DNA of 64,000 nt from Escherichia phage EP1: sequence record OR892555.1, one strand, 5' to 3'. The position numbers were made by a program, and so were the translations under genes. Below are positions 1 through 64,000 of this stretch, piece after piece (the first letter of the stretch is position 1; each line of letters opens with the position of its first letter). Under the pieces are notes generated by a model, which saw only the letters and a program-made list of their open reading frames with translations, was not told the origin of the DNA and made no database searches.

Positions 1-345
1 TGTGTAATCCATGTGTTCCCACAAACCCATTTGTTCCATCTTCATAACGAAGTTGAACAGTTGAGGAACTTTTGTGAAACCACCAAAAGCTTCTTTATAG
101 ATGATGCCAAGAAGTAAACGACCAGCCATATCAGAGTATTCTTGAGTCTGCTTATCAATACAAACGTCAATCATAGCTTGGTGCATCTCTTTGGTAGAGC
201 AACCTTCATAGACACGCTTCATAGCTTCCATAGTTACTTCTGACCAAATGATTCCTCGTTTGTCAGCCCATGAAGCCCATTTGTTTAAACGTTCTGGTTC
301 GAATGGTACGATTGTACCGTCAGATTTGCGAATGGTCTTAATCAT
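1..345 (-). CDS. nrdA: ribonucleotide reductase large subunit, N-terminal ATP-cone region (partial, gene runs off window start)
   Basis: Reverse translation from ATG at 343-345 reads MIKTIRKSDGTIVPFEPERLNKWASWADKRGIIWSEVTMEAMKRVYEGCSTKEMH, ATP-cone-like; absent from ORF track because truncated. Confidence 0.5.
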   Translation of the reverse strand, partial: MIKTIRKSDGTIVPFEPERLNKWASWADKRGIIWSEVTMEAMKRVYEGCSTKEMHQAMIDVCIDKQTQEYSDMAGRLLLGIIYKEAFGGFTKVPQLFNFVMKMEQMGLWEHMDYT

Positions 346-396
346 TATTTTAGAGTCCTACAGGTGAAAAGGGTCTCCGAAGAGACCCATTAGAGA

Positions 397-732
397 TTAA
401 ATGCTAAAGATTTGTTTATTTTGCCAAAGTTCATAGAACTTGTTAGAAACCTTGGTAAGTGAGGCTTTTGACATTGCGTTGAAGTACCACCAACGTTTAG
501 TTTCATCAAACAGTTTTTCAAGGTCTTCGTGCAGGTTGTCTTCCATTCGTGAAATAACAAAGTTACCACGCTTCTTACCAGTAACACGACCAAACTTGAT
601 ATCACTTCGTCCTTTACAATCTTCTGTGTACATCACTATGTCACCGAACCGTAAAGGTTTGTCAAACTTATCTACTCCAAGTTCAACGCCAGCTTTTACA
701 TCTTCAATTGTAAGATTGTTTGCTTTAGACAT
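397..732 (-). CDS. hypothetical protein (111 aa)
   Basis: ORF track; co-oriented and tightly packed with flanking genes. Confidence 0.4.
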   Translation of the reverse strand: MSKANNLTIEDVKAGVELGVDKFDKPLRFGDIVMYTEDCKGRSDIKFGRVTGKKRGNFVISRMEDNLHEDLEKLFDETKRWWYFNAMSKASLTKVSNKFYELWQNKQIFSI

Positions 733-1057
733 GATATTTATCCAAGTTTCGTTTCAGGTAAAGCCACCCATCATCAGTGCGTTCAACACCCATGAACAGT
801 GGAGCCGTTACAACCTTTCCAAACGTATTGCGATGCTGACAAATCTCATAAGAATACGTTTTCTCAATGTTCAGGCCATATTTGAAAAGAACTGCTTTCA
901 AGACCTGTTCATTATCCAGTAAAGTTTCTGGTGTCTCTCCATATTTTGCTAACAGTGAATCATTCATAAACACTGTCATAGAGAGATTGTAGTTTGAGAA
1001 ATGGCTCTTTGGAGCCACCTCTTCAGTATTAATGTTCTGTGAATCCATTATAACCAA
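725..1057 (-). CDS. hypothetical protein (110 aa)
   Basis: ORF track; short overlap with neighbours typical of phage operons. Confidence 0.4.
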   Translation of the reverse strand: MVIMDSQNINTEEVAPKSHFSNYNLSMTVFMNDSLLAKYGETPETLLDNEQVLKAVLFKYGLNIEKTYSYEICQHRNTFGKVVTAPLFMGVERTDDGWLYLKRNLDKYHV

Positions 1058-1784
1058 CCCCTTTTAACCAATTCTTCAGGTTATTTGCATCATAGTTCAG
1101 TTTCGGGTATGAGGTCACATGGAACTTCTCACCGTCATAGTAAACAATATCCGCAAGCCATAATCCGTTTTCTCGGCAGAAGTCTTTGTCTGCTTTTGAA
1201 CTGATTGGTCGAACTTCTGTGAAGTCACTCAATCCAAGGTCTTTCAAACTTCCTACAAGACCTTTACAGATAACGCATGTGTCAGATGTTACCACGAATA
1301 ATTCTTTGCTTTCAAGTTCCGCAATGAACTCTGCAAGCTGTACTTTAGGAAGATTAGACTGCTTCATAACCTTCTTATCAGACTCACGGATAATGGCGTA
1401 CCATTCTTTTCCATCAATCATTGAAGCACGTACATGACATTCATCACCAGTATACTTCTCGATATCTGCAAGACGCTTCAAAGCTTCTTCGTAGTTATCG
1501 GTATACTTCAGGTTGTTATTCTCACAGACTGCTTTCATAGCTCCGTCATGGTCATGCTGTGAAAGGTAAATCAGTCCATCAAGAACATACTGTAAATCCG
1601 CCTGAGCATCAAGAGCCTCAATAGGGTCTTTTTCATCAACAGCTTTTAAAAGCTCTTTGGCCTCTTCTAACATACAAAGTGCTTGACTACGCATTGAAGA
1701 CCAGTACTCAGGTGTATAAGGAGTCAACGGGGTATTACCACAACGCTGATTCCAAGTTAAAACGGATTCTCTGGAATTAAACAT
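1029..1784 (-). CDS. MazG-like NTP pyrophosphohydrolase domain fused to glutaredoxin-like CxxC domain (tentative)
   Basis: N-terminal all-alpha region with LEEAKELL and ADLQYVLDGL motifs; C-terminal FVVTSDTCVICKG thioredoxin-fold-like CxxC; sits next to nrdA. Confidence 0.4.
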   Translation of the reverse strand: MFNSRESVLTWNQRCGNTPLTPYTPEYWSSMRSQALCMLEEAKELLKAVDEKDPIEALDAQADLQYVLDGLIYLSQHDHDGAMKAVCENNNLKYTDNYEEALKRLADIEKYTGDECHVRASMIDGKEWYAIIRESDKKVMKQSNLPKVQLAEFIAELESKELFVVTSDTCVICKGLVGSLKDLGLSDFTEVRPISSKADKDFCRENGLWLADIVYYDGEKFHVTSYPKLNYDANNLKNWLKGVGYNGFTEH

Positions 1785-2011
1785 TAAACCTCCTGAAACA
1801 GTTTCTGCTGAGACTCAATATAATCCAGTCGGCCTTTCAGTTCAACACGTTTGTTAATCAGGTGCTGAATCTGGGACTCAAGAGCCTCCATTTCGGACTC
1901 CGTAGCTTCTTTAGCTTTGACAATTGCATCTTTCAGTGCTGCAATGTGGCTGTCAATTTTAGCTACGTGGTCATTATTAATTTTGTTAAATATCATCTTA
2001 TTCTCTCTCAT
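1784..2011 (-). CDS. hypothetical coiled-coil protein (75 aa)
   Basis: ORF track; heptad-like charged sequence. Confidence 0.35.
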   Translation of the reverse strand: MRENKMIFNKINNDHVAKIDSHIAALKDAIVKAKEATESEMEALESQIQHLINKRVELKGRLDYIESQQKLFQEV

Positions 2012-2498
2012 TAAGTTTCATGATTTTATGGATTCTCTTCTCAGCATCTTCATAAGTCTCTTTAGTCAGAAACTTGATTGCTGCAATGTTTGCATTGTAG
2101 AAGAGTCGAAGCTTGGAGTCAATCCTTTTTGTCATGACGTCAAACTTATGTTGAAGGTTAGCTTCTCCGTAGACCAAACCACCTCGCGTATAATAAGTTT
2201 GCACAATATAGAAGTCAAACTCTTTTTCACAGAAAGTTTCAATATCTTTCTTAATATACTCAGAAGAGGTCTGGTAAACCATCCAGTCACTCTCTTTTGT
2301 CACAATCTTACGTCTGGTCTTCCCAGCTACTTTCTTCTTGGTGACATTATTAAACTGCTTCTTACCAATGTAATACTGTCCAGTCTTTTTGCAGTACACT
2401 AAGTAAACGAAACCAAAATACTTAGCGGGGTCAATCTCCCCGCACAGTGAAATCCAATGTCCATATTCATGGCAATTGCCAAAACCTTTAATCTTCAT
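1998..2498 (-). CDS. GIY-YIG family endonuclease (homing endonuclease-like)
   Basis: FVYLVYCKKTGQYYIGKK matches the GIY-(10-11 aa)-YIG motif near the N-terminus. Confidence 0.55.
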   Translation of the reverse strand: MKIKGFGNCHEYGHWISLCGEIDPAKYFGFVYLVYCKKTGQYYIGKKQFNNVTKKKVAGKTRRKIVTKESDWMVYQTSSEYIKKDIETFCEKEFDFYIVQTYYTRGGLVYGEANLQHKFDVMTKRIDSKLRLFYNANIAAIKFLTKETYEDAEKRIHKIMKLNERE

Positions 2499-3528
2499 TC
2501 ATAACAGGCTCCCAACCATATTTAGCAAAGGTGAAATCGTCTTTAGGGTTACGCTCTTGATAGGCAATCCAGAAGTGCTGGTGCATCAGTTCAAGAGGTG
2601 TTTTTGTAATCACCTGACCATCCCACGATTCATAAGTGTATGACTCTTTCTTAGCGTAGAGTCCATAGATAGCATCAAGACACTCTTTATAGGTCTCTTT
2701 ACCTTCCAGAGCGTTCATTACAGCAACTTTCCCTGCACCCTTAAGGCCAAAGTAGTTATCTGCGTTATCTCCTGCTACAGCTTGATAGCAGAGGAATTTA
2801 AAGCCTACACCAACAGTCTTTTTAGCTTTTGGCTTAGACTTGATAGGGCAATCCCAAATATCACCTACATTGCCATCTGCAATGAAAATCAGAGGGGCTT
2901 TCTCGTAAGTCATATCAATACAGTAAGTTCCTTCCGCTTGGCGAAGGTCTTTGTCAATGCTCATAAGAGCAGCCTTCTTACCCATCTTCTCAGCTTTTGC
3001 AATAACAATGGAGTCAGCTTCAAAGCCACCTTTGAGAAGCTTAAACTCAGGTCGTGACAGAAGATACTCACGACAAGCAACTAAATGCGTAGGGGTTACT
3101 GATTCTTTACGGTTACCTTGATACTGGTGTTCAAGACCTTTAATGTCTTTGTGTTTGTGTACACCTTTTTCAGTAAGGTATCCCATCCAAGTTCGCTCTT
3201 TACCAACAACCTTCAACCATTCCTGAAGAACTTGCTGAGTTGCCATAATAGCTTCTTTTTCACTCTTAGCTTCTTTCCAAGACTGTCTTTCCCATTCATC
3301 TTCATCGAATGCAAGACCAAGTTCCTCTGTCAGAACTCTCTGGTCAGATAGCCATTGATTAGCATCTTTAGCACTCTCAAAAGCATCAGACTCTTCAGCA
3401 GTGAGTTTATTCACATACTTGTACTTTGCTTTCTCAACGACACAGGCTCCCTTGTAAGCGATACTGTCAGAGTCAATAAAGACATGTGTCACAGTATCTG
3501 GGAGTTTTGTTAATGTGTACTTTTCCAT
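2488..3528 (-). CDS. 5'-3' exonuclease / RNase H (FEN family)
   Basis: Acidic clusters FIDSDSIAY, FEADSIVIAKAE, MSIDKDLRQ and GDNADNYFGLKGAGK resemble T4 RNase H/FEN active-site and H3TH regions; 346 aa. Confidence 0.6.
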   Translation of the reverse strand: MEKYTLTKLPDTVTHVFIDSDSIAYKGACVVEKAKYKYVNKLTAEESDAFESAKDANQWLSDQRVLTEELGLAFDEDEWERQSWKEAKSEKEAIMATQQVLQEWLKVVGKERTWMGYLTEKGVHKHKDIKGLEHQYQGNRKESVTPTHLVACREYLLSRPEFKLLKGGFEADSIVIAKAEKMGKKAALMSIDKDLRQAEGTYCIDMTYEKAPLIFIADGNVGDIWDCPIKSKPKAKKTVGVGFKFLCYQAVAGDNADNYFGLKGAGKVAVMNALEGKETYKECLDAIYGLYAKKESYTYESWDGQVITKTPLELMHQHFWIAYQERNPKDDFTFAKYGWEPVMNED

Positions 3529-3540
3529 TTATATCTCCAA

Positions 3541-3573
3541 TACGAAAAAGCCCCATACTAAGTACAGGGCTTT
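3541..3573 (-). terminator. rho-independent terminator downstream of the SSB-like gene
   Basis: Minus-strand hairpin AGCCC/GGGCT (3549-3571) followed by U-run (plus-strand AAAAA at 3544-3548). Confidence 0.5.
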
Positions 3574-3590
3574 GTAGTAACTACTGAGAA

Positions 3591-4445
3591 TTAATCTTCA
3601 GTATCAAAATCTTCTTCTTCGTCGTCATCTGGGTCTGGCATCTCTTCGTCGTCGTCGTCGTCAGAGTTAGTATCTTCAGAATCCTTCGCATCTTCTTCGG
3701 TAATTTCACCGTTATCTTCAACGCCATCCAGACCAAGCAGAGCCAGTTCATCTTCATCCAGTTCAGGCTCACCGTTACCACCTGTACCACCAGTGTACGG
3801 AACCAGAGTATCAATGATAAACTGTTCCTGAATCGGCTTAGTCAGAACGTTGCTTTCAAAAGTGTAGAAGTGAGTTGCAAGAATCACACTACCAAATGAA
3901 CCGTTACCTACTGCGATATCTGGGTGAATAATGTCATAAGTTTTGTCGTCATCGTGTTTATCAGAATGTTGAGCCTTGATTTTCTTCATCGGCTGTTTAA
4001 CTGCAACACGCTTACCGTTAACCTCTTCAATCAGCATAACAGGGAATGACTGTTTCGCTGTCCAGACCGCACCATCTTTATAAGCAGCAGCGCGACTTAC
4101 TTTCAGAATGTGATAAGTGTCTGCTTCGAATGGTGGTTTGCAACCAAACTTCTCTTCGAAGTCATCTGCATCAACCGCTTCAGTTGTAACTTTATCCCAA
4201 CCATCAGGATTCTTTTTAGACTTGGTGAACTCTTTAAAGAGTTTGTTACCGTCTTTTGCCAGAATCGAAACGCTGTAGTTACAGTCCTTGCCTGGGAATT
4301 TCTTATCAACTGACTTACCTTTTCCCGGACGTGGGATAGTGTTCAGGTAGTAGAACCAAACATCTTTCAGCAAATAACGCAGAGTCTGACGTTCAGTACC
4401 GTTGTATTTTTCTACCGGAGATTTCATTTTAACAACTTTAGACAT
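3591..4445 (-). CDS. single-stranded DNA-binding protein (T7 gp2.5-like, acidic C-terminal tail), tentative
   Basis: Start moved to MSKVVK (RBS AAGAGGA upstream); strongly acidic C-terminus ending DFDTED; lies between exonuclease and primase-helicase. Confidence 0.45.
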   Translation of the reverse strand: MSKVVKMKSPVEKYNGTERQTLRYLLKDVWFYYLNTIPRPGKGKSVDKKFPGKDCNYSVSILAKDGNKLFKEFTKSKKNPDGWDKVTTEAVDADDFEEKFGCKPPFEADTYHILKVSRAAAYKDGAVWTAKQSFPVMLIEEVNGKRVAVKQPMKKIKAQHSDKHDDDKTYDIIHPDIAVGNGSFGSVILATHFYTFESNVLTKPIQEQFIIDTLVPYTGGTGGNGEPELDEDELALLGLDGVEDNGEITEEDAKDSEDTNSDDDDDEEMPDPDDDEEEDFDTED

Positions 4446-4664
4446 TCTTAAATCCTCTTTCTCAAAATTATTTCTTTCAAACTTGAAGGAGTACAATCTT
4501 ACAGACTTCATACTCCCTTGTCAAACACTTTTAAGCAGATTTTTTAGCTGCTTTACGTGCTGTCTTACCAGTGCGAACACGTTTTGCTTCATAGTGTGCA
4601 GCAGATTTACCAGCAGTTGCTTTCAGTGAATCGCCAAATACTTTTTCAAACGCTTTAGAATGTT

Positions 4665-4961
4665 TCATACAACTCTCCGATAAATTTCGTATTCAAATGT
4701 TTTGTCAGTTAACCTAAACATATAGCCAGTATCGTTGTCAATAGAAACTAAGATTCCATCAATGACACTCTCAAGTTCTCTATATCCTAACTCAACCGTA
4801 TGTCCTTTGTTAATGAGTACTTTACAGAAATTGTCTATACGAGTCAAGCACTCTTTTTTAAATTTTACTGAATTTGTTTCTTCATAGAATGGCGTAAAAC
4901 CCTCCTTAAGATACGCATCAGTCAGTTTCAAACGGGCAGTCATCGTCTTCTCCATCTTCAT
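4665..4961 (-). CDS. hypothetical protein (98 aa)
   Basis: ORF track. Confidence 0.4.
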   Translation of the reverse strand: MKMEKTMTARLKLTDAYLKEGFTPFYEETNSVKFKKECLTRIDNFCKVLINKGHTVELGYRELESVIDGILVSIDNDTGYMFRLTDKTFEYEIYRRVV

Positions 4962-6915
4962 TTAACACTGGTGGAATGGTAGAACTTTGACGTTGCTCTT
5001 GAGTGTAAACCTCTCCAGTCTCACGGTCAAAGTCTTCGTCATCATAATGTGGCATAGAGTCATCATAGTGGTCATCGGCTTCACCAATACCAAACTGCTG
5101 ACGAATATTCTCTGCTGCACCATCAATATCAACACCGCTACCAGCAGCCTTGATAAGACGGCCTGTATCTGGATTATACCAAGTGTGACCAGCAATACCA
5201 GTTGACTTACCATGACGACGGCATTTAGTTAACTTGATTTTTGTCAAGTTTTTCTTAACAGGGTCTGGGTCAACCTTGTTACGCATTAACAGAATGTTGT
5301 TCATGGAAATCTGGAAGTATGCACCAGAACCCTTGATATCCTCTTCAGAAATATCACCACCTTCAGAGTTAGCTTTCTGACCGCCTGCACTCTTACGAAC
5401 GTGGCAGACGTTTACCTGTGCATATTGGTAACGCTTGCAACGACGCAACAGTTCAGACAAGACTTCTTCTTCATCCGTATCAGAACGTGACAGAGCCAGT
5501 GTGATAGGGTCAAGAATGATAATCTTACAGTCTAAGCTGTTAACCAGATAGTCAACAAACTCTAACAGGTTATCTTGGTCGATTGCCCCTTGGTGGTCAA
5601 CGATATGGATACGACGACCAGCAGACAACTCATCATGTGCAACCTTGATTTCATCCCAATTACGTTCATCGTAAGGAATCTCTGAAATCTGTTTACTCAA
5701 GTGAATTGCACAAAGCATCTCCATTAACTCTTCATAAGTATCTTCTACAGGAATCACGCCAATATTGTAATCAGTTTCCTTCCAAGCAGTGTAAATCATT
5801 TCACGGGTGTAAGCTGATTTACCTACTGAAGATGGTGCTGCCAGAGTTGTAATCTCCCCTAAACCGTAACCACCATAAGTCAGCCTGTTCAAGTCTCCAA
5901 AAGATTCTGGGAATGGAATCAGTGGAATCTGACCACGATTCTTCATTGCATCAAAACCATCTGCGAAGTTCTTGATACCAGCAGGGCAGTAACGAGGTGC
6001 ATTATAGATACGCTGTTTAAAACCTTCCAGTACTGTATCTTTCTCTTTGTAAAACTTAGTCCACCACTCATTCAGGTCTTTGACACCTTCTGGATACTGA
6101 AATAAGCGAACCTTCTCAATCGGAAGAATACCAGCAGCCTCTTTAGTGGCTTTTGCACCTGCTTCATCGTTATCAAAGCACAGGTAAATCTCATCAAACG
6201 ATGTGATGTACTGATAGTTGTCTTTGATAGACTTAATGTTTGCACCTGATGGAACAGATACGTGACAGTAATTCTTACGACGAGACTTGTCTTTGATTGC
6301 CAGAGAAGTCATGTAGATTGCTGTAGCACATTCCATCTCACCTTCCCAGATGAATAGACGGTTGCCACCTTCTGGAGCAATCCATGAACCGAACATTGCC
6401 AGTTCACCTTTAATATCCCCTACACCACCTGAGAAGTCTTTAAGCTTACCACGAAGATGCTCTTTCGGATGGTCTTCTGGGTAACGGTGACGAACACGAT
6501 AACCTACATGTTCAAGTTTTCCATTTTCATCTTTCTTGTAAGTTGGGTAAAAGTGTGCATCAATCTCACCTTCACCATCTACATCAACCTTTATTCCAAG
6601 ACGGTCGAGAACCTTTGCAGGAATCTTACGGTCTTTCAAATCCATCGCTTCAAGGTTATCTTTTACATCGTCTAAATCCATACCACGGAAAGTACGATTT
6701 TTATTGTCTGAACCAGTAGAATAAGTACTCACAATTTGCCCTTTATCAAAATCCCACTCTGGAAAACCCTTGTTGCAACTAAAGCAAGTCATCGAATAAG
6801 AATCATCGTCATGATGATAGATTGAACCAGCATCTGATGAACCACACTTAGGGCAAGCACAATGACCAACAAACTGACCAGCTTCCTTCAATTTACGACC
6901 TTTAGACATTAGCAC
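4918..6915 (-). CDS. bifunctional DNA primase-helicase (T7 gp4-like)
   Basis: N-terminal Cys4 zinc ribbon (CPKCGSSD...CFSCNKG), TOPRIM-like FDNDEAGAKA, Walker A GLGEITTLAAPSSVGKSAY; 665 aa. Confidence 0.75.
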   Translation of the reverse strand: MLMSKGRKLKEAGQFVGHCACPKCGSSDAGSIYHHDDDSYSMTCFSCNKGFPEWDFDKGQIVSTYSTGSDNKNRTFRGMDLDDVKDNLEAMDLKDRKIPAKVLDRLGIKVDVDGEGEIDAHFYPTYKKDENGKLEHVGYRVRHRYPEDHPKEHLRGKLKDFSGGVGDIKGELAMFGSWIAPEGGNRLFIWEGEMECATAIYMTSLAIKDKSRRKNYCHVSVPSGANIKSIKDNYQYITSFDEIYLCFDNDEAGAKATKEAAGILPIEKVRLFQYPEGVKDLNEWWTKFYKEKDTVLEGFKQRIYNAPRYCPAGIKNFADGFDAMKNRGQIPLIPFPESFGDLNRLTYGGYGLGEITTLAAPSSVGKSAYTREMIYTAWKETDYNIGVIPVEDTYEELMEMLCAIHLSKQISEIPYDERNWDEIKVAHDELSAGRRIHIVDHQGAIDQDNLLEFVDYLVNSLDCKIIILDPITLALSRSDTDEEEVLSELLRRCKRYQYAQVNVCHVRKSAGGQKANSEGGDISEEDIKGSGAYFQISMNNILLMRNKVDPDPVKKNLTKIKLTKCRRHGKSTGIAGHTWYNPDTGRLIKAAGSGVDIDGAAENIRQQFGIGEADDHYDDSMPHYDDEDFDRETGEVYTQEQRQSSTIPPVLNEDGEDDDCPFETD

Positions 6916-7099
6916 CTCTGCGTTGTAGTTCTGCTTTTAAGCCATTTTCAATCTTGTCTAGCTCGTGAATCTCTTCTGCAATCTCTTTCCGTCTTGAAGC
7001 TACCCTTTCAAGTCGCTCCATCATAACTTCTTTGGAAAGAGATGAGAGTTCAACCGAACGATGGTCAATAACTTCTAAATTATTTACTCTCATCTTCAT
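6902..7099 (-). CDS. hypothetical coiled-coil protein (65 aa)
   Basis: ORF track. Confidence 0.35.
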   Translation of the reverse strand: MKMRVNNLEVIDHRSVELSSLSKEVMMERLERVASRRKEIAEEIHELDKIENGLKAELQRRGANV

Positions 7100-7104
7100 C
7101 TCTC

Positions 7105-7848
7105 TTATTTAATGATAATAGTTTTCAGCTTATTTTCGAGGTCTTCAAGACTACCATTGTTTTGAATAATGTCACGTTCAAATTTGGTAGAAATCCCATT
7201 TTCTGATTTATGTGATGAAACCTTAACCAGATTGTCTCTTTTTACCTCAATGATTTGGCTATCAAAAGACTTTAAGAACTCTGCTTCGTGGTCAAAACGT
7301 AAGTCACTAATCAGTGCAATACCATACTGGTTAGCTTTTGAGCATGATTCAAAGAACCTTTCCATCCTTTCTGCAAGGTCACGAATCCAGAACTTCTCTC
7401 CAAGAACTTTCCTGATAACTTCAGTTCCCCAGATTTGTTGAATCTGACGTGAAGAGAACTTGTAGGTTTTGCTAAGTCCCATTCTGGTTAGTAGAGTCGG
7501 TTTAGCAACCTTCTTCAGCTCCATGATTAAGCGTCCAGTTAGTTCACCACATAACTTGACGTCAAGATGCAAGTTTTTGTGCGGGAATACCTGTTCAAGT
7601 GACCATTGAACTGCAAAGTACAGGTCAGAGAATCTTAAGTTGAACTTTTGAGGTGTCTCTTTAGTTTCACCATATAAATCATTCCAGTCAAGACCAAAGA
7701 TGTATGCAGCAGATTCTTTTAAACTGTCTGCAAAAGCAAAGATGTGAACGTTGTAACCTTCTTCTTCTTGAAGAAAGTTCTTGGTCAACATGCAGGAAGT
7801 GTCCTTACCAGAACGAGCCTTTCCAGTAAATGCAATAATACTTTTCAT
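7105..7848 (-). CDS. P-loop kinase, deoxynucleoside monophosphate kinase-like
   Basis: N-terminal FTGKARSGKDT P-loop resembling phage dNMP kinases. Confidence 0.5.
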   Translation of the reverse strand: MKSIIAFTGKARSGKDTSCMLTKNFLQEEEGYNVHIFAFADSLKESAAYIFGLDWNDLYGETKETPQKFNLRFSDLYFAVQWSLEQVFPHKNLHLDVKLCGELTGRLIMELKKVAKPTLLTRMGLSKTYKFSSRQIQQIWGTEVIRKVLGEKFWIRDLAERMERFFESCSKANQYGIALISDLRFDHEAEFLKSFDSQIIEVKRDNLVKVSSHKSENGISTKFERDIIQNNGSLEDLENKLKTIIIK

Positions 7849-7862
7849 ATACCATTATCTCC

Positions 7863-7895
7863 ATACGAAAAAGCCCCCAATTAAGGAGGCTTTGG
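7863..7895 (-). terminator. rho-independent terminator
   Basis: Minus-strand hairpin AAAGCC/GGCTTT then U-run; shares CCATACGAAAAAGCCCC core with the terminator at 3541. Confidence 0.5.
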
Positions 7896-7908
7896 GAAAA
7901 CAATTCTA

Positions 7909-8712
7909 TTAGTGAATATGTGTAGAATCAAGCTTTTCTTTTTCAGACAGAGCCTGAATAGTTGCTACAAACTCGTCACCAAAGTTGATGGCAATCTTAT
8001 CTTGAAGTACTGCCGCACCAGTTTGCATGATAACTTCACGAAGTGCTTCACCACTTACGTTACCAGCAATCTGCTCTACAAACTCAATAGGTGCATCAAT
8101 CAAACCTGCAACTTCGAACAGGGCGTGAATACTCATAACAGTGATGATTGAAGGAACCAGAGCAGTCAGTTTGACTTGAATCTCATCAAGGCCACGTTCA
8201 GCTTCGTTGCCAACAATCTCTTGGAGTTGCTCTTTGGTTAACTTCACCATTTCCTGTGAACGCTCAAAGATATCTGCAAAACCCCAATCCAGTTTTTCAT
8301 AACGTGGAAGTTTCTCTTGAACACGCTTCTCAAGTACAGCCATCACACTTGCAATGGAGTTGATAATCAGGTTGAATGTGTCATCTTCAGTGAATTCAAG
8401 CAGTGCTTCTTTCTCTTCTTCAGAGAGAACTTTGTAGTCACCAGTTTGCATCTTGTCAAAGATGTAGCCTGTAAAGGCATCCACACCAACAGCTACTGAA
8501 GCAAGAGCAAGTTGACGGTTATTCAGAAGCAGTTCAACCTGTGAGCGAAATGCTGACTCATCAGAGATTTCTGCATTAGCCTGATAAGATTCAGGAGTTG
8601 CTTGTGAACTGAAGGTATTGCTACGCATGACAATAGCAAGGCTTTCAACAGTGTTCAGCATAAAGTTGCTATCAATACCTTTAGAGGCCAGCATTTCATT
8701 TACAGTAGTCAT
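7909..8712 (-). CDS. hypothetical protein (267 aa)
   Basis: ORF track; function not recognisable by eye. Confidence 0.45.
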   Translation of the reverse strand: MTTVNEMLASKGIDSNFMLNTVESLAIVMRSNTFSSQATPESYQANAEISDESAFRSQVELLLNNRQLALASVAVGVDAFTGYIFDKMQTGDYKVLSEEEKEALLEFTEDDTFNLIINSIASVMAVLEKRVQEKLPRYEKLDWGFADIFERSQEMVKLTKEQLQEIVGNEAERGLDEIQVKLTALVPSIITVMSIHALFEVAGLIDAPIEFVEQIAGNVSGEALREVIMQTGAAVLQDKIAINFGDEFVATIQALSEKEKLDSTHIH

Positions 8713-8713
8713 A

Positions 8714-9136
8714 TTAACTCTCTCTCATTTTGTTAAGTGTTTGTCGTGATAACTTTAAGCTTTCTGTAGAGGAAAAGTCAAGAACTTTTTCAGACCTTGG
8801 GAAGTAGTGTCTATCCCATGAACTTTCTACATCGCTAATCAGTGTTGTTAGGTTATCTAAGTCTGTTCCGTTTTGCAACTTCTTTTTTAAAGAATCTATC
8901 AAGAAGAGTGTATCTTTTGCTTTACGCCTCTCAGCAGATATCTCCTTCATATGCTCAAAGACTGAACATTTCATTCTTTCATCGTAACCTTCGGAGAGTT
9001 CAATCTCATGTTGAACATCAACCATTCGACGATGATGGTAAGCGTACTCCTTTTGAGCAGCAATGTCAAGTTCTTCCAACTTTTTTAAAGCTCTCATGAA
9101 GTCAGCTATGTCTGGGTGAACAAACATTCTCTGCAT
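8714..9136 (-). CDS. hypothetical protein (140 aa)
   Basis: ORF track. Confidence 0.4.
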   Translation of the reverse strand: MQRMFVHPDIADFMRALKKLEELDIAAQKEYAYHHRRMVDVQHEIELSEGYDERMKCSVFEHMKEISAERRKAKDTLFLIDSLKKKLQNGTDLDNLTTLISDVESSWDRHYFPRSEKVLDFSSTESLKLSRQTLNKMRES

Positions 9137-9312
9137 AATGCCCTCTTTTAAGTACCTATTAAACTTAATCTGTTTTCTTTACGTATTCTATACGTATAAC
9201 TTTAAAGCTTCTTAAAAGCTATTAAAAATCTTTTAAGGGTTTTTAAAGAAACTGTATAGTTAATCTGTAAAGGGAGTCTTTTAAGTTAAAACCCACTCCG
9301 CAAGATTAACAC

Positions 9313-9333
9313 CTTGTCAAGTGAATTGTCAAC
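9313..9333 (+). promoter_or_regulatory. conserved 21-bp element CTTGTCAAGTGAATTGTCAAC (tandem TTGTCAA half-sites) upstream of the polymerase operon
   Basis: Near-identical copy (18/21) at 50938-50958 upstream of another plus-strand gene block. Confidence 0.4.
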
Positions 9334-9393
9334 TTGCTTTTTTAAACTTTTTGCAGTAATGTATTGAGTCAATGATTTTGAGAGGGAGTAAAA

Positions 9394-12093
9394 ATGGAAA
9401 ACGTAGATTTTGAAAACTTGCACTTGGTAGGTGATACAGAAACTGATGGGTTACTCCTTGAGTTCACAAAAGCACATGTAATGGCATTTGCAGATTACAA
9501 AGATGATGGTGATGAACCTGCTGTGTGGGTATTCACCGATGAACCTATTCTTGGTCACAAATGCACTAAGTACATCAAAGGTGGTCTTCGTGAAGGTGTA
9601 GAGTTTGCTCTCAAGGCAAAGCGTCTCTGTATTCATAACGGTCTTGGCTACGACTGGTGGGTGTTCAATCACATTGCACCGGACTTATGGAACTTTGACA
9701 ATCCGAAGTGTAAACCTTGGGGAGACTTCTTTCAGGATTCTCTTATTCAGTCTCGTGTTCAGTGGATGGATAGACCTACACCAAAAGGTTACAAAGGTGC
9801 GCATGGTTTGGCTGCATGGGGTGCTCGTGTTGGTGTTCGTAAACCAGAGATTGAAGAGTGGGGTGTTTGGAATGCTGACATTCTGAACCGTGTTGTTGAG
9901 GATATTCGAATCAACGCCAAAACTAAACGTGCTCTTGATAACGAATACCTGAAGTTGAAGAAGTGTGGTGTAGACACTTACGAAACCTACATGCGAGCTA
10001 AAGAAACATCTTTCTGGATGAGTCAGCAAGCCATCAACGGTTGGAAAGCTGATATTGAACTTATGCAGTTCCATGTCAAAGAACTTGACAGATTGACTGA
10101 TGAATTAGCTGCTGAAGTTGAGCCTCATCTACCACCGACTATTAAGACGAAAGGTAAAGTTACTGGTGAAGAGTTTGCAAGGGCTTGGAACGAGTATGTT
10201 GAGACATTTGGTAAAGCAGATGGTCTGAAGCGCATCACTAAGTATCCAAAAACTAAGTTCCGTCAGCAGGTTCGTAATGGTGAGATGCAGACTTACGCTA
10301 TCAAACCTTTTGGTAAACCAACTACCAAGATTTTCAACATTGAGAAGCGTAACTGCTACACTCCAACTAACACGGTTACTGGAGAAGAGTACAAAGAAGG
10401 CTTCGTGGCAATGAAAGATGCTCGTGCAGTTTGTAACGAGTTGAATGCTGCGATTGATAAGAAGTGCAAAGACTGGAAACCAGTTAAGACCGTGAAGACT
10501 GTGAAGTACTACAATAATCACGTAGTAAATCACTTTGAACTTGAGTCAAGTCGTTACACAGGTTTGATTGATGCACCTTATACACCAATTGAGTTCGAAG
10601 TTTCACGCATGACTCAGGTTGCGGTTGTGAAGGATTATCTGAAAACTCTTGGCTGGATTCCTGATGACTGGAACTACAAGAAAGACTCTGATGGTCGTCC
10701 GGTGAAGGTTTGTCGCTTCAAAGACAACAAGAAGATGATTCGTAAACATCCGAAATGGCAAGAGATGGTGGAACGTTGCGGATTGAACTATGTTGAACAT
10801 GAAGGTGTACAGTATATCGAACACAACTGGTCTGTGAAGAAGTACACAGATTTGCTTGAGCCTTGCTTGATTCGTACTTCACCGAAACTGACTGAATCAT
10901 CTTACGATACAATTGAAGGTGAACTTGGACAGAAGATTGCGAAGTACTACACTTTGATGCACCGACGCAGAACTATTGAGAACTCAAAGGATGATGAAAA
11001 AGGTTGGTTAAACCAGATTCGTCCAGATGGTCGTTTGAGTGCTGGTGCAATGGTGTTTGGTACTTCAACTGGACGCATGACACAATACGGAATTGTGAAC
11101 GTACCTTCTGGTGCTGCTGTTTACGGTGAACCAATGAGGGCAGTCTGGATTTGTGAAGAAGGAACAAACGTAGTTTCCGTTGACATGAACTCTGCACAGC
11201 TTGTTTTACTGTGTAACTTTATGGGTGATAAAGAGTTCACCAAAGCGGTAACTCAGGGTAAAGAAGAGATTGAGTTTATCCGTCAGGAAGATGGCAGATA
11301 TTACTGCAAACACTTTGACGAATACCTGAATCCAGAAGTTGATAAGTATCTGCGTTATGACTCTGAAAACGACTTGTACGTAGTTTACTCAGGCACTGAT
11401 GCTCATACACTGAACAGTATCTACTTCAGCTTGAACGAAGAACAAGATATCTTGACTTGTCGTATGACTCAGGATGAAAATCTTCTTCACGAAATTAGTA
11501 AAGGTCGTAAAAAAGCTAAGAATGGTATCTATGCGTTACTGTTCGGTGCTGGTGATGAAAAGTTTGCTAAAACGATTAAAGCTGCGACTACTCAGGAAGG
11601 TGCATTGACTAAACAGACTTACTTTGTGCGCTTGCCGAAGATTAAGAAACTGTTAGATGACTTGGAAGCTGACTTTAAGGCAACTAAGAAAGCACTTGAA
11701 GAGGTGTTTGGTAAAACTGCTGCAATTGCTAAAGGTGGTTTTGTCAAGGTAGCTGGAGCATGGTTGTGGTGTAAGTCTCCACACAAACTGTTAAACTATT
11801 TGCTGATGGGTTCAGAAAGTCAGGTTCAAAATGAGGCAATTAACCTTGCTTGTCGTAGAGCCTATGACGAAGGGTTGATGAAATTGAATGGACGTAAGCC
11901 AGCTATCGGCGCTAGGCTTCTTCTGGCATACCACGATGAGAATAGTTGGGAATGTCCAGAGAGTATGACTCAAGAAGTTAAAGCTATTACTGACTGGATG
12001 TACGGACAGGCTTCTAAAAACCTTGGGCTAAGGAAAGAAACTATGGTAACAGGTACTGGTAAGGTTGGTAAGAGTTGGTTGGAAGTGCACTAA
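9394..12093 (+). CDS. DNA polymerase, family A, with N-terminal 3'-5' exonuclease domain
   Basis: Exo motif VGDTETDGL; Pol A-like motifs VSVDMNSAQLVLL (motif A-like), KNGIYALLFGAG (motif B-like), LLAYHDENSWE (motif C-like); 899 aa. Confidence 0.85.
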   Translation: MENVDFENLHLVGDTETDGLLLEFTKAHVMAFADYKDDGDEPAVWVFTDEPILGHKCTKYIKGGLREGVEFALKAKRLCIHNGLGYDWWVFNHIAPDLWNFDNPKCKPWGDFFQDSLIQSRVQWMDRPTPKGYKGAHGLAAWGARVGVRKPEIEEWGVWNADILNRVVEDIRINAKTKRALDNEYLKLKKCGVDTYETYMRAKETSFWMSQQAINGWKADIELMQFHVKELDRLTDELAAEVEPHLPPTIKTKGKVTGEEFARAWNEYVETFGKADGLKRITKYPKTKFRQQVRNGEMQTYAIKPFGKPTTKIFNIEKRNCYTPTNTVTGEEYKEGFVAMKDARAVCNELNAAIDKKCKDWKPVKTVKTVKYYNNHVVNHFELESSRYTGLIDAPYTPIEFEVSRMTQVAVVKDYLKTLGWIPDDWNYKKDSDGRPVKVCRFKDNKKMIRKHPKWQEMVERCGLNYVEHEGVQYIEHNWSVKKYTDLLEPCLIRTSPKLTESSYDTIEGELGQKIAKYYTLMHRRRTIENSKDDEKGWLNQIRPDGRLSAGAMVFGTSTGRMTQYGIVNVPSGAAVYGEPMRAVWICEEGTNVVSVDMNSAQLVLLCNFMGDKEFTKAVTQGKEEIEFIRQEDGRYYCKHFDEYLNPEVDKYLRYDSENDLYVVYSGTDAHTLNSIYFSLNEEQDILTCRMTQDENLLHEISKGRKKAKNGIYALLFGAGDEKFAKTIKAATTQEGALTKQTYFVRLPKIKKLLDDLEADFKATKKALEEVFGKTAAIAKGGFVKVAGAWLWCKSPHKLLNYLLMGSESQVQNEAINLACRRAYDEGLMKLNGRKPAIGARLLLAYHDENSWECPESMTQEVKAITDWMYGQASKNLGLRKETMVTGTGKVGKSWLEVH

Positions 12094-12102
12094 GGTATTG
12101 AA

Positions 12103-12615
12103 ATGATTACAGAAATTCGATTAAAGGAGATTTTAAAGTATGACCCCGATACAGGGGTCTTTACTTGGAAATTCAGAGAAGGTAATGCAAACTTTAACTC
12201 CAGATTTGGAGGCAAGAGGGCTGGAAACTACAGAACAAATACTGATGGTCACAAATCTGTCCAATTGCTGATTGATGGAAGGAGCTACCAAGCAAATCGT
12301 TTAGTTATCTTGTATATGGATGGATACCTACCCGATAAATCTTTACAGGTTGACCACAAAAACTGTGATGGATGGGATAACAGGTATTTGAATTTGAGGG
12401 TTTGCACAGCTTCACAAAACTCTTGCAATCGGTCTAAGAAGTCTCTATCAGGTTTACCAAAAGGTGTTCAGAAGATAAGGAAACGTTTTAGGGCAATGCT
12501 TCGTTTGCAAGGAAGGAATTACCATCTTGGGATGTTTGACACGCCTGAAGAAGCCCACGAAGCTTACTGTGAAGCTGCTATAAAACTCCACGGAGATTTT
12601 GCAAAACTTAGTTGA
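12103..12615 (+). CDS. HNH homing endonuclease with AP2-like DNA-binding domain
   Basis: HNH region VDHKNCDGWDN...CTASQN; C-terminal AP2-like RAMLRLQGRNYHLGMFDTPEEAHEAY; starts 10 nt after the polymerase stop. Confidence 0.7.
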   Translation: MITEIRLKEILKYDPDTGVFTWKFREGNANFNSRFGGKRAGNYRTNTDGHKSVQLLIDGRSYQANRLVILYMDGYLPDKSLQVDHKNCDGWDNRYLNLRVCTASQNSCNRSKKSLSGLPKGVQKIRKRFRAMLRLQGRNYHLGMFDTPEEAHEAYCEAAIKLHGDFAKLS

Positions 12616-12645
12616 CAAGGTGCTCATGGAAGAGTACCATATACT
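12612..12645 (+). promoter_or_regulatory. sigma70-like promoter candidate
   Basis: TTGACA at 12612-12617, 17-nt spacer, TACCAT at 12635-12640 (TATACT at 12640-12645). Confidence 0.35.
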
Positions 12646-12667
12646 ATATATTGTATAGGAGACTTGT

Positions 12668-12868
12668 ATGACTATTTCAGAAATTGAAGTTCAACTGCAA
12701 TGTGCTGGATACTCTCAAAGTGAGATTGAGTCTATGTGCATCATCATTTGCAGTAGCCATAAGCACCTCAAGCTTTCTAATGAAAATCTTCGCAAGGTTG
12801 ATATTTTTATTGCTGGAGGTAAGATTATCAAGGATAAGACAGGCTACCTTAAAGGTGAACGTCTATGA
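12668..12868 (+). CDS. hypothetical protein (66 aa)
   Basis: ORF track; RBS GGAGA upstream. Confidence 0.35.
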   Translation: MTISEIEVQLQCAGYSQSEIESMCIIICSSHKHLKLSNENLRKVDIFIAGGKIIKDKTGYLKGERL

Positions 12869-13074
12869 GCCATCGTGGAAGAACTCATCTCGCCATGATG
12901 CAAGGGGCTTCAAAAGAGACTATCAAGAATCGGAAGAAAACTCTTTTTGACAGAATGAATAGACTCATTGATAATGCAAGCCTACCTAACTCTGAAAAGG
13001 TTTTCTTGAAAGGGAATCTGAAGAGTATCGCACAGGAACTTATTGACATTGAATTTTGGAGACACCAAAAATGA
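12865..13074 (+). CDS. hypothetical protein (69 aa)
   Basis: ORF track; ATGA overlap with upstream gene. Confidence 0.35.
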   Translation: MSHRGRTHLAMMQGASKETIKNRKKTLFDRMNRLIDNASLPNSEKVFLKGNLKSIAQELIDIEFWRHQK

Positions 13075-13322
13075 GCAATAAAGAGCAAGAAGCTTTAGCA
13101 ATCTTCAAGAGCGAAGACAAATCAATAGCTTTTGTCTCAGAGGCTTGGTGCAGAGATTTGGGGTATGATTGGTATCTCTTCTTATGCGCTAAGAAAGATG
13201 TTAAACCAGTTGATGAAACCCGATTCAAAGAACTGTATAATATCTGCCAAGAGGGTTATGAAGAACATTACGAAGGTTCTTTGAATCTTGTAAATTCAAA
13301 AGCTTCAGACTTATTTTATTGA
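13072..13322 (+). CDS. hypothetical protein
   Basis: Start moved to MSNKEQ after GGAGA RBS. Confidence 0.35.
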
Positions 13323-13332
13323 GAGGTTCAAA

Positions 13333-13578
13333 ATGTTAAAATTATTGATACCAGCTTTAGTATTCTTACTGGTGGGGTGCAACCCTTCTTATGAGAATAA
13401 GGATGCCTCTTACAGACTTCCTCCAGAAATGCAAGACTGCAAGATTTACAAGCTTAATGGTGATGCCATTAGCAAAGATGTTATTGTAGTTCGCTGCCCA
13501 AATTCTCAGACGACAACTTCTTACAAGTATGGTAAGAATAATCAGTCACACACCACAGTTTTTGATGGAGGATATTGA
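13333..13578 (+). CDS. putative lipoprotein (81 aa)
   Basis: N-terminal MLKLLIPALVFLLVGC: hydrophobic signal with LVGC lipobox-like cysteine. Confidence 0.45.
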   Translation: MLKLLIPALVFLLVGCNPSYENKDASYRLPPEMQDCKIYKLNGDAISKDVIVVRCPNSQTTTSYKYGKNNQSHTTVFDGGY

Positions 13579-13579
13579 T

Positions 13580-13786
13580 ATGCAGGTTCTGGTAAACTTT
13601 ATCTATAAGTATGAAAACATCTTCAGCACTATGACTGTAGCTCAACGCAATCCGGTTATCCCACGAGAAGGGGAGACTGTTGAGATTAATGATTGGAACT
13701 ACAGAGTTGAAGAGGTCAAGCATAAACTTAAAGATGGTTATGACCACCAAGTTGTAAATGTGTATTTAAAAGGTAAGTGGCAATGA
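13580..13786 (+). CDS. hypothetical protein
   Basis: Start at MQVLVNF preceded by GGAGGA RBS. Confidence 0.35.
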   Translation: MQVLVNFIYKYENIFSTMTVAQRNPVIPREGETVEINDWNYRVEEVKHKLKDGYDHQVVNVYLKGKWQ

Positions 13787-13877
13787 GAGTCTTACATATC
13801 ATCTCTGAAGATTTTGGAGGGTGCTCTTGGCACTCATTTTTCACAAAAGGCTGTCTAGCTTGTGAGGCACGTAATAA

Positions 13878-14978
13878 ATGACAATTCTGTACAAACAAAA
13901 TAAAGATGGTTCTTTCAACGTCTGGTCATGTGTTGCTGTAGGTGATAAAGTCGTCACAACTTATGGTAAAGAAAATGGCAAGATGATGTTTGAAGAGTAC
14001 ACAGCAGAACCTAAGAACATCGGTAAGAAGAATGAGCGTAATGCTGAACAGCAAGCTCTCTTTGAAGTTGCTGCTAAGTACAAGAAGCAGGTTGACCGTA
14101 AAGGTTATGCTTATTCAAAATCTGAAGCAGAGAACACTGAAAAGGTTGGTGTACAACTCGCACAAGATGCTGCAAAGGTAAGCCATGCCAAGTATTTGAA
14201 GTTCCCTGCTGATGCTCAACCTAAGCTTGATGGTGTTCGTTGCCGCATATCAAGAGATGTTGACTCAGTGAACTTCACAGCTTATTCCCGTGAAAATACT
14301 GTGTACAACGTACCTGAAGAGTTGATTCCAGATTTACTCATGATGCTTAAACTCCATAAAGATGTTGATGATTTTGACGGTGAGATTTATGCTCATGGTT
14401 GGGACTTGGAAGATATTGTATCTATGATTAAGAATGCTGACAATCCAGACCGTCACCTGCTTAAATTCTACTGGTATGATATCTGTGATAAAACTAAAAC
14501 TTGGCCTGAGCGTCGTGGAATCATTGATAACTCACCAATTGTTGAACTCGGTGATGCTTGCAGAGTTGTGCCTGTTCAAACTATCCGTGTCAACTCTTGG
14601 GAAGAGTTCGACAAAGCCCATGATAATTGGGTTAAGCTGAAGTTTGAAGGGGCTATGTACCGTTCAATCTCTGAAGAATCTTTCTACGAGTGTAGTCACC
14701 GTTCATACTTCTTAATCAAGCATAAGAAGATGCACACTGAAGAGTTTAAAGTAACTGGTGTGAAGACTGATAAACGTGGTCATGGTAAGTTCGTTGTAGA
14801 AACTCTTCCTAACGTCTTTGTAGATGTTTCATGGAAAACTACCCATGATAAGAAACAGTATCTTGCTGAACATCCTGAAGAGTTTATCGGGAAGCCTTTG
14901 ACGGTTCAGTTCCAGAAGATGACTCGTAAGGGGTCTTTACAGTTCCCTGTTGGCCTCGTTATACGAGATTATGAATAA
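13878..14978 (+). CDS. ATP-dependent DNA ligase
   Basis: Adenylation motif I KLDGVRC; EGAMYRS and FLIKHKK resemble ligase motifs IV and V; 366 aa. Confidence 0.7.
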   Translation: MTILYKQNKDGSFNVWSCVAVGDKVVTTYGKENGKMMFEEYTAEPKNIGKKNERNAEQQALFEVAAKYKKQVDRKGYAYSKSEAENTEKVGVQLAQDAAKVSHAKYLKFPADAQPKLDGVRCRISRDVDSVNFTAYSRENTVYNVPEELIPDLLMMLKLHKDVDDFDGEIYAHGWDLEDIVSMIKNADNPDRHLLKFYWYDICDKTKTWPERRGIIDNSPIVELGDACRVVPVQTIRVNSWEEFDKAHDNWVKLKFEGAMYRSISEESFYECSHRSYFLIKHKKMHTEEFKVTGVKTDKRGHGKFVVETLPNVFVDVSWKTTHDKKQYLAEHPEEFIGKPLTVQFQKMTRKGSLQFPVGLVIRDYE

Positions 14979-14984
14979 AAGTTG

Positions 14985-15012
14985 TTGACATACACTCTCC
15001 GGTAGATATACT
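14985..15012 (+). promoter_or_regulatory. sigma70-like promoter
   Basis: TTGACA (14985-14990), 16-nt spacer, TATACT (15007-15012), about 50 nt upstream of the 15063 start. Confidence 0.5.
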
Positions 15013-15062
15013 AGCAATATAAAATTTGATATAGGAACTACCGGATGAGTTAGGAGAAGAAA

Positions 15063-15443
15063 ATGAAAAAGATTATGGTAGGTGTCATTCTGGCAACTCT
15101 GAGTTTTGGTGCATCAGCTATGAAGATGCCTGAAGCAGACTTTAGCAAGGTCTCTATGGAGGCTTGTCAGATTGTTCGTAAAGTCGTAACAGATGCTGGA
15201 GAGTTGACTAAACCGTTATCTTCTCCAACTGTAATGGAAATGTCTGACCGTATCACTGATTACAATTACCGTGTGATGGCAGACTACTACGAAGCTGTTT
15301 CTGATGCTATGGTCACTCAGGATGTTGACTTGCTTGATGACAAAGACATTGAGAAGGTTGAAGATACTAAGCGTGACATGATGGATGAAACTTTTAAAGG
15401 TGTTCATTATTTTGTTGAAAAGCGTACTTGTGTAGGTTTATGA
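15063..15443 (+). CDS. putative secreted/periplasmic protein (126 aa)
   Basis: N-terminal signal-peptide-like MKKIMVGVILATLSFGASA. Confidence 0.45.
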   Translation: MKKIMVGVILATLSFGASAMKMPEADFSKVSMEACQIVRKVVTDAGELTKPLSSPTVMEMSDRITDYNYRVMADYYEAVSDAMVTQDVDLLDDKDIEKVEDTKRDMMDETFKGVHYFVEKRTCVGL

Positions 15444-15444
15444 T

Positions 15445-15648
15445 ATGAAGAAGAATCATTGCAGAAAGAACTATGGAGAAGTGCTTGACGATGAAGGTTA
15501 TGCAATCTTTCGAGTTTACTGTGCAGATGACTCTGAAGTAGATAAAGCACTTGATGATTATATCAATGGTACTCGTGAAAACGTCAGAGCAACAAACATA
15601 GATTCATTGATTGACACTTCCAGAAAACGGAGGAAGAAAGATGAATGA
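15445..15648 (+). CDS. hypothetical protein (67 aa)
   Basis: ORF track. Confidence 0.3.
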   Translation: MKKNHCRKNYGEVLDDEGYAIFRVYCADDSEVDKALDDYINGTRENVRATNIDSLIDTSRKRRKKDE

Positions 15649-15940
15649 AGTCTTTGACCCTTACGCCCCACAAGATAAGTGGGAAGCCGATAGAGAGTAT
15701 GAGATGGAAAGTTATATCTGTCCAATGGATGTAGACGAAATGAGAGAGTTCGTTGCATTCCGTTTTGAAAAAGAAATTGAGAAAAGAAAACTTTCTCAGG
15801 CACAAGTGGCAAAAATTTGTGATATCTCTCAAAGTCGTGTTTCCAACATTGTCAATGGTACTGGAAAGATTACCCTTGAATACATGTTGAAAGCTTGTGA
15901 AAAACTTGGTGTTAACTTCAACTTAAGGTTGTCAGATTAA
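15641..15940 (+). CDS. helix-turn-helix (XRE-like) DNA-binding protein
   Basis: C-terminal LSQAQVAKICDISQSRVSNIVNG HTH-like segment; start set at MNEVFD after GGAGGAAG RBS. Confidence 0.5.
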   Translation: MNEVFDPYAPQDKWEADREYEMESYICPMDVDEMREFVAFRFEKEIEKRKLSQAQVAKICDISQSRVSNIVNGTGKITLEYMLKACEKLGVNFNLRLSD

Positions 15941-15941
15941 T

Positions 15942-16301
15942 ATGAAACGTGAAAATGCAATCATCAAAGGTAACTTCGCAATTGGCTTCTACGGGAAACC
16001 TACTGAAGCTGAGAAGGTATGGGGTCATGAGATTCTCGAAGAGATGATTCCAAAACTCCAAAAAGGAGAAATCAAGCATTCTGAAAAGAATCGTGTGAAA
16101 GGTTATATGGCAATTGGTTCAGCTATATCTAACATCAAACTTGAGACGACATGTGCAAAAGATGTTCGTAACTCGTTTATCAAAGAACTTTTCAATAACC
16201 TTGATGGTGTTGATGCTACCGCTATCTGGCTTGATATTGATGGTGTTAAGTATACAACTTTCGTATTTAAAAACGAGGATATCAAATGTCTCTTCCCGTA
16301 A
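15942..16301 (+). CDS. hypothetical protein (119 aa)
   Basis: ORF track. Confidence 0.4.
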   Translation: MKRENAIIKGNFAIGFYGKPTEAEKVWGHEILEEMIPKLQKGEIKHSEKNRVKGYMAIGSAISNIKLETTCAKDVRNSFIKELFNNLDGVDATAIWLDIDGVKYTTFVFKNEDIKCLFP

Positions 16302-16786
16302 AAATTGACTTGTTCTTCGGATACAATCTGATGACAGGATGTATGCTCAGTCTTCCAAAGTCTCCTTATCGTACTGAGAAGGGTGCTGTGAAACGTGCTG
16401 CACACTACAATAATGACTTAGGTCGTTTGCAGACGATTTACAAGTGGCTTGAAGAAGACGGTCGCGTGAATGAGTACTTTCATCAGCTTCGTATGTCTAA
16501 TGAAGAAAATAAGATGGGTTACGAAATGTTCCCACGTCTTTACAAAGTGACTTCACCAACTTCTCAAACTTGGAATGAGAAGTCTATTGAGGGTTACAAA
16601 AAGGTCACAATGTCTCCGTTTAGTAGTGGTGCAGAGTTTGAGAAGCTACGTGAGATAATTTATCAGACTGTTGCAAAGCGTGTTGCAAAGGGTCTTTCTT
16701 ATAATGAAAAGATTGACTGGAACACTCAAAAGGTTATACAATTCTTTGCATACGATAATGACAAACAAACTTTTGTAGAGGTTTAA
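16286..16786 (+). CDS. hypothetical protein (166 aa)
   Basis: ORF track. Confidence 0.4.
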   Translation: MSLPVKIDLFFGYNLMTGCMLSLPKSPYRTEKGAVKRAAHYNNDLGRLQTIYKWLEEDGRVNEYFHQLRMSNEENKMGYEMFPRLYKVTSPTSQTWNEKSIEGYKKVTMSPFSSGAEFEKLREIIYQTVAKRVAKGLSYNEKIDWNTQKVIQFFAYDNDKQTFVEV

Positions 16787-16787
16787 A

Positions 16788-17306
16788 ATGAAGATTGGAA
16801 ACAGCTTAACAGAGCCAGAAGCAATCCTGCTTAAGGGTGTTATCAAAGAACATCTGAAAAATCGTAGACTCCAAGAAGGTACAATCCTGATTGAGACAAA
16901 CTACGAAGCCGGAACGATTGAGTTTCTTGATGAAGATACTGGTGATGCACTTTGCCTTTTACCAACTCACCTCTTCACTACTGAGTTCCGAGATTCTAAA
17001 TCAATCTCTGTGAAGCTGGTTCCAAGCATTGAGTTGTATGAAGGTATGCAATATCCACGTAGCTTCAAAGCTTTACTTAACATCTTCATAGATGACATTG
17101 TAGATTTAGTAAGGCCAGAAGCTGGTGAGTATGTAATCACTGCTGAGTGTAAGAATAGCAGCTACATCACTCTCGCTGGTAATCTTTCAACGATGAACTT
17201 CTTAGATTTCATCCCGAAACACTTTGAAGACTTTCTTTCATCGTGTGGTGATGACCTTGATTTCATTGTAAAACTGGAACAAGAATATAAGGTGAATAAG
17301 AAATGA
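16788..17306 (+). CDS. hypothetical protein (172 aa)
   Basis: ORF track. Confidence 0.4.
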   Translation: MKIGNSLTEPEAILLKGVIKEHLKNRRLQEGTILIETNYEAGTIEFLDEDTGDALCLLPTHLFTTEFRDSKSISVKLVPSIELYEGMQYPRSFKALLNIFIDDIVDLVRPEAGEYVITAECKNSSYITLAGNLSTMNFLDFIPKHFEDFLSSCGDDLDFIVKLEQEYKVNKK

Positions 17307-17572
17307 AAATCTTTAAAGTTGAACACTGTTACATGCAGAGTGGTGAGCCAATTCGTTGTCCACATTGTGGTGGCACAGACTTCCAAGGTGAGGTTACAGA
17401 TATCATCTCTGGTCATGTAGCAGAAGAGTATACTCGTTGCCGTGGTTGTATGAAGATTGTTTCATTTTGGGCTTATGGAAGTTATGAGCCACACCCACAC
17501 ATTATTTACCATCCAGTTAAAGTGGTTAAGAACGTCATCAACTGGTTTATCATCAAGGGGTTTTTCAAATGA
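17303..17572 (+). CDS. zinc-ribbon protein (89 aa)
   Basis: CPHCGG ... CRGC paired CxxC motifs. Confidence 0.4.
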   Translation: MKIFKVEHCYMQSGEPIRCPHCGGTDFQGEVTDIISGHVAEEYTRCRGCMKIVSFWAYGSYEPHPHIIYHPVKVVKNVINWFIIKGFFK

Positions 17573-18114
17573 TTCGTTTAGTATTTGCAAGTGGTCGTAA
17601 AGGTGAGTTTGGTACTCCTGATGGAATGCCTTGGGAACGTAACCGTGAAGATATGAAAGAGTTTAAAAAGCTGACTCAAAACCAGCTTGTACTCATGGGT
17701 AATGAAACTTTCAAAACTCTTGGACGTAAACCTTTACCAAATCGTGAGAACATGATTCTGACAAACAACCTCCCATATTACGGTATAGACTTTGATAATG
17801 ATGGCTTTGTCTTTGCAAAGGTTGACCCAGATTCTTTCGGTGCATTCTTGAAGAAGATTGACAGCCAGATTGATGAAAACGTATGTGTGATTGGTGGTGC
17901 AAACATCTTGAAAGCAGCTTTACCGTTTGCTGATGAAGTTTACCACACAGTTATCTATGAAATTACTAAAGAGCCAACTGTGTATCTTCCTGAAGAGGGA
18001 TTCTTTGATTATTTACACGAACCTGAACTCTTTGCTAGAATACAGGCTAAACCTCTGGATGACAAATCTGGGGTTGTAAATTTCTATGTTCCACAAGTAA
18101 GAGGACGTTTCTGA
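17569..18114 (+). CDS. folA: dihydrofolate reductase
   Basis: MIRLVFASGRKGEFGTPDGMPWE...LVLMGNETFKTLGRKPLPNRENMILT matches DHFR N-terminal pattern; directly upstream of thymidylate synthase. Confidence 0.75.
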   Translation: MIRLVFASGRKGEFGTPDGMPWERNREDMKEFKKLTQNQLVLMGNETFKTLGRKPLPNRENMILTNNLPYYGIDFDNDGFVFAKVDPDSFGAFLKKIDSQIDENVCVIGGANILKAALPFADEVYHTVIYEITKEPTVYLPEEGFFDYLHEPELFARIQAKPLDDKSGVVNFYVPQVRGRF

Positions 18115-18115
18115 T

Positions 18116-19012
18116 ATGTCACAAGCAGATGTAAGCTACAAAAATATCCTGAACCATGTTTTAACAGTTGGTGAGCAGCGTAAAACCCGAACTGGTTCTG
18201 TAATTTCAACGTTCTCACCTCCAGAGTTTCGTTTTGATATGCGTACTGGTTTCCCTTTACTGACCTCTAAACAGGTTCTGACAAGACAAGTTATCGGGGA
18301 AGCTTTATGGTTCTTGAACGGTGAGAATAAACTTGGTCATCTTCGCTATCGTACTTGGGGAGAAAACGATGGGGAACGTTGGACAATCTGGACAAATGAC
18401 TTTGAACGCTGGCTTAAAACAACATATGCAAGCGAGCAAGACTGGTTAGAGGATGCAGGTGGACGAATCTACGGTGTTCAGTGGAGAGCCTCAGAAGGTC
18501 ATGGTGGCGTTACAGTTGACCAGTTAGACAATCTGATTACCAAGATGAAAAAGTCTCCTACAGACCGTTACATGCTGGTTAACGCTTGGAATGCTGCTGA
18601 TATCTCAGCTAATGCAATGGCTTTACCACCTTGTCATGTGCTTTTCCAGATTTACATCTCGAATACTGGTGAAGTGGATTTAAAATGGTATCAACGTTCT
18701 GTAGACAGTTTCTTAGGTTTGCCATTTAACATTGCGTCTTATGGTTTCATCTTAGAAGTGCTTTGCAAGATGACTGGCTATACACCTCGTTATCTGATTG
18801 GTACTTTTGGTGACACTCAGATTTATCAGAACCATATGAGTCAGGTATTCCAGCTTTTAGGTAATGAAGAGTTTCCTGCACCGAAGTTTGAGATTGTTCA
18901 AGATTTGAAATGTCTGGATGACCTAAAACATATGACTGCAAGTGACTTTATCGGTGGTTTCAAAGACTATCGACATGCAGGGAAGATTGAAGCTCCCTTG
19001 TCAGTAGGTTGA
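18116..19012 (+). CDS. thyA: thymidylate synthase
   Basis: Active-site region ALPPCHVLFQIY and YQRSVDSFLGLPFNIASY are ThyA signatures. Confidence 0.85.
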   Translation: MSQADVSYKNILNHVLTVGEQRKTRTGSVISTFSPPEFRFDMRTGFPLLTSKQVLTRQVIGEALWFLNGENKLGHLRYRTWGENDGERWTIWTNDFERWLKTTYASEQDWLEDAGGRIYGVQWRASEGHGGVTVDQLDNLITKMKKSPTDRYMLVNAWNAADISANAMALPPCHVLFQIYISNTGEVDLKWYQRSVDSFLGLPFNIASYGFILEVLCKMTGYTPRYLIGTFGDTQIYQNHMSQVFQLLGNEEFPAPKFEIVQDLKCLDDLKHMTASDFIGGFKDYRHAGKIEAPLSVG

Positions 19013-19021
19013 TAGATACAA

Positions 19022-19050
19022 AAAAGGCTCCTTTTTACGGGAGCCTTAAA
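19022..19050. terminator. bidirectional terminator hairpin between convergent genes
   Basis: GGCTCC-loop-GGAGCC hairpin; T-run on the minus-strand side, weaker on the plus side. Confidence 0.5.
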
Positions 19051-19051
19051 C

Positions 19052-19426
19052 TTATTTTTTCTTAGCATTTTGAGTGTTCTGTTCAGTGATTGCTTGCAAA
19101 GCTGATACAGATTGTGCTAGGTTGTTAACACTGTCAGAGAATTTATCAAGGGTCTTGGTCAACTTGGCGTTTTCACCCTTTACGTTCTCTAGCTGAACCT
19201 TCTGGTTCTCCATGCCTAATTGCAGGAGTTTCATGTCAGACTGTAAATCACGAATAGCTGAATAGTTGCTTTTGTTGTAACTATCTAGCTGCTGTAACTT
19301 TGTCGAAACGGAAACTTCCTGCTTCCCACTAGACACCTGCATTGTAGTGTACATACCAATTACACTGAAGATACCCACAACAATTGCACCAATGTTATTT
19401 TTGAAAGCATCCTCTAACCACTTCAT
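19052..19426 (-). CDS. membrane-anchored coiled-coil protein (124 aa)
   Basis: N-terminal TM segment IGAIVVGIFSVIGMY followed by long coiled coil. Confidence 0.4.
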   Translation of the reverse strand: MKWLEDAFKNNIGAIVVGIFSVIGMYTTMQVSSGKQEVSVSTKLQQLDSYNKSNYSAIRDLQSDMKLLQLGMENQKVQLENVKGENAKLTKTLDKFSDSVNNLAQSVSALQAITEQNTQNAKKK

Positions 19427-19620
19427 TCTTTCTCCCCTTTAAAGGCTTTTTCCAAGTTATTAACAAATTCATCATCAATAGGCGTATCTGTCTTACTCGC
19501 AAGGTATCTTGCAAGTCTGAAGAAGGCTTTCTCAATCATGTATTCACTCAGAAGGGAAAGTAGAAGTTTCCAGAGGAAGCTACCCAAGTTTTTTAAGAGG
19601 ATTACTAGGATAGTCGGCAT
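19423..19620 (-). CDS. small hydrophobic protein (65 aa)
   Basis: ORF track; hydrophobic N-terminus ILVILLKNLGSFLWKLLLSLL; ATGA overlap with downstream gene. Confidence 0.35.
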   Translation of the reverse strand: MPTILVILLKNLGSFLWKLLLSLLSEYMIEKAFFRLARYLASKTDTPIDDEFVNNLEKAFKGEKE

Positions 19621-19699
19621 TATGTCACCTCATCAGCCAAGATGGTGAGAATACCTATGAAAATATTAACACCGTCTTAACATTTAGTCAACAAATTGA

Positions 19700-22237
19700 T
19701 TACGCCGTTCTAACCCATGCCATCAATCTGATAAACAAGTTTACAACACTGAATGCTGAACCAGAACCTGTACCACCAGTGTCACCACTAACTGTGTGGG
19801 TGTGAGCACCAATACCAACCGTGTGAGCGTGGTTACCAGCAGAAGCAGCAGTACCAGAGATTGTGTGGGTGTGAGCACCACCTGCATCAGTGTAACCTGG
19901 CCCTGTACCAAGCTTACCACCACCACCACCAGAGTAGTGAGTAGAGTTCTGACCAATCCATGAGATAGCATGTTTGTGACTACCAGCAGATGCAGCAGAA
20001 CCACTTACAGAGTGGGTATGAGCACCAGTCGTGTTAGAGGTCTTAGTACCATAGTCAAAGCTTGACGTTGTAGCTGAGAAGCTGTGAGTATGTGAAGGAA
20101 GGTGTCCTACAGCTAATGTCACAGTATCTGCACCACCAACTGTCTTAACATCTGAACCATTCGCTGCACCGATTCTGACAGTTCTACCGACACCTTCATT
20201 TAGATACGTCCAAGTTAATCCCGGAAGGGTAGTATTAGGGTTCTGGTTAGTTGCAAACCATGTTACAATACCTACAGGGTAAACTTTCTTAAGGTCTGTA
20301 GAGTCTGTAACAGCATTTGCAATCTTCTGGTCAACTTCAGTTTTAGTATATGCACCAACATCTGATGCTGAAGGTTTTAACAAGCTTGTGTAAATAGACT
20401 GGACACTACCAGAAACCATGCTAGTTGGTGGTGTTACAGAACCTTCAGGTGTTGTATACATAGATACTGCGGCATTTGAAGTGCATCTCCAACTAAAGCT
20501 AATACTGTGTGCATAACCACCAGATTTAGCGTAGATATCATAACTATTGCTACCATTCGAAACATAACCAATATCAGTAAACAATGGACTAGTGTCAGTA
20601 CTATTCCAAAGAACTGCCGTGATACCAACAGGTGTAGAGTTGTTTCCAGTCCTTAAAATAATACTAGTAGGCGCGGCTTGTGCTGTTGAGCCAGCATTAT
20701 AACCAGCACCACCTGCAAACCTCATTTCTACAGTTGATGTACTCTGTGGCATAACTACGGTTGCCACCTTAACCCATAAACCATTAGTACCTGAGCTATT
20801 TGGACTAATAGACCCAATCATTTCATATCTTAAGTCTGATAAACTTTTTGTATAATATCTTGAATCAAAGTTTGCAAAGTCTGAAGGTTTCACCTGTCCA
20901 GTGATATTCACACTTTTATTGGCGACAATCTCATTAGCAAGCTGCAAAGAACTACCAAGTATGTGGTTTTGCAATGACAGAGTTGTTGAACCATCTGAGC
21001 CAACACCAATAAACCACCTGTTAGTAGTACCATCTGAGTCTCTTGAGATGATATAAGAGGCTTTACCTGCACTGCTTGGCATTAATACTAGACCCTGACC
21101 ATCATTCTTAATGGTCTGTACACCAGTAAAGGTGTTTGCAGTATTGTTCCTTGCAATTGTAGAAAGTGTTGCAGCAGGAATAAATCTGGCATCAATGTTA
21201 GACCAATCTGTAGGCTGAACCTGTCCAGTGATTGCAAGACTCTTGTTAACTCTGACCATGTTATCAAGTAATACATAGGTATCATTTGAGATGTTTGTCA
21301 ATACAACTGAGTTGCTACCATCTGCATAGTTACCTACAGCCCACTTCATAGAAGCATCTGTGTTCTGACCTTCAATGTAAAGTGCTTTACCACTTGTCAA
21401 GTTCTTCAGAGTTAATCTTGCACCATCACCAAGTAACGTTGTAGTACCTCTGAGGGTGTTGTTTCCAGTAATCGTGTTAGCTGCTGCCAACTGAACAAAT
21501 CTTTGGTCTGCTGCATCACGAGTATAGAATCTTGCATCAAAGTTTGCGAAGTCTGAAGGAACAACCTGTCCAGTAACTTGAAGACTTTTGTTAATACCTA
21601 CAGAACCAGTACCAAGAACAATATTAGTATTCTGTTTGGTGTTTGCAATAGTAACGTCAGAACCAGAACTCAAGTTACCAATTGTGAACCTTACAGCGTT
21701 TGCTGTATCACGACCTTCATAATACAATGCAGCCGCAGCAGTGTTCTTCAAAGTCAAACCAGCATTATCTGTCTGGAAAATCTGACTTGCTGTAAAGGTA
21801 TTTTGAGTTCCCTTGATAGCAAATCTTGCATCGTTCTCATCATTAGTTCTCATCCCAAGTTCATTGGGAGATGGCTTATTCAGAGTGTGATAAACAGTTG
21901 CACTTCTTGAAGCATCTGCAATAGTCAGTTTAAGACCATTTGCATTAAGCTTGAAAGTTTTTGCAGTGTCACCGAAGACAATTTCGGAGTTACCTGTTGG
22001 GTCAAGTAAATCTTTTCCCCCATAGGTAAGCTTTACAATTCCTAAATTACCTGTCATGGTTCCACCAACTAATTGCAGAAATCTTTCCAGTCTAAATGAT
22101 GCAAGGAAATCCGCATAAGTCATTCTACGGTCTTCATCACCTAGCATCTCAGTTCTTTTCTTAACTCTGACATGCAATAGGTCATCAGAACGAATCTCAC
22201 TAATCGAGTTTAATTCACTCAATTTAAATTCTGCCAT
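19700..22237 (-). CDS. tail fiber protein with tail-collar-like domain and His-rich C-terminal repeats
   Basis: Three internal repeats NKSL.ITGQV.PSDF.NFD.R.YT; tail-collar-like VYPVGIVTWFATN...LPGLTWTYL; C-terminal GAHTHS/GSHKHA/GAHTHT His boxes. Confidence 0.7.
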   Translation of the reverse strand: MAEFKLSELNSISEIRSDDLLHVRVKKRTEMLGDEDRRMTYADFLASFRLERFLQLVGGTMTGNLGIVKLTYGGKDLLDPTGNSEIVFGDTAKTFKLNANGLKLTIADASRSATVYHTLNKPSPNELGMRTNDENDARFAIKGTQNTFTASQIFQTDNAGLTLKNTAAAALYYEGRDTANAVRFTIGNLSSGSDVTIANTKQNTNIVLGTGSVGINKSLQVTGQVVPSDFANFDARFYTRDAADQRFVQLAAANTITGNNTLRGTTTLLGDGARLTLKNLTSGKALYIEGQNTDASMKWAVGNYADGSNSVVLTNISNDTYVLLDNMVRVNKSLAITGQVQPTDWSNIDARFIPAATLSTIARNNTANTFTGVQTIKNDGQGLVLMPSSAGKASYIISRDSDGTTNRWFIGVGSDGSTTLSLQNHILGSSLQLANEIVANKSVNITGQVKPSDFANFDSRYYTKSLSDLRYEMIGSISPNSSGTNGLWVKVATVVMPQSTSTVEMRFAGGAGYNAGSTAQAAPTSIILRTGNNSTPVGITAVLWNSTDTSPLFTDIGYVSNGSNSYDIYAKSGGYAHSISFSWRCTSNAAVSMYTTPEGSVTPPTSMVSGSVQSIYTSLLKPSASDVGAYTKTEVDQKIANAVTDSTDLKKVYPVGIVTWFATNQNPNTTLPGLTWTYLNEGVGRTVRIGAANGSDVKTVGGADTVTLAVGHLPSHTHSFSATTSSFDYGTKTSNTTGAHTHSVSGSAASAGSHKHAISWIGQNSTHYSGGGGGKLGTGPGYTDAGGAHTHTISGTAASAGNHAHTVGIGAHTHTVSGDTGGTGSGSAFSVVNLFIRLMAWVRTA

Positions 22238-22249
22238 TATACAATCCTC

Positions 22250-22275
22250 TTAAAAGGGGCTAAAAAGCCCCTATT
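22250..22275 (-). terminator. rho-independent terminator between the two fiber genes
   Basis: AGGGGCT-aaaa-AGCCCCT hairpin followed by U-run on the minus strand. Confidence 0.45.
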
Positions 22276-22279
22276 ATAA

Positions 22280-23428
22280 TTAAGCAGTTCTCTGCCATAC
22301 ATATAGAACAAATGATGGCTGTTCAATGTTAAATGCCTGACCAGAACCAGTTGAGCCAGTTGTACCAGAGTGAGAGTGTTCACCTGCACCTGTAACAGTT
22401 ACAGTAGCCGTATGCGAGTGGCTACCAATTGATACAGAGTGGCTATGAGCACCAATCGCTACAGTATGAGTGTGCGCACCAATCGCTACAGTGTGCGTAT
22501 GGTTGTTAGCGGTTGTCAGAGTGGCTCTTGGGTCATAGTCTGCACCAACTACTGAAAGTCCCGGATGACTCCCTGGGTCATAACCACGGTTAATCCACGT
22601 TGTCTGAGTGAATCCAGCAGAACTCGTAGTTTTATTACCATAGTTAAATGATGATGTGGTCTTAGTACCATAATCAAATGTTGTAGTGCTTCTATTCCCA
22701 TAGTCAAATGAACTGATTGAAGCAGTTGCACCATGTGAGTGACCACCACCTGTAACGTACACTGAGTGAGTGTGAGCAGGGATGTTATTAGCTGTCAATG
22801 CAGCAGTCTGTGAACCAAATGTCGAACCTGCTGGTCTAGAAGCACTGTCATAACCTACAAGCGCTCTACCTCTTGAAACCAGTTCCCAAGTACCTCCACA
22901 AATCAGGTAAGTAGATGGGTTAGCAGCATTCATCGACAAGTGGATAGTACCAACTGGATATGAAGCCTGAACAGCTCTGTATAGACTATTAACTGCTCTT
23001 GCTGTAGCATACTTATCAGCATCTTCATTATATGCGTTGGAGGCTAACCAGTTCTGAACATTACCCAAACCAACTTGTGATTTAGTTGTGTTGTGAGGGT
23101 TATTCTTATCATTAATGTGAGCCTGAATAAGTTGATTAACTTCATCAGAAGACATAATCTGTAAGTTCGCTCTTGCTTCAGCTACGTCAACGATATCTGA
23201 TAAGTTATTTGCAGCGACAAGCTGTAAAGCATTTAAGACATTACCTAATTCAACCTGAACTTTTGTGACACCGTGAGGGTTATTCCTCAAGGATGCGTGA
23301 GGGTCAAGTAGTTGTTCAAGTGTACATCTCTTGTCTTCAATACCTTGTTTAAGGTGGAAGATATCACTTAACTCAATTGGTAATGATGCTTGAGGCAAGG
23401 CACTAATTTGAATTTCACCTACTGCCAT
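22280..23428 (-). CDS. tail fiber / receptor-binding protein, paralogous C-terminus to the 845-aa fiber
   Basis: Tail-collar-like YPVGTIHLSMNAANPSTYLICGGTWEL; C-terminal HTHTVAIGAHTHTVAIGAHSHSVSIGSHSHT. Confidence 0.65.
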   Translation of the reverse strand: MAVGEIQISALPQASLPIELSDIFHLKQGIEDKRCTLEQLLDPHASLRNNPHGVTKVQVELGNVLNALQLVAANNLSDIVDVAEARANLQIMSSDEVNQLIQAHINDKNNPHNTTKSQVGLGNVQNWLASNAYNEDADKYATARAVNSLYRAVQASYPVGTIHLSMNAANPSTYLICGGTWELVSRGRALVGYDSASRPAGSTFGSQTAALTANNIPAHTHSVYVTGGGHSHGATASISSFDYGNRSTTTFDYGTKTTSSFNYGNKTTSSAGFTQTTWINRGYDPGSHPGLSVVGADYDPRATLTTANNHTHTVAIGAHTHTVAIGAHSHSVSIGSHSHTATVTVTGAGEHSHSGTTGSTGSGQAFNIEQPSFVLYVWQRTA

Positions 23429-23430
23429 TA

Positions 23431-23745
23431 TTAGCCTCCAATAAATTCATAAGTGTACTGATTAGTTGTGCTTGTTGGAGCAGTACCTGTCACTGTATTA
23501 ATAAGATTCCATCCAGCCGATACTAAATCAGGCTGTTCAGTAGCAAAGCTTCTTACTTCACCAACAATAGCTGTTGTCCCATTTGCTCTTTCCAGCAAAT
23601 AGTTTAAAATATAGTTATACCACTGACGACCCATTGGTTCACCACGTAGTAAACCTGTTGCCTGAATCTCAGGAGGTGGTAACACTTTTAACTGGTTACC
23701 ATCAGCGTCTACATCATCTGTAGCCCATCTTACTGCATCTGCCAT
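23431..23745 (-). CDS. tail/baseplate-associated protein (104 aa)
   Basis: ORF track; position between fiber and baseplate genes. Confidence 0.4.
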
Positions 23746-24602
23746 TATGAACTTCCTTCCTGTTGAGATTTATCTTTTCTGCCTTTGATGATTTGTGCAA
23801 CTTCAGCCATTACACCGTATTCACCACCTGCAACCGTTTCTTTGCCGACAATAAAGTTGTCGTTGCTGTTATTCGTTCTGCTCACATTCATATAATCTTT
23901 TGAAGTGCTTCCAGCAGTTCTATCAATTCTAAAATAACCGTCTCTTACACCTGCATCTGCTAAACTCCCTAGCAAGTTAGCTTCAAGAGAGCCACCAGTG
24001 TTATTCGTTACAAGACCTTTGTTATTGTCTGTTACAAACCAGTTATCTTTGTCATCAACGATAGCTAAGGCTGAATCAGCAACCTCTACAGGTGTCCAAG
24101 CAGTACCATTCAAAGTCACATCTCTTAAGATGACTGCTGAACCAATTGTTGTTGCAGCAATCTTTGAAAGTGTGTATGCTGTATCTAGAACGTTATTTCT
24201 CGTGTTAACACGAATAACAATCCCACCAGTCATCGGTGTAATATGCTCAAACACCTGTGAAAAGGTAGCATTGTAAAGTGTCATTACGGCATTTTGAAGA
24301 AACGCTGGAGTTGTGTCAGAACGTCTTAGGAAAATTTGGATATACAGCATTGCACGATATGAATCGTCATCAGCACCAAGAGGTCTAGGGACTTTAATCA
24401 AAGCCCCGATATTATCTAGTTGCTGACCAATAGCTGTACGGATATTACGTTCTGTGTGCATCTGCCAAGTAATATCCTCTAACAATTGTAACTCATCTGT
24501 AATAGATTTCAATAGACTAGTGTAAATAAACTTTTCTTTGAATTGAGTTACAGTTCTTTCATCCAATGTTTTGTAATAGACGTCTTCAATCTTTTCAAAC
24601 AT
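23745..24602 (-). CDS. baseplate protein (285 aa)
   Basis: Position in the baseplate cluster; no motif recognised. Confidence 0.4.
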
Positions 24603-24604
24603 TG

Positions 24605-26073
24605 TTACTCCTTAGTGATAGTGTACTGGCTGCTTTCCCATACCGTATACTGGTCACCATCAACTGTGATTCTCGAAGTAGTGTACTGGTCATCCGAAGG
24701 TGGAACTGCTTGGTTATTTGAAAGAGCAACTTTAATTTCGTTGATTTCAATACCTTGAATAACGTCATAGATGTATCCATAGATTCTGTTAGGAATCACG
24801 TCATTACCAACTTTCAGGGTTCTACCATAATCGTTAATACCCTGTACAATACTGTCATGGATATCTTCTTCAGGGATTGTCAAGCTTTCTTCATCATACA
24901 ACTCATAAGTTACCTTAACAAAGACATACTTAGGTGTTGGTCTGCTGAAGTAAACGTTATGAGCCAAACCTCCAAGGTCATATGCAGTACCAAAGATGGA
25001 GCCGTAAGCCCTGATACCAGCAGGTTTAGTATCCCAGATAGCTTGAGCAACGTTATCATTCTGACCACCTACAACGACAATCTTGAAAGATTTCGGAGGA
25101 ATACCATCAGAAGTTGTTGTCTCAGTGTCGTTCTCAACACCTGAAGCATCTGAAACACCCTGAACTCTCTTGACAGCAGCAACGATAGCGTCTAAAGTAC
25201 CTACACCAGTAACAGTTAAAGATTCTAGGTAACGCTGACGAAGTTCTGTATCAGTTTCTTCATCACGTCCTGTTGTCAGGTCGTATCTGTTAAACACATT
25301 ATCAAGACCGTCTACGGTTGTCTCGATTTCAATTAGTGTTCCTGCCAAAGCTGGAATAGCACCAACCTGTTCAGCAACTACATCGTGAATTGTAGTAATC
25401 TTCGTAAAGCTTAGGAATGTCGTTGCAGTAACAACCATAGGGTTTGTTCTGGCAATAATATCCCCTTCATCTTTATAGACCCTTAGAGATGAACCATCAT
25501 TAGTAACTTCAGCCTTAGCAACAATACCACCATTAATAGCATCTGCAAGTTCGTTTAGCAGAGTCGTGATAGTATCTGAAGAAGTAGGTTGATAAGAGAA
25601 AACAACGTTATCAATAATAATAACATAGTTTGCATCAGTACGTAAAGAGTTAACTTCTAAAACTGCTTCAACACAATAAGATGGTGTCAAGGTGAAGGTA
25701 GAAACTGGATAGAAAATATTACCAGCAGTACTTCTCAGTCTTGTTGTTGCAGGGATTGAAGCACCAGTTGTGCCAGTAAATTCAGCCTGTCCTCTTGTAG
25801 CCTGAGCAACGTATCTGTAGATTGCGTTTAAGGCTGTGATATCATCTAGGTTGAATCCTTCAGCTTTATCAATGGTATTACCATCATAAATCTCAGACAG
25901 AACTTCATGAGTATCTGCCAAGGCTCTTGCTACTGATGCTAAGAAGAGACCTAATTGGCTGTCTTCAGATACGTCAAGGTTTGGGGAGATATCTCTTAAA
26001 AGTCTTGCTTTGATATTATCAAAGATTTCTTGATATCTCAATGTTTGTAATCCTGTTGCGGTTAATCCAGCCA

Positions 26074-26074
<1 letters not shown>
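24605..26074 (-). CDS. baseplate J-like wedge protein
   Basis: 489 aa, immediately upstream of a gp25/W-like gene; gene order typical of contractile-tail baseplates. Confidence 0.55.
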
Positions 26075-28092
<2,018 letters not shown>

Positions 28093-28093
<1 letters not shown>

Positions 28094-28434
28094 TATAAGT
28101 TCTCCATCAAACGCATATCTTCAGAAGTGTAATAGTTAAGTTCAAATGCCTTATCCCTCCCAAAGTTATTTCTCGATGGTTGTAAGTCAGTTCCGAAGAT
28201 TTTTTCAACGAAGATTTCACCAGATAAGGAAGGAACTACATAGCGGCCTGTGATAGATTGGTCGGCAAGGCATTTCTTTTCAGATAATAATACATTACCA
28301 TCAACATCAGTTAGCGTCAAGAACCATCTGTCAAGCCTTTCTTTGTATTTCAATTCAATAACAAAAACAGCACCTTCTAAAGTCACTGTCTGAGTTGACC
28401 ATTCCGTATCTGGAACAGGGATATACTGAGACAT
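28093..28434 (-). CDS. tail protein (113 aa)
   Basis: ORF track; tail module position. Confidence 0.35.
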
Positions 28435-29231
28435 TAATAAGTTCCTTTCTTGTTTGGGTTAACTGAATGCTTCTGCATAGATTTACCACTTCCAGCACCA
28501 GTACTAAGAACTTGAGCAGCGTTTCTTTCAGCTTCATCACTAAAGGTTGTCTGCCCTTTACTGGTATTTGCAGAGCGACCACAAGCAGCCATAGCACGAT
28601 ATTCATCACTTGAAAGTTCTCTTACACCATTTGATTGTAGGTCATACAGAAGTTGACAGTTTAATTTACCGTTACCTAAAGAAGTTGTAGTATTACCAGT
28701 ATTCTTCTTTGAAGTTGCTCCACCATCATTTGTGGTAGCTGTTTTACCAGTTGCTGCTGAAACGTCAGTTTGTCCGACTACAGCTTTAAATTCCACACCT
28801 TGAAAAGTCATCTGAATACGAAGACCATTTGCAATCGTGTGTTCTTTATAAGCTTTGAAGTTTGTGATAATGCTATCGTCAATCTTAATACCATCTTTAC
28901 AGATAACAGAAATAATCTGTTTCTGGTCTCGCCAAGTTTCTACAGTGTCGATAAAGTTTTCTACAAGTTGGCCTTGACGGGTGCGTAATAGGCTACCTTC
29001 GTAGCCCACTACAACAACACCAGAGATAGTAATAGTCTTTGGAGCACGTTGAACGTTATCAGTTACAGTCTGTCCAGATTGCATTGTTTGAGTAGTCACC
29101 ATCATGGGTGAGTCATACTCCATACTCTCTGTTGCAGATAATGTCAAAAATGCGTCAACATTATCTCTCAGATGGAAGTAAATACCATCCTTACCAGAGT
29201 ATTTAATTTGCATATTAGAATTCCATAACAT
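28434..29231 (-). CDS. tail protein (265 aa)
   Basis: ORF track; tail module position. Confidence 0.4.
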
Positions 29232-31474
29232 TATTCTTCCTCTGGGTAACTTGAGTTAAGAAGGATATCTTCTTGGTGCTTGTCCATGATATCAACCATC
29301 TTAGTAGCAATCTGCTTACCATCAAGATTGAATGAAACATTCAGAGTCTGTCTAGTCTGCATAGGGAAACCAGAGGGTGTCATCATCATTGGTGTTTGAT
29401 TGAACTTAGTTGCAAAGTTATTTAAAGACTCTGACAAGTTGTTCATGATAATATCCCAATTGGACATTCCGTTATCAACAAAGCTACGATTACCTTGAGC
29501 ATCTACAGAATATTGTGCAAACTGTAGCTGTCCATTCTGGTCAAAAAACATTGGACGTTTTGGGTTGGTAATGCTTGATACAGCATCTTCAAAAGGCTTT
29601 GGAAGAGTAACTTCGTTGAACCTACCATTGTTCTTTCTGTCTGTAGAGCCAGATAACATCAATGATGAACCAACTGTACCAAGAACCATTCTGGTAGCTG
29701 TAACTCCTGCAACACCTGTAGCTGTTTCTGCTGTAGCTGCTGCACCACCTAGACCAAACTTCTGCATGATTTTTGCAAAGATACCTTCTTCAAAGATACT
29801 CTTAACGAATGCTACAGTGCCACCAAAGATTTTAGCAACCTTAGTAATAGCAGCAATTGCAACACCAATCATAGCAAAGGTTGAAACTAGTTCAGCAGAA
29901 TCCTTGATAAGTTTCTGTTGACTTGCATCCAAATCCTTGTACCATGCCATTGCAGAGTAATACAGTGAAGATGTTCTATACATGATATCTGTTACGAAGT
30001 CAAGTAAGTTACCAGCACCTTTTAACAGGTAACCAATCACTGTACCGAGTGCTTCAGCAGTACCCATAGAACCTTGTAAGAACATTGCAATGGATTGTGA
30101 AAGCTGTGAAATACCGTCGCTAGAGTTGTTAAACAATGCAACTAACATGTTATCCCACATAGACTTCGCTTGACCCATTGAGGTAGCTGTCTGCTTAGAT
30201 ACGGCATTCATACCACCTGCTGCCTGTACCAACTCAGCCATCTTTTCAGATACCTTTGGAAGTACATCTTCAGCAAGGAGCTTACCGTCTTTCATCAACT
30301 TATCAAGTTCTTGTGGGGTCTTACCAATAGCATCAGCAAATAACTGTACAGCACCTGCTAAACGGTCACCTAACTGACCACGAAGTTCTTCAGCCTGAAT
30401 CTTACCCTTAGAAGCCATCTGTTGGAAAGCAACCATGATACCTTTCAGGTCTTCGTCTGTTGCACCCCTGATACGAGAGAACATTGCAGCGTTCTTATAG
30501 AACTCCTGAGTTCCTTGGAATCCAAGAGCAGGTTGAGCACCAGCAGCAAAGTTTGAGTATTGCTTCATGGTATTTGTGTAGTTCTGTCCAATCTGATGAG
30601 CGAACGATGCAGCGAACATTCTAGCTTGCTGTGTATCTGCTCCGAAGATAGCTGTTGAGGCTAACTGTGCAGACTGTCTTTTAACACCTGCATCAATTGT
30701 CTTCTGAGCCAATTCTAAGGCTGCATAAGCTGAAACAAAACCACCAATCATCTGGCGTAGAGATGAGTTAGCTCTTTCCTGAAGCCAAGCTGATTCTCTG
30801 ACTGACTTGAGTCTAGCATTTTCTGCAATAACCCAACGCTTGGTAACGTCAATGAGCTTTTTGACTTCCATCTCATATTCACCGACTTTACCAGTTCCCT
30901 TATATTTGTTATAAAGACCTTGCAAGTTTCCTCTGAAGGAAGCTGCCATTTGGTTACCTTGCCCACCAATAGTTTCAAGGCGACGTGTCAGACCAGAATA
31001 GAAGTTGTTGTTAAACATTCTTTCCATCTGTCTCTGAGCAATATCAGGTCTTGGAGGTCTTGGGTTGCCACTTCCACCAGTAGGAGGGAAACCAGTACCA
31101 CCTTTTCTACCACCACGAACAGTGACTTTTCCATCAACTTTCATAGCGTCTCTTAAAGCCTTGTTAATTTCCTTGGCAGTTTTTCTACCTTGCGTCTCCA
31201 GTCTTTTAAGAGATTTAACACCTTGTGAATCAAGGTTAAGGGAGTTGTTGAGTGCTTTATTGATTCTGCCCGAAGCAGTCTGAGCGTTTTTTACAATTCT
31301 GTTTAATGCTTCCTGTGAAGACTTATTAGGTTTCACGTCAAAGGCTTTGTTAATATTACGTTCGATTCGTTGAGCAGACTGCATAGCCATCTTTTCAACT
31401 CTCTGCAAACCTTTAACAACCTTTTCACTGAAACCCAACTCCACAATAAAGCTATCAACTGTATATTGTGCCAT
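29231..31474 (-). CDS. tail tape measure protein
   Basis: 747 aa, Ala/Gly/Gln-rich and helical; directly after the chaperone pair, as in contractile and long-tail modules. Confidence 0.75.
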
Positions 31475-31713
31475 TAAATTTTACCTGCCCTTCTAAGTTC
31501 GTTATAAGCAATTTCTTCTTTGTATGACCTCTGGATTTCTAAATACTGTCGCAGAGATAATAAATCAGAGAAAGTCATTGAGAAGAGTTGGTCGAGTGTT
31601 TCTTTACACCCTTCCATACCGTAAATAGCAAGCACAAATTTCATCTCATCTGCTTCTTCATAAGTTGCTGCTACAGCCCCATCAGTCAATGGGGTCTGCA
31701 TAGCACTACTCAT
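31474..31713 (-). CDS. tail assembly chaperone T-segment (probably expressed as frameshift extension)
   Basis: 79-aa ORF in the -1 frame relative to the upstream chaperone, open from the slippery site through to its stop. Confidence 0.45.
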   Translation of the reverse strand: MSSAMQTPLTDGAVAATYEEADEMKFVLAIYGMEGCKETLDQLFSMTFSDLLSLRQYLEIQRSYKEEIAYNELRRAGKI

Positions 31714-31715
31714 GC

Positions 31716-32126
31716 TTACTGAGAAGTTAGGCTTTTGAAAATGCTTGCTTCGAAAAAACTTCCGAAATTAGCCTCCAGAGCAAATGCCAAGAAGTCAATA
31801 AATTCACCGTAGTTCGCTTGGAAGTATTTATCTACGTTTAGAGGGAAGTCATCTACAGTTGCACCTTGGAATAACAAAGCAGCCATTGAGTCAATATCGA
31901 GTTCATCAATACGGTCAAAGCAAGCTTCAACTAATTCTTTGAAAGGTACTGCTGTTACACTTTCTTCGCCTTCTTTCTGCTCTTTCCCAGATAAACTTGA
32001 AAACATCTGAGCAATTGTCGGTACAACAACTTTACCGAGTTTCATCGACATTTTAATACCATCTCTTGCACCTAGCAGGACAATATTCACTTTCTTACCA
32101 TTAATAATTTTAGATTCTGTCTTCAT
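31716..32126 (-). CDS. tail assembly chaperone (G-like)
   Basis: 136 aa between tube and tape measure; slippery T_TTT_TTC heptamer near its 3' end (plus-strand 31752-31758). Confidence 0.55.
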   Translation of the reverse strand: MKTESKIINGKKVNIVLLGARDGIKMSMKLGKVVVPTIAQMFSSLSGKEQKEGEESVTAVPFKELVEACFDRIDELDIDSMAALLFQGATVDDFPLNVDKYFQANYGEFIDFLAFALEANFGSFFEASIFKSLTSQ

Positions 32127-32205
32127 TGTGATTCCTTAAATTTCTTAGGTTCTATAAACGAAAAAAGGGAAGACCTTTTATAGTCTCCCCCTTATTAGGA
32201 TGTTC

Positions 32206-32652
32206 TTAAACACTTGACGCAGGAATCGTAGAAGTGTAGTCTAGCTTCTCACAACCAAAAATCCAAGTTTTAGAGTTCTGGTCACGACCAAGTTCAATCT
32301 GTGGAAGTTCCTGCAACCATGCGTTAATACCAGTTGCCAGAACAGAACCAGATGGGTCGTAGATTACGAAGTTAGAAGAGATATCTTCTTCAAGTTCCAT
32401 GTCATCTTGTTTAGCTTGAATCGCAGAAAGCATCTGGTTAGAGAGTGAAGTCTGCATTAGCTCAATCTCAATAGTACCTGTCTTATCTGCGTTTCTTGTC
32501 AGAGCTACCTGACCACCTGCACCAACAACTGGTGTAACAAGTGGAGAAGTTCTCTGTAGACGTAAGAATGAGTCTGGAGCAAAGCCTTCGATGGCAATAC
32601 CATTCCAGCTACATACAACGTCTTTAGGGGAATATTGCTGATACATAGCCAT
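32206..32652 (-). CDS. tail tube protein
   Basis: 148 aa directly downstream of the sheath gene. Confidence 0.55.
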   Translation of the reverse strand: MAMYQQYSPKDVVCSWNGIAIEGFAPDSFLRLQRTSPLVTPVVGAGGQVALTRNADKTGTIEIELMQTSLSNQMLSAIQAKQDDMELEEDISSNFVIYDPSGSVLATGINAWLQELPQIELGRDQNSKTWIFGCEKLDYTSTIPASSV

Positions 32653-32667
32653 TCCAATTTACCTCTA

Positions 32668-34020
32668 TTATTCGTAAGCCACTGTACCTTTCAAGTCAAC
32701 ATCCAAGATAGCACCTGCTAAGATACCTGCGAAGGTAACGTCTTTCAGGATACGAGCTTTCTTGTCTGCCAAAGCAACTTGAGAGGCTTTAGGAACATTA
32801 ACTGTATAAGATGACAGGAAGTTTCTGTTAACTGCTCTTTGCAGAGAGGTTTCAATGACCTGACGAATACGGGTAATACCAGTATCATCATAAGTAATCT
32901 TACCACCCTTCTGATTAATTAGCAAGTCTCTAAGAGAAGTTTTCAAGTCAGATTCTAACCAGTCAACACCACGGATGATATCAATCCATTCACCACCAGA
33001 AGTGATACCTCTACGTACAACTGGAACACCGCCATCAAGGTCGATGAAGTTGCAGTGACGTACATCCAAAGCGGATTTCTGAATGCTTGTCAGAGGTCTC
33101 TGGTTAGCTGGCTGAAGAGATGCTTCAACACCAGTCAACTGAGCGTTACCCCAAGCAATGGAACCTGCGTCATATGGAGCACCATAAGCGATGTAAGCCA
33201 TTTCTGGGTAGTCATAACTTGCAGTGTGATGCCATAGGCAAACAGTACGTGTGTACATGCTCTTAGCAAGTTGTGCAGGAACATCAGAAGCTGATGCCAA
33301 TTCAGTACCTTGCAGGGCAGCTACATCAGAGTTAGCTGTGAAGAAAATCTTCTTACGAGCCTGAATCTCAGAAGCCATTGCCAAGACGAACTGTGTAGTT
33401 CTATCTTCAGCAGCAATGAAGTACCAGTCAGTTGAGTACGTTTCAATTGCAGCCAGAGCAGTTGCAGCAGTATCAGCAGTTGTACCAGCGATTGATACAG
33501 TGTTGGTTGTTGATGTAACTTTTACGAAGTCATTGTCACCAGCTTTTGTAACAATCATGGTTGCAGAGCTACCAGTACCTGTTACGTTGATAGTAACATC
33601 ATCTTTGATTGTTTGGTCAGCTTCAATCTGCTCTTTAAACTGCGTCAGTACAATCAGAGCGGTGTCATCAGCTTGAGCAGTGTATTGGTATGGCTGAGAA
33701 ACCCCACCACCTACAGCAACCGTCAGAGAGTAATCTGTGCTTTCAGTTACTTCATCGGGGATTGAAACTGTATACTGCATAGCACGTCTACCAATATATA
33801 GCTGAGTTACTTTTGGAGTCTGACTCCATAGTTGTTTTGCAGCTTTATAAGCAGCAGTACTTTCACCGAAATCTTCAGCAACTTCAGTCAGAGAAGTATA
33901 GCCACGAACCCTTTCTTCAAAGTTGTCTGTTGACGCTAAGAATAATGGTAGACCAAAACCTTCTCTCGTAGTTCCTGCGGTGTTCAATGTAATATCTACA
34001 TTAACAATTGGATTCCACAT
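32668..34020 (-). CDS. tail sheath protein
   Basis: 450 aa preceding tube, chaperones and tape measure; indicates a contractile tail. Confidence 0.65.
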   Translation of the reverse strand: MWNPIVNVDITLNTAGTTREGFGLPLFLASTDNFEERVRGYTSLTEVAEDFGESTAAYKAAKQLWSQTPKVTQLYIGRRAMQYTVSIPDEVTESTDYSLTVAVGGGVSQPYQYTAQADDTALIVLTQFKEQIEADQTIKDDVTINVTGTGSSATMIVTKAGDNDFVKVTSTTNTVSIAGTTADTAATALAAIETYSTDWYFIAAEDRTTQFVLAMASEIQARKKIFFTANSDVAALQGTELASASDVPAQLAKSMYTRTVCLWHHTASYDYPEMAYIAYGAPYDAGSIAWGNAQLTGVEASLQPANQRPLTSIQKSALDVRHCNFIDLDGGVPVVRRGITSGGEWIDIIRGVDWLESDLKTSLRDLLINQKGGKITYDDTGITRIRQVIETSLQRAVNRNFLSSYTVNVPKASQVALADKKARILKDVTFAGILAGAILDVDLKGTVAYE

Positions 34021-34620
34021 TTATTTTACCCCTTTGGAGTCTACATCTAGATGGATAGTATATTCTGGTGGCTCCTGTCCTTCCTCATAAACCAACTCAC
34101 CATCAACGATAACGCACTCAATAATACCGCCACGTTCATCTTTCAAGACTGAGTTCATTACAAGGGTTACAACAAGAGGTGCAGAATTTTCGAAATCTGT
34201 ATTAAGATAAGTGTAATCATTCGGGATAGCTCCAGTATCAAGTACCGTAGCACCTGTCTGTTCAAGCAAGAAATCCCTTGTGGAACTCATCTCTAACCTT
34301 TGTTTTAGCTCCAGCATAATACTGTGAGCACCTTTACCATTTACAGTAATTAGTACGGGAATCTGAAAAGCAATTCGATAACAAACTACATCATCTTCCA
34401 CGAATTTATCAAGTAGCCAACCATAAGGTGTTGTAGCATCTTGGCAGTATACTGTAATGAATGGCTGGTCAGGTTTTAAACCTTTATCGTTAGAGTTGTC
34501 AGAGGGGTAAGCCCTAATAACGTTTGGTCTGTTATTCTTATCACGCGCTAATCGGTGACCAATAACATCTGCCAAAGTTCTGACAATCCCTTTCTCAAGT
34601 TCTGCTGTTTCTAACTGCAT
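34021..34620 (-). CDS. neck / tail completion protein (tentative)
   Basis: Position between head and tail modules. Confidence 0.4.
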   Translation of the reverse strand: MQLETAELEKGIVRTLADVIGHRLARDKNNRPNVIRAYPSDNSNDKGLKPDQPFITVYCQDATTPYGWLLDKFVEDDVVCYRIAFQIPVLITVNGKGAHSIMLELKQRLEMSSTRDFLLEQTGATVLDTGAIPNDYTYLNTDFENSAPLVVTLVMNSVLKDERGGIIECVIVDGELVYEEGQEPPEYTIHLDVDSKGVK

Positions 34621-34996
34621 TCATTTTATCCCTTCTAATAATGATATATTCATAATGGGATGTGTAAGCTAATTGATTTGACCAGTCCATTGTCATAAAT
34701 ACTTCGTACTCGTGACCATCAATCATCACAATATCGGATTCAGTCCAGTCAACATCATCAGATGCTCTCAACTTAGCTACAGTATAAAGGATTCTGGTAT
34801 CAGTCAGACGAATACCTTCCGGTAAGACAATCTGCGTACCATTCTTTACAGAACCCTTAATATATGGCTGGATATTACCTTTGCAGTTAATCTCTACAAT
34901 ATCTTCTGAAGCTACCCAATCACCATCGTTATTGTAATAACCATCTTCAGATACTTTGCGCTTAACTACAAAGCGGTGTCTGTTTAAGAGTCTCAT
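34595..34996 (-). CDS. neck / head-tail joining protein (tentative)
   Basis: Position between head and tail modules. Confidence 0.4.
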   Translation of the reverse strand: MRLLNRHRFVVKRKVSEDGYYNNDGDWVASEDIVEINCKGNIQPYIKGSVKNGTQIVLPEGIRLTDTRILYTVAKLRASDDVDWTESDIVMIDGHEYEVFMTMDWSNQLAYTSHYEYIIIRRDKMNAVRNSRT

Positions 34997-35475
34997 TTCT
35001 TAATACCTTTTTTAGTAGAAATTTTATAAGCAAGCTTGTCTCTCAAATCACCTGTCTCTACAAGAGGTGCGTTAAAACCTTTTTTCTTGACTGTGGAAGG
35101 TGCGTTAGGAGGAAGGATAGCAGTATTACCGAAACCTCTTTTAATTGACTTCTGAGCACTCTTTGCAAATGCTTCCAAAGTATTTGTGGGGTCTACGTTA
35201 AGACTGTTAAGTTGCTTATAGAGATTCTTCTTAGTCTGCTCTAACAAGGTCTGTCTGTTTAGCATCATAGTGATTTCAAACAACCTACGATATACTTTAC
35301 CAGAAGCTGAGGGAACCCCAATAACTTCGTGTAAATACATTAAAGCAGGATAAGAAAAACCAGAGCTATGTTGACCTTGTTCTTGAAAATACCCAACTTG
35401 AGCATTAGCCGTATGCAAGTTCTTCATAGCCCCGACTAATTTAGCTCTAGCGGGGTGAATAACCCTTTTAACCAT
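34993..35475 (-). CDS. head-tail connector/completion protein (tentative)
   Basis: Position between head and tail modules. Confidence 0.4.
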   Translation of the reverse strand: MVKRVIHPARAKLVGAMKNLHTANAQVGYFQEQGQHSSGFSYPALMYLHEVIGVPSASGKVYRRLFEITMMLNRQTLLEQTKKNLYKQLNSLNVDPTNTLEAFAKSAQKSIKRGFGNTAILPPNAPSTVKKKGFNAPLVETGDLRDKLAYKISTKKGIKK

Positions 35476-35927
35476 TATTCATCTCGCTCGATAATAAATA
35501 CGCCATTGACATTAGGGCAGAAGTCTCTACCATGATATCTAGCAGCATCGCCATATTCAGTATATTTCTTGACAGAGCAAGGATTCTGTTGACGTCTGAT
35601 ATCAATATCACACTGACTAATCCCACCCGCATAAGGTAGACCAGACACTGAACTTTTAATCAGGTCGTCGTAGACAGCTTTTAGAGACTTGAATCTGGAA
35701 GAGTTACGTAAGTAAACACCACCAACTTTCTCATCTCCCATCTTGGCTACTTGAAAGAGTAAATATTTAAGAGCTTTGATGGCTGCTTTCTTTTCGTCTT
35801 TACCAGATTCCACATAGAACCACTCTAGCACCGACTGTTCAATAAGAAGTTCATCGTTATTGGTGTCGGTGCAGAGGATTCTTACTCTATCAAGAGGGTT
35901 ATTGGCTGGGTCGCCTGTATAACACAT
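35475..35927 (-). CDS. head completion/adaptor protein (tentative)
   Basis: Immediately downstream of the major capsid gene. Confidence 0.4.
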   Translation of the reverse strand: MCYTGDPANNPLDRVRILCTDTNNDELLIEQSVLEWFYVESGKDEKKAAIKALKYLLFQVAKMGDEKVGGVYLRNSSRFKSLKAVYDDLIKSSVSGLPYAGGISQCDIDIRRQQNPCSVKKYTEYGDAARYHGRDFCPNVNGVFIIERDE

Positions 35928-35948
35928 TTATAACCCTCCTTTCAAGTA

Positions 35949-37061
35949 TTAGTCTTGTGGTGCAGCGTCAGAACGAACGTCTACCAGCAACTGAGGACGT
36001 GTGCAGTATGGCAGCATGTAAGAGTGAGCTTCGAAGTCAATACCTTCGTCACGGTCTTTTTCGTATTCGAATACATACAGTTCCTGACCAAGAGTATTTG
36101 CGTAACCCATCTTCGGACATGGGCCATATGCAACTTCGAAGATGTTGTTAGCTTCACCCAACATAGAAACGTTAGGGAACGCATGACCAACACCTACAGT
36201 GTTTGCTACGCCGTCGATGCTTACCAGAACGTGAGTCTTACCACGCTTATCTTGGAACTTACCGTTGTACTGTACAAACTTCACACCACCGTAGTAGAAT
36301 GTGTTCATATGAGCCTGAACGCCATCAGTACCACCAGTTCTCAGAGAGCCAGTAATCTGCTGCCAAGCCAGTGGAGTCTGCTGTGCAAGGTATGCGTCAC
36401 GAATCTTCGGATGCTTGATAAGCTTGCTGAAGAACAGACGGTCAACAACTACGTGAATTTCTTCACCGTTGATAACTGTACCAATCTTAGCTTCATCTTC
36501 CATGTGCATACGAAGTTCTTCGATAGCAGCGTCGATATCAGCGTTTGGATTGTCAAGGTCAAAGTAAACAGTCTTCTTCTCAACGTCAAACTGCTTGAAC
36601 AGGTCAGCATAAAGAACACCATTAGCGTCGATTACTTTACCCTTCAGAGCTTGCATAAACAAGAACTCACGAGTAATATCGAACTTGGTACGAATCTTCA
36701 TCAGCTTACGAGCACGAACGATAGCTTCAGTAGTCAGTTCGTTTGCAGTGCCTGGGCGACGTACACCCTGAATTTCATCAGGAGTGATGCTTTCAATTTC
36801 TTTGAAATACATCATTGGGAAGCTAATCTGCTTAACTTTCTCTGGAGCGCTCGTTTCAGCTTTGCGGCTGGTACGGTCTACAGCATCCAGTAAGCTAACA
36901 TCAGACTCAGTTAAATCCATCAGGAAAGTGGTCTGAGTGGTTGGAGCAGAACGGAAAAGACCCAAACCGGAAATATAACCGTAAGTATTTGGGATAGACT
37001 GGACTTCACCAGTCAGGTCAGCAAGGAAAAATCTGCTTTGTTCAGAATTGATTAATGCCAT
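35949..37061 (-). CDS. major capsid protein (lambda gpE-like family)
   Basis: 370 aa; C-terminal MLGEANNIFEVAYGPCPK...YMLPYCTRPQLLVDV parallels lambda gpE; preceded by D-like decoration and S49 protease genes. Confidence 0.75.
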   Translation of the reverse strand: MALINSEQSRFFLADLTGEVQSIPNTYGYISGLGLFRSAPTTQTTFLMDLTESDVSLLDAVDRTSRKAETSAPEKVKQISFPMMYFKEIESITPDEIQGVRRPGTANELTTEAIVRARKLMKIRTKFDITREFLFMQALKGKVIDANGVLYADLFKQFDVEKKTVYFDLDNPNADIDAAIEELRMHMEDEAKIGTVINGEEIHVVVDRLFFSKLIKHPKIRDAYLAQQTPLAWQQITGSLRTGGTDGVQAHMNTFYYGGVKFVQYNGKFQDKRGKTHVLVSIDGVANTVGVGHAFPNVSMLGEANNIFEVAYGPCPKMGYANTLGQELYVFEYEKDRDEGIDFEAHSYMLPYCTRPQLLVDVRSDAAPQD

Positions 37062-37091
37062 TATAAAATTCTCCAGAATGTCTTATTGTTA

Positions 37092-37469
37092 TTACAGGCC
37101 AGTTGGTACGAAATCAATGCCTTTCGCTTTAAGAGCAGTCTTAACAGCGTCAGCATCAACACCTTCAGCCAGAGTTAAGAGGTCTTTAAGTTCAGCATCA
37201 CGGAAGATACCAACAACTTTCAACTGACCATGATAAGACAGTTGCAGGTCTGCGTAGAAGTTAACGATGCAAACAGAGTCAGCCTGAGCTTCTTCACCTG
37301 CTGCAACTTTAGTACCATCAGCTTTCAGAACTTCACCTACACGGTAGTCTGTTGAAGCTACTGGTTCATACACTTTACGAGAGTGACCATTTGGTGTAAT
37401 CTGTTCCCAAAGAATGATATCATTCAGTGGTTCTCTGTTACCTAAGTGAGTAAAACCTTGATATGCCAT
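37092..37469 (-). CDS. head decoration protein (lambda gpD-like)
   Basis: 125 aa between protease and capsid genes; LKADGTKVAAGEEAQADSVCIV resembles the gpD core. Confidence 0.5.
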   Translation of the reverse strand: MAYQGFTHLGNREPLNDIILWEQITPNGHSRKVYEPVASTDYRVGEVLKADGTKVAAGEEAQADSVCIVNFYADLQLSYHGQLKVVGIFRDAELKDLLTLAEGVDADAVKTALKAKGIDFVPTGL

Positions 37470-37480
37470 TATGTGTTTCC

Positions 37481-38833
37481 TTAATTGATAAGAGATTTCA
37501 AAGCATTCTGGAGAGCCAGTTTGCGTTGTTCTGCGGTGTCATCAGAAGCCTTTTCAGAAGGTTTTTCTTCATCAACCAGTTCTGCTTCACCGTCATTACC
37601 CATTTCTTCCATTGCATTAGAGTGTTCCAGAACAGCACCAGCAGTTTCTTTCAGCTTAGTGATTTCTGAATCTTTCTCCGACATTGCAGAAGCATGAGCC
37701 GCGATAGTTTCATTTAGTTTCTGGTTAGCACCTTCCATAGCATTCATAAAGAGAACACTCAGAGGGTTGTCAAGACCAGCGCCTAAGATAGCCTGAGCAG
37801 CTTCTGTTGCGTCAAACCCGAAAGCTTCAGCAGAAGCAGAAATCTTACCAGTCAGTTCAGACATAGTTTTTTCCTGTTCTTTTGCTTTCATCTGAGCAAC
37901 CTGAGCGCGTAGAGCCTCTAGTTCTTGCTTTTCTTGTTCAGTCATTTCTTCACCTGAATTGTTAACGTTTAAACTTACAGGAGCTTCGTCAGAACCTTGT
38001 AAGTAATTTAAGAAATCATCTTGAGACATGATTGAATTAATTAAACCAAGTTCAAGAGCTTCCTGAGCAGAATAAACATTCGCCTCAGTATTCTTTACAG
38101 CTTCTTCAGAGATGTTACGTGCATCAGCTACAAAACCTGTGAAGGTGTTATAGGTGTCATTAATTCTCTGTTGAAGTCTTGTTTTGCTTTCTTCTGAGAG
38201 TGCTTGGAATGGAGAACCCAAACCTTTAAATTCACCAGCTTTAATAACGTTAATTGTAACGCCATTCTTTTCAAATGCTTTAGTTAATTCTTGGTGAACC
38301 ATAATTACACCGATTGAACCAACATCTGCATCTGGTGATGCAATTACTTCATCAGCAGAACATGCAAGTGCATATGCAGCGGAACATGCGAACTCATCAA
38401 CATATGCTACAATTTTCTTTTTGCCTCTGGAGGCTACGATGTGACGTGCTAATTCAAAACAACCTGAAGCTTCACCACCACCAGAATCAACGTGCAGTAC
38501 AATTGTCTTAATAGATTCATCTGCTAAAGCTTCGTCGAAGCCTCTGCGTAAACCTTCATAAGAACTTAGACCACCAGTACACATTGCATCCATAAATGTC
38601 ATACGATGTGTTAGGCCACCCATAATAGGAATAATAGCAATGTCGTCTTTGACTTTTAAAAGACTTCTTGCCTCACCTTTAGGTTTGTCGAAATTGACTG
38701 CTGCTTGAACTTCACCTAACAAGCGGTTATTTACATAAGTCGCTGCTGAGTGAGCTAGAGATTCAGTGGCTAGTAAAGGCTGGTTGAATAATCTATCAGC
38801 AAGTCTGAAGATATTCGAACTCATTTTACTCAC
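37481..38833 (-). CDS. prohead protease (S49/SppA-like) with C-terminal scaffold-like coiled-coil region
   Basis: VLHVDSGGGEASG...ACSAAYALACSADEVIASPDADVGSIGV serine protease core; C-terminal Glu/Ala/Lys-rich helical region. Confidence 0.75.
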   Translation of the reverse strand: MSKMSSNIFRLADRLFNQPLLATESLAHSAATYVNNRLLGEVQAAVNFDKPKGEARSLLKVKDDIAIIPIMGGLTHRMTFMDAMCTGGLSSYEGLRRGFDEALADESIKTIVLHVDSGGGEASGCFELARHIVASRGKKKIVAYVDEFACSAAYALACSADEVIASPDADVGSIGVIMVHQELTKAFEKNGVTINVIKAGEFKGLGSPFQALSEESKTRLQQRINDTYNTFTGFVADARNISEEAVKNTEANVYSAQEALELGLINSIMSQDDFLNYLQGSDEAPVSLNVNNSGEEMTEQEKQELEALRAQVAQMKAKEQEKTMSELTGKISASAEAFGFDATEAAQAILGAGLDNPLSVLFMNAMEGANQKLNETIAAHASAMSEKDSEITKLKETAGAVLEHSNAMEEMGNDGEAELVDEEKPSEKASDDTAEQRKLALQNALKSLIN

Positions 38834-38834
38834 C

Positions 38835-39167
38835 CTATTTGTTTAAATCCACCGATACTGAAGCGATAACATAGATACCTTCTTCAGCAAAGAATTGAGG
38901 GCTGCTAAGAGCACCTGTTGCCACGCATTTATCGTTGGCATCCCATAGGCTATAGTGTGAGACCGTTGCAGAAGCTGGCACAGTGATATTAACTGTGTCT
39001 TCTGAGGCAATTAAGCCATTGTTCGGTTCAGAGAAATAAATAGCCACTGGCTGAGTAACCTTATTTGCTGTAGGGTCTGCCGTTGGGTCTACATTGTGTA
39101 AAACAATAGTCGTTGGGGTTAGCGTGGCGAGGATTTTATTCTTACCATCAATAGTTAATGTTCCCAT
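38835..39167 (-). CDS. hypothetical head-module protein (110 aa)
   Basis: ORF track. Confidence 0.35.
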   Translation of the reverse strand: MGTLTIDGKNKILATLTPTTIVLHNVDPTADPTANKVTQPVAIYFSEPNNGLIASEDTVNITVPASATVSHYSLWDANDKCVATGALSSPQFFAEEGIYVIASVSVDLNK

Positions 39168-39667
39168 TAATTGAACCTTACTTTCTGTTTAAGGACTGTT
39201 GAATGGTTACCAGATTCATCCACCACATTTACAATCATATCATATACTTTACCTTTGACAAGTACTTTGTAATCATTTTGTGAAAAAATGTACTCAAGTC
39301 TGTTAGACTCTTTGTTTACTGTCATTGGAGATTGAAATGCTGTGTCAATGGTAATGAACGCAGCTTCAACGCTATTAACGTTTATACGTTTATTCTCACA
39401 GTTATATAACTTTACACCCAAAAGGCATGAACTGTCAAATGGAATTTTAACAATTTCACTACAATTGTTTGAAATAAACGAATTTCCGTCCATTGGGGCA
39501 TCAAGTAACCTGCAAATAGTGAAAACGTTAGAGGTTCCACCATCACTTACATAACCTGAAAGGCTGACCCTTGAGCCAGCCTCCACAGATAATGTATCAG
39601 TAATAACCAGAACACCTCTATACGAATGCACTCGTGTAGCATTTGAAATAGAGATAACTTCAGCCAT
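39167..39667 (-). CDS. hypothetical head-module protein (166 aa)
   Basis: ORF track. Confidence 0.35.
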   Translation of the reverse strand: MAEVISISNATRVHSYRGVLVITDTLSVEAGSRVSLSGYVSDGGTSNVFTICRLLDAPMDGNSFISNNCSEIVKIPFDSSCLLGVKLYNCENKRINVNSVEAAFITIDTAFQSPMTVNKESNRLEYIFSQNDYKVLVKGKVYDMIVNVVDESGNHSTVLKQKVRFN

Positions 39668-41142
39668 TATTTATTTGCCTTATTCGCTGTACTTGGGTCT
39701 TTTGCTGAAGGGGTCTTTGCAGTCCCCTCTCCGGCAGTCTTATAACCATCACCTGAACGACTTTGAGTGTTAGGAGATAATTCTTCAGACACAGGTTGGG
39801 ACTCATCAGCAGGTGGTAAGCCAATGTGTTCTCTAAGCTTGTTAGACAGTTCCTTATCAACTTCCATAGCACCAACTGCAACGGTCTTCTGGATATAAGC
39901 ACCGATAGCTTCAAGGTCTGGAGTTTCAATGTCGTCATAAACGATTTGGACGTGTTCTTCGTCATCCCACATATTCAGAGCGTAAGTCTGTGCTACTAGG
40001 TCACGGTTAATTACGTTTCTGATTTGTTTCAGAAGAATATCTACAGACATTGCAAGTAAACTTGTCTTAGAATCTGCTAAAGAGAATGAACCGTATTTTG
40101 ACTGACCCATTGCAAGAACATCTGACATAAACGCCATCATAATCTGCTTAGAATAACGGTCAATAATAGCTCCAGTATCATAAGCCTTTGCACCCTGTCT
40201 AGACACTAATGAGAACTCAAAGATATCCTCTTTAGTTTCTGGGTCGATGAATCTAGGCCAGATTAAACCTGCTCGGTCATTTGCAATCATATCATTAACT
40301 ACAGATTTGCAGTATTCTACGAAAGCTTTCTTTTCAGGTTCAGCATTCTCATCCAGATAATCAGGTGGTAAACCAATCTTTGGCATACCTACTAAATCTC
40401 TGGAAACACCAACTGCTTCGTACTCTTCAATTTGGACTTTATATTTCCAAGGTACATAAGCATTAAGTAATGGTGAACGACCTTCTGGGTTACCGTATTC
40501 ATCATCATATTTGAACAGCAAGAATTTACTTCTTGGAAGTTTTCTTGTTAATGGCTGTTCAGCCATATTAATAGCTCCAGCAATGTGTGAAACGTTTCTC
40601 AGATTCTGTCTAACACCTGTTACTTTTCGATAGTCTGAATCAAAATACCATTTATCAAGTGTTGATTGGTTTCTGATGGGGAGTTTAGCCCAACCAATTA
40701 AACCATCATTATATCTCGAAGGGTATTTCCCTTTATTACCCTGACGCTTCTTGTAAACTTTCTCATTCACGCAGAATCCGTAAGTGCAGAATGACATTAC
40801 AGAGTTAATAAAGTCAGCCCAATCATGCTCCATGTCATCCATCAGAGAGTTAAAGAAGTCTGCTCGTTCAATCATCTTAGGGTCTTGTTCTTTTCCCTTC
40901 GGAGGAACAAATCTCCAGTTGACTTTTCTAACAAACATCTTAATAATGTTTACAGATGCCGCTACAGCAGGGTCACGCATCATTAGTTGGAAAGTCTTAA
41001 TGCTTTCTGGGAATCTTAAAGCTTGTCTAGGTTCTTCATAGATTCTTCCATTACGAACCTTTAAACCAAGGCTCCCAACCTCACCCATTCTGAATGGAGG
41101 TAGGATTTCTTGTGTTTCTGTAATTTCTGCCATTCTTCTCAC
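39667..41142 (-). CDS. portal protein
   Basis: 491 aa directly downstream of the large terminase gene and upstream of the protease. Confidence 0.65.
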   Translation of the reverse strand: MRRMAEITETQEILPPFRMGEVGSLGLKVRNGRIYEEPRQALRFPESIKTFQLMMRDPAVAASVNIIKMFVRKVNWRFVPPKGKEQDPKMIERADFFNSLMDDMEHDWADFINSVMSFCTYGFCVNEKVYKKRQGNKGKYPSRYNDGLIGWAKLPIRNQSTLDKWYFDSDYRKVTGVRQNLRNVSHIAGAINMAEQPLTRKLPRSKFLLFKYDDEYGNPEGRSPLLNAYVPWKYKVQIEEYEAVGVSRDLVGMPKIGLPPDYLDENAEPEKKAFVEYCKSVVNDMIANDRAGLIWPRFIDPETKEDIFEFSLVSRQGAKAYDTGAIIDRYSKQIMMAFMSDVLAMGQSKYGSFSLADSKTSLLAMSVDILLKQIRNVINRDLVAQTYALNMWDDEEHVQIVYDDIETPDLEAIGAYIQKTVAVGAMEVDKELSNKLREHIGLPPADESQPVSEELSPNTQSRSGDGYKTAGEGTAKTPSAKDPSTANKANK

Positions 41143-41150
41143 CTGAATTG

Positions 41151-42767
41151 TTAACGTCTAAGCCCCTCATAAGGATTGCTTCTCACTAAATCAGTGTGAG
41201 TACCCATAGAAGGTGGCTTGAATAGTTTTACTTCGTTGAGACTGTTGAAAGCATCGCTTGTGGCATCCACTTGGTCATCCTTGGTTTTCCCATCTCCACA
41301 AAAACCTTCCAGTTCTTGGAAATAGGCTTCGTTCCAGCTACCTCTAACGATTTTTACCAATCCTGCTTCAGAAGCAGCAGAGAAACCCGCAAAACGGGTA
41401 ACTTTATCTTTATTGGTTGGTTTGGCTCTTGCACGATAACCTTTCTCGGAAAGTTTTCTGATAAGAGATGTTGCGTAGGATTTACCAGCAGCGCCTGGGT
41501 CTTGAGGAATAAAGATACCAGTACGTTTGCCGTCGCTTTCAGCGGTCAAGTTAATTTGTGTCTCGACTCCAGAAGGTCTATCTCTAAATCTTACTACGTT
41601 CATGACATAATAGCAACCATCTTTTTTAGATTTAGCCATTCTAACACCTGCTGTCCAGTCAGGGTTAGGGTTAACTTCAGAAGGTAAAGTAGCCGCTAAG
41701 TCCCATGCTCTCACGTCAAATACGTCAGGTGGAACTGAATCAACAATCTCACACCATTGTCTTTGCCAATAGTTAGAACCTTCTGCACGAGCTTTCCAGT
41801 TACCAAATCTCAAACGTGCAACGTTTACTGGAGTGTTGTTTTCCAGCTTACCACGATACTTCGGTTCCAAGAAGTCAAGAATTGGGTTATCATCAATCGT
41901 ACCAGAGATAAAGGTATACGTCTGAGGAATCTCCAGAGGGAACATTTCAAGAATCTTGTCTCTATCCCAATCAGATACCATCACACCATCATTCATCACA
42001 TACCAACGAATACGACCACATTTCTCAGGGTCTGGATAACCTTCTTCGTCTAAGAATGGTTCTACCCAATCATAAATGAAGTGGTCTCTGTCTGGGTTCA
42101 TGGAAATCTTCATGTAAGAGTCACCTTCAGCACCAGAACGCAAACGAGTTTGCAGGTATGAAATCTGTGACGCAGAGAAGTGTGTACCTTCGTCAAAGTA
42201 AATTGCTGAGTATTCAATACCCTGATGACCTTCAGCGTGTTTTTCAAGTTCTAAGTAGGTAAACTTGATAGTAGCCCCAGAAGGGAATACAATGGTCATC
42301 TTCTGTTCATGTGGAACACCACCGAACTTACCAAAAAGCTTCTTCGCAGCAGGCCATAAACCACCTTGTAACTGTGTCGTGTTTCGACGGAAGTATACAG
42401 CGTTGTAGTTAGGGTCTTCGATAAATCTGAGTGAATCCATCAGCAAAGCAGCAGTCTTACCAGCACCAGCCGCACCACCATATAGAACTAAGTCAGCATT
42501 TGTGTTAAGAAATACTTCCTGAGAGCCGGGTTGTGGAGCTACATAGTTCTTATCAGTCATAAGTTTAAAGATAAGTCTTACTTGGTCTGGAGTGTATCTT
42601 AATAAAGTCAGAATCTGAGTAGGAAGGAATTTAGAGGGGTCTTTACCAAATGACTTGATAATATCTTTAACTTCATCAGAAAGCCCCAACTCTCCAGCTA
42701 GGACTTTCCTTACATCTTCCACTCGCTTCTGCTTAACAGCATTCAAATCCATTAAGCGCCTCCGCAA
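41151..42767 (-). CDS. terminase large subunit
   Basis: Walker A LYGGAAGAGKTAA; C-terminal RNase H-like nuclease region; 538 aa. Confidence 0.85.
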   Translation of the reverse strand: MRRRLMDLNAVKQKRVEDVRKVLAGELGLSDEVKDIIKSFGKDPSKFLPTQILTLLRYTPDQVRLIFKLMTDKNYVAPQPGSQEVFLNTNADLVLYGGAAGAGKTAALLMDSLRFIEDPNYNAVYFRRNTTQLQGGLWPAAKKLFGKFGGVPHEQKMTIVFPSGATIKFTYLELEKHAEGHQGIEYSAIYFDEGTHFSASQISYLQTRLRSGAEGDSYMKISMNPDRDHFIYDWVEPFLDEEGYPDPEKCGRIRWYVMNDGVMVSDWDRDKILEMFPLEIPQTYTFISGTIDDNPILDFLEPKYRGKLENNTPVNVARLRFGNWKARAEGSNYWQRQWCEIVDSVPPDVFDVRAWDLAATLPSEVNPNPDWTAGVRMAKSKKDGCYYVMNVVRFRDRPSGVETQINLTAESDGKRTGIFIPQDPGAAGKSYATSLIRKLSEKGYRARAKPTNKDKVTRFAGFSAASEAGLVKIVRGSWNEAYFQELEGFCGDGKTKDDQVDATSDAFNSLNEVKLFKPPSMGTHTDLVRSNPYEGLRR

Positions 42768-42773
42768 ATAGAA

Positions 42774-42974
42774 TTATTCAGCAGCAACTTCTTCGGCAGC
42801 CTTAACACCAAACTTTGCATCAACTGCATCTAACAGTTCATCCATATTGGTTTCTTTAATGTCTTTGCCAGTTGCATTAGCCAGACGGTGAGCAACACTG
42901 ATAATAGTGTTCTGCAACAGTTCGGCTCTTTTGTTTGCTTCATAAAGTTCTTTGTAAACATTAGTCTCGTTCAT
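42774..42974 (-). CDS. hypothetical small protein upstream of terminase
   Basis: ORF track with start trimmed to MNETNVYKEL; helical. Confidence 0.3.
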   Translation of the reverse strand: MNETNVYKELYEANKRAELLQNTIISVAHRLANATGKDIKETNMDELLDAVDAKFGVKAAEEVAAE

Positions 42975-43195
42975 TGTATTTCTCCAAAATAATAAGTGAA
43001 TGGCTCTCCTGAAAAAAGACGGTGCAGAGACCGTCAAGGAGAAACCACAATGTATGCCAGAGACATACTGTATAAGTCTTCTTATAAAGTATACATCTGT
43101 AAAAAAGCCCTGTCTAAAAATACTCTTCGGTAGCGAAAGGAAGAATACTCGTAGCAGGGCGTTATTATTTTATTTTGAGAGAGAGTAAAATAATT

Positions 43196-43271
43196 TGGAG
43201 CGTCGAAAGGGAGTCGAACCCTCATAATCCTGTTTTGCAGACAGGTACATAGCCATTTCTGTCATCGACGC
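43196..43271 (-). tRNA. tRNA-Cys (anticodon GCA)
   Basis: Acceptor halves 43200-43206/43265-43271 pair; T-arm AAGGG-AGTCGAA-CCCTC (reverse-complement view); anticodon loop CUGCAAA; CCA encoded. Confidence 0.7.
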
Positions 43272-43277
43272 ATTAAT

Positions 43278-43369
43278 TGGAGGAAGATACCAGACTTGAA
43301 CTGGTACGCCGATTTCTCGGTTACTGACAGTTTAGCAAACTGTCCCCTTACCTTTAGGGTTAATCTTCC
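43278..43369 (-). tRNA. tRNA-Ser (anticodon GCU), long variable arm
   Basis: 92 nt; acceptor GGAAGAT/ATCTTCC; anticodon stem ACAGT/ACTGT with loop UUGCUAA. Confidence 0.7.
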
Positions 43370-43371
43370 AA

Positions 43372-44103
43372 TTATTTATTCAAGGCATCCTTCATTTCTG
43401 GAGTTGCAATTGAATCAATCACGCCAGATTTACAGGAATCATCAAACCAGTCTGGTAAGATACCTGCAAGGAAACCATTAATATTTGTTTTCAAGTAATC
43501 AGCAATCAAAGCCGCTTCATCTGCAATCATCTGAGCCACTTCATTAGCATAGGCAGTAATCTTTGCCATACCATCATTAATCGCTGTAACAGCTTGTGTA
43601 GCGAGGTCAGAGATGGTTGCTAGTCCTTTATCAATTGCATCCTGTAAGTCGCTTAGAACGCTGTTTACGGCATCTATAGAGGTATTAATCAAATCCATAG
43701 CCTTGTTACCGTATTCAGTAGCAACTCCCATGATTCCACTAAACGGTGTACAACCAACTTGTTCACCTGCTGCTCCCATAACATTAGAGTAACCTTTAGC
43801 TACTTGCATACGTTGTGAAAACTCATCTACAGACTTCTGTCCATATTGAGTCAGTGTGTTAGTTGTCGTTGTAGTGCTTCCAAGGCTAGTTGAGAAGCTA
43901 CTTAACAAGGCTGTAGTCAAACCAGCAGCAATAAGTTTATCTTTTACTGTAGGGTCTGATACCGAGCTAATAGAGCTTACTAATGAAGTAGAAGCGGCAA
44001 CTGTACCACCAAGAACTGCTGCACCAGTAATAAGAGGGTTAGAGAACCCGTTACCGGATTTAAGGAGACTGAAAATCTCTTTACCTTGTCCTGTCATCTC
44101 TTT
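43372..44103 (-). CDS. Ser/Thr/Ala-rich protein embedded in the tRNA array
   Basis: ORF trimmed to MKEMTGQ so it does not overlap the adjacent tRNA; low-complexity S/T-rich centre. Confidence 0.4.
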   Translation of the reverse strand, partial: KEMTGQGKEIFSLLKSGNGFSNPLITGAAVLGGTVAASTSLVSSISSVSDPTVKDKLIAAGLTTALLSSFSTSLGSTTTTTNTLTQYGQKSVDEFSQRMQVAKGYSNVMGAAGEQVGCTPFSGIMGVATEYGNKAMDLINTSIDAVNSVLSDLQDAIDKGLATISDLATQAVTAINDGMAKITAYANEVAQMIADEAALIADYLKTNINGFLAGILPDWFDDSCKSGVIDSIATPEMKDALNK

Positions 44104-44122
44104 CATTATGCACCTATAAAAT

Positions 44123-44199
44123 TGGTAGCCCATCGGGATTTGAACCCTGTTCTCATGTTTTTCAGACACGCGCTTTAACCATATAAGCTAATTGAGCTA
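44123..44199 (-). tRNA. tRNA, tentative Phe (anticodon GAA), atypical T-stem and acceptor/D-arm linker
   Basis: T-loop ATTTGAA with 3-bp GGG/CCC stem; anticodon loop CUGAAAA; acceptor TAGCTCA/TGGGCTA pairs with one G-U. Confidence 0.45.
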
Positions 44200-44206
44200 T
44201 TAAAAT

Positions 44207-44283
44207 TGGGGTGACCTACGGGAATCGAACCCGTATAGACCATGTTCACAGCATGGGTCATTATCCATTTATGATAAGGCCAC
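44207..44283 (-). tRNA. tRNA-His (anticodon GUG)
   Basis: T-arm ACGGG-AATCGAA-CCCGT; anticodon stem CCATG/CATGG with loop CUGUGAA; D-stem TCAT/ATGA. Confidence 0.7.
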
Positions 44284-44314
44284 ATGTAAGGACTCTCGTA
44301 AGAACCCTTAGAGG

Positions 44315-44390
44315 TGGCAGCAGCGTAAGGATTTGAACCTTAATCTTTCAGCTTCAGAGGCTGGAGCATTGCCAGTTATGCTACACTGCT
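44315..44390 (-). tRNA. tRNA-Gln (anticodon CUG)
   Basis: T-arm TAAGG-ATTTGAA-CCTTA; anticodon loop CUCUGAA; D-stem GCAT/ATGC. Confidence 0.65.
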
Positions 44391-44397
44391 ATTAATT

Positions 44398-44468
44398 TGG
44401 TACTCCATATCGGATTCGAACCGATACATAACACAGATTTTAAGTCTGGCCTCTCTGCCAATTGGAGT
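44398..44468 (-). tRNA. tRNA-like gene, anticodon loop reads UAA (Leu-type) but D-arm appears truncated
   Basis: Perfect T-arm ATCGG-ATTCGAA-CCGAT and 6-bp acceptor; only about 10 nt available for the D-arm. Confidence 0.4.
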
Positions 44469-44478
44469 AATGGAGCAT

Positions 44479-44554
44479 TGGCGGGGGATGTTGGAATTGA
44501 ACCAACTTCTTCGATTTCAAAGACCGAGGTTTTAACCTTGTAAACTAATCCCCT
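44479..44554 (-). tRNA. tRNA-Gln (anticodon UUG)
   Basis: T-arm GTTGG-AATTGAA-CCAAC; anticodon loop CUUUGAA; D-stem GTTT/AAAC. Confidence 0.6.
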
Positions 44555-44562
44555 TTAAATCT

Positions 44563-45120
44563 TTACTTTCTTAGTGGATGAATAAAGAATGCCAACATAA
44601 TTCTTTCCCTTGAGAATGCTCTTTCTTCTGGGACAACACTTTTAAGTTTCCATCCAACATAAATTCTCCAGTAAAACTGTTTACCAAAGACTTTAATTGA
44701 TGGGATAAAAGCGAATAATCCCCAAGCATTCCTATTCCACATCAGGAGATAACCTGTCTGATTATCTTCAGGGTTAGAACTTACGTTGATATTACCTTTC
44801 CACTTAGTAACATCTTTTACATCTCTTCCTAATACATGGTAAGAGAAGTTATAAGCTTTGTTTCTCCAGAGCCACCCAACTCTCTGCATATAAACACCAA
44901 GCTTACCAATCTTTCTAATCTTAGCCCATCGCTCAACGTGACCTTTGTCACCGTCAATTGGGTTATCATAAGTTTCCATCCATCTGAATCCAAAAGGTAG
45001 ATGGCCTTTCTTCTCACTGTAGAATGGAACAACAAAAGGTGCTAAGATTACTGCTAAGATTGCTGCAAATGGCTCTAGCAAAGCTAGGAAAATCCATGAA
45101 GCATACTTCAAATATCTCAT
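44563..45120 (-). CDS. membrane protein embedded in the tRNA array
   Basis: ORF trimmed to MRYLKYAS to avoid tRNA overlap; N-terminal TM segment ASWIFLALLEPFAAILAVILAPFVV. Confidence 0.4.
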   Translation of the reverse strand: MRYLKYASWIFLALLEPFAAILAVILAPFVVPFYSEKKGHLPFGFRWMETYDNPIDGDKGHVERWAKIRKIGKLGVYMQRVGWLWRNKAYNFSYHVLGRDVKDVTKWKGNINVSSNPEDNQTGYLLMWNRNAWGLFAFIPSIKVFGKQFYWRIYVGWKLKSVVPEERAFSRERIMLAFFIHPLRK

Positions 45121-45140
45121 TTTAAATAGCCTCTTTAAAT

Positions 45141-45216
45141 TGGTGCAGAATAAGGGATTCGAACCCCTATTAACAGCTTCGTAGACTGTTGCTCTATCCA
45201 TTTGAACTAATCCTGC
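45141..45216 (-). tRNA. tRNA-Arg (anticodon ACG)
   Basis: T-arm AAGGG-ATTCGAA-CCCCT; anticodon loop CUACGAA. Confidence 0.6.
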
Positions 45217-45330
45217 TTCCCTACGAGAACACCATACAGTTTTTCACAAACTTTGTTTTTACGTCTGTTTAGGTATGACGCTCTAAACTTTTTTGCGATG
45301 GAGTTATTGCTCATAGTGCTCTCCTCAAAT

Positions 45331-45408
45331 TGGTGTTCCAAGACGGATTCGAACCGTCACTAATACAAGGTTTGAGCTTGCATCCTCTGCCAATTGGGAT
45401 ACTGGAAC
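45331..45408 (-). tRNA. tRNA with anticodon CAA (Leu-type) but short variable region
   Basis: Well-formed cloverleaf in reverse complement (acceptor GTTCCAG/TTGGAAC, D-loop AATTGGCAG, T-loop TTCGAAT); anticodon loop CUCAAAC; 78 nt. Confidence 0.55.
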
Positions 45409-45410
45409 AT

Positions 45411-45485
45411 TGGTACTCGCTGAAGGAATTGAACCTTCTTTACCAACTTGTAAGGATGGGGCTTTACCGTATAAACTAAGCGAGT
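45411..45485 (-). tRNA. tRNA-Val (anticodon UAC)
   Basis: Acceptor ACTCGCT/AGCGAGT perfect; T-arm GAAGG-AATTGAA-CCTTC; anticodon loop CUUACAA. Confidence 0.65.
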
Positions 45486-45490
45486 ATGAA

Positions 45491-45578
45491 AAGAGGTCTG
45501 AAGTTGTGCCGCTAACTCAACTCCGTGGAATTTGTTACGGTCTTCAGTTGACTCAAGCGGTCTTTCACTCGACCTCTG
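45491..45578. ncRNA. structured element with acceptor-like terminal stem but no T-loop (candidate small RNA or degenerate tRNA)
   Basis: AGAGGTC (45492-45498) pairs with GACCTCT (45571-45577); internal hairpin CTGAAG...CTTCAG; fills a tRNA-sized gap in the array. Confidence 0.3.
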
Positions 45579-45581
45579 AAA

Positions 45582-45658
45582 TGGTGCTGCTCACAGGACT
45601 CGAACCTGCATTTCCATCCTTACAAGGGATGTGTAATAGCCAATTATACGAAAGCAGC
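45582..45658 (-). tRNA. tRNA-Thr (anticodon UGU)
   Basis: T-arm ACAGG-ACTCGAA-CCTGC; anticodon stem CATCC/GGATG with loop CUUGUAA. Confidence 0.7.
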
Positions 45659-45664
45659 ATTGTT

Positions 45665-45739
45665 TGGAGCATCCAGAGGGAATCGAACCCTCAACCTCAG
45701 TTTGGAAGACTGTAATTTTCCCGTTTAAACTATGGATGC
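45665..45739 (-). tRNA. tRNA-Gly (anticodon UCC)
   Basis: Acceptor GCATCCA/TGGATGC perfect; T-arm GAGGG-AATCGAA-CCCTC; anticodon loop CUUCCAA. Confidence 0.65.
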
Positions 45740-45745
45740 ACTAAT

Positions 45746-45821
45746 TGGTGGAGAAGCAGGGAATTGAACCCTGTACTTAAGTTTGCAAAACTTATGTTTT
45801 AACCATGTAAACTACATCCCC
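45746..45821 (-). tRNA. tRNA-Ala (anticodon UGC)
   Basis: T-arm CAGGG-AATTGAA-CCCTG; anticodon stem TAAGT/ACTTA with loop UUUGCAA. Confidence 0.65.
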
Positions 45822-45827
45822 AATGTT

Positions 45828-45903
45828 TGGTACAGGTGGAGGGAATTGAACCCATCATCTTACTGATTAAGAGTCAGCCGCATAACCATTTTGCTACACC
45901 TGC
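45828..45903 (-). tRNA. tRNA-Lys (anticodon CUU), tentative
   Basis: T-loop AATTGAA with GGG/CCC stem; anticodon loop CUCUUAA; acceptor ACAGGTG/CACCTGC. Confidence 0.55.
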
Positions 45904-45910
45904 ATTAATT

Positions 45911-45988
45911 TGGTAGGAGACAAGGGATTCGAACCCTCAAACACCAACTTCTAAGGATGGTAGGTTTACCAATTACCGTCAATCTCCC
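45911..45988 (-). tRNA. tRNA with anticodon UAG (Leu-type) but short variable region, structure partly unresolved
   Basis: T-arm AAGGG-ATTCGAA-CCCTC; acceptor with two G-U pairs; anticodon loop CUUAGAA; D-loop AATTGGTAA. Confidence 0.45.
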
Positions 45989-46052
45989 ATTAAATCTTTG
46001 TAGAGAACTGCTAAGACGCCAAAGCAACAATGGTATCAAATGCCTTAACAAT

Positions 46053-46080
46053 TCTCTAAAAAGACCTAACTGGTCTTTGC
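46053..46080 (-). terminator. hairpin, possible minus-strand terminator inside the tRNA array (weak)
   Basis: AAAGACC-taact-GGTCTTT stem followed by short U-run on the minus strand. Confidence 0.3.
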
Positions 46081-46229
46081 ATAGTCTTGTTTAATCCGGT
46101 GACTATAACCTTTGGAGAGCTTGATATTATCTCTTCTCCGTGACACCTACTAGGTGCTTTGTTGTGCGTGTACGACAATACACGAGGGAAACCGAACGCT
46201 GTACCAGAGCGTGGGCTTAAATCTCATTA

Positions 46230-46319
46230 GGCGGTAGATAAAGGAGTCGAACCCTCACCGTATCACTACAATGGCAATTGTTTTCAAGACAATTTGGCTT
46301 CCATTAGCCGCTATCTACC
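46230..46319 (-). tRNA. tRNA-Ser (anticodon UGA), long variable arm
   Basis: Acceptor GGTAGAT/ATCTACC; anticodon stem ATTGT/ACAAT with loop CUUGAAA; about 87 nt. Confidence 0.65.
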
Positions 46320-46332
46320 CCTAATAAGACTG

Positions 46333-46737
46333 TTAAACCTCTAACAGTCCTGCATGAACTTTCCTATGACAGTTAGAACACAGTACAACACATTTTCTAA
46401 CTTCTCTCTTAATAGTCCCTCTAGAGTAAGTCTTTAAATTGCTAGGTTCAAAGTCTTTTTCATTTGGGTCTAAATGGTGGAAGTCTAATGCTACTGGTTC
46501 AGATTCACCACAAACTCTGCATTTGCAGATTCTTTTGTATCGGTTAAGAAACTCTCTGTTTCTTTTTCTGTCAGCTACCGCCCTAATTTTCCTTTTAGCT
46601 TTATAAGTTGGGTCTTCTTGATACTTCTTAGAAGAGTATTTGGATTTGCAATCTTTGCATACTGACTGGTATCCATTACCACGCTTATGAAAACAACTTA
46701 AAGGTTTTTCTTGTGAGCATTTTCTACAAAGTTTCAT
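46333..46737 (-). CDS. HNH homing endonuclease inserted in the tRNA array
   Basis: Cys-rich zinc-binding N-terminus; HNH core DFHHLDPNEK ... CSNCHRKVH. Confidence 0.65.
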   Translation of the reverse strand: MKLCRKCSQEKPLSCFHKRGNGYQSVCKDCKSKYSSKKYQEDPTYKAKRKIRAVADRKRNREFLNRYKRICKCRVCGESEPVALDFHHLDPNEKDFEPSNLKTYSRGTIKREVRKCVVLCSNCHRKVHAGLLEV

Positions 46738-46751
46738 ACAAGTACCTATTC

Positions 46752-46822
46752 TGGCAGGGGTGTAGAGATTCGAACTCTAATCAAGAATTTTGGAGACTCT
46801 ATTGCTGCCTTAGCTCACCCCT
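46752..46822 (-). tRNA. tRNA-Trp (anticodon CCA), tentative
   Basis: Acceptor AGGGGTG/CACCCCT perfect; T-arm TAGAG-ATTCGAA-CTCTA; anticodon loop CUCCAAA; short D-arm. Confidence 0.6.
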
Positions 46823-46993
46823 ATTAACACTATAATTCGAAGCTTACCGTATTGTCACAACACTGTCAAGCCTCTTCTCAGATTATTTACATGTTCTGGA
46901 AAACATGAGATACAGACCACCTCCTTATGAAGTTGACTCATCTGAATCAACACGGAGACCCGCTAAGGTCGTCTAAGTAATCTGCTAACTAAT

Positions 46994-47070
46994 TGGCACA
47001 CCCTACAGGGCTCGAACCTGTAACTCAGTGCTTAGAAGGCACTTGCTCTATCCAATTGAACTAAGGGTGC
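46994..47070 (-). tRNA. tRNA-Arg (anticodon UCU)
   Basis: T-arm ACAGG-GCTCGAA-CCTGT; anticodon stem AGTGC/GCACT with loop CUUCUAA. Confidence 0.7.
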
Positions 47071-47320
47071 ATTCTTATCTTTAAAGGCTCTCTTAGAAAA
47101 CCCTTAAAGATGCCCACCTTATTAATCATACCGTGGGCGAGTACGCCAAATTCTTTGATGAGGGGTTGGAAGACCTCACTGGTGTTTAGCCTATTAAGCT
47201 ACTGCCAGAAAAACATTATCGTTTGCATTTATTTTAGTTTGCAAAAATAGACGCTACGCTAACGAAAACTAAGGTTACTATAAAGTGGTCACATCTGAAT
47301 GTCAACAACTTTATCGAATT

Positions 47321-47396
47321 TGGTAGTGGTAGCAGGAATCGAACCTGCGATGTTCGGTTATCAGCCGAGTGTTATGACCGTCTTAACTATACCACC
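47321..47396 (-). tRNA. tRNA-Ile (anticodon GAU)
   Basis: T-arm GCAGG-AATCGAA-CCTGC; anticodon loop CUGAUAA. Confidence 0.6.
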
Positions 47397-47398
47397 AT

Positions 47399-47475
47399 TG
47401 GAGGTTCAGATGGGATTCGAACCCACATTCATAGGGCTTATGAAACCCTTGCATTACCTTATCTGCGACTGAACC
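47399..47475 (-). tRNA. tRNA-Met (anticodon CAU), G-C-rich anticodon stem
   Basis: Acceptor GGTTCAG/CTGAACC perfect; T-arm ATGGG-ATTCGAA-CCCAC; anticodon stem AGGGC/ACCCT with loop UUCAUAA. Confidence 0.65.
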
Positions 47476-47554
47476 ATAATAAGTTGCCCTTTGGAGAAGA
47501 ACTATTGAGTGGGTGTTTCCAGCCGCGCAGGTGTTCTTCAGTTAAGGGCGAATT
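47476..47554. ncRNA. structured element with acceptor-like terminal stem but no T-loop (candidate small RNA)
   Basis: TTGCCCT (about 47484-47490) pairs with AGGGCGA (about 47544-47550); shares a TTCAGTT motif with the element at 45491. Confidence 0.25.
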
Positions 47555-47630
47555 TGGTAGGAGTGGAGGGATTCGAACCCGTCGCCTGTCAGATTAAAAG
47601 TCTGCCGCATCACCATTCTGCTACACTCCC
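47555..47630 (-). tRNA. tRNA-Lys (anticodon UUU)
   Basis: T-loop ATTCGAA with GGG/CCC stem; anticodon stem TCAGA/TCTGC with loop CUUUUAA. Confidence 0.65.
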
Positions 47631-47775
47631 ATTAAATCATCTTTGCAGTAACCTACGCAAACCTTGCTAAAGGGTTTGTAGAGTCATTTCCTATTAAGCT
47701 AATCTAGAATCATGCTAAGGAAATTCATCGGCACTCATGGGACGACATTTAGCTCCATAAGCCACTGCAAAGAGG

Positions 47776-47907
47776 ATTACCAGACCGTTGTTTTATCTTA
47801 AGTGCTCCCATTACACCAACACGCCGTAACGTGTGAAGGAATCGAACCTTCGCCTTTTCTTTACCAGAGAAATAGATTGTTTAATACTTGCTGTAAACGG
47901 TCTTCTG
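47776..47907 (-). ncRNA. tRNA-like RNA lacking a canonical acceptor stem, enclosed by a long-range stem (candidate Y-RNA-like or pseudo-tRNA)
   Basis: Minus strand reads AGACCGTT...[anticodon-like arm TTTCT-CTGGTAA-AGAAA][T-arm GAAGG-TTCGATT-CCTTC][hairpin ACACG-TTACGG-CGTGT]...AACGGTCT; ends pair over 8 bp. Confidence 0.4.
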
Positions 47908-47919
47908 TAAATTTGTTGA

Positions 47920-47993
47920 GCCAGACCAAGTTTTAAATTATTCAAATTAATTGGCTTGAAATTTTTAAGTTGGCTTGCTGAATTTGGTCTTCT
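47920..47993 (-). repeat. hairpin spacer module, copy B1 (CAGAAGACCAA ... TTGGTCTGG)
   Basis: AGACCAA (47922-47928) complementary to TTGGTCT (47983-47989); conserved flanks shared with copies at 47779, 48388, 48544. Confidence 0.5.
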
Positions 47994-48055
47994 GCTCCTT
48001 TAAAGAATACTCGTAAGAACTCTTTAAGGGATGGGCTAAAAAGCCCTCTCAAATT

Positions 48056-48133
48056 TGGCGGTTACGAAGGGATTCGAACCCTCATCATCTCCCGTGACAG
48101 GGGAGTATTTTAACCAGATTAAACTACATAACC
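48056..48133 (-). tRNA. tRNA-Asp (anticodon GUC)
   Basis: T-arm AAGGG-ATTCGAA-CCCTC; anticodon stem CTCCC/GGGAG with loop CUGUCAC. Confidence 0.7.
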
Positions 48134-48139
48134 TTTGTT

Positions 48140-48227
48140 TGGTGCGCCGTGAAGGAGTCGAACCTACCGAGTCATAATGACAAGTGATTTACAGTCACCA
48201 CCGCTTCCATCTACGGGATAACGACGC
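48140..48227 (-). tRNA. tRNA-Tyr (anticodon GUA), long variable arm
   Basis: 88 nt; T-arm GAAGG-AGTCGAA-CCTAC; anticodon loop CUGUAAA. Confidence 0.65.
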
Positions 48228-48297
48228 ATTTTATTCTATTCAGGCTAAGGACTTGCACCTTACAAATCGGTGAGCATTACGCTTCTCTCCCAAATCT

Positions 48298-48374
48298 TGG
48301 CGGTGAGTTAGGGATTCGAACCCTATACCATTCGGTTAACAGCCGACCGCACATGCCTTATGTGCTTCCTCACC
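48298..48374 (-). tRNA. tRNA-Asn (anticodon GUU)
   Basis: T-arm TAGGG-ATTCGAA-CCCTA; anticodon loop CUGUUAA. Confidence 0.7.
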
Positions 48375-48387
48375 ATGTTTAGTATTG

Positions 48388-48449
48388 CCAGACCGTATCT
48401 TTTCATTTTTTCCTATAAAAATTTTGAGATTGCTGTAAACGGTCTTCTG
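48388..48449 (-). repeat. hairpin spacer module, copy A2 (CAGAAGACCGT ... ACGGTCTGG)
   Basis: AGACCGT (48390-48396) complementary to ACGGTCT (48439-48445); lies between tRNA-Asn and the CAU tRNA. Confidence 0.5.
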
Positions 48450-48455
48450 CAAATT

Positions 48456-48532
48456 TGGAGGCGGGTGTTGGAGTCGAACCAACCGTTACCATGCTAATGA
48501 GACATGTGAGACACCCTTTCTCTATACCCGCG
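48456..48532 (-). tRNA. tRNA with anticodon CAU (Met, fMet or Ile-lysidine type)
   Basis: T-arm GTTGG-AGTCGAA-CCAAC; D-stem GAGA/TCTC; anticodon loop CUCAUUA; position 1-72 mismatched. Confidence 0.6.
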
Positions 48533-48543
48533 ATTCTTAATGA

Positions 48544-48607
48544 CCAGACCAAGTTTTATTTTCTATAAGCGAAGAAAGTTTTTTAACTTGCTGAATTTGG
48601 TCTTCTG
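48544..48607 (-). repeat. hairpin spacer module, copy B2 (CAGAAGACCAA ... TTGGTCTGG)
   Basis: AGACCAA (48546-48552) complementary to TTGGTCT (48597-48603). Confidence 0.5.
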
Positions 48608-48614
48608 TCAAATT

Positions 48615-48689
48615 TGGAGTCGTAGACGGGATTCGAACCCGCGAGCAACTGATTGAAGGTCAGGTGGCTAACCATTTGCCTTCTACGAC
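48615..48689 (-). tRNA. tRNA-Glu (anticodon UUC), tentative (C at position 33)
   Basis: Acceptor GTCGTAG/CTACGAC perfect; T-arm ACGGG-ATTCGAA-CCCGC; anticodon loop CCUUCAA. Confidence 0.55.
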
Positions 48690-48696
48690 ATTAATT

Positions 48697-48773
48697 TGGT
48701 CTCCGTTGAGGGAGTTGAACCCTCGACCCCTTGCTCCCAAAGCAAGTGCTCTGCCAAACTGAGCTAAACGGAA
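48697..48773 (-). tRNA. tRNA-Pro (anticodon UGG)
   Basis: T-arm GAGGG-AGTTGAA-CCCTC; anticodon stem CTTGC/GCAAG with loop UUUGGGA. Confidence 0.7.
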
Positions 48774-48940
48774 ATAATTCTTTTCAAACTCTATGTAACC
48801 ACTTTAACATTATTTTTTAGTGGTTGTCAAGAACTTTTTTAAAATATTTTTCAGTATCTTAGAAAAACTCTCGATTTCGTTTTTATGTAGAACATATTAA
48901 AGGGTATCAAACAATTTGTCAATACCCTTTTTAAAACTTT

Positions 48941-50356
48941 TTACCAGATGTAACGGTCAATCATTACTGCTTTGAGCATTACGCTGATTGGGTCAAACTT
49001 CTCACCACCAAGCAGAGCCTTTAAAGTGGCTGGAGAGAAACCTGATACCATCGCTACTCCGTTATCATTTACGGATACTTCGCAGTGACCATTACGGTTT
49101 GCTAAGTACCAGAATACCAGTTGTGGCATCTCATATCCAGCTTTTTCATACTTACTACGAATTACTTCGAAGTTTGTACGACCATTTGCCCCGTCAACCT
49201 GATTAAACTCCATATCAGAGAAGATAATAAGCTTACTTGGCATTGCTGCCTGAGTCAAGTTATTTCTTACACCAATTTCAAGAATACGGTCAAATGCTGC
49301 TTGTAGGTTTGTAGAACCATACTCAACATGACTCATAATCTGACGATGACGATTCTGTAAAGTGCCACTCAGGGTGATAAAGTGAGGTCTGTCTGAGTAA
49401 ATCATTAACTCGTCTTTAAAACAACCTGTATTGCGTTCTGAGACGTATAACGCCAGAGACACACCAATATCAAGAGCGGTTACTGAACCAAATGTTTCCC
49501 AAGTCATAGAGCATGATACATCTGTCATACAAAGGATGTTTTCACCATCAGCCATCCAGTTTGGTAGTGCTTTCCACTGTTCATTAGCAACTTGTGCTTT
49601 ACCACGCTGAACAGATTTAAGAACATCATAAGGGTATACAGCACCAGCATTAATCTTCGTCTCGCCCTTAGATAGAGCTTCAACGTAAGCTGCATAACGT
49701 TCACCATCTTTCTTACTGAACAGTTTTTGATAACGTGCAGCAGCCAGTGAAGGAATCTTACTGTAGTCAATCTCGCCAAAGTTATTTGTAGAGATTTTCT
49801 GTTCAACGGTGTCAGATAAAGCTGACAGCAGTGTACGGTACTCTTTCTCACTCAAGTTTGCAAATTTACAGAAACGTTTTACAAACTGCTTGTGGCGTGG
49901 TTTTACTCGTGGTAACCACTTAGCTGCTAAACATGCTGTATCAGGGTCTAACAAAGCTTCTTCTAAATGCTTGAAAGCATCTGTCTCATAACGAGTACCT
50001 ACGAAGATTTTGAAGTCATCGAAACGACCTAATTCAGAAATCTTATCCATGATACGAAGAACTTGGAAAGAATCCAGAATGTTATCTTCGATTGCTTGTA
50101 AGAGGACAGTTCGGAAAGCTTTACGCTCACCCATACCTTCTCGTACATCTCGCATATGCAGTAAAATACGAACTGCTACATCAACATCCTCACGCAAAGC
50201 TTTGTAGAACAAGTCTGGGAGAATCTCTACATTGTTACGGCTTGAACCAGCAGCTTTGTAGAAGTCTACCAAGGCAGACATTGATGATGTATGGTTAACA
50301 GCACCATTTTCAGTTCGCCCTGCATTGAGGTGCGAATGCTTAAATAAATCGCTCAT
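48941..50356 (-). CDS. Ro60-like protein: helical TROVE-like N-terminal region plus C-terminal vWA domain with MIDAS motif
   Basis: C-terminal MTDVSCSMTWE (DxSxS) ... GSTNLQAAF ... LVFWYLANRNGHCEVSVNDNGVAMVSGFS parallels the Ro60 vWA domain; 471 aa; directly upstream of the tRNA array on the same strand. Confidence 0.6.
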   Translation of the reverse strand: MSDLFKHSHLNAGRTENGAVNHTSSMSALVDFYKAAGSSRNNVEILPDLFYKALREDVDVAVRILLHMRDVREGMGERKAFRTVLLQAIEDNILDSFQVLRIMDKISELGRFDDFKIFVGTRYETDAFKHLEEALLDPDTACLAAKWLPRVKPRHKQFVKRFCKFANLSEKEYRTLLSALSDTVEQKISTNNFGEIDYSKIPSLAAARYQKLFSKKDGERYAAYVEALSKGETKINAGAVYPYDVLKSVQRGKAQVANEQWKALPNWMADGENILCMTDVSCSMTWETFGSVTALDIGVSLALYVSERNTGCFKDELMIYSDRPHFITLSGTLQNRHRQIMSHVEYGSTNLQAAFDRILEIGVRNNLTQAAMPSKLIIFSDMEFNQVDGANGRTNFEVIRSKYEKAGYEMPQLVFWYLANRNGHCEVSVNDNGVAMVSGFSPATLKALLGGEKFDPISVMLKAVMIDRYIW

Positions 50357-50436
50357 ATTTTACTCTCTTCTCTCTTTTGTTGTTTGATGTGACAGACTTT
50401 AGAACATCTTCGTAGAGCCTGTCAACATCTTTTAAA

Positions 50437-50808
50437 TTATTTTTTCAGAGCCGCTACAGCAGAGAACGTTGGCTTGTTCTCTTGTGGCTTATCTCCACCT
50501 TTCTCACCCTCTTTCTTAGTATCTGCTGCAATAGCTTTCATCTCACCTGCTGAGTGAGTCATGATAGTTTTGCCAGCTTCCATCATTGACTTCAGGTTTA
50601 CATCATCAGCCGTCAAACCAAACTCTGCAAGTTTTACAGGGTCTCTGGTAACAATTGCCTCAAACAACTTTGCAGCATACTCTGCTGAGTTGTCAATGGT
50701 TAATTGGGCTTTTACAAGAGAACTTTTGTTACGTGAGCCTTTTGGTCTTCCAGATGGGTTACCGGACTGGCCTTTCTTGAATTGGCCTTTGTTTGTACGT
50801 TTTGTCAT
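50437..50808 (-). CDS. hypothetical protein with N-terminal GNPSGRPKG motif (123 aa)
   Basis: ORF track; Gly/Pro/Lys-rich N-terminus. Confidence 0.4.
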   Translation of the reverse strand: MTKRTNKGQFKKGQSGNPSGRPKGSRNKSSLVKAQLTIDNSAEYAAKLFEAIVTRDPVKLAEFGLTADDVNLKSMMEAGKTIMTHSAGEMKAIAADTKKEGEKGGDKPQENKPTFSAVAALKK

Positions 50809-50937
50809 TCAGTCTCCTTCTAAGACTTCTTAAAAGGCTTTTAAGATAAGAGATAGATATCCAGAAAGATATCTGTTTAAATAGCCTTTTTAGAAGAGTC
50901 TTTTAAGTAATCTTCTAAGTGTTTTATTAGGCTACAG

Positions 50938-50958
50938 CTTGTCAAGTCATTTGTCAAC
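50938..50958 (+). promoter_or_regulatory. conserved 21-bp element CTTGTCAAGTCATTTGTCAAC (second copy)
   Basis: 18/21 identity with 9313-9333; in the divergent intergenic region. Confidence 0.4.
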
Positions 50959-50981
50959 AACTTTTTCAGTTGCAATAGTTC

Positions 50982-51010
50982 TTGACTTGTTGTATGGATT
51001 ACTGTACCAT
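50982..51010 (+). promoter_or_regulatory. sigma70-like promoter candidate
   Basis: TTGACT (50982-50987), 17-nt spacer, TACCAT (51005-51010). Confidence 0.35.
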
Positions 51011-51198
51011 CTTACTTAAAGCTGTAGGTCTGCCTTTATCTACAAAGGAGACTTAATGAGAAAATCTAATAAACCGAAGAAAGGTAATAATACCAATCAC
51101 TGTAAGGAATCAAAAAGGGTAGAATCAATCTACTATTCGTCCTCTGAAATTGGTCTGTACCTGTTCTTTCAAAATTACAGAAGACAAGAGGATTATTT

Positions 51199-51432
51199 AT
51201 GTGTAGTTCACAATTAGAAATCACAGATATTATTGAGTTGTATCAGACTGCAAAGAATCATGGCTATATAACTTCTATTGGGAAGAATAGTCACTATGAT
51301 GCTCTAACTGGAATGTATTTCAGGGCTGTAGCTCAATCTAGTGAACAGCATTTAATGGTTTCTTCCAGTGAGTTTGCTTCGTTTCTCTATTGCAGCAAAA
51401 TTATAAATCGTAGGAGAACTGATAAATGTTAA
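51199..51432 (+). CDS. hypothetical protein (77 aa)
   Basis: ORF track; GAGGA RBS. Confidence 0.3.
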   Translation: MCSSQLEITDIIELYQTAKNHGYITSIGKNSHYDALTGMYFRAVAQSSEQHLMVSSSEFASFLYCSKIINRRRTDKC

Positions 51433-52016
51433 CCGTAAGTTTTAATTATAATAGTGATGGTTCTGTATCCGTCACTTCACCTTATGCAAATGACCTCTTA
51501 AAAGAGTTGGTTAATCAGTGTGGAAGAGGTATGCACTACGTACCTGACACTTTTAAACAGAAGACAATTGCAAATAACCTGATGCGTGTGACAGTAAGCA
51601 ATACAAACCCGTCATATGACTTGAGCGAAGAATCTCCATATTCACTTATGGCTCTTGGTGAAGACAGCAAATTTAAGCTTGTTTGCCATGATTCTGAGAC
51701 TTTCCTTAAGGTATTCTCAAACCTCATCCACAATTCTAAATATTCATACGTAGATGGCTCTGTGTCATTCTACCCAGCAAACTACACATGTGTTCTTGTG
51801 GACAATATGAGAAGTGGTGAACTAATCCCTACAGATATCTCGTTTGATGTGAACACTACACCAGACGCAACTCCAAGAAATGACTTCGACATGGATTATG
51901 CACTTGCTTTGAGTAAGAAATCTGAGTTCATTGAGTATGTCAATGGATTCGGCTTTAAGTTTGATGAGACTATGAATCTCAAAAAGCTTAAAAACCTGCT
52001 TAAGACTAAAGCTTAA
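51426..52016 (+). CDS. hypothetical protein (196 aa)
   Basis: ORF track; followed by terminator. Confidence 0.4.
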   Translation: MLTVSFNYNSDGSVSVTSPYANDLLKELVNQCGRGMHYVPDTFKQKTIANNLMRVTVSNTNPSYDLSEESPYSLMALGEDSKFKLVCHDSETFLKVFSNLIHNSKYSYVDGSVSFYPANYTCVLVDNMRSGELIPTDISFDVNTTPDATPRNDFDMDYALALSKKSEFIEYVNGFGFKFDETMNLKKLKNLLKTKA

Positions 52017-52021
52017 GCACT

Positions 52022-52041
52022 TCGGGGCGAAAGCCCCTTTT
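52022..52041 (+). terminator. rho-independent terminator
   Basis: GGGGC-gaaa-GCCCC hairpin followed by TTTTT. Confidence 0.6.
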
Positions 52042-52061
52042 TAATTATTTAAGGATAGATA

Positions 52062-52436
52062 ATGAAGGCGAAGAGTGGAAAAGACTTTTACTGCTTCCTA
52101 CAATCCTATGTACAAACAATTGAAGAAGGTGAGAGATATAATCTTGAAGATGTTCTCCCAACTCCTTTGACGTGGCATACTAGTAAATGGCCTGAAACGG
52201 ATATCCAACCAACCACTGCAACCTTCAAATACACCCCTAAAATTGACCTACCAGATTCTGAAGGATTACTCTACCCAATGTTTCACATTGTCGGTCTAGG
52301 TACTTTCCTTATGGATATTCAGTATGTAATGGGTAAGGGATATAAAATTGAAGGTGTAGTTCTTGGTGATGTTTCTCCGCAACACAAAGGCTACTTCAGA
52401 TTAAATGCAAGATTAGAGGCTAATAAAAATGATTAA
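52062..52436 (+). CDS. hypothetical protein, paralog of the N-terminal domain of the next gene
   Basis: SKWPETDI, FLMDIQYVM and LNARLE align with SPWPEADI, FFMDLQYAI and LNAKLK in the 52429 product. Confidence 0.45.
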   Translation: MKAKSGKDFYCFLQSYVQTIEEGERYNLEDVLPTPLTWHTSKWPETDIQPTTATFKYTPKIDLPDSEGLLYPMFHIVGLGTFLMDIQYVMGKGYKIEGVVLGDVSPQHKGYFRLNARLEANKND

Positions 52437-53313
52437 GGCAAAAACATACCCAGATTTTAAAGAGTTCGTCAAAGGTTTTATTGCGAACGTTAAGGCTGGT
52501 AAAAGATATGACTTCAGAACATATCAGGAAGCTATTCTCCCACTAACTTACAGTTCACCTTGGCCTGAAGCAGACATTGCAGAGTCGACCAACTTCACTT
52601 ACGAGCCAGCCTACACAGTGCCATTCAGTCAAGAACTTCTTTACAGCATCGGTGCTCAAATGAGAACTTCTGATTTCTTTATGGATTTGCAGTATGCAAT
52701 CATTAATGGTAAGGATGTTGACACGGTTTACTGTGAATGGCTTGCAAGAGTCAAACCCTTCTCAATGCTTAACGCAAAACTGAAAGATGCTGTAGTTCCT
52801 CCAGTAATCACTACACAGCCAACTAACCAGACTATTAATGAGGGTGACACGTTGACTCTGAGTATCGTTGCAACTGGTGCTACAGGCCATCAGTGGAAGA
52901 AAGGTGCAAGTAACATCTCCGGTGCAACATCTGCAACCTACACAAAATCAAACGTAGTCCCTGCTGATGCTGGTTCTTACACTTGCGTAGTAACTGGAGA
53001 GGGTGGTGTAACGGTAACGTCAAACGCTGCAACTGTGACGGTGAATGCTTTACCCGTAATCACTACGCAGCCACAAAACGTTGAAATCACTGAAGGTGAA
53101 ACTCTTGAGTTGAGCATCGTGGCTACTGGAGCAACTGGTTACCAGTGGAAGAAAGGTGCTGACAACATCTCTGGAGCAACTTCAGCAACTTACACAAAAG
53201 AGAATGCAACAACTGCTGACGATGCCGGAACGTACACTTGTGTAGTTACTGGTGCAGGTGGTTCTGTGACTTCTAACGCAGCTACTGTTGTGGTTAACGA
53301 AGTAGGAGGTTAA
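52429..53313 (+). CDS. protein with two tandem Ig-like domains (Hoc-like surface/decoration candidate)
   Basis: C-terminal duplicated about 85-aa unit ITTQP.N..I.EG.TL.LSIVATGATG.QWKKGA.NISGATSATYTK...AG.YTCVVTG. Confidence 0.55.
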   Translation: MIKAKTYPDFKEFVKGFIANVKAGKRYDFRTYQEAILPLTYSSPWPEADIAESTNFTYEPAYTVPFSQELLYSIGAQMRTSDFFMDLQYAIINGKDVDTVYCEWLARVKPFSMLNAKLKDAVVPPVITTQPTNQTINEGDTLTLSIVATGATGHQWKKGASNISGATSATYTKSNVVPADAGSYTCVVTGEGGVTVTSNAATVTVNALPVITTQPQNVEITEGETLELSIVATGATGYQWKKGADNISGATSATYTKENATTADDAGTYTCVVTGAGGSVTSNAATVVVNEVGG

Positions 53314-53315
53314 TA

Positions 53316-53780
53316 ATGCGACTCTCTGATAAGGGGCTTGCAGCAATTAAGTTCTTTGAAGGGCTTCGTCTAGAAGCCTATAAAGACTCTGCTGGAATCC
53401 CAACAATCGGGTACGGTACAATTCGTATTGGTGGTAAACCTGTTACGATGGGTATGAAGATTACTGCTGCACAAGCTGAACAGTATCTGCTTGCAGATGT
53501 TGAAAGCTATGTTGGTGCAGTGAACAAAGCTATCAAGGTTCCAACTTCTCAAAATGAGTTTGATGCTCTCGTTGTAGAAACTTACAACATCGGTATCACA
53601 GCTATGAGAGATTCCACTTTCATCAAGCGTCACAATGCTGGTAACAAAGCTGGCTGTGCTGAAGCTATGCAGTGGTGGAACAAGGTAACGGTCAATGGTA
53701 AGAAAGAAGTTTCTAAGGGTCTGCAAAACAGACGTCGCTTAGAAGCTAAAATTTATCTTGACGCTGTTTATCCTAAATAG
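53316..53780 (+). CDS. endolysin, GH24 lysozyme family (T4 e / P22 gp19-like)
   Basis: N-terminal FEGLRLEAYKDSAGIPTIGYGT catalytic motif region; 154 aa. Confidence 0.75.
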   Translation: MRLSDKGLAAIKFFEGLRLEAYKDSAGIPTIGYGTIRIGGKPVTMGMKITAAQAEQYLLADVESYVGAVNKAIKVPTSQNEFDALVVETYNIGITAMRDSTFIKRHNAGNKAGCAEAMQWWNKVTVNGKKEVSKGLQNRRRLEAKIYLDAVYPK

Positions 53781-53788
53781 TAGATTTA

Positions 53789-53813
53789 GAGGCTCCTTCG
53801 GGAGCCTTTTTTA
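53789..53813 (+). terminator. rho-independent terminator after endolysin
   Basis: GGCTCC-ttcg-GGAGCC hairpin followed by TTTTTT. Confidence 0.6.
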
Positions 53814-53818
53814 TTTCT

Positions 53819-54229
53819 ATGGAGAAAACTATGAAGATTTGGGCTAGTGATGTTGGAACTTTCAAATACACCCGTAGTGGTATGAAGGTTCGTATCAGTG
53901 GGAGTAAGATTGTGACCTTGGGAGATAAGGTTTACAGCAAGTTTATTGTTGAGGTGATTGAGCGTTCGCCTATCACAATTGCTAACAACGCTTTCTATGT
54001 AGGTAGCATGTACAACGTGGATGGTGAAGGTATGTTCAGTCCACTTGGTGAGAATGGTTTAGATATTATTTCAGAACACCCCTTGACAAGAGAGCAGCTT
54101 TCCGGTTACTATAAAAGCCTACTTGAGAAGCAGAAAGCTTTGCATAAAGGTGAGGCTAACTACCACAACAACCAGTGCATCAAGCTTCTGGACAAGATTG
54201 AAAAAGCTGAGAGAGGTTATTATGAATAA
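53819..54229 (+). CDS. hypothetical protein
   Basis: ORF track. Confidence 0.4.
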   Translation: MEKTMKIWASDVGTFKYTRSGMKVRISGSKIVTLGDKVYSKFIVEVIERSPITIANNAFYVGSMYNVDGEGMFSPLGENGLDIISEHPLTREQLSGYYKSLLEKQKALHKGEANYHNNQCIKLLDKIEKAERGYYE

Positions 54230-54611
54230 AGAGATTCCTGTAAAAGTTGATACTTCACGTCATGGTAATGACACACGAAATCTTGCAGATGCTGTAATAT
54301 ATCAATATCAAGGAAATCTGCGTCTACGTTTTAGAGCATCTGGAAGCATTCTTTCACACACTCGTGATGATGAAGATGGTTGTCCAGTATTTGGTTGGTA
54401 TTGCACAGACTTCCCTCTGTATGCAATCCATTACCCAGACGGTCAGGAAGATTGGACTACACAATCTATCTTTGATGAACTGAATGGCATTCCTGTAGAG
54501 ACAGAAGTTGAGAAGGAGCCTGTAGAACTAACCTTCACTTTCGTTACTGAAGAGAAAGTTGGTGACATTTCTGTTACAGAAGCTATTCAGGTTACACAGG
54601 TAATTCGCTAA
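54222..54611 (+). CDS. hypothetical protein
   Basis: Start trimmed to MNKEIPV after GAGAGG RBS. Confidence 0.4.
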   Translation: MNKEIPVKVDTSRHGNDTRNLADAVIYQYQGNLRLRFRASGSILSHTRDDEDGCPVFGWYCTDFPLYAIHYPDGQEDWTTQSIFDELNGIPVETEVEKEPVELTFTFVTEEKVGDISVTEAIQVTQVIR

Positions 54612-54904
54612 TGAGTCGTTTACAGGTTGTCTTTCCGATTTGTGACTTTGTTCTTGAACGAGAGTTCGACCTGTACGAAGAAATAACCGATGACATGACT
54701 TGGAGTGTCGTTGAAGAGGCTATAAAGAAACTTTATGGTGGCCTCTTAAACCCCGCCAACAAGAAACTCACCACTAAGCAGGTGTCTGAACCGTACACTA
54801 CGTATGATGCCTCAAAGACACCTTTTGAGAACACCTGCTTTGAGTTACTTATTGGTGGCAACAAGGTTAACTATTTCTTCGTCAGGGAATACCGTGATGA
54901 CTAA
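54611..54904 (+). CDS. hypothetical protein (97 aa)
   Basis: ORF track. Confidence 0.4.
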   Translation: MSRLQVVFPICDFVLEREFDLYEEITDDMTWSVVEEAIKKLYGGLLNPANKKLTTKQVSEPYTTYDASKTPFENTCFELLIGGNKVNYFFVREYRDD

Positions 54905-55241
54905 GTTACACGTTGTTGTTTACAAGAGCTTTGCGGATATGCAGAATGCTTTGACTTCACAAGTTGATAAGCACCGTTCAAGGCTCTTTATCATGTGTGA
55001 TTTAGGAGATTACCAGCAACCTAAAGAGTTTAAATACAAAGATGGTGTCAGAGTCTTACAGTTTGAGGATAGCGTAACAGTTTTCGTCAAGCATGACCTT
55101 CCAGCAAAACACATAGGTATGTTTGAGTACTACATTTACCGCCATACAAATATGCGTGGTGATGATATCAAGATTTCTTCTTTAGAGGTCTTTGAAACTC
55201 CTAACACACAACTTAAAAAATATTTAGTGAGGAAACTATAA
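54897..55241 (+). CDS. hypothetical protein
   Basis: Start trimmed to MTKLHVV. Confidence 0.35.
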   Translation: MTKLHVVVYKSFADMQNALTSQVDKHRSRLFIMCDLGDYQQPKEFKYKDGVRVLQFEDSVTVFVKHDLPAKHIGMFEYYIYRHTNMRGDDIKISSLEVFETPNTQLKKYLVRKL

Positions 55242-55831
55242 TGTCTGAAGAAGTAAAGCCAGAGAATCAAGAAGAATTTATGCCACGAGTTACCCTTGTG
55301 CAACATTTTGGTAACATTGAAGGTATTCTTGCAGCATTCCAACCAACTGTTAACTCACCTGCAAAGGTTTGTACAGTGACTATGAACGTTAACAACATAT
55401 CTGCGTGTGTTATCGAAGAAGTTCAGTACTTCAAGTATAACGACAAAGAAGTTGATGCAGCACTTTTGAAGTATCGTGCAACTCTTGACAAGGATATTAA
55501 CCACCGTGACGTAGTTTCACTGTTTGGTGACTTGCATAAGCTGCTTGAAAAGGTTCTTAAGCGTACATACTACATGAATAGTGGTGCAATCATTACTACG
55601 TACATTTCACCTTGCATTACTGAACCAGTTCTGACAGATGATGCACAGTTCTACGTGACCGCTGCTTCTAGTCCTGATTGGTGGATGAAAAACAATGCTC
55701 TGAAGACTGTTGTTGAAGCTATCCGTGAACATATTCCTGGGTTTAGCCCTTGGCGTGGTGCTAAAGATGACTTCATCTCCATGCTTGAGAATGAACGAAA
55801 CAGACGTAGTGCATTACTGCCTAAAAAATAA
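55241..55831 (+). CDS. hypothetical protein (196 aa)
   Basis: ORF track. Confidence 0.4.
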   Translation: MSEEVKPENQEEFMPRVTLVQHFGNIEGILAAFQPTVNSPAKVCTVTMNVNNISACVIEEVQYFKYNDKEVDAALLKYRATLDKDINHRDVVSLFGDLHKLLEKVLKRTYYMNSGAIITTYISPCITEPVLTDDAQFYVTAASSPDWWMKNNALKTVVEAIREHIPGFSPWRGAKDDFISMLENERNRRSALLPKK

Positions 55832-55833
55832 GC

Positions 55834-55863
55834 TTGACAGCAGTATACATGTTTTTATATGAT
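55834..55863 (+). promoter_or_regulatory. sigma70-like promoter
   Basis: TTGACA (55834-55839), 18-nt spacer, TATGAT (55858-55863). Confidence 0.45.
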
Positions 55864-55890
55864 GGGGCTACTTAAGGGTAGTCCCTTTTT
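55864..55890 (+). terminator. terminator-like hairpin immediately after the promoter
   Basis: GGGGCTAC-ttaag-GGTAGTCCC followed by TTTTT. Confidence 0.4.
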
Positions 55891-55909
55891 CATATGCGAG
55901 GAAAGTAAA

Positions 55910-56602
55910 ATGAAAGTACAAAAAGGTGATGTAATAGCTATTCGCGTCCTTCATGGTCTAGCAACAAAACATGACACAGTTTATGCTGACGTAACATTTG
56001 TATCAGGTAATGGAAGAGTATACTTCAAACCAAGAGCTAATATGCGTTTTCTTGTTGACCGTCGCGGAAAGGTTGAGAATGGAATCTACGCTGGTCAAGT
56101 GTACTCAACCGATGAGTTTGGCAAAGGCATATTCACAGGTACTTGGCGAGGTATTTTAACACTTGGGCTATGTACAAGTATGAAATCTGAAGAAGCTGAA
56201 GAAGTATGTGAAGAAACCTTTGAAGCACCTGTCATTAATGCTGAAGACCTCCCTAAACATGACTATGGTGCAGCACGTTTCACAACTAAGGCAGATGCTA
56301 ATGGGGCAGCTTCAGTAGTTGTCGACAAAGCCCAAGACTTCTTCAAAGCTTTCTCTTCAAGTAACCAACATCATCACCACTTCAATCCTCAAACAAAACT
56401 TGATTCAGTGTTAACTAGTAAATGTGAAGATGCTAAGAAGTTGGCTAAAGAGGTTTATGAAGCTTCTTTTACAGCAAGTGAAGTGATTGAAGAGAATCAG
56501 TTTGAAAAGGTCATTCGTACAATGATGAAGGCTGGTTTAACACCTTATCAGATTGCTGAAGAGATTCAACGTCAGTTCTACAACGCTATGGTGAACGAAT
56601 GA
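55910..56602 (+). CDS. hypothetical protein
   Basis: Start trimmed to MKVQKGD (RBS GAGGAAAG) so it follows the hairpin. Confidence 0.4.
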   Translation: MKVQKGDVIAIRVLHGLATKHDTVYADVTFVSGNGRVYFKPRANMRFLVDRRGKVENGIYAGQVYSTDEFGKGIFTGTWRGILTLGLCTSMKSEEAEEVCEETFEAPVINAEDLPKHDYGAARFTTKADANGAASVVVDKAQDFFKAFSSSNQHHHHFNPQTKLDSVLTSKCEDAKKLAKEVYEASFTASEVIEENQFEKVIRTMMKAGLTPYQIAEEIQRQFYNAMVNE

Positions 56603-56820
56603 AAAAATTTACAACACTTGGTGAGTACTGGATGCTTGCTGCTACAGAATCATACAGGAAAGCCAAAAAGACTAAACAGTGCTATGGTAAGAAAGCTGAA
56701 GGTGATATTCTGTACTGCACAGTGTATGATGGAATGCCTCATGTTACACCAAGAGGTAAAGCTTTCAAACGTCTGATGGATATTGAGTGGAATGCTCGTT
56801 TAGAGAGGGTAGCAAAATGA
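56599..56820 (+). CDS. hypothetical protein (73 aa)
   Basis: ORF track; ATGA overlaps on both sides. Confidence 0.35.
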   Translation: MKKFTTLGEYWMLAATESYRKAKKTKQCYGKKAEGDILYCTVYDGMPHVTPRGKAFKRLMDIEWNARLERVAK

Positions 56821-57323
56821 TTTATGAAGATAGCCGTGATGTAATTTCTTATCAGAAATCTCAACACCATGTCTCTATCAAGATTGTCAAACCTGATGGT
56901 GAAGAAGGTGTTATCTCTCACTTTGGAGGCGACAATTGGTTTGGCACAGGGTGCTTTGAAGGTTACAGTAAAGAATACCTGAAAGCATTCTACCGAGACT
57001 TTAGCAGTGACTACAATGAACTGATTGATGTGAAGAATAAGTGTACAGCCAGTGAGTACAAAGTCAGGGGTTGGGCTGGAATGATTCTGATGCTTGGTAT
57101 TTTCCTTCTGATGATTTGTGCAATCTCCTTCATGGGCTTCTACACCCAAGATTTAACACTGAATCAGACCGAAAAGAAAATAGGTGAAATTTGGTTCTTG
57201 TATGTCCTTCCAATTGCTGGTATGATTTCTGCCTATTGGAGAATGAAGGTTCATAAGAAACGACTTGTGGACGCTGAGAATAAATTTGAAGAGGTAAGTA
57301 AAGAATGCAACCTAAGATTTTAG
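56817..57323 (+). CDS. membrane protein (two predicted TM helices)
   Basis: Start trimmed to MIYEDS; hydrophobic segments WAGMILMLGIFLLMICAISFMGFY and IWFLYVLPIAGMISAYW. Confidence 0.4.
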   Translation: MIYEDSRDVISYQKSQHHVSIKIVKPDGEEGVISHFGGDNWFGTGCFEGYSKEYLKAFYRDFSSDYNELIDVKNKCTASEYKVRGWAGMILMLGIFLLMICAISFMGFYTQDLTLNQTEKKIGEIWFLYVLPIAGMISAYWRMKVHKKRLVDAENKFEEVSKECNLRF

Positions 57324-57397
57324 CTGTATGTATCCGCTATGCAATTGCTGATATGATTAATCAGGCAATCCTGAAAGATGCTTATAAGGAGTGATAA

Positions 57398-57625
57398 ATG
57401 ATTAAGACACCTATCCAGCCATTCGGCTTTAGCTCTCTGAACGAACTGAAAGAGCACCTTGACAAGAACTACTACAACGAACAACCTGTAACGGTTCTTA
57501 AAGCTGACCTTTCAAAACTTCTGGACATTGCTATTGAAGCTACTGTAGAATCAAAACCAGAAGTTGAGAAGAAAGCTGAAAAGAAAACGAAGAAGACTGA
57601 GAAGAAATCTGAGGATTCTGAGTAA
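57398..57625 (+). CDS. hypothetical Lys/Glu-rich protein (75 aa)
   Basis: ORF track. Confidence 0.35.
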   Translation: MIKTPIQPFGFSSLNELKEHLDKNYYNEQPVTVLKADLSKLLDIAIEATVESKPEVEKKAEKKTKKTEKKSEDSE

Positions 57626-57678
57626 AATCTTGAAGGGGTTACTTGATAGCCCCTCTTAACCAAACAAGGTAGCAAAAA

Positions 57679-58146
57679 ATGAAACTTAAAGAAATCGTTC
57701 GTAAAGCAATGCTGGACAACTCCACTAAAGATGAGATGTACAAAGAAATCTGTGATAAGTTGAACTGTTCAAGACATGCTGCCAAGGTTCTTGTCGCAAG
57801 TTTTATATGGGAGTGTTCAGAGGCTTATATGAACTATACAGCTTTTGAGAGTTCTCACTTGATAGGCGACATAAAGGTTGGTACAGAGTTCAAAGAGCCT
57901 GAAATGAAACCTTCAGTGAAAGTAGGTAACCTTTATCAGATTAAAGATTTCCAGACTGCACAGATTGTTGCAAAAGGTGAAGTAGAAGCTGTGTACAATG
58001 ATGGTACATACCTCATTAAAATCTTTGAGTATGCTAAGTCATATGCTCACCTTTGTGGAATAAGATTTCTTGTGACGAAAGAAGATTTAGTTATGTCATC
58101 TGGTGATAAAGCTTATGCTGTACCACATTATGAAATTGTACGATGA
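57679..58146 (+). CDS. hypothetical protein (155 aa)
   Basis: ORF track. Confidence 0.4.
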   Translation: MKLKEIVRKAMLDNSTKDEMYKEICDKLNCSRHAAKVLVASFIWECSEAYMNYTAFESSHLIGDIKVGTEFKEPEMKPSVKVGNLYQIKDFQTAQIVAKGEVEAVYNDGTYLIKIFEYAKSYAHLCGIRFLVTKEDLVMSSGDKAYAVPHYEIVR

Positions 58147-58826
58147 AGAGTCTTATGGGACACCTTCGCAGGATGAATTGGACGAACTTGAAAGATACGG
58201 TTCTCCTTCGGAAGAAGAAAAAGATTCAATCTGATGAATGGTCAAAACTTACTAAGAAGTGTTTTCAGGATTTGATAGATATGGAAAAACAATTTGAGTT
58301 AGAGAGAAAGTACTTGGTACTGAGTTTGGAAGATATTGATAACTATCTTTCACCAGAATGCAGAGACCAGCTTCAACAAATTGTAATGTCACTGAGGCAT
58401 TCAAGAGAACTTGTAGATGGTAAAGAGCCACTTGAAGGTATCTTTGTTAAGAACTCTTATCCGTTCTATAAAGATACTTTGCAGAAACTTGAAATGTACG
58501 TTAAACAGCAGAACCGTAAAGAGTTCACTATGGTTTCTCTTGGTGGACAACAAATGCTTGTTATGGAGGATATCAATCCTAAACGAGTTAACAGAGGTGT
58601 TTGTATCAAGGTCACAGGTAAAGAAGAATTTGTTGATTATGACATACTCAGACATATTATAGATGGTTTGGGTGCTGTACTGAACATGAATGAATACCAT
58701 ATTAGTTCACACCCAATTAAGGGTGACCAGATAATGATTCAGGTAAGAGAACGTCATAATGGGTTCACACACTTCTTCCAGACTTCTAAAACTTCATTGC
58801 AAGCTATGCTTAGTGAAGTGATGTAA
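58143..58826 (+). CDS. hypothetical protein (227 aa)
   Basis: ORF track; last gene of the plus-strand block. Confidence 0.4.
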   Translation: MKSLMGHLRRMNWTNLKDTVLLRKKKKIQSDEWSKLTKKCFQDLIDMEKQFELERKYLVLSLEDIDNYLSPECRDQLQQIVMSLRHSRELVDGKEPLEGIFVKNSYPFYKDTLQKLEMYVKQQNRKEFTMVSLGGQQMLVMEDINPKRVNRGVCIKVTGKEEFVDYDILRHIIDGLGAVLNMNEYHISSHPIKGDQIMIQVRERHNGFTHFFQTSKTSLQAMLSEVM

Positions 58827-58833
58827 AACTCTA

Positions 58834-58882
58834 CAGCCCCTTAAAATGGATTCGATAGAATCTATCTCATAGGGGCTTTTTA
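58834..58882 (+). terminator. rho-independent terminator with large structured loop
   Basis: AGCCCCT (58834-58840) pairs with AGGGGCT (58870-58876) then TTTTT; loop holds GATTCGATAGAATCTATC. Confidence 0.5.
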
Positions 58883-60420
58883 TTGAGTAAAATAATTTTT
58901 ATAAAATTTGGGATTCACTACGTTCATCTTGGGTCACCATATCATGTGATAAAATATCTACCCCTCTTAACAGTCTACTTAATCTTACTCTCTATATAGT
59001 TATATAGTACTATATAGTATCTTAGTCTCTTAACAGTGAGTCTCTATAGCACTCTGTATAGCCCTTCTAAATAGCCCTCTATAAAGCCCTCTAATCAATC
59101 CTCTTCCAAACCTATACAATCCCTTAACCATCTCTTCATAGCTCCTTAGAAGCCCCTATACCCATCTTAATCTCTAGGTAAAAGATAGTACCCTCTATAG
59201 GGTGTTCACTAGGTTCTACTAACCCTCTATATAGACTGTTTTAGCTAACTAAACAGGTATTACCTTCTAAGGCTTATCCTACAAGGTCTAACACGGTACT
59301 AACAAGGTATCTTATAAGCCTGTATTTACCTGTTTTATACAGAATACTATATAGATATTTATGCAACTATTAAAATTTTTATAAAATAGAACTGTCAAGT
59401 CACTTTTTAGGGTCTTGAGAGCAACTCAAAAATATCTGTCTAGGGTGTATATCTGCTTGGTAGCCCTTAACAGCCTTGTAACATACCCTTTGCAAAATTT
59501 TAAAATATCATTAACAATTTCTTTACAACTCTATCAATCTCTTAACATCTCTTCAAAGGTCTTAACAGATTCTTAACAGGACTAACAAGGGTGTAACAAG
59601 TCTCTAACAAGTGCTACATAGACTTTACAGATTCTTAACAGATGACTAACAAGAGCTAACAAGTTAATTTTAAAGGGTTATTTTGTTAAGATAATTAACA
59701 AGTTCCTAACAAGGCTTTAAAGCTTTTAACATACTGTTAACATGGTCACTATCTCTTCTCTTATCGTTCCCTTAACTTCTTAGTGATTCTCTAAACATCC
59801 TCTTAAAAGCTCTCTATAGCTCTATACAGCCTCTTTTAAGCCCCTTGTAAGGTATCTATAGCCCAAGTAACTACAAAGGGCTTTATAGGGCTTTACAGAG
59901 GCTTTAAAGGGTATGCCAAGTTAGCTAACAAGAGTTTAACAAGGTCTTAACAATGATTTAACATACCCCTAACAAGGGTAACTATTCAGGAGTTGTTAAG
60001 AATTTGTTAAGAAAATGTTAAGGGGGCTAGCATTTACGTAACTTTTAAGCCACTTTTAAGCAACTTTATAGCCCCTATAACATACTTTTAAGACACTAAC
60101 AAGCCCTTTTTAGTAGTTCACAAGGTGACTAACGAGATGATAAAGCTTGATACCTTATAAGATTCTTTTAAGGCCATAGAAAGCTCTATAAAGGGCTTTT
60201 AAGAGTGGGTTAATATGATTGCTTAAGTTAGGTTGATAAGCTGTTATAGGGCTTTATAGAGCGTTTTAGAGGGTTGCCCTTCCCTTTGGGTTATGGGCTT
60301 ATATTTTAGGGAAAGAATAGTTGATTTGATAAGAGAATATAGAGTAAGCTATAGAGTTATTGTTCTAAATGTATGAGATAGATTCTATCGAATCTGTGAT
60401 ATGAGTCTGTATAGACGTAA
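58883..60420. repeat. ORF-free region of degenerate short repeats (CTAACAAG, CTTAACAG, CTCTATAG, GGCTTTATAG)
   Basis: No ORF of 60 aa or more in any frame across about 1.6 kb; stop-containing 8-10 bp motifs recur dozens of times. Confidence 0.55.
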
Positions 60421-60496
60421 AAAAGCCCCTATGCGATAGATTCTATGAAGGTAATTCATTACCTAAATCACTATCGAATCCATAGAAAGGGGCTGT
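60421..60496 (-). terminator. rho-independent terminator, mirror image of the 58834 terminator
   Basis: AGCCCCT (60424-60430) pairs with AGGGGCT (60488-60494); U-run on minus strand (plus-strand AAAA at 60421-60424); loop holds GATAGATTCTATG and CTATCGAATC. Confidence 0.45.
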
Positions 60497-60537
60497 TAAG
60501 GTATCTGGGGCTATTTTAGCCCCGTTGCGGCGTCTCG

Positions 60538-60786
60538 TTAGTTATGACCGTCCTTGTCATAGTAAAGAGAAATGATTTTATCGTTCCAATAGTGCCAATG
60601 ATTACCATCTTTCACCGCCTCTTGGATAGCTGCAATCCAAAAATCCGATTCAGGGTTATAATCCTTGACAATCTGGCTAACAAGGCTTTTCACCATATCA
60701 AAAGCACTATCTGTACTGATAATGTCAAATTTAACGTCCAGTGAGTAAAAACCATATTCGTTAACAGTTGCGCGGATAGTTGCCAT
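60538..60786 (-). CDS. hypothetical protein (82 aa)
   Basis: ORF track; preceded by conserved leader. Confidence 0.4.
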   Translation of the reverse strand: MATIRATVNEYGFYSLDVKFDIISTDSAFDMVKSLVSQIVKDYNPESDFWIAAIQEAVKDGNHWHYWNDKIISLYYDKDGHN

Positions 60787-60806
60787 TTTTGAACCTCCAG
60801 TTTAGG
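60787..60806 (-). promoter_or_regulatory. conserved leader CCTAAACTGGAG upstream of start codon (copy 1)
   Basis: Minus strand TTTCCTAAACTGGAGGTTCAAAAATG; upstream hairpin GGGGAGGG/CCTTCCCC. Confidence 0.5.
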
Positions 60807-60845
60807 AAAGTGGGGAAGGTCAATCCCTCCCCGTTGATTAGTAAT

Positions 60846-61109
60846 TTACTGCATATTGGCGTATGTTGCAAGCCTTTTTTCGTTGTATTTTGTCAGAATC
60901 TCACAAGACAAAACATCATATTTAGTAATGGCGTTGCTTTTGTCAAGGTCAAAAAAGCTAAACACTTTACCATCTTTGAATCCTACAACTTCATAAGACT
61001 CTTTGATGAGTTCACCGCTAAACATATCACTTTCGACACGGTGAAACAAGGATACATCTTCTTTATCAGTTGCAATCTGTAAAAGTGTGGTTAATTCTAC
61101 ATGTTCCAT
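60846..61109 (-). CDS. hypothetical protein (87 aa)
   Basis: ORF track; conserved leader. Confidence 0.4.
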   Translation of the reverse strand: MEHVELTTLLQIATDKEDVSLFHRVESDMFSGELIKESYEVVGFKDGKVFSFFDLDKSNAITKYDVLSCEILTKYNEKRLATYANMQ

Positions 61110-61131
61110 CTTGATTTCTCCAGTTTAGGAT
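61110..61131 (-). promoter_or_regulatory. conserved leader CCTAAACTGGAG (copy 2)
   Basis: Minus strand ATAATCCTAAACTGGAGAAATCAAGATG; preceded by hairpin GGGGAAG-aaatca-CTTCCCC (61135-61154). Confidence 0.5.
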
Positions 61132-61166
61132 TATGGGGAAGTGATTTCTTCCCCTTGATAGACACT

Positions 61167-61694
61167 TTAAAGATTCGCTATCGTTTCGTCAAGTGAATTT
61201 TCTAAGTTTTTTAAAGATTGTTCGTAAAGTCTAATCCCTCTAGTTAATGCCTCCCCCAACGTAATTTTAAATTTAGTTGTTGGATAGTCACTTGTAAAGA
61301 GATTTTCAACTTCATAGAGTGGGTGTTGTTGGTTACCCGTTCCCATAGCATACATCCCTGTATAGTGGATTGCAATAAAAAGATTATGAGACTTTATAGA
61401 GCGTTCATAGGCCATTTTGTAGCGGTTTAGCTCGTTTTTAGTCGCCTTGATAGCCATTTCATGAATCTCTGCGACGATAGCCATATAATCCGGCAGAATC
61501 ATTGCAACAGCTTTCATAAAGTTGTCAGCGGTCATAATTTTCTGATTTGGGCGATGGATGTAATACTTTTTATCTTCCCCTTTCGTGATGACTGCAAAAG
61601 TTTTATCTTTCAGGGTGAATTCAAAGGTATCTTTGACAGGTTTTTTCATTACATCTTTTGAGCGAATAGTGTTGATTGCTGTAAACTTGTTCAT
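61167..61694 (-). CDS. hypothetical protein (175 aa)
   Basis: ORF track; conserved leader. Confidence 0.4.
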   Translation of the reverse strand: MNKFTAINTIRSKDVMKKPVKDTFEFTLKDKTFAVITKGEDKKYYIHRPNQKIMTADNFMKAVAMILPDYMAIVAEIHEMAIKATKNELNRYKMAYERSIKSHNLFIAIHYTGMYAMGTGNQQHPLYEVENLFTSDYPTTKFKITLGEALTRGIRLYEQSLKNLENSLDETIANL

Positions 61695-61716
61695 CTTTGA
61701 TTCTCCAGTTTAGGAA
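61695..61716 (-). promoter_or_regulatory. conserved leader CCTAAACTGGAG (copy 3)
   Basis: Minus strand TACTTCCTAAACTGGAGAATCAAAGATG. Confidence 0.5.
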
Positions 61717-61896
61717 GTAAGCTTGATTGCTTGATAGATACTATAGGGCTTTTAGAAAGTGATTGCAAGCCCTTTTTAGTCTTATCTATAAAGAATCTTT
61801 TAAGTGATTCCTTTTAGATAAAACCCCCTCGAACAAATGTACTATTGTCAAGGGGTATCGTCAAGTAATTTTTGAAAGTTTTTTGTAAGTTGTTGA

Positions 61897-62238
61897 TTAG
61901 CTTATAAAGATTTTTTCAGGCTTGACGTAGTTCATTTTTTGGCCTTTAAGTAAATCACTCCAGATTAAAGCGGCAATGTGACCATAACCAAATTCACGTA
62001 GTGCTTTCATCGTGTTGACTTTTGTTTCAAATCGTGTTGCGTAGTATTCACTGTTAAGGGTTGTTTTGTTCCCTTCATTGTCTGTATGAATGATTTGCAT
62101 CACATGAAACGGGCTAACATCCTCTCCGCGATTCCATTGCTCAAAGTATTTTAAACACTGCATAGGCGACATATTATCACTTACTCGTGTAGACCATGAC
62201 GAATTTTCTTTATCGGTAATTACGGTTACATGTGCCAT
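61897..62238 (-). CDS. hypothetical protein (113 aa)
   Basis: ORF track; conserved leader. Confidence 0.4.
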   Translation of the reverse strand: MAHVTVITDKENSSWSTRVSDNMSPMQCLKYFEQWNRGEDVSPFHVMQIIHTDNEGNKTTLNSEYYATRFETKVNTMKALREFGYGHIAALIWSDLLKGQKMNYVKPEKIFIS

Positions 62239-62260
62239 CTTTGAATCTCCAGTTTAGGAA
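62239..62260 (-). promoter_or_regulatory. conserved leader CCTAAACTGGAG (copy 4)
   Basis: Minus strand AGCTTTCCTAAACTGGAGATTCAAAGATG; upstream GCCCCAGATAAAGAG box shared with copy 6. Confidence 0.5.
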
Positions 62261-62314
62261 AGCTCTTTATCTGGGGCTTATGGTATCAAGCTTTTAAGCC
62301 CCTTGTAAAGTACT

Positions 62315-62551
62315 TTATTTGTAAATCTCTAAAAATTCATCTTCATTAACATTTTCGTAGTATTCTGCGTTTTCGTCTTCACCTTGTAAGACATAACAGC
62401 CCATTCTAGACGATTTCGGGTATTCTTGTCTAGCAATATTGCAAGCTTCTACCGCGTTTTGTTTAGTTCCTTCAAAGGATTCTAAAACCCCATAATGGCA
62501 ATTATTAGCCCCAGAGCATACAGCAAGCATGAGATAGATTGTAGTTAACAT
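62315..62551 (-). CDS. small protein with signal-peptide-like N-terminus (78 aa)
   Basis: MLTTIYLMLAVCSGANNC hydrophobic N-terminus; lacks the conserved leader, has a GC hairpin upstream instead. Confidence 0.4.
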   Translation of the reverse strand: MLTTIYLMLAVCSGANNCHYGVLESFEGTKQNAVEACNIARQEYPKSSRMGCYVLQGEDENAEYYENVNEDEFLEIYK

Positions 62552-62614
62552 GATTTAAGCCCCTTGCAAGCCCCTATGCGGGGCTTTTTAATGTTGTTAG
62601 TGTGATTGTATGGT

Positions 62615-63172
62615 TTACGCTAAAACGTCGTTTACAGTGCTTTCTGTTAAGCTTTCCTGCATTGCGTCTAGCATGTTGCAATAGATAATTGAACTATCAT
62701 CAGTATTTTGAATAAGGCTTGCAACTTCTTCAAGTTTTTCATCAACATAGCCTAAATTTGGATTTTTTAAGTTAGGTACAAAAAACGGTGAATACATAGC
62801 GTTAAATTCTGTGATGTAAACCTTTTTAATCCAATCTTTATCAAAAGATTCTGTAAAGCTTGCGATATCACTCATATTTTCACAAGACCAATCATCTTGC
62901 AATTCATATTCTGGAATGTCAAGTTCTAAGATAACAATATTTTGAGTTTTCATCTGAAAAGCTGCTGTGATTGTAGCACTATCAAGAGCATTGCGTAAAC
63001 CTTCATTAGTAATTTCTTCAGCATTCATAGAATCAAGGTCATAGAATTTATTAACAGGGTAAACGTAAAAACAACCATCACTATCAGAGCAATTCCAAGC
63101 GCCTGATGGTTTATCACCGCCATTGATGAGGTTTACAAAGTTTTCTTGAGTAGTACCGTGAAAGCATTTCAT
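62615..63172 (-). CDS. hypothetical acidic protein (185 aa)
   Basis: ORF track; conserved leader. Confidence 0.4.
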   Translation of the reverse strand: MKCFHGTTQENFVNLINGGDKPSGAWNCSDSDGCFYVYPVNKFYDLDSMNAEEITNEGLRNALDSATITAAFQMKTQNIVILELDIPEYELQDDWSCENMSDIASFTESFDKDWIKKVYITEFNAMYSPFFVPNLKNPNLGYVDEKLEEVASLIQNTDDSSIIYCNMLDAMQESLTESTVNDVLA

Positions 63173-63193
63173 TTTGAATCTCCAGTTTAGGAA
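63173..63193 (-). promoter_or_regulatory. conserved leader CCTAAACTGGAG (copy 5)
   Basis: Minus strand CCACTTCCTAAACTGGAGATTCAAAATG. Confidence 0.5.
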
Positions 63194-63257
63194 GTGGGCT
63201 TGCTTGCCCGTCTGATAAGTAATTTAAGCTATTTAAAAACCAGTGTCAATAGATTTT

Positions 63258-63662
63258 TTAAAGTTCTGCGTAAATTGCATCACAGATATCACGAAAATCA
63301 TAGCTTGTTAAGTTACGTTGTAACCATGTTGCGAAAAAATCAGCTATTGCAAAATTTGCATCATACTCAACAGACAACCACACTTTTACAGCAAATCGAA
63401 ACATTTTCAAGTCAAGTTCTTTATTCATTACTTTTGATTTGCCCAACATATCAACCATTTCATATTGTGCTCCGTCAAGTGTAACACCTGAAGCAACATT
63501 TGCAAGTGAATTTTTTACGTTTTCAACGTCTAAGATTGCACCTTGAATCTTTCCAATAATGTTGTGTAGTGTTTCATCTGGTGCTGCTGATGTAATTACG
63601 TTGATGCGGTTAACGGTCAAACGTGCTTTTAGGATTGCAGTGTCGCGATTGTTAATAGCCAT
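63258..63662 (-). CDS. hypothetical protein (134 aa)
   Basis: ORF track; conserved leader. Confidence 0.4.
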   Translation of the reverse strand: MAINNRDTAILKARLTVNRINVITSAAPDETLHNIIGKIQGAILDVENVKNSLANVASGVTLDGAQYEMVDMLGKSKVMNKELDLKMFRFAVKVWLSVEYDANFAIADFFATWLQRNLTSYDFRDICDAIYAEL

Positions 63663-63682
63663 TTTTGAATCTCCAGTTTAGG
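63663..63682 (-). promoter_or_regulatory. conserved leader CCTAAACTGGAG (copy 6)
   Basis: Minus strand CACTAACCTAAACTGGAGATTCAAAAATG; upstream GCCCCAGATAAAGAG box. Confidence 0.5.
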
Positions 63683-63837
63683 TTAGTGATAAAATCTCTT
63701 TATCTGGGGCTATACTAGCAAACTTTATAACCCCATGTAAAGCAATTTTTAGACTAAATTTAACTTTTTACCGTTAACAATGATGTAACTTACACCACTA
63801 TTGCTGTAAACATCTTGATAGATTCTGCGTAACTTGC

Positions 63838-64000
63838 CTAAATAGCGTACTTTCCAAGAGGTAGGAATCTTTTTACCGTATCCGGTGGATGTTTTCTGTA
63901 AACCTGCTAATTGCCATTCTAAAATGTGCTGTTCTGCTGTTAACTCTTCAAAGTTTAATACGCCGTCTACATAGTGCTTTAAAGTGACGTTTAAAGTACG
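63838..64000 (-). CDS. hypothetical protein, C-terminal part (gene starts beyond window end)
   Basis: Open minus-strand frame from the window edge to TAG at 63838-63840 (ends ...TSWKVRYAI); not in ORF track because no start lies in the window. Confidence 0.3.

Follow-up and report, generated by a model that had tools for sequence, protein, structure and literature searches.

Two short G/C-rich hairpins, each followed by a run of T on the plus strand, lie within an array of minus-strand genes in a 64,000-nucleotide stretch of Escherichia phage EP1 (OR892555.1; this whole stretch is the window). A preliminary description proposed that they terminate antisense transcription or act as stabilising 5' stem-loops of the minus-strand transcripts. 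The question raised by this locus is which strand the two elements serve, and in what capacity. Both are probably best read on the gene strand, as predicted parts of cassettes that are repeated in the early region of this Felix O1-like coliphage. This reading is based on sequence comparison with related phages.

The early gene array and its two hairpins

The window belongs to a Suspvirus, a Felix O1-like coliphage of the Ounavirinae, and is almost identical to Escherichia phage EcSzw-2 (100% identity over the 221 nt compared). SUSP2 showed 90% identity across 92% of an 8-kb query. The genes around both sites are on the minus strand, as had been described, and are the early small-ORF array of a Suspvirus phage. 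All seven ORFs of this array had full-length matches to PHROG families, every one of them of unknown function, and no Pfam match was found for any of the seven. The gene content of the array varies among close relatives. With Rfam at gathering thresholds, tRNAs alone were found in the whole window, and no match with an E of 1 or less was obtained for 60300-64000. An IMG/VR protein search for related loci gave four, and GenBank phage records were fetched individually instead.

Both hairpins, with TTTTT directly 3' of the stem on the plus strand, were present where the preliminary description had placed them, and were read directly from the sequence. At site 1, a perfect 7-bp stem is formed by AGGGCTT (61745-61751) and AAGCCCT (61767-61773), followed by TTTTT (61774-61778). 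At 15 nt, its loop is longer than is usual for intrinsic terminators and exceeds the limit of the consensus terminator scan (loop of 8 or less), so that the site was not called. At site 2, which was called by the terminator scan, AAGCCCC (62568-62574) and GGGGCTT (62580-62586) form 7 bp, five of them G-C pairs, around the 5-nt loop tatgc, and are followed by TTTAATGTTG. Site 1 folds at -13.3 kcal/mol on the plus strand and -14.1 kcal/mol on the minus strand; for site 2 the energies are -13.8 and -15.2 kcal/mol, respectively. A scan for perfect stems (at least 6 bp with at least 4 G-C pairs, a loop of 3-16 nt, and at least 4 T in 5) returned three plus-strand sites in the whole 64 kb, two of which were site 1 and site 2. 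Within the array (60537-64000) it returned two sites on the plus strand and none on the sense strand. Dinucleotide shuffles (n = 300) gave a mean of 0.04 sites, and two or more sites were obtained in none of them. The two hairpins are real and non-random.

Intrinsic termination of plus-strand (antisense) transcription into the early array, for example of late or spurious transcripts, would account for a G/C stem followed by TTTTT at both sites, and for the occurrence of two such sites in 3.5 kb, which is far above the shuffle expectation. The GenBank record of phage KhF1 also marks antisense 'Rho-independent terminators' in the array. The plus-strand stems and T-runs are like those of intrinsic terminators, and the stem and loop sizes of site 2 are canonical, but unlike such terminators both sites are without an upstream transcription unit on the plus strand. 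Runs on both sides, as expected of a bidirectional terminator, are present at neither site. Upstream of the two sites the plus strand was found to hold neither a gene nor a conserved promoter, its only ORFs nearby are antisense overlaps of conserved minus-strand genes, and the neighbouring plus-strand gene block, to the left of the array, closes with its own strong terminator (58829-58881). Candidate plus-strand promoters feeding the sites were rejected, being weak matches (9 of 12) that lie within coding sequence and are about as frequent as in shuffles; promoter-like matches on both strands of 55000-64000 numbered 35, compared with 26.4 +/- 5.3 in shuffles. With no gene or convincing promoter to feed them, and with stem and T-run not conserved together (see below), the proposal that the hairpins terminate antisense transcription was not borne out, and it is considered improbable.

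Table 1. Features of the early region, with positions in the window.
Feature	Position	Strand	Sequence or remarks	Basis or predicted start
Seven early genes (82, 87, 175, 113, 78, 185 and 134 aa)	60538..63662	minus		ORF list and PHROG matches
Likely early-array terminator	60417..60494	minus	Long sense-strand hairpin, then TTTTTT	
TTGCAA-class promoter	60812..60880	minus	A6-GGC-TTGCAA-17-TAAATT, then leader hairpin GGGGAGGG..CTTCCCC	
Hairpin-only intergenic cassette	61135..61154	minus	GGGGAAGaaatcaCTTCCCC	
Leader motif	61703..61714	minus	CCTAAACTGGAG with Shine-Dalgarno GGAG, upstream of ATG at 61694	
P2 -10 hexamer	61740..61745	minus	TATAGT, 17-nt spacer	Predicted (inferred) start about 61731-61733
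Site 1 hairpin	61745..61773		7-bp arms 61745-61751 and 61767-61773, 15-nt loop; brackets P2 -35 and spacer	
P2 -35 hexamer	61763..61768	minus	TTGCAA, serving the 175-aa gene	Scan match 61768-61740
A5 tract	61774..61778	minus	Ends 4 nt upstream of P2 -35; UP-element-like; plus-strand T-run of site 1	
Long imperfect predicted hairpin	61778..61825	minus	5' end of P1 transcript; highly conserved P1-P2 stretch	
Stem-loop inside P1	61818..61855	minus	CCCCTTGA (61848-61855) pairs with TCGAGGGG (61825-61832), -10 in loop	
Promoter P1	61836..61864	minus	TTGACG, 17 nt, TACATT	Predicted start about 61829
Type A cassette	62263..62309	minus	TTTACA, GGGGCTTA..TACCAT..TAAGCCCC, then AGATAAAGAG; spacer and -10 inside stem-loop; start predicted near 62273 by the rule of -10 plus 7 nt	
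Shine-Dalgarno region (AAGGGG) and ATG of 78-aa gene	62549..62565	minus	Second GGGGCTT able to pair with site 2 5' arm	
Site 2 hairpin	62568..62586	minus	Sense AAGCCCC-gcata-GGGGCTT, between 185-aa and 78-aa genes	
Sense-strand A-run 5' of site 2	62587..62590	minus	Plus-strand T-run	
Type B cassette	63196..63249	minus	TTGACA, 17 nt, TAAATT, then leader hairpin GGGCAAGCAAGCCC; start predicted near 63214	
Type A cassette	63696..63741	minus	TTTACA, 18 nt, TAGTAT, TG motif, stem GGGGTTAT/ATAGCCCC	

Site 1 and the predicted promoter P2

Site 1 is the reverse complement of a predicted sigma-70-type promoter, P2, which reads A5, TTGCAA, 17 nt, TATAGT on the minus strand (Table 1). P2 was compared across 21 named genomes, to which IMG/VR loci, some of them duplicates of those genomes, added 14 more distinct sequences. 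The TTGCAA hexamer was invariant across all orthologues, the -10 was TATAGT or TAAATT at an identical spacing of 17 nt, and the spacer sequence drifted freely. No genome read lacked the A-run at the orthologous position. A run of at least four A ending 3-4 nt before the hexamer was observed for 40 of the 41 TTGCAA-class promoters in the relatives, compared with a background of 12%, and an upstream run of at least four A for 26 of 32 TTGACA promoters. The plus-strand TTTTT of site 1 would be the A-tract that accompanies a weak TTGCAA -35, and is probably an UP element. Promoters of the E. coli rrnB P1 type reportedly combine a weak -35 with an UP-element-like A-tract upstream of it (Ross, Estrem and Gourse). 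As in these, five to six A end 3-4 nt upstream of the site 1 -35, at about -45 to -40, and the A-tract goes with the weakest -35 variant, TTGCAA; the likeness seen is that of the A-run.

The stem of site 1 was less widespread. It was intact only in the window, EcSzw-2 and PC79-13; in SUSP2 it contains one A.C pair (G.U on plus-strand RNA), and it was absent from all other genomes read. The CTAAAAAGGGCTTGCAA module also occurs in another SUSP2 cassette, where the complementary 3' arm is missing. The 7-bp stem probably represents a recent lineage-specific complementarity between the flank of the -35 and the end of the spacer, and it most likely has no conserved role. The SUSP2 change preserves pairing only on plus-strand RNA, as would be expected of an antisense terminator; the long loop, the absence of the stem from most relatives and a T-run that is explained as a promoter A-tract argue against one.

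Promoter-coupled terminators have been described in bacteria, in which the stem-loop supplies the -35 and the T-tract the spacer, followed by the -10, all on one strand (Fletcher et al. 2026 preprint, doi 10.64898/2026.08.19.745784). Site 1 is similar in that the DNA of a stem-loop with a T/A run doubles as part of a predicted promoter, in that the elements overlap within about 35 bp, and in its location among tandem genes. It differs in that the promoter and the terminator-like reading use opposite strands, and in that the run corresponds to the region upstream of the -35.

The preliminary description placed both hairpins in 5' leaders. Both do lie in the upstream regions of minus-strand genes, but site 1 overlaps its promoter from -35 to -10, upstream of the predicted start, and site 2 is intercistronic and without a promoter of its own. 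A stabilising 5' stem-loop role at site 1 could apply only to transcripts from the predicted upstream promoter P1. In the relatives P1 was kept as TTGACA-17-TAACTT or TACATT. The stem embedded in P1 is followed on the sense strand by GTTTTAT, giving a terminator-like hairpin in the sense direction. The 135-nt P1 leader had a predicted fold of -36.9 kcal/mol (z = -4.24), and none of 200 shuffles was equally stable. For the long P1-P2 hairpin covariation was uninformative, as the sequence is nearly invariant across 23 versions and MAFFT mis-registers the window clade.

Site 2, a conserved intercistronic stem-loop

Among the orthologues of site 2, 25 distinct versions were read; their loops are of 10 kinds, and their flanks are in one of three states. 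The five core pairs were Watson-Crick in 123 of 125 cells, and in alignment A1 all five were paired in 16 of 16 sequences. The stem of KMM4 has one U.G pair, and a variant in L037, L089 and L106 has A.C on the sense strand. As A.C variants occurred at both sites (SUSP2 at site 1; L037, L089 and L106 at site 2), wobble asymmetry leaves the strand of both hairpins unfixed. One pair was changed from CG to GC on both sides, in JLBYU28 and MET-P1-301. The covariation at site 2 amounts to essentially one event.

The flanks were less uniform than the stem. An upstream A4-6 on the sense strand was present in Suspvirus and Mooglevirus only, where the A4 next to the hairpin was invariant in all 11 distinct versions and the neighbouring bases varied. 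The corresponding T4-6 on the plus strand, kept in every version from these two genera, is a point in favour of antisense termination, and selection for the antisense T-run within this clade is conceivable. All 11 distinct Felixounavirus versions carry GGGGCTTTT(A/G) on the sense 3' side and not an A-run, and the JLBYU28-type versions have neither an A-run nor a T-run. The hairpin is kept in both of these groups without the antisense T-run, which argues against antisense termination. An inversion of site 2 between clades was considered as the cause of the flipped run and rejected, as the aligned loops share one orientation (gcACA, tcACA, gtACA).

The promoter scan found no promoter in the 63-nt spacer that holds site 2. 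A hidden promoter starting from the TTGCAA just past the hairpin was rejected, having no acceptable -10 and a start that would fall within the gene. The 185-aa and 78-aa genes appear to be gained and lost jointly, as one module. Site 2 would thus be a conserved stem-loop of the polycistronic sense mRNA, most likely acting without a U-tract. It might serve as a barrier to 3' exonucleases, mark a processing boundary, or keep the adjacent Shine-Dalgarno sequence exposed. Some intercistronic mRNA stem-loops stabilise upstream cistrons, for example the REP hairpins in malE-malF. Site 2 has no sequence relation to REP-type hairpins, but like them it is short, stable, located between two cistrons of one predicted operon and kept without a U-tract. 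A stabilising role for it, as an intercistronic mRNA element and not as a 5' leader, is possible.

Two other functions on sense RNA were weighed. Site 2, like the other cassette stem-loops, might be an attenuator or terminator in the sense direction that limits read-through from early promoters located upstream into the next gene, as proposed for the promoter-early stem-loop (PeSL) cassettes of T4-like phages (Arbiol et al. 2010, PMC2839356; Comeau et al. 2014, PMC4122927). A PeSL stem-loop inserted between a strong promoter and lacZ cut expression about as much as rrnB T1 did (PMC2839356). The placement of site 2 between tandem genes is concordant with such a role, as are the sense-strand GGGGCTTTT(A/G) in 11 of 11 distinct Felixounavirus versions and the TTTTAT that follows the P1-embedded stem. 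However, the sense-strand run after the stem is just two T long (GGGGCTTGCAAGG) in the window and in all Suspvirus and Mooglevirus versions, which makes a poor intrinsic terminator, and efficient termination would silence the 78-aa gene, which is without a promoter of its own. Sense attenuation as the main role is considered unlikely; in Felixounavirus, with four U after the stem, site 2 may also weakly attenuate read-through.

A translational switch was considered very improbable. In this model, the 5' arm AAGCCCC would pair either with the near GGGGCTT or with the second GGGGCTT, which lies over the Shine-Dalgarno sequence of the 78-aa gene, so hiding the ribosome-binding site. The minimum-energy fold of the window sense RNA (-15.2 kcal/mol) does occlude the Shine-Dalgarno sequence, and all relatives have a repeat with GGCTT after the hairpin. 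However, the requirement for a Shine-Dalgarno sequence largely accounts for the repeat, the alternative pairing was present in only 81% of cells and without compensatory change, and the CG-to-GC swap of the JLBYU28 type keeps the near hairpin and breaks the alternative one. The conserved sense-strand stem-loop was retained as the preferred reading of site 2.

Repeated cassettes and the shuffling of early genes

The leader CCTAAACTGGAG had six matches in the window, compared with 0.06 expected. Besides the copy at P2, these were located at 60795, 61118, 62247, 63180 and 63671, and the arrangement of CCTAAACTGGAG, 6-10 nt and ATG occurred six times. Promoter-like pairs of -35 and -10 hexamers (16-18 nt spacing) precede the leader motif at five places in the window, and 138 such sites were counted in 19 genomes. 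The TTTACA promoters were preceded by (A/T)AAAGT(A/G)C. The promoter at 60812..60880 overlaps the 3' end of the 87-aa gene, and the stop codon of that gene is inside the -10. A cassette would precede each gene or gene pair of the early array, in the order of an AT-rich or A-tract region, a predicted promoter (TTTACA, TTGACA or TTGCAA, 17-18 nt, TAnnnT), a stem-loop, the leader CCTAAACTGGAG and ATG. The stem-loop, with arms made of a G-tract and a C-tract, would sit within the spacer of the promoter, span the -10 or fall in the leader. Its position was found to vary, from the spacer and -10 in type A and the leader in type B to the -35 and spacer at site 1.

The 32 distinct type A stems contained 240 Watson-Crick pairs, 15 T.G pairs (G.U on sense RNA) and no A.C pair, and two of their pairs switch between AT and TA. 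The confinement of G.U pairs to the sense strand in these other array stems is a further argument against antisense terminators. The same asymmetry fits RNA and not DNA cruciforms, and so bears on the model in which the hairpins act purely as DNA, whether as cruciforms, protein-binding palindromes or recombination hot-spots, with no role in RNA. The cassettes do hold the indel junctions, and in T4-like phages recombination has been mapped inside the PeSL stem-loops (PMC2839356). However, the junctions mapped here lie outside site 1 and site 2, and the loop sequence of site 2 varies freely. Of the models weighed, a purely DNA-level role was judged the least probable.

The junctions were observed in comparisons of close relatives. 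Between the window and SUSP2 there are three indels, with all junctions in the shared leader or cassette sequence, and the flanking alignments overlap by 17-25 nt on the leader. Felix O1 lacks the 185-aa gene, hairpin 2 and the 78-aa gene of the window, with the junctions in two cassettes. The mapped junctions were in shared leader or type A or B cassette sequence, and never in site 1 or site 2.

This organisation resembles that of the PeSL cassettes in several respects. In both, intergenic units of roughly 60-100 bp are repeated and cluster within a variable region, where they flank small genes of unknown function, and each repeat has a predicted sigma-70-like early promoter, a G/C-tract stem-loop whose place varies between the spacer, the -35 or -10 and a downstream position, and a Shine-Dalgarno sequence and start codon at its 3' end. 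In both, the repeats bound indels between close relatives. The phage lineage differs, being Ounavirinae and not T4-like, and the repeats share no sequence relationship with those published. The 12-nt leader CCTAAACTGGAG is here the most conserved part and the place of the mapped junctions. The likeness was read here from sequence; the promoter and terminator activity of PeSLs and their mini-circles were shown experimentally, by reporter assays and inverse PCR (PMC2839356). No description of PeSLs outside T4-like phages was found in the literature searched, and the papers on wV8 and VpaE1 make no mention of promoters. We lean towards the view that the early regions of Ounavirinae are built of PeSL-type mobile cassettes, which would be the first outside T4-like phages, and in which the leader or cassette sequence (12-25 nt) would be the crossover site for the gain and loss of genes or gene pairs, including the site 2 module, and the stem-loops would act on sense RNA.

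The two hairpin sites that had been flagged are best read as largely ordinary, being cassette parts seen in mirror image. This calls for caution in AT-rich phage early regions, where a promoter A-tract beside a G/C stem mimics a terminator on the wrong strand. Antisense terminators of this kind are already present in at least one GenBank record, that of KhF1, through automatic annotation. For both Salmonella and E. coli, Felix O1-like phages are in wide use as typing, biocontrol and therapeutic agents. How their early genes are transcribed past many hairpins was reportedly left unexplained in the original Felix O1 genome paper. The map of predicted promoters, stem-loops and the common leader gives start sites that are open to test, and a ready-made set of parts for E. 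coli, namely predicted strong promoters and ribosome-binding sites. It further provides a candidate mechanism for the differences in gene content among Felix O1-like phages.

Setting of the two hairpins

The two structures pointed out in the preliminary description, each a hairpin followed by a T-run on the plus strand (site 1 and site 2), were both present when positions 61000-64000 were read directly, and the flanking genes were confirmed on the minus strand as seven ORFs from 60538 to 63662. All seven had a full-length match to a PHROG family of unknown function, and none had a match in Pfam. The last 8 kb of the window matched Escherichia phage SUSP2 (90% identity, 92% query coverage) and approximately 250 further Felix O1-like phages, and a 221-nt piece around site 2 matched the Suspvirus Escherichia phage EcSzw-2 with 100% identity. 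The array, which continues from rIIA and rIIB in SUSP2 and Felix O1, is the early small-gene region. Elsewhere in the window, a tRNA cluster (24 genes by ARAGORN, 25 Rfam tRNA matches) was found, as expected for a Felix O1-like phage.

Site 2 was called by a consensus terminator scan (7 pairs, 5 of them G-C, loop of 5), which missed site 1 because of its long loop. With a perfect-stem scan, three hairpin-plus-T-run sites were detected on the plus strand of the whole 64 kb, including sites 1 and 2; within the array these two were the plus-strand total, and the sense (minus) strand had no such site. In 300 dinucleotide shuffles of the array the mean was 0.04 sites and no shuffle reached two, and the observation is therefore real and not a chance effect.

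Coordinates of the features discussed (window positions unless another phage is named)
Feature	Position	Strand	Description
tRNA cluster	43196-48773	minus	
End of plus-strand gene block	58826	plus	
Hairpin at left of gap	58829-58881		strong hairpin plus T-run
ORF-free gap	58880-60420		about 1.55 kb
Hairpin at right of gap	60417-60496		terminator-like
Early gene array	60537-64000	minus	
Promoter in 87-aa gene	60843-60880	minus	A6-GGC-TTGCAA-17-TAAATT
P2 (promoter of 175-aa gene)	61768-61740	minus	CTAAAAAGGGC-TTGCAA-tcactttctaaaagccc-TATAGT; inferred start ~61731-61733
Site 1	61745-61778	plus	AGGGCTT 61745-61751; 15-nt loop; AAGCCCT 61767-61773; TTTTT 61774-61778
P1-P2 interval	61778-61825	minus	
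P1 (upstream promoter)	61864-61836	minus	TTGACG-17-TACATT; predicted start near 61829
78-aa gene	62315-62551	minus	
Site 2	62566-62590	plus	AAGCCCC 62568-62574; loop tatgc; GGGGCTT 62580-62586; then TTTAATGTTG
KhF1 (KT184313) annotated terminators	279-299, 1837-1857, 2996-3016	opposite early genes	'Rho-independent terminator'
EcSzw-2 (MH791400) CDS	6996-7193		198 nt
SUSP2 intergenic region	16903-17403		501 bp

Site 1 and the predicted promoters upstream of the 175-aa gene

Read on the minus strand, site 1 is called by the promoter scan as P2, and 45 nt separate it from the ATG of the 175-aa gene downstream. All sequences compared (21 named genomes and 14 further distinct IMG/VR sequences, some loci of which repeat named genomes) had four features at the orthologous position: an A-run, the hexamer TTGCAA, a spacing of 17 nt, and TATAGT or TAAATT as the -10; the spacer sequence itself varied widely. 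A run of at least four A residues, ending 3-4 nt before the hexamer, accompanied 40 of 41 TTGCAA promoters, against a background of 12% (12-nt windows). The T-run seen on the plus strand is therefore a promoter A-tract, belonging to a class with a weak -35, and it occupies the position of the proximal UP-element subsite of E. coli promoters. Only the window, EcSzw-2 and PC79-13 had an unbroken GGGC/GCCC stem, which is thus recent; in SUSP2 it had one A.C pair, and all the other genomes compared lacked it. A second SUSP2 cassette carried the CTAAAAAGGGCTTGCAA module as well, with no arm complementary to it. Site 1 is probably a conserved early promoter, A-tract included, read from the opposite strand.

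If P2 fires, its start would be downstream of the hairpin, and the hairpin would be carried only by transcripts from P1. The predicted P1 leader of 135 nt was unusually structured (-36.9 kcal/mol, z = -4.24). The interval between P1 and P2 was nearly invariant over 23 versions, and in the window sequence a long imperfect hairpin was predicted there, beginning about 5 nt past the predicted P1 start. Depending on the phage, one outer pair of this hairpin was U.G, U-A or C-G, and never C.A; covariation was otherwise uninformative. The EcSzw-2 record, labelled UNVERIFIED, has only a short CDS at the 175-aa gene (528-nt ORF in the window), and the 5' end of the gene was not found in it, even though its promoter region matches the window exactly; an indel or a sequencing error in the record is possible.

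Site 2 and the question of antisense termination

The 63-nt spacer that holds site 2 has no promoter and no shared leader; the 185-aa gene stops 28 nt before the hairpin, and the Shine-Dalgarno sequence of the 78-aa gene follows 4 nt after it. Its five core pairs were paired in 16 of 16 aligned sequences, in which JLBYU28 and MET-P1-301 had one CG pair changed to GC on both sides and KMM4 had one U.G pair; RNAalifold recovered the same helix. With extra loci included there were 25 distinct versions with 10 different loops, and 123 of 125 core cells were Watson-Crick (one T.G, one A.C). The minimum-energy fold of the window sequence pairs the 5' arm of site 2 with a GGGGCTT overlapping the Shine-Dalgarno sequence, but this pairing was present in 81% of cells only, did not covary and is disrupted by the swap in JLBYU28.

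The sense-strand flanks varied by clade: A4-6 at the 5' side and TT(A/G)CAA at the 3' side in Suspvirus and Mooglevirus (11 distinct versions), no 5' A-run and TTTT(A/G) at the 3' side in Felixounavirus (11 versions), and neither run in the JLBYU28-type (3 versions). An inversion of site 2 between clades was rejected, as the loops align in one orientation across them. It is the stem that is conserved, and on neither strand is a terminator signature kept. In the sense mRNA, site 2 forms a conserved stem-loop that separates two cistrons and whose exact role is inferred. The 78-aa protein begins MLTTIYLMLAVCSG (MLTTIYLILSIC in relatives); this N-terminus is short and hydrophobic with a conserved Cys, and might resemble a lipoprotein signal.

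The proposal that both sites terminate antisense transcription was unsupported. Neither site has a conserved gene or promoter to its left on the plus strand, the plus-strand gene block stops well before them with its own hairpin and T-run directly after, and stem and run are not kept together at either site. Antisense termination is unlikely; for site 2 in Suspvirus and Mooglevirus, where the T-run is invariant, it keeps a small probability. The alternative proposal, stem-loops in the leaders of the minus-strand transcripts, is partly supported; it may hold for site 2 as a stem-loop of the sense mRNA, and for site 1 it could hold only in transcripts that begin at P1. The terminators annotated in KhF1 coincide exactly with leader hairpins GGGGAGGGAATGACCTTCCCC; this software-made annotation is the same wrong-strand reading.

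The ORF-free gap lies between converging plus and minus gene blocks and contains dense short repeats with 11-nt phasing. One strand of the gap has 11 copies of YTAACAAG, where 8.2 ± 2.8 would be expected in the window as a whole, and CTTTTAAG and CTATA(T/A)AG are likewise repeated. The two long terminator-like hairpins flanking the gap are inverted copies of each other, with arms up to 96% complementary. SUSP2 and Felix O1 have no annotation in the corresponding gap. Candidate identities for the region are an origin, an array of protein-binding sites and a genome end.

Repeated cassettes of the early region

The minus-strand spacers have in common a leader, CCTAAACTGGAG, which includes the Shine-Dalgarno sequence GGAG and is situated 6-10 nt before the ATG (6 copies in the window, 0.06 expected). 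Promoter-like sequences and a stem-loop with G-tract and C-tract arms precede it in three forms. Type A consists of TTTACA, GGGGYTTA, 8-14 nt with a TAnnnT -10, TAAGCCCC and then AGATAAAGAG, its stem-loop enclosing the spacer and the -10; type B consists of TTGACA or TTGCAA, 17 nt, TAAAGT, TAAATT or TATAGT, and a leader hairpin such as GGGGAGGG..CTTCCCC; some spacers have nothing but the hairpin. Across 19 genomes, the promoters 5' of the leader were TTTACA (65), TTGCAA (41) and TTGACA (32). Among the IMG/VR matches listed, multiple copies of the leader 14-mer were found only in contigs of approximately 54-90 kb, mostly 81-90 kb, the genome size of Felix O1-like phages. One TTGCAA-class promoter lies within the 3' end of the 87-aa gene, whose TAA stop is the first half of the -10 hexamer. 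In SUSP2, the intergenic region heading the cassette array has 4-5 copies of TTTTTCATTTTnAAAnnGTGCAGG and contains the sequence that the Felix O1 paper names terminator t13.

The type A stems (32 distinct sequences) had 240 Watson-Crick, 15 T.G and no A.C pairs, with a switch between A-T and T-A at two positions. T.G is a wobble pair in sense RNA only, and this pairing fits a role in sense read-through transcripts, with the T.G cases maybe deriving from few events. The few pairs at sites 1 and 2 that are not Watson-Crick favour one strand in some cases and the other in others, and so do not settle the strand.

Promoter-early stem-loops (PeSLs) were described in T4-like phages by Arbiol et al., with a 3' end formed by the Shine-Dalgarno sequence and start codon (PMC2839356); they are clustered among ORFans and mediate indels (PMC2839356; PMC4122927). 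All the sequence-level features of PeSLs are present in the window cassettes. So is the recombination signature: three indels distinguish the window from SUSP2, each with flanking alignments that have 17-25 nt of the shared leader in common, and one module made up of the 185-aa gene, site 2 and the 78-aa gene is missing from Felix O1, with junctions in two cassettes. The Felix O1 genome paper gives five promoters, none of them those found here, and leaves unexplained the passage of transcription through many hairpins, and the UAB_Phi87 paper gives BPROM counts only. In a 2026 preprint on promoter-coupled terminators (Fletcher et al., doi 10.64898/2026.08.19.745784), a terminator and a promoter share stem-loop and T-tract DNA in a related way, but both are on the same strand. 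Every mention of PeSLs in the literature searched concerned T4-like or unrelated phages. The cassette system surrounding sites 1 and 2, with its putative promoters, appears to be a PeSL system in another subfamily of phages.
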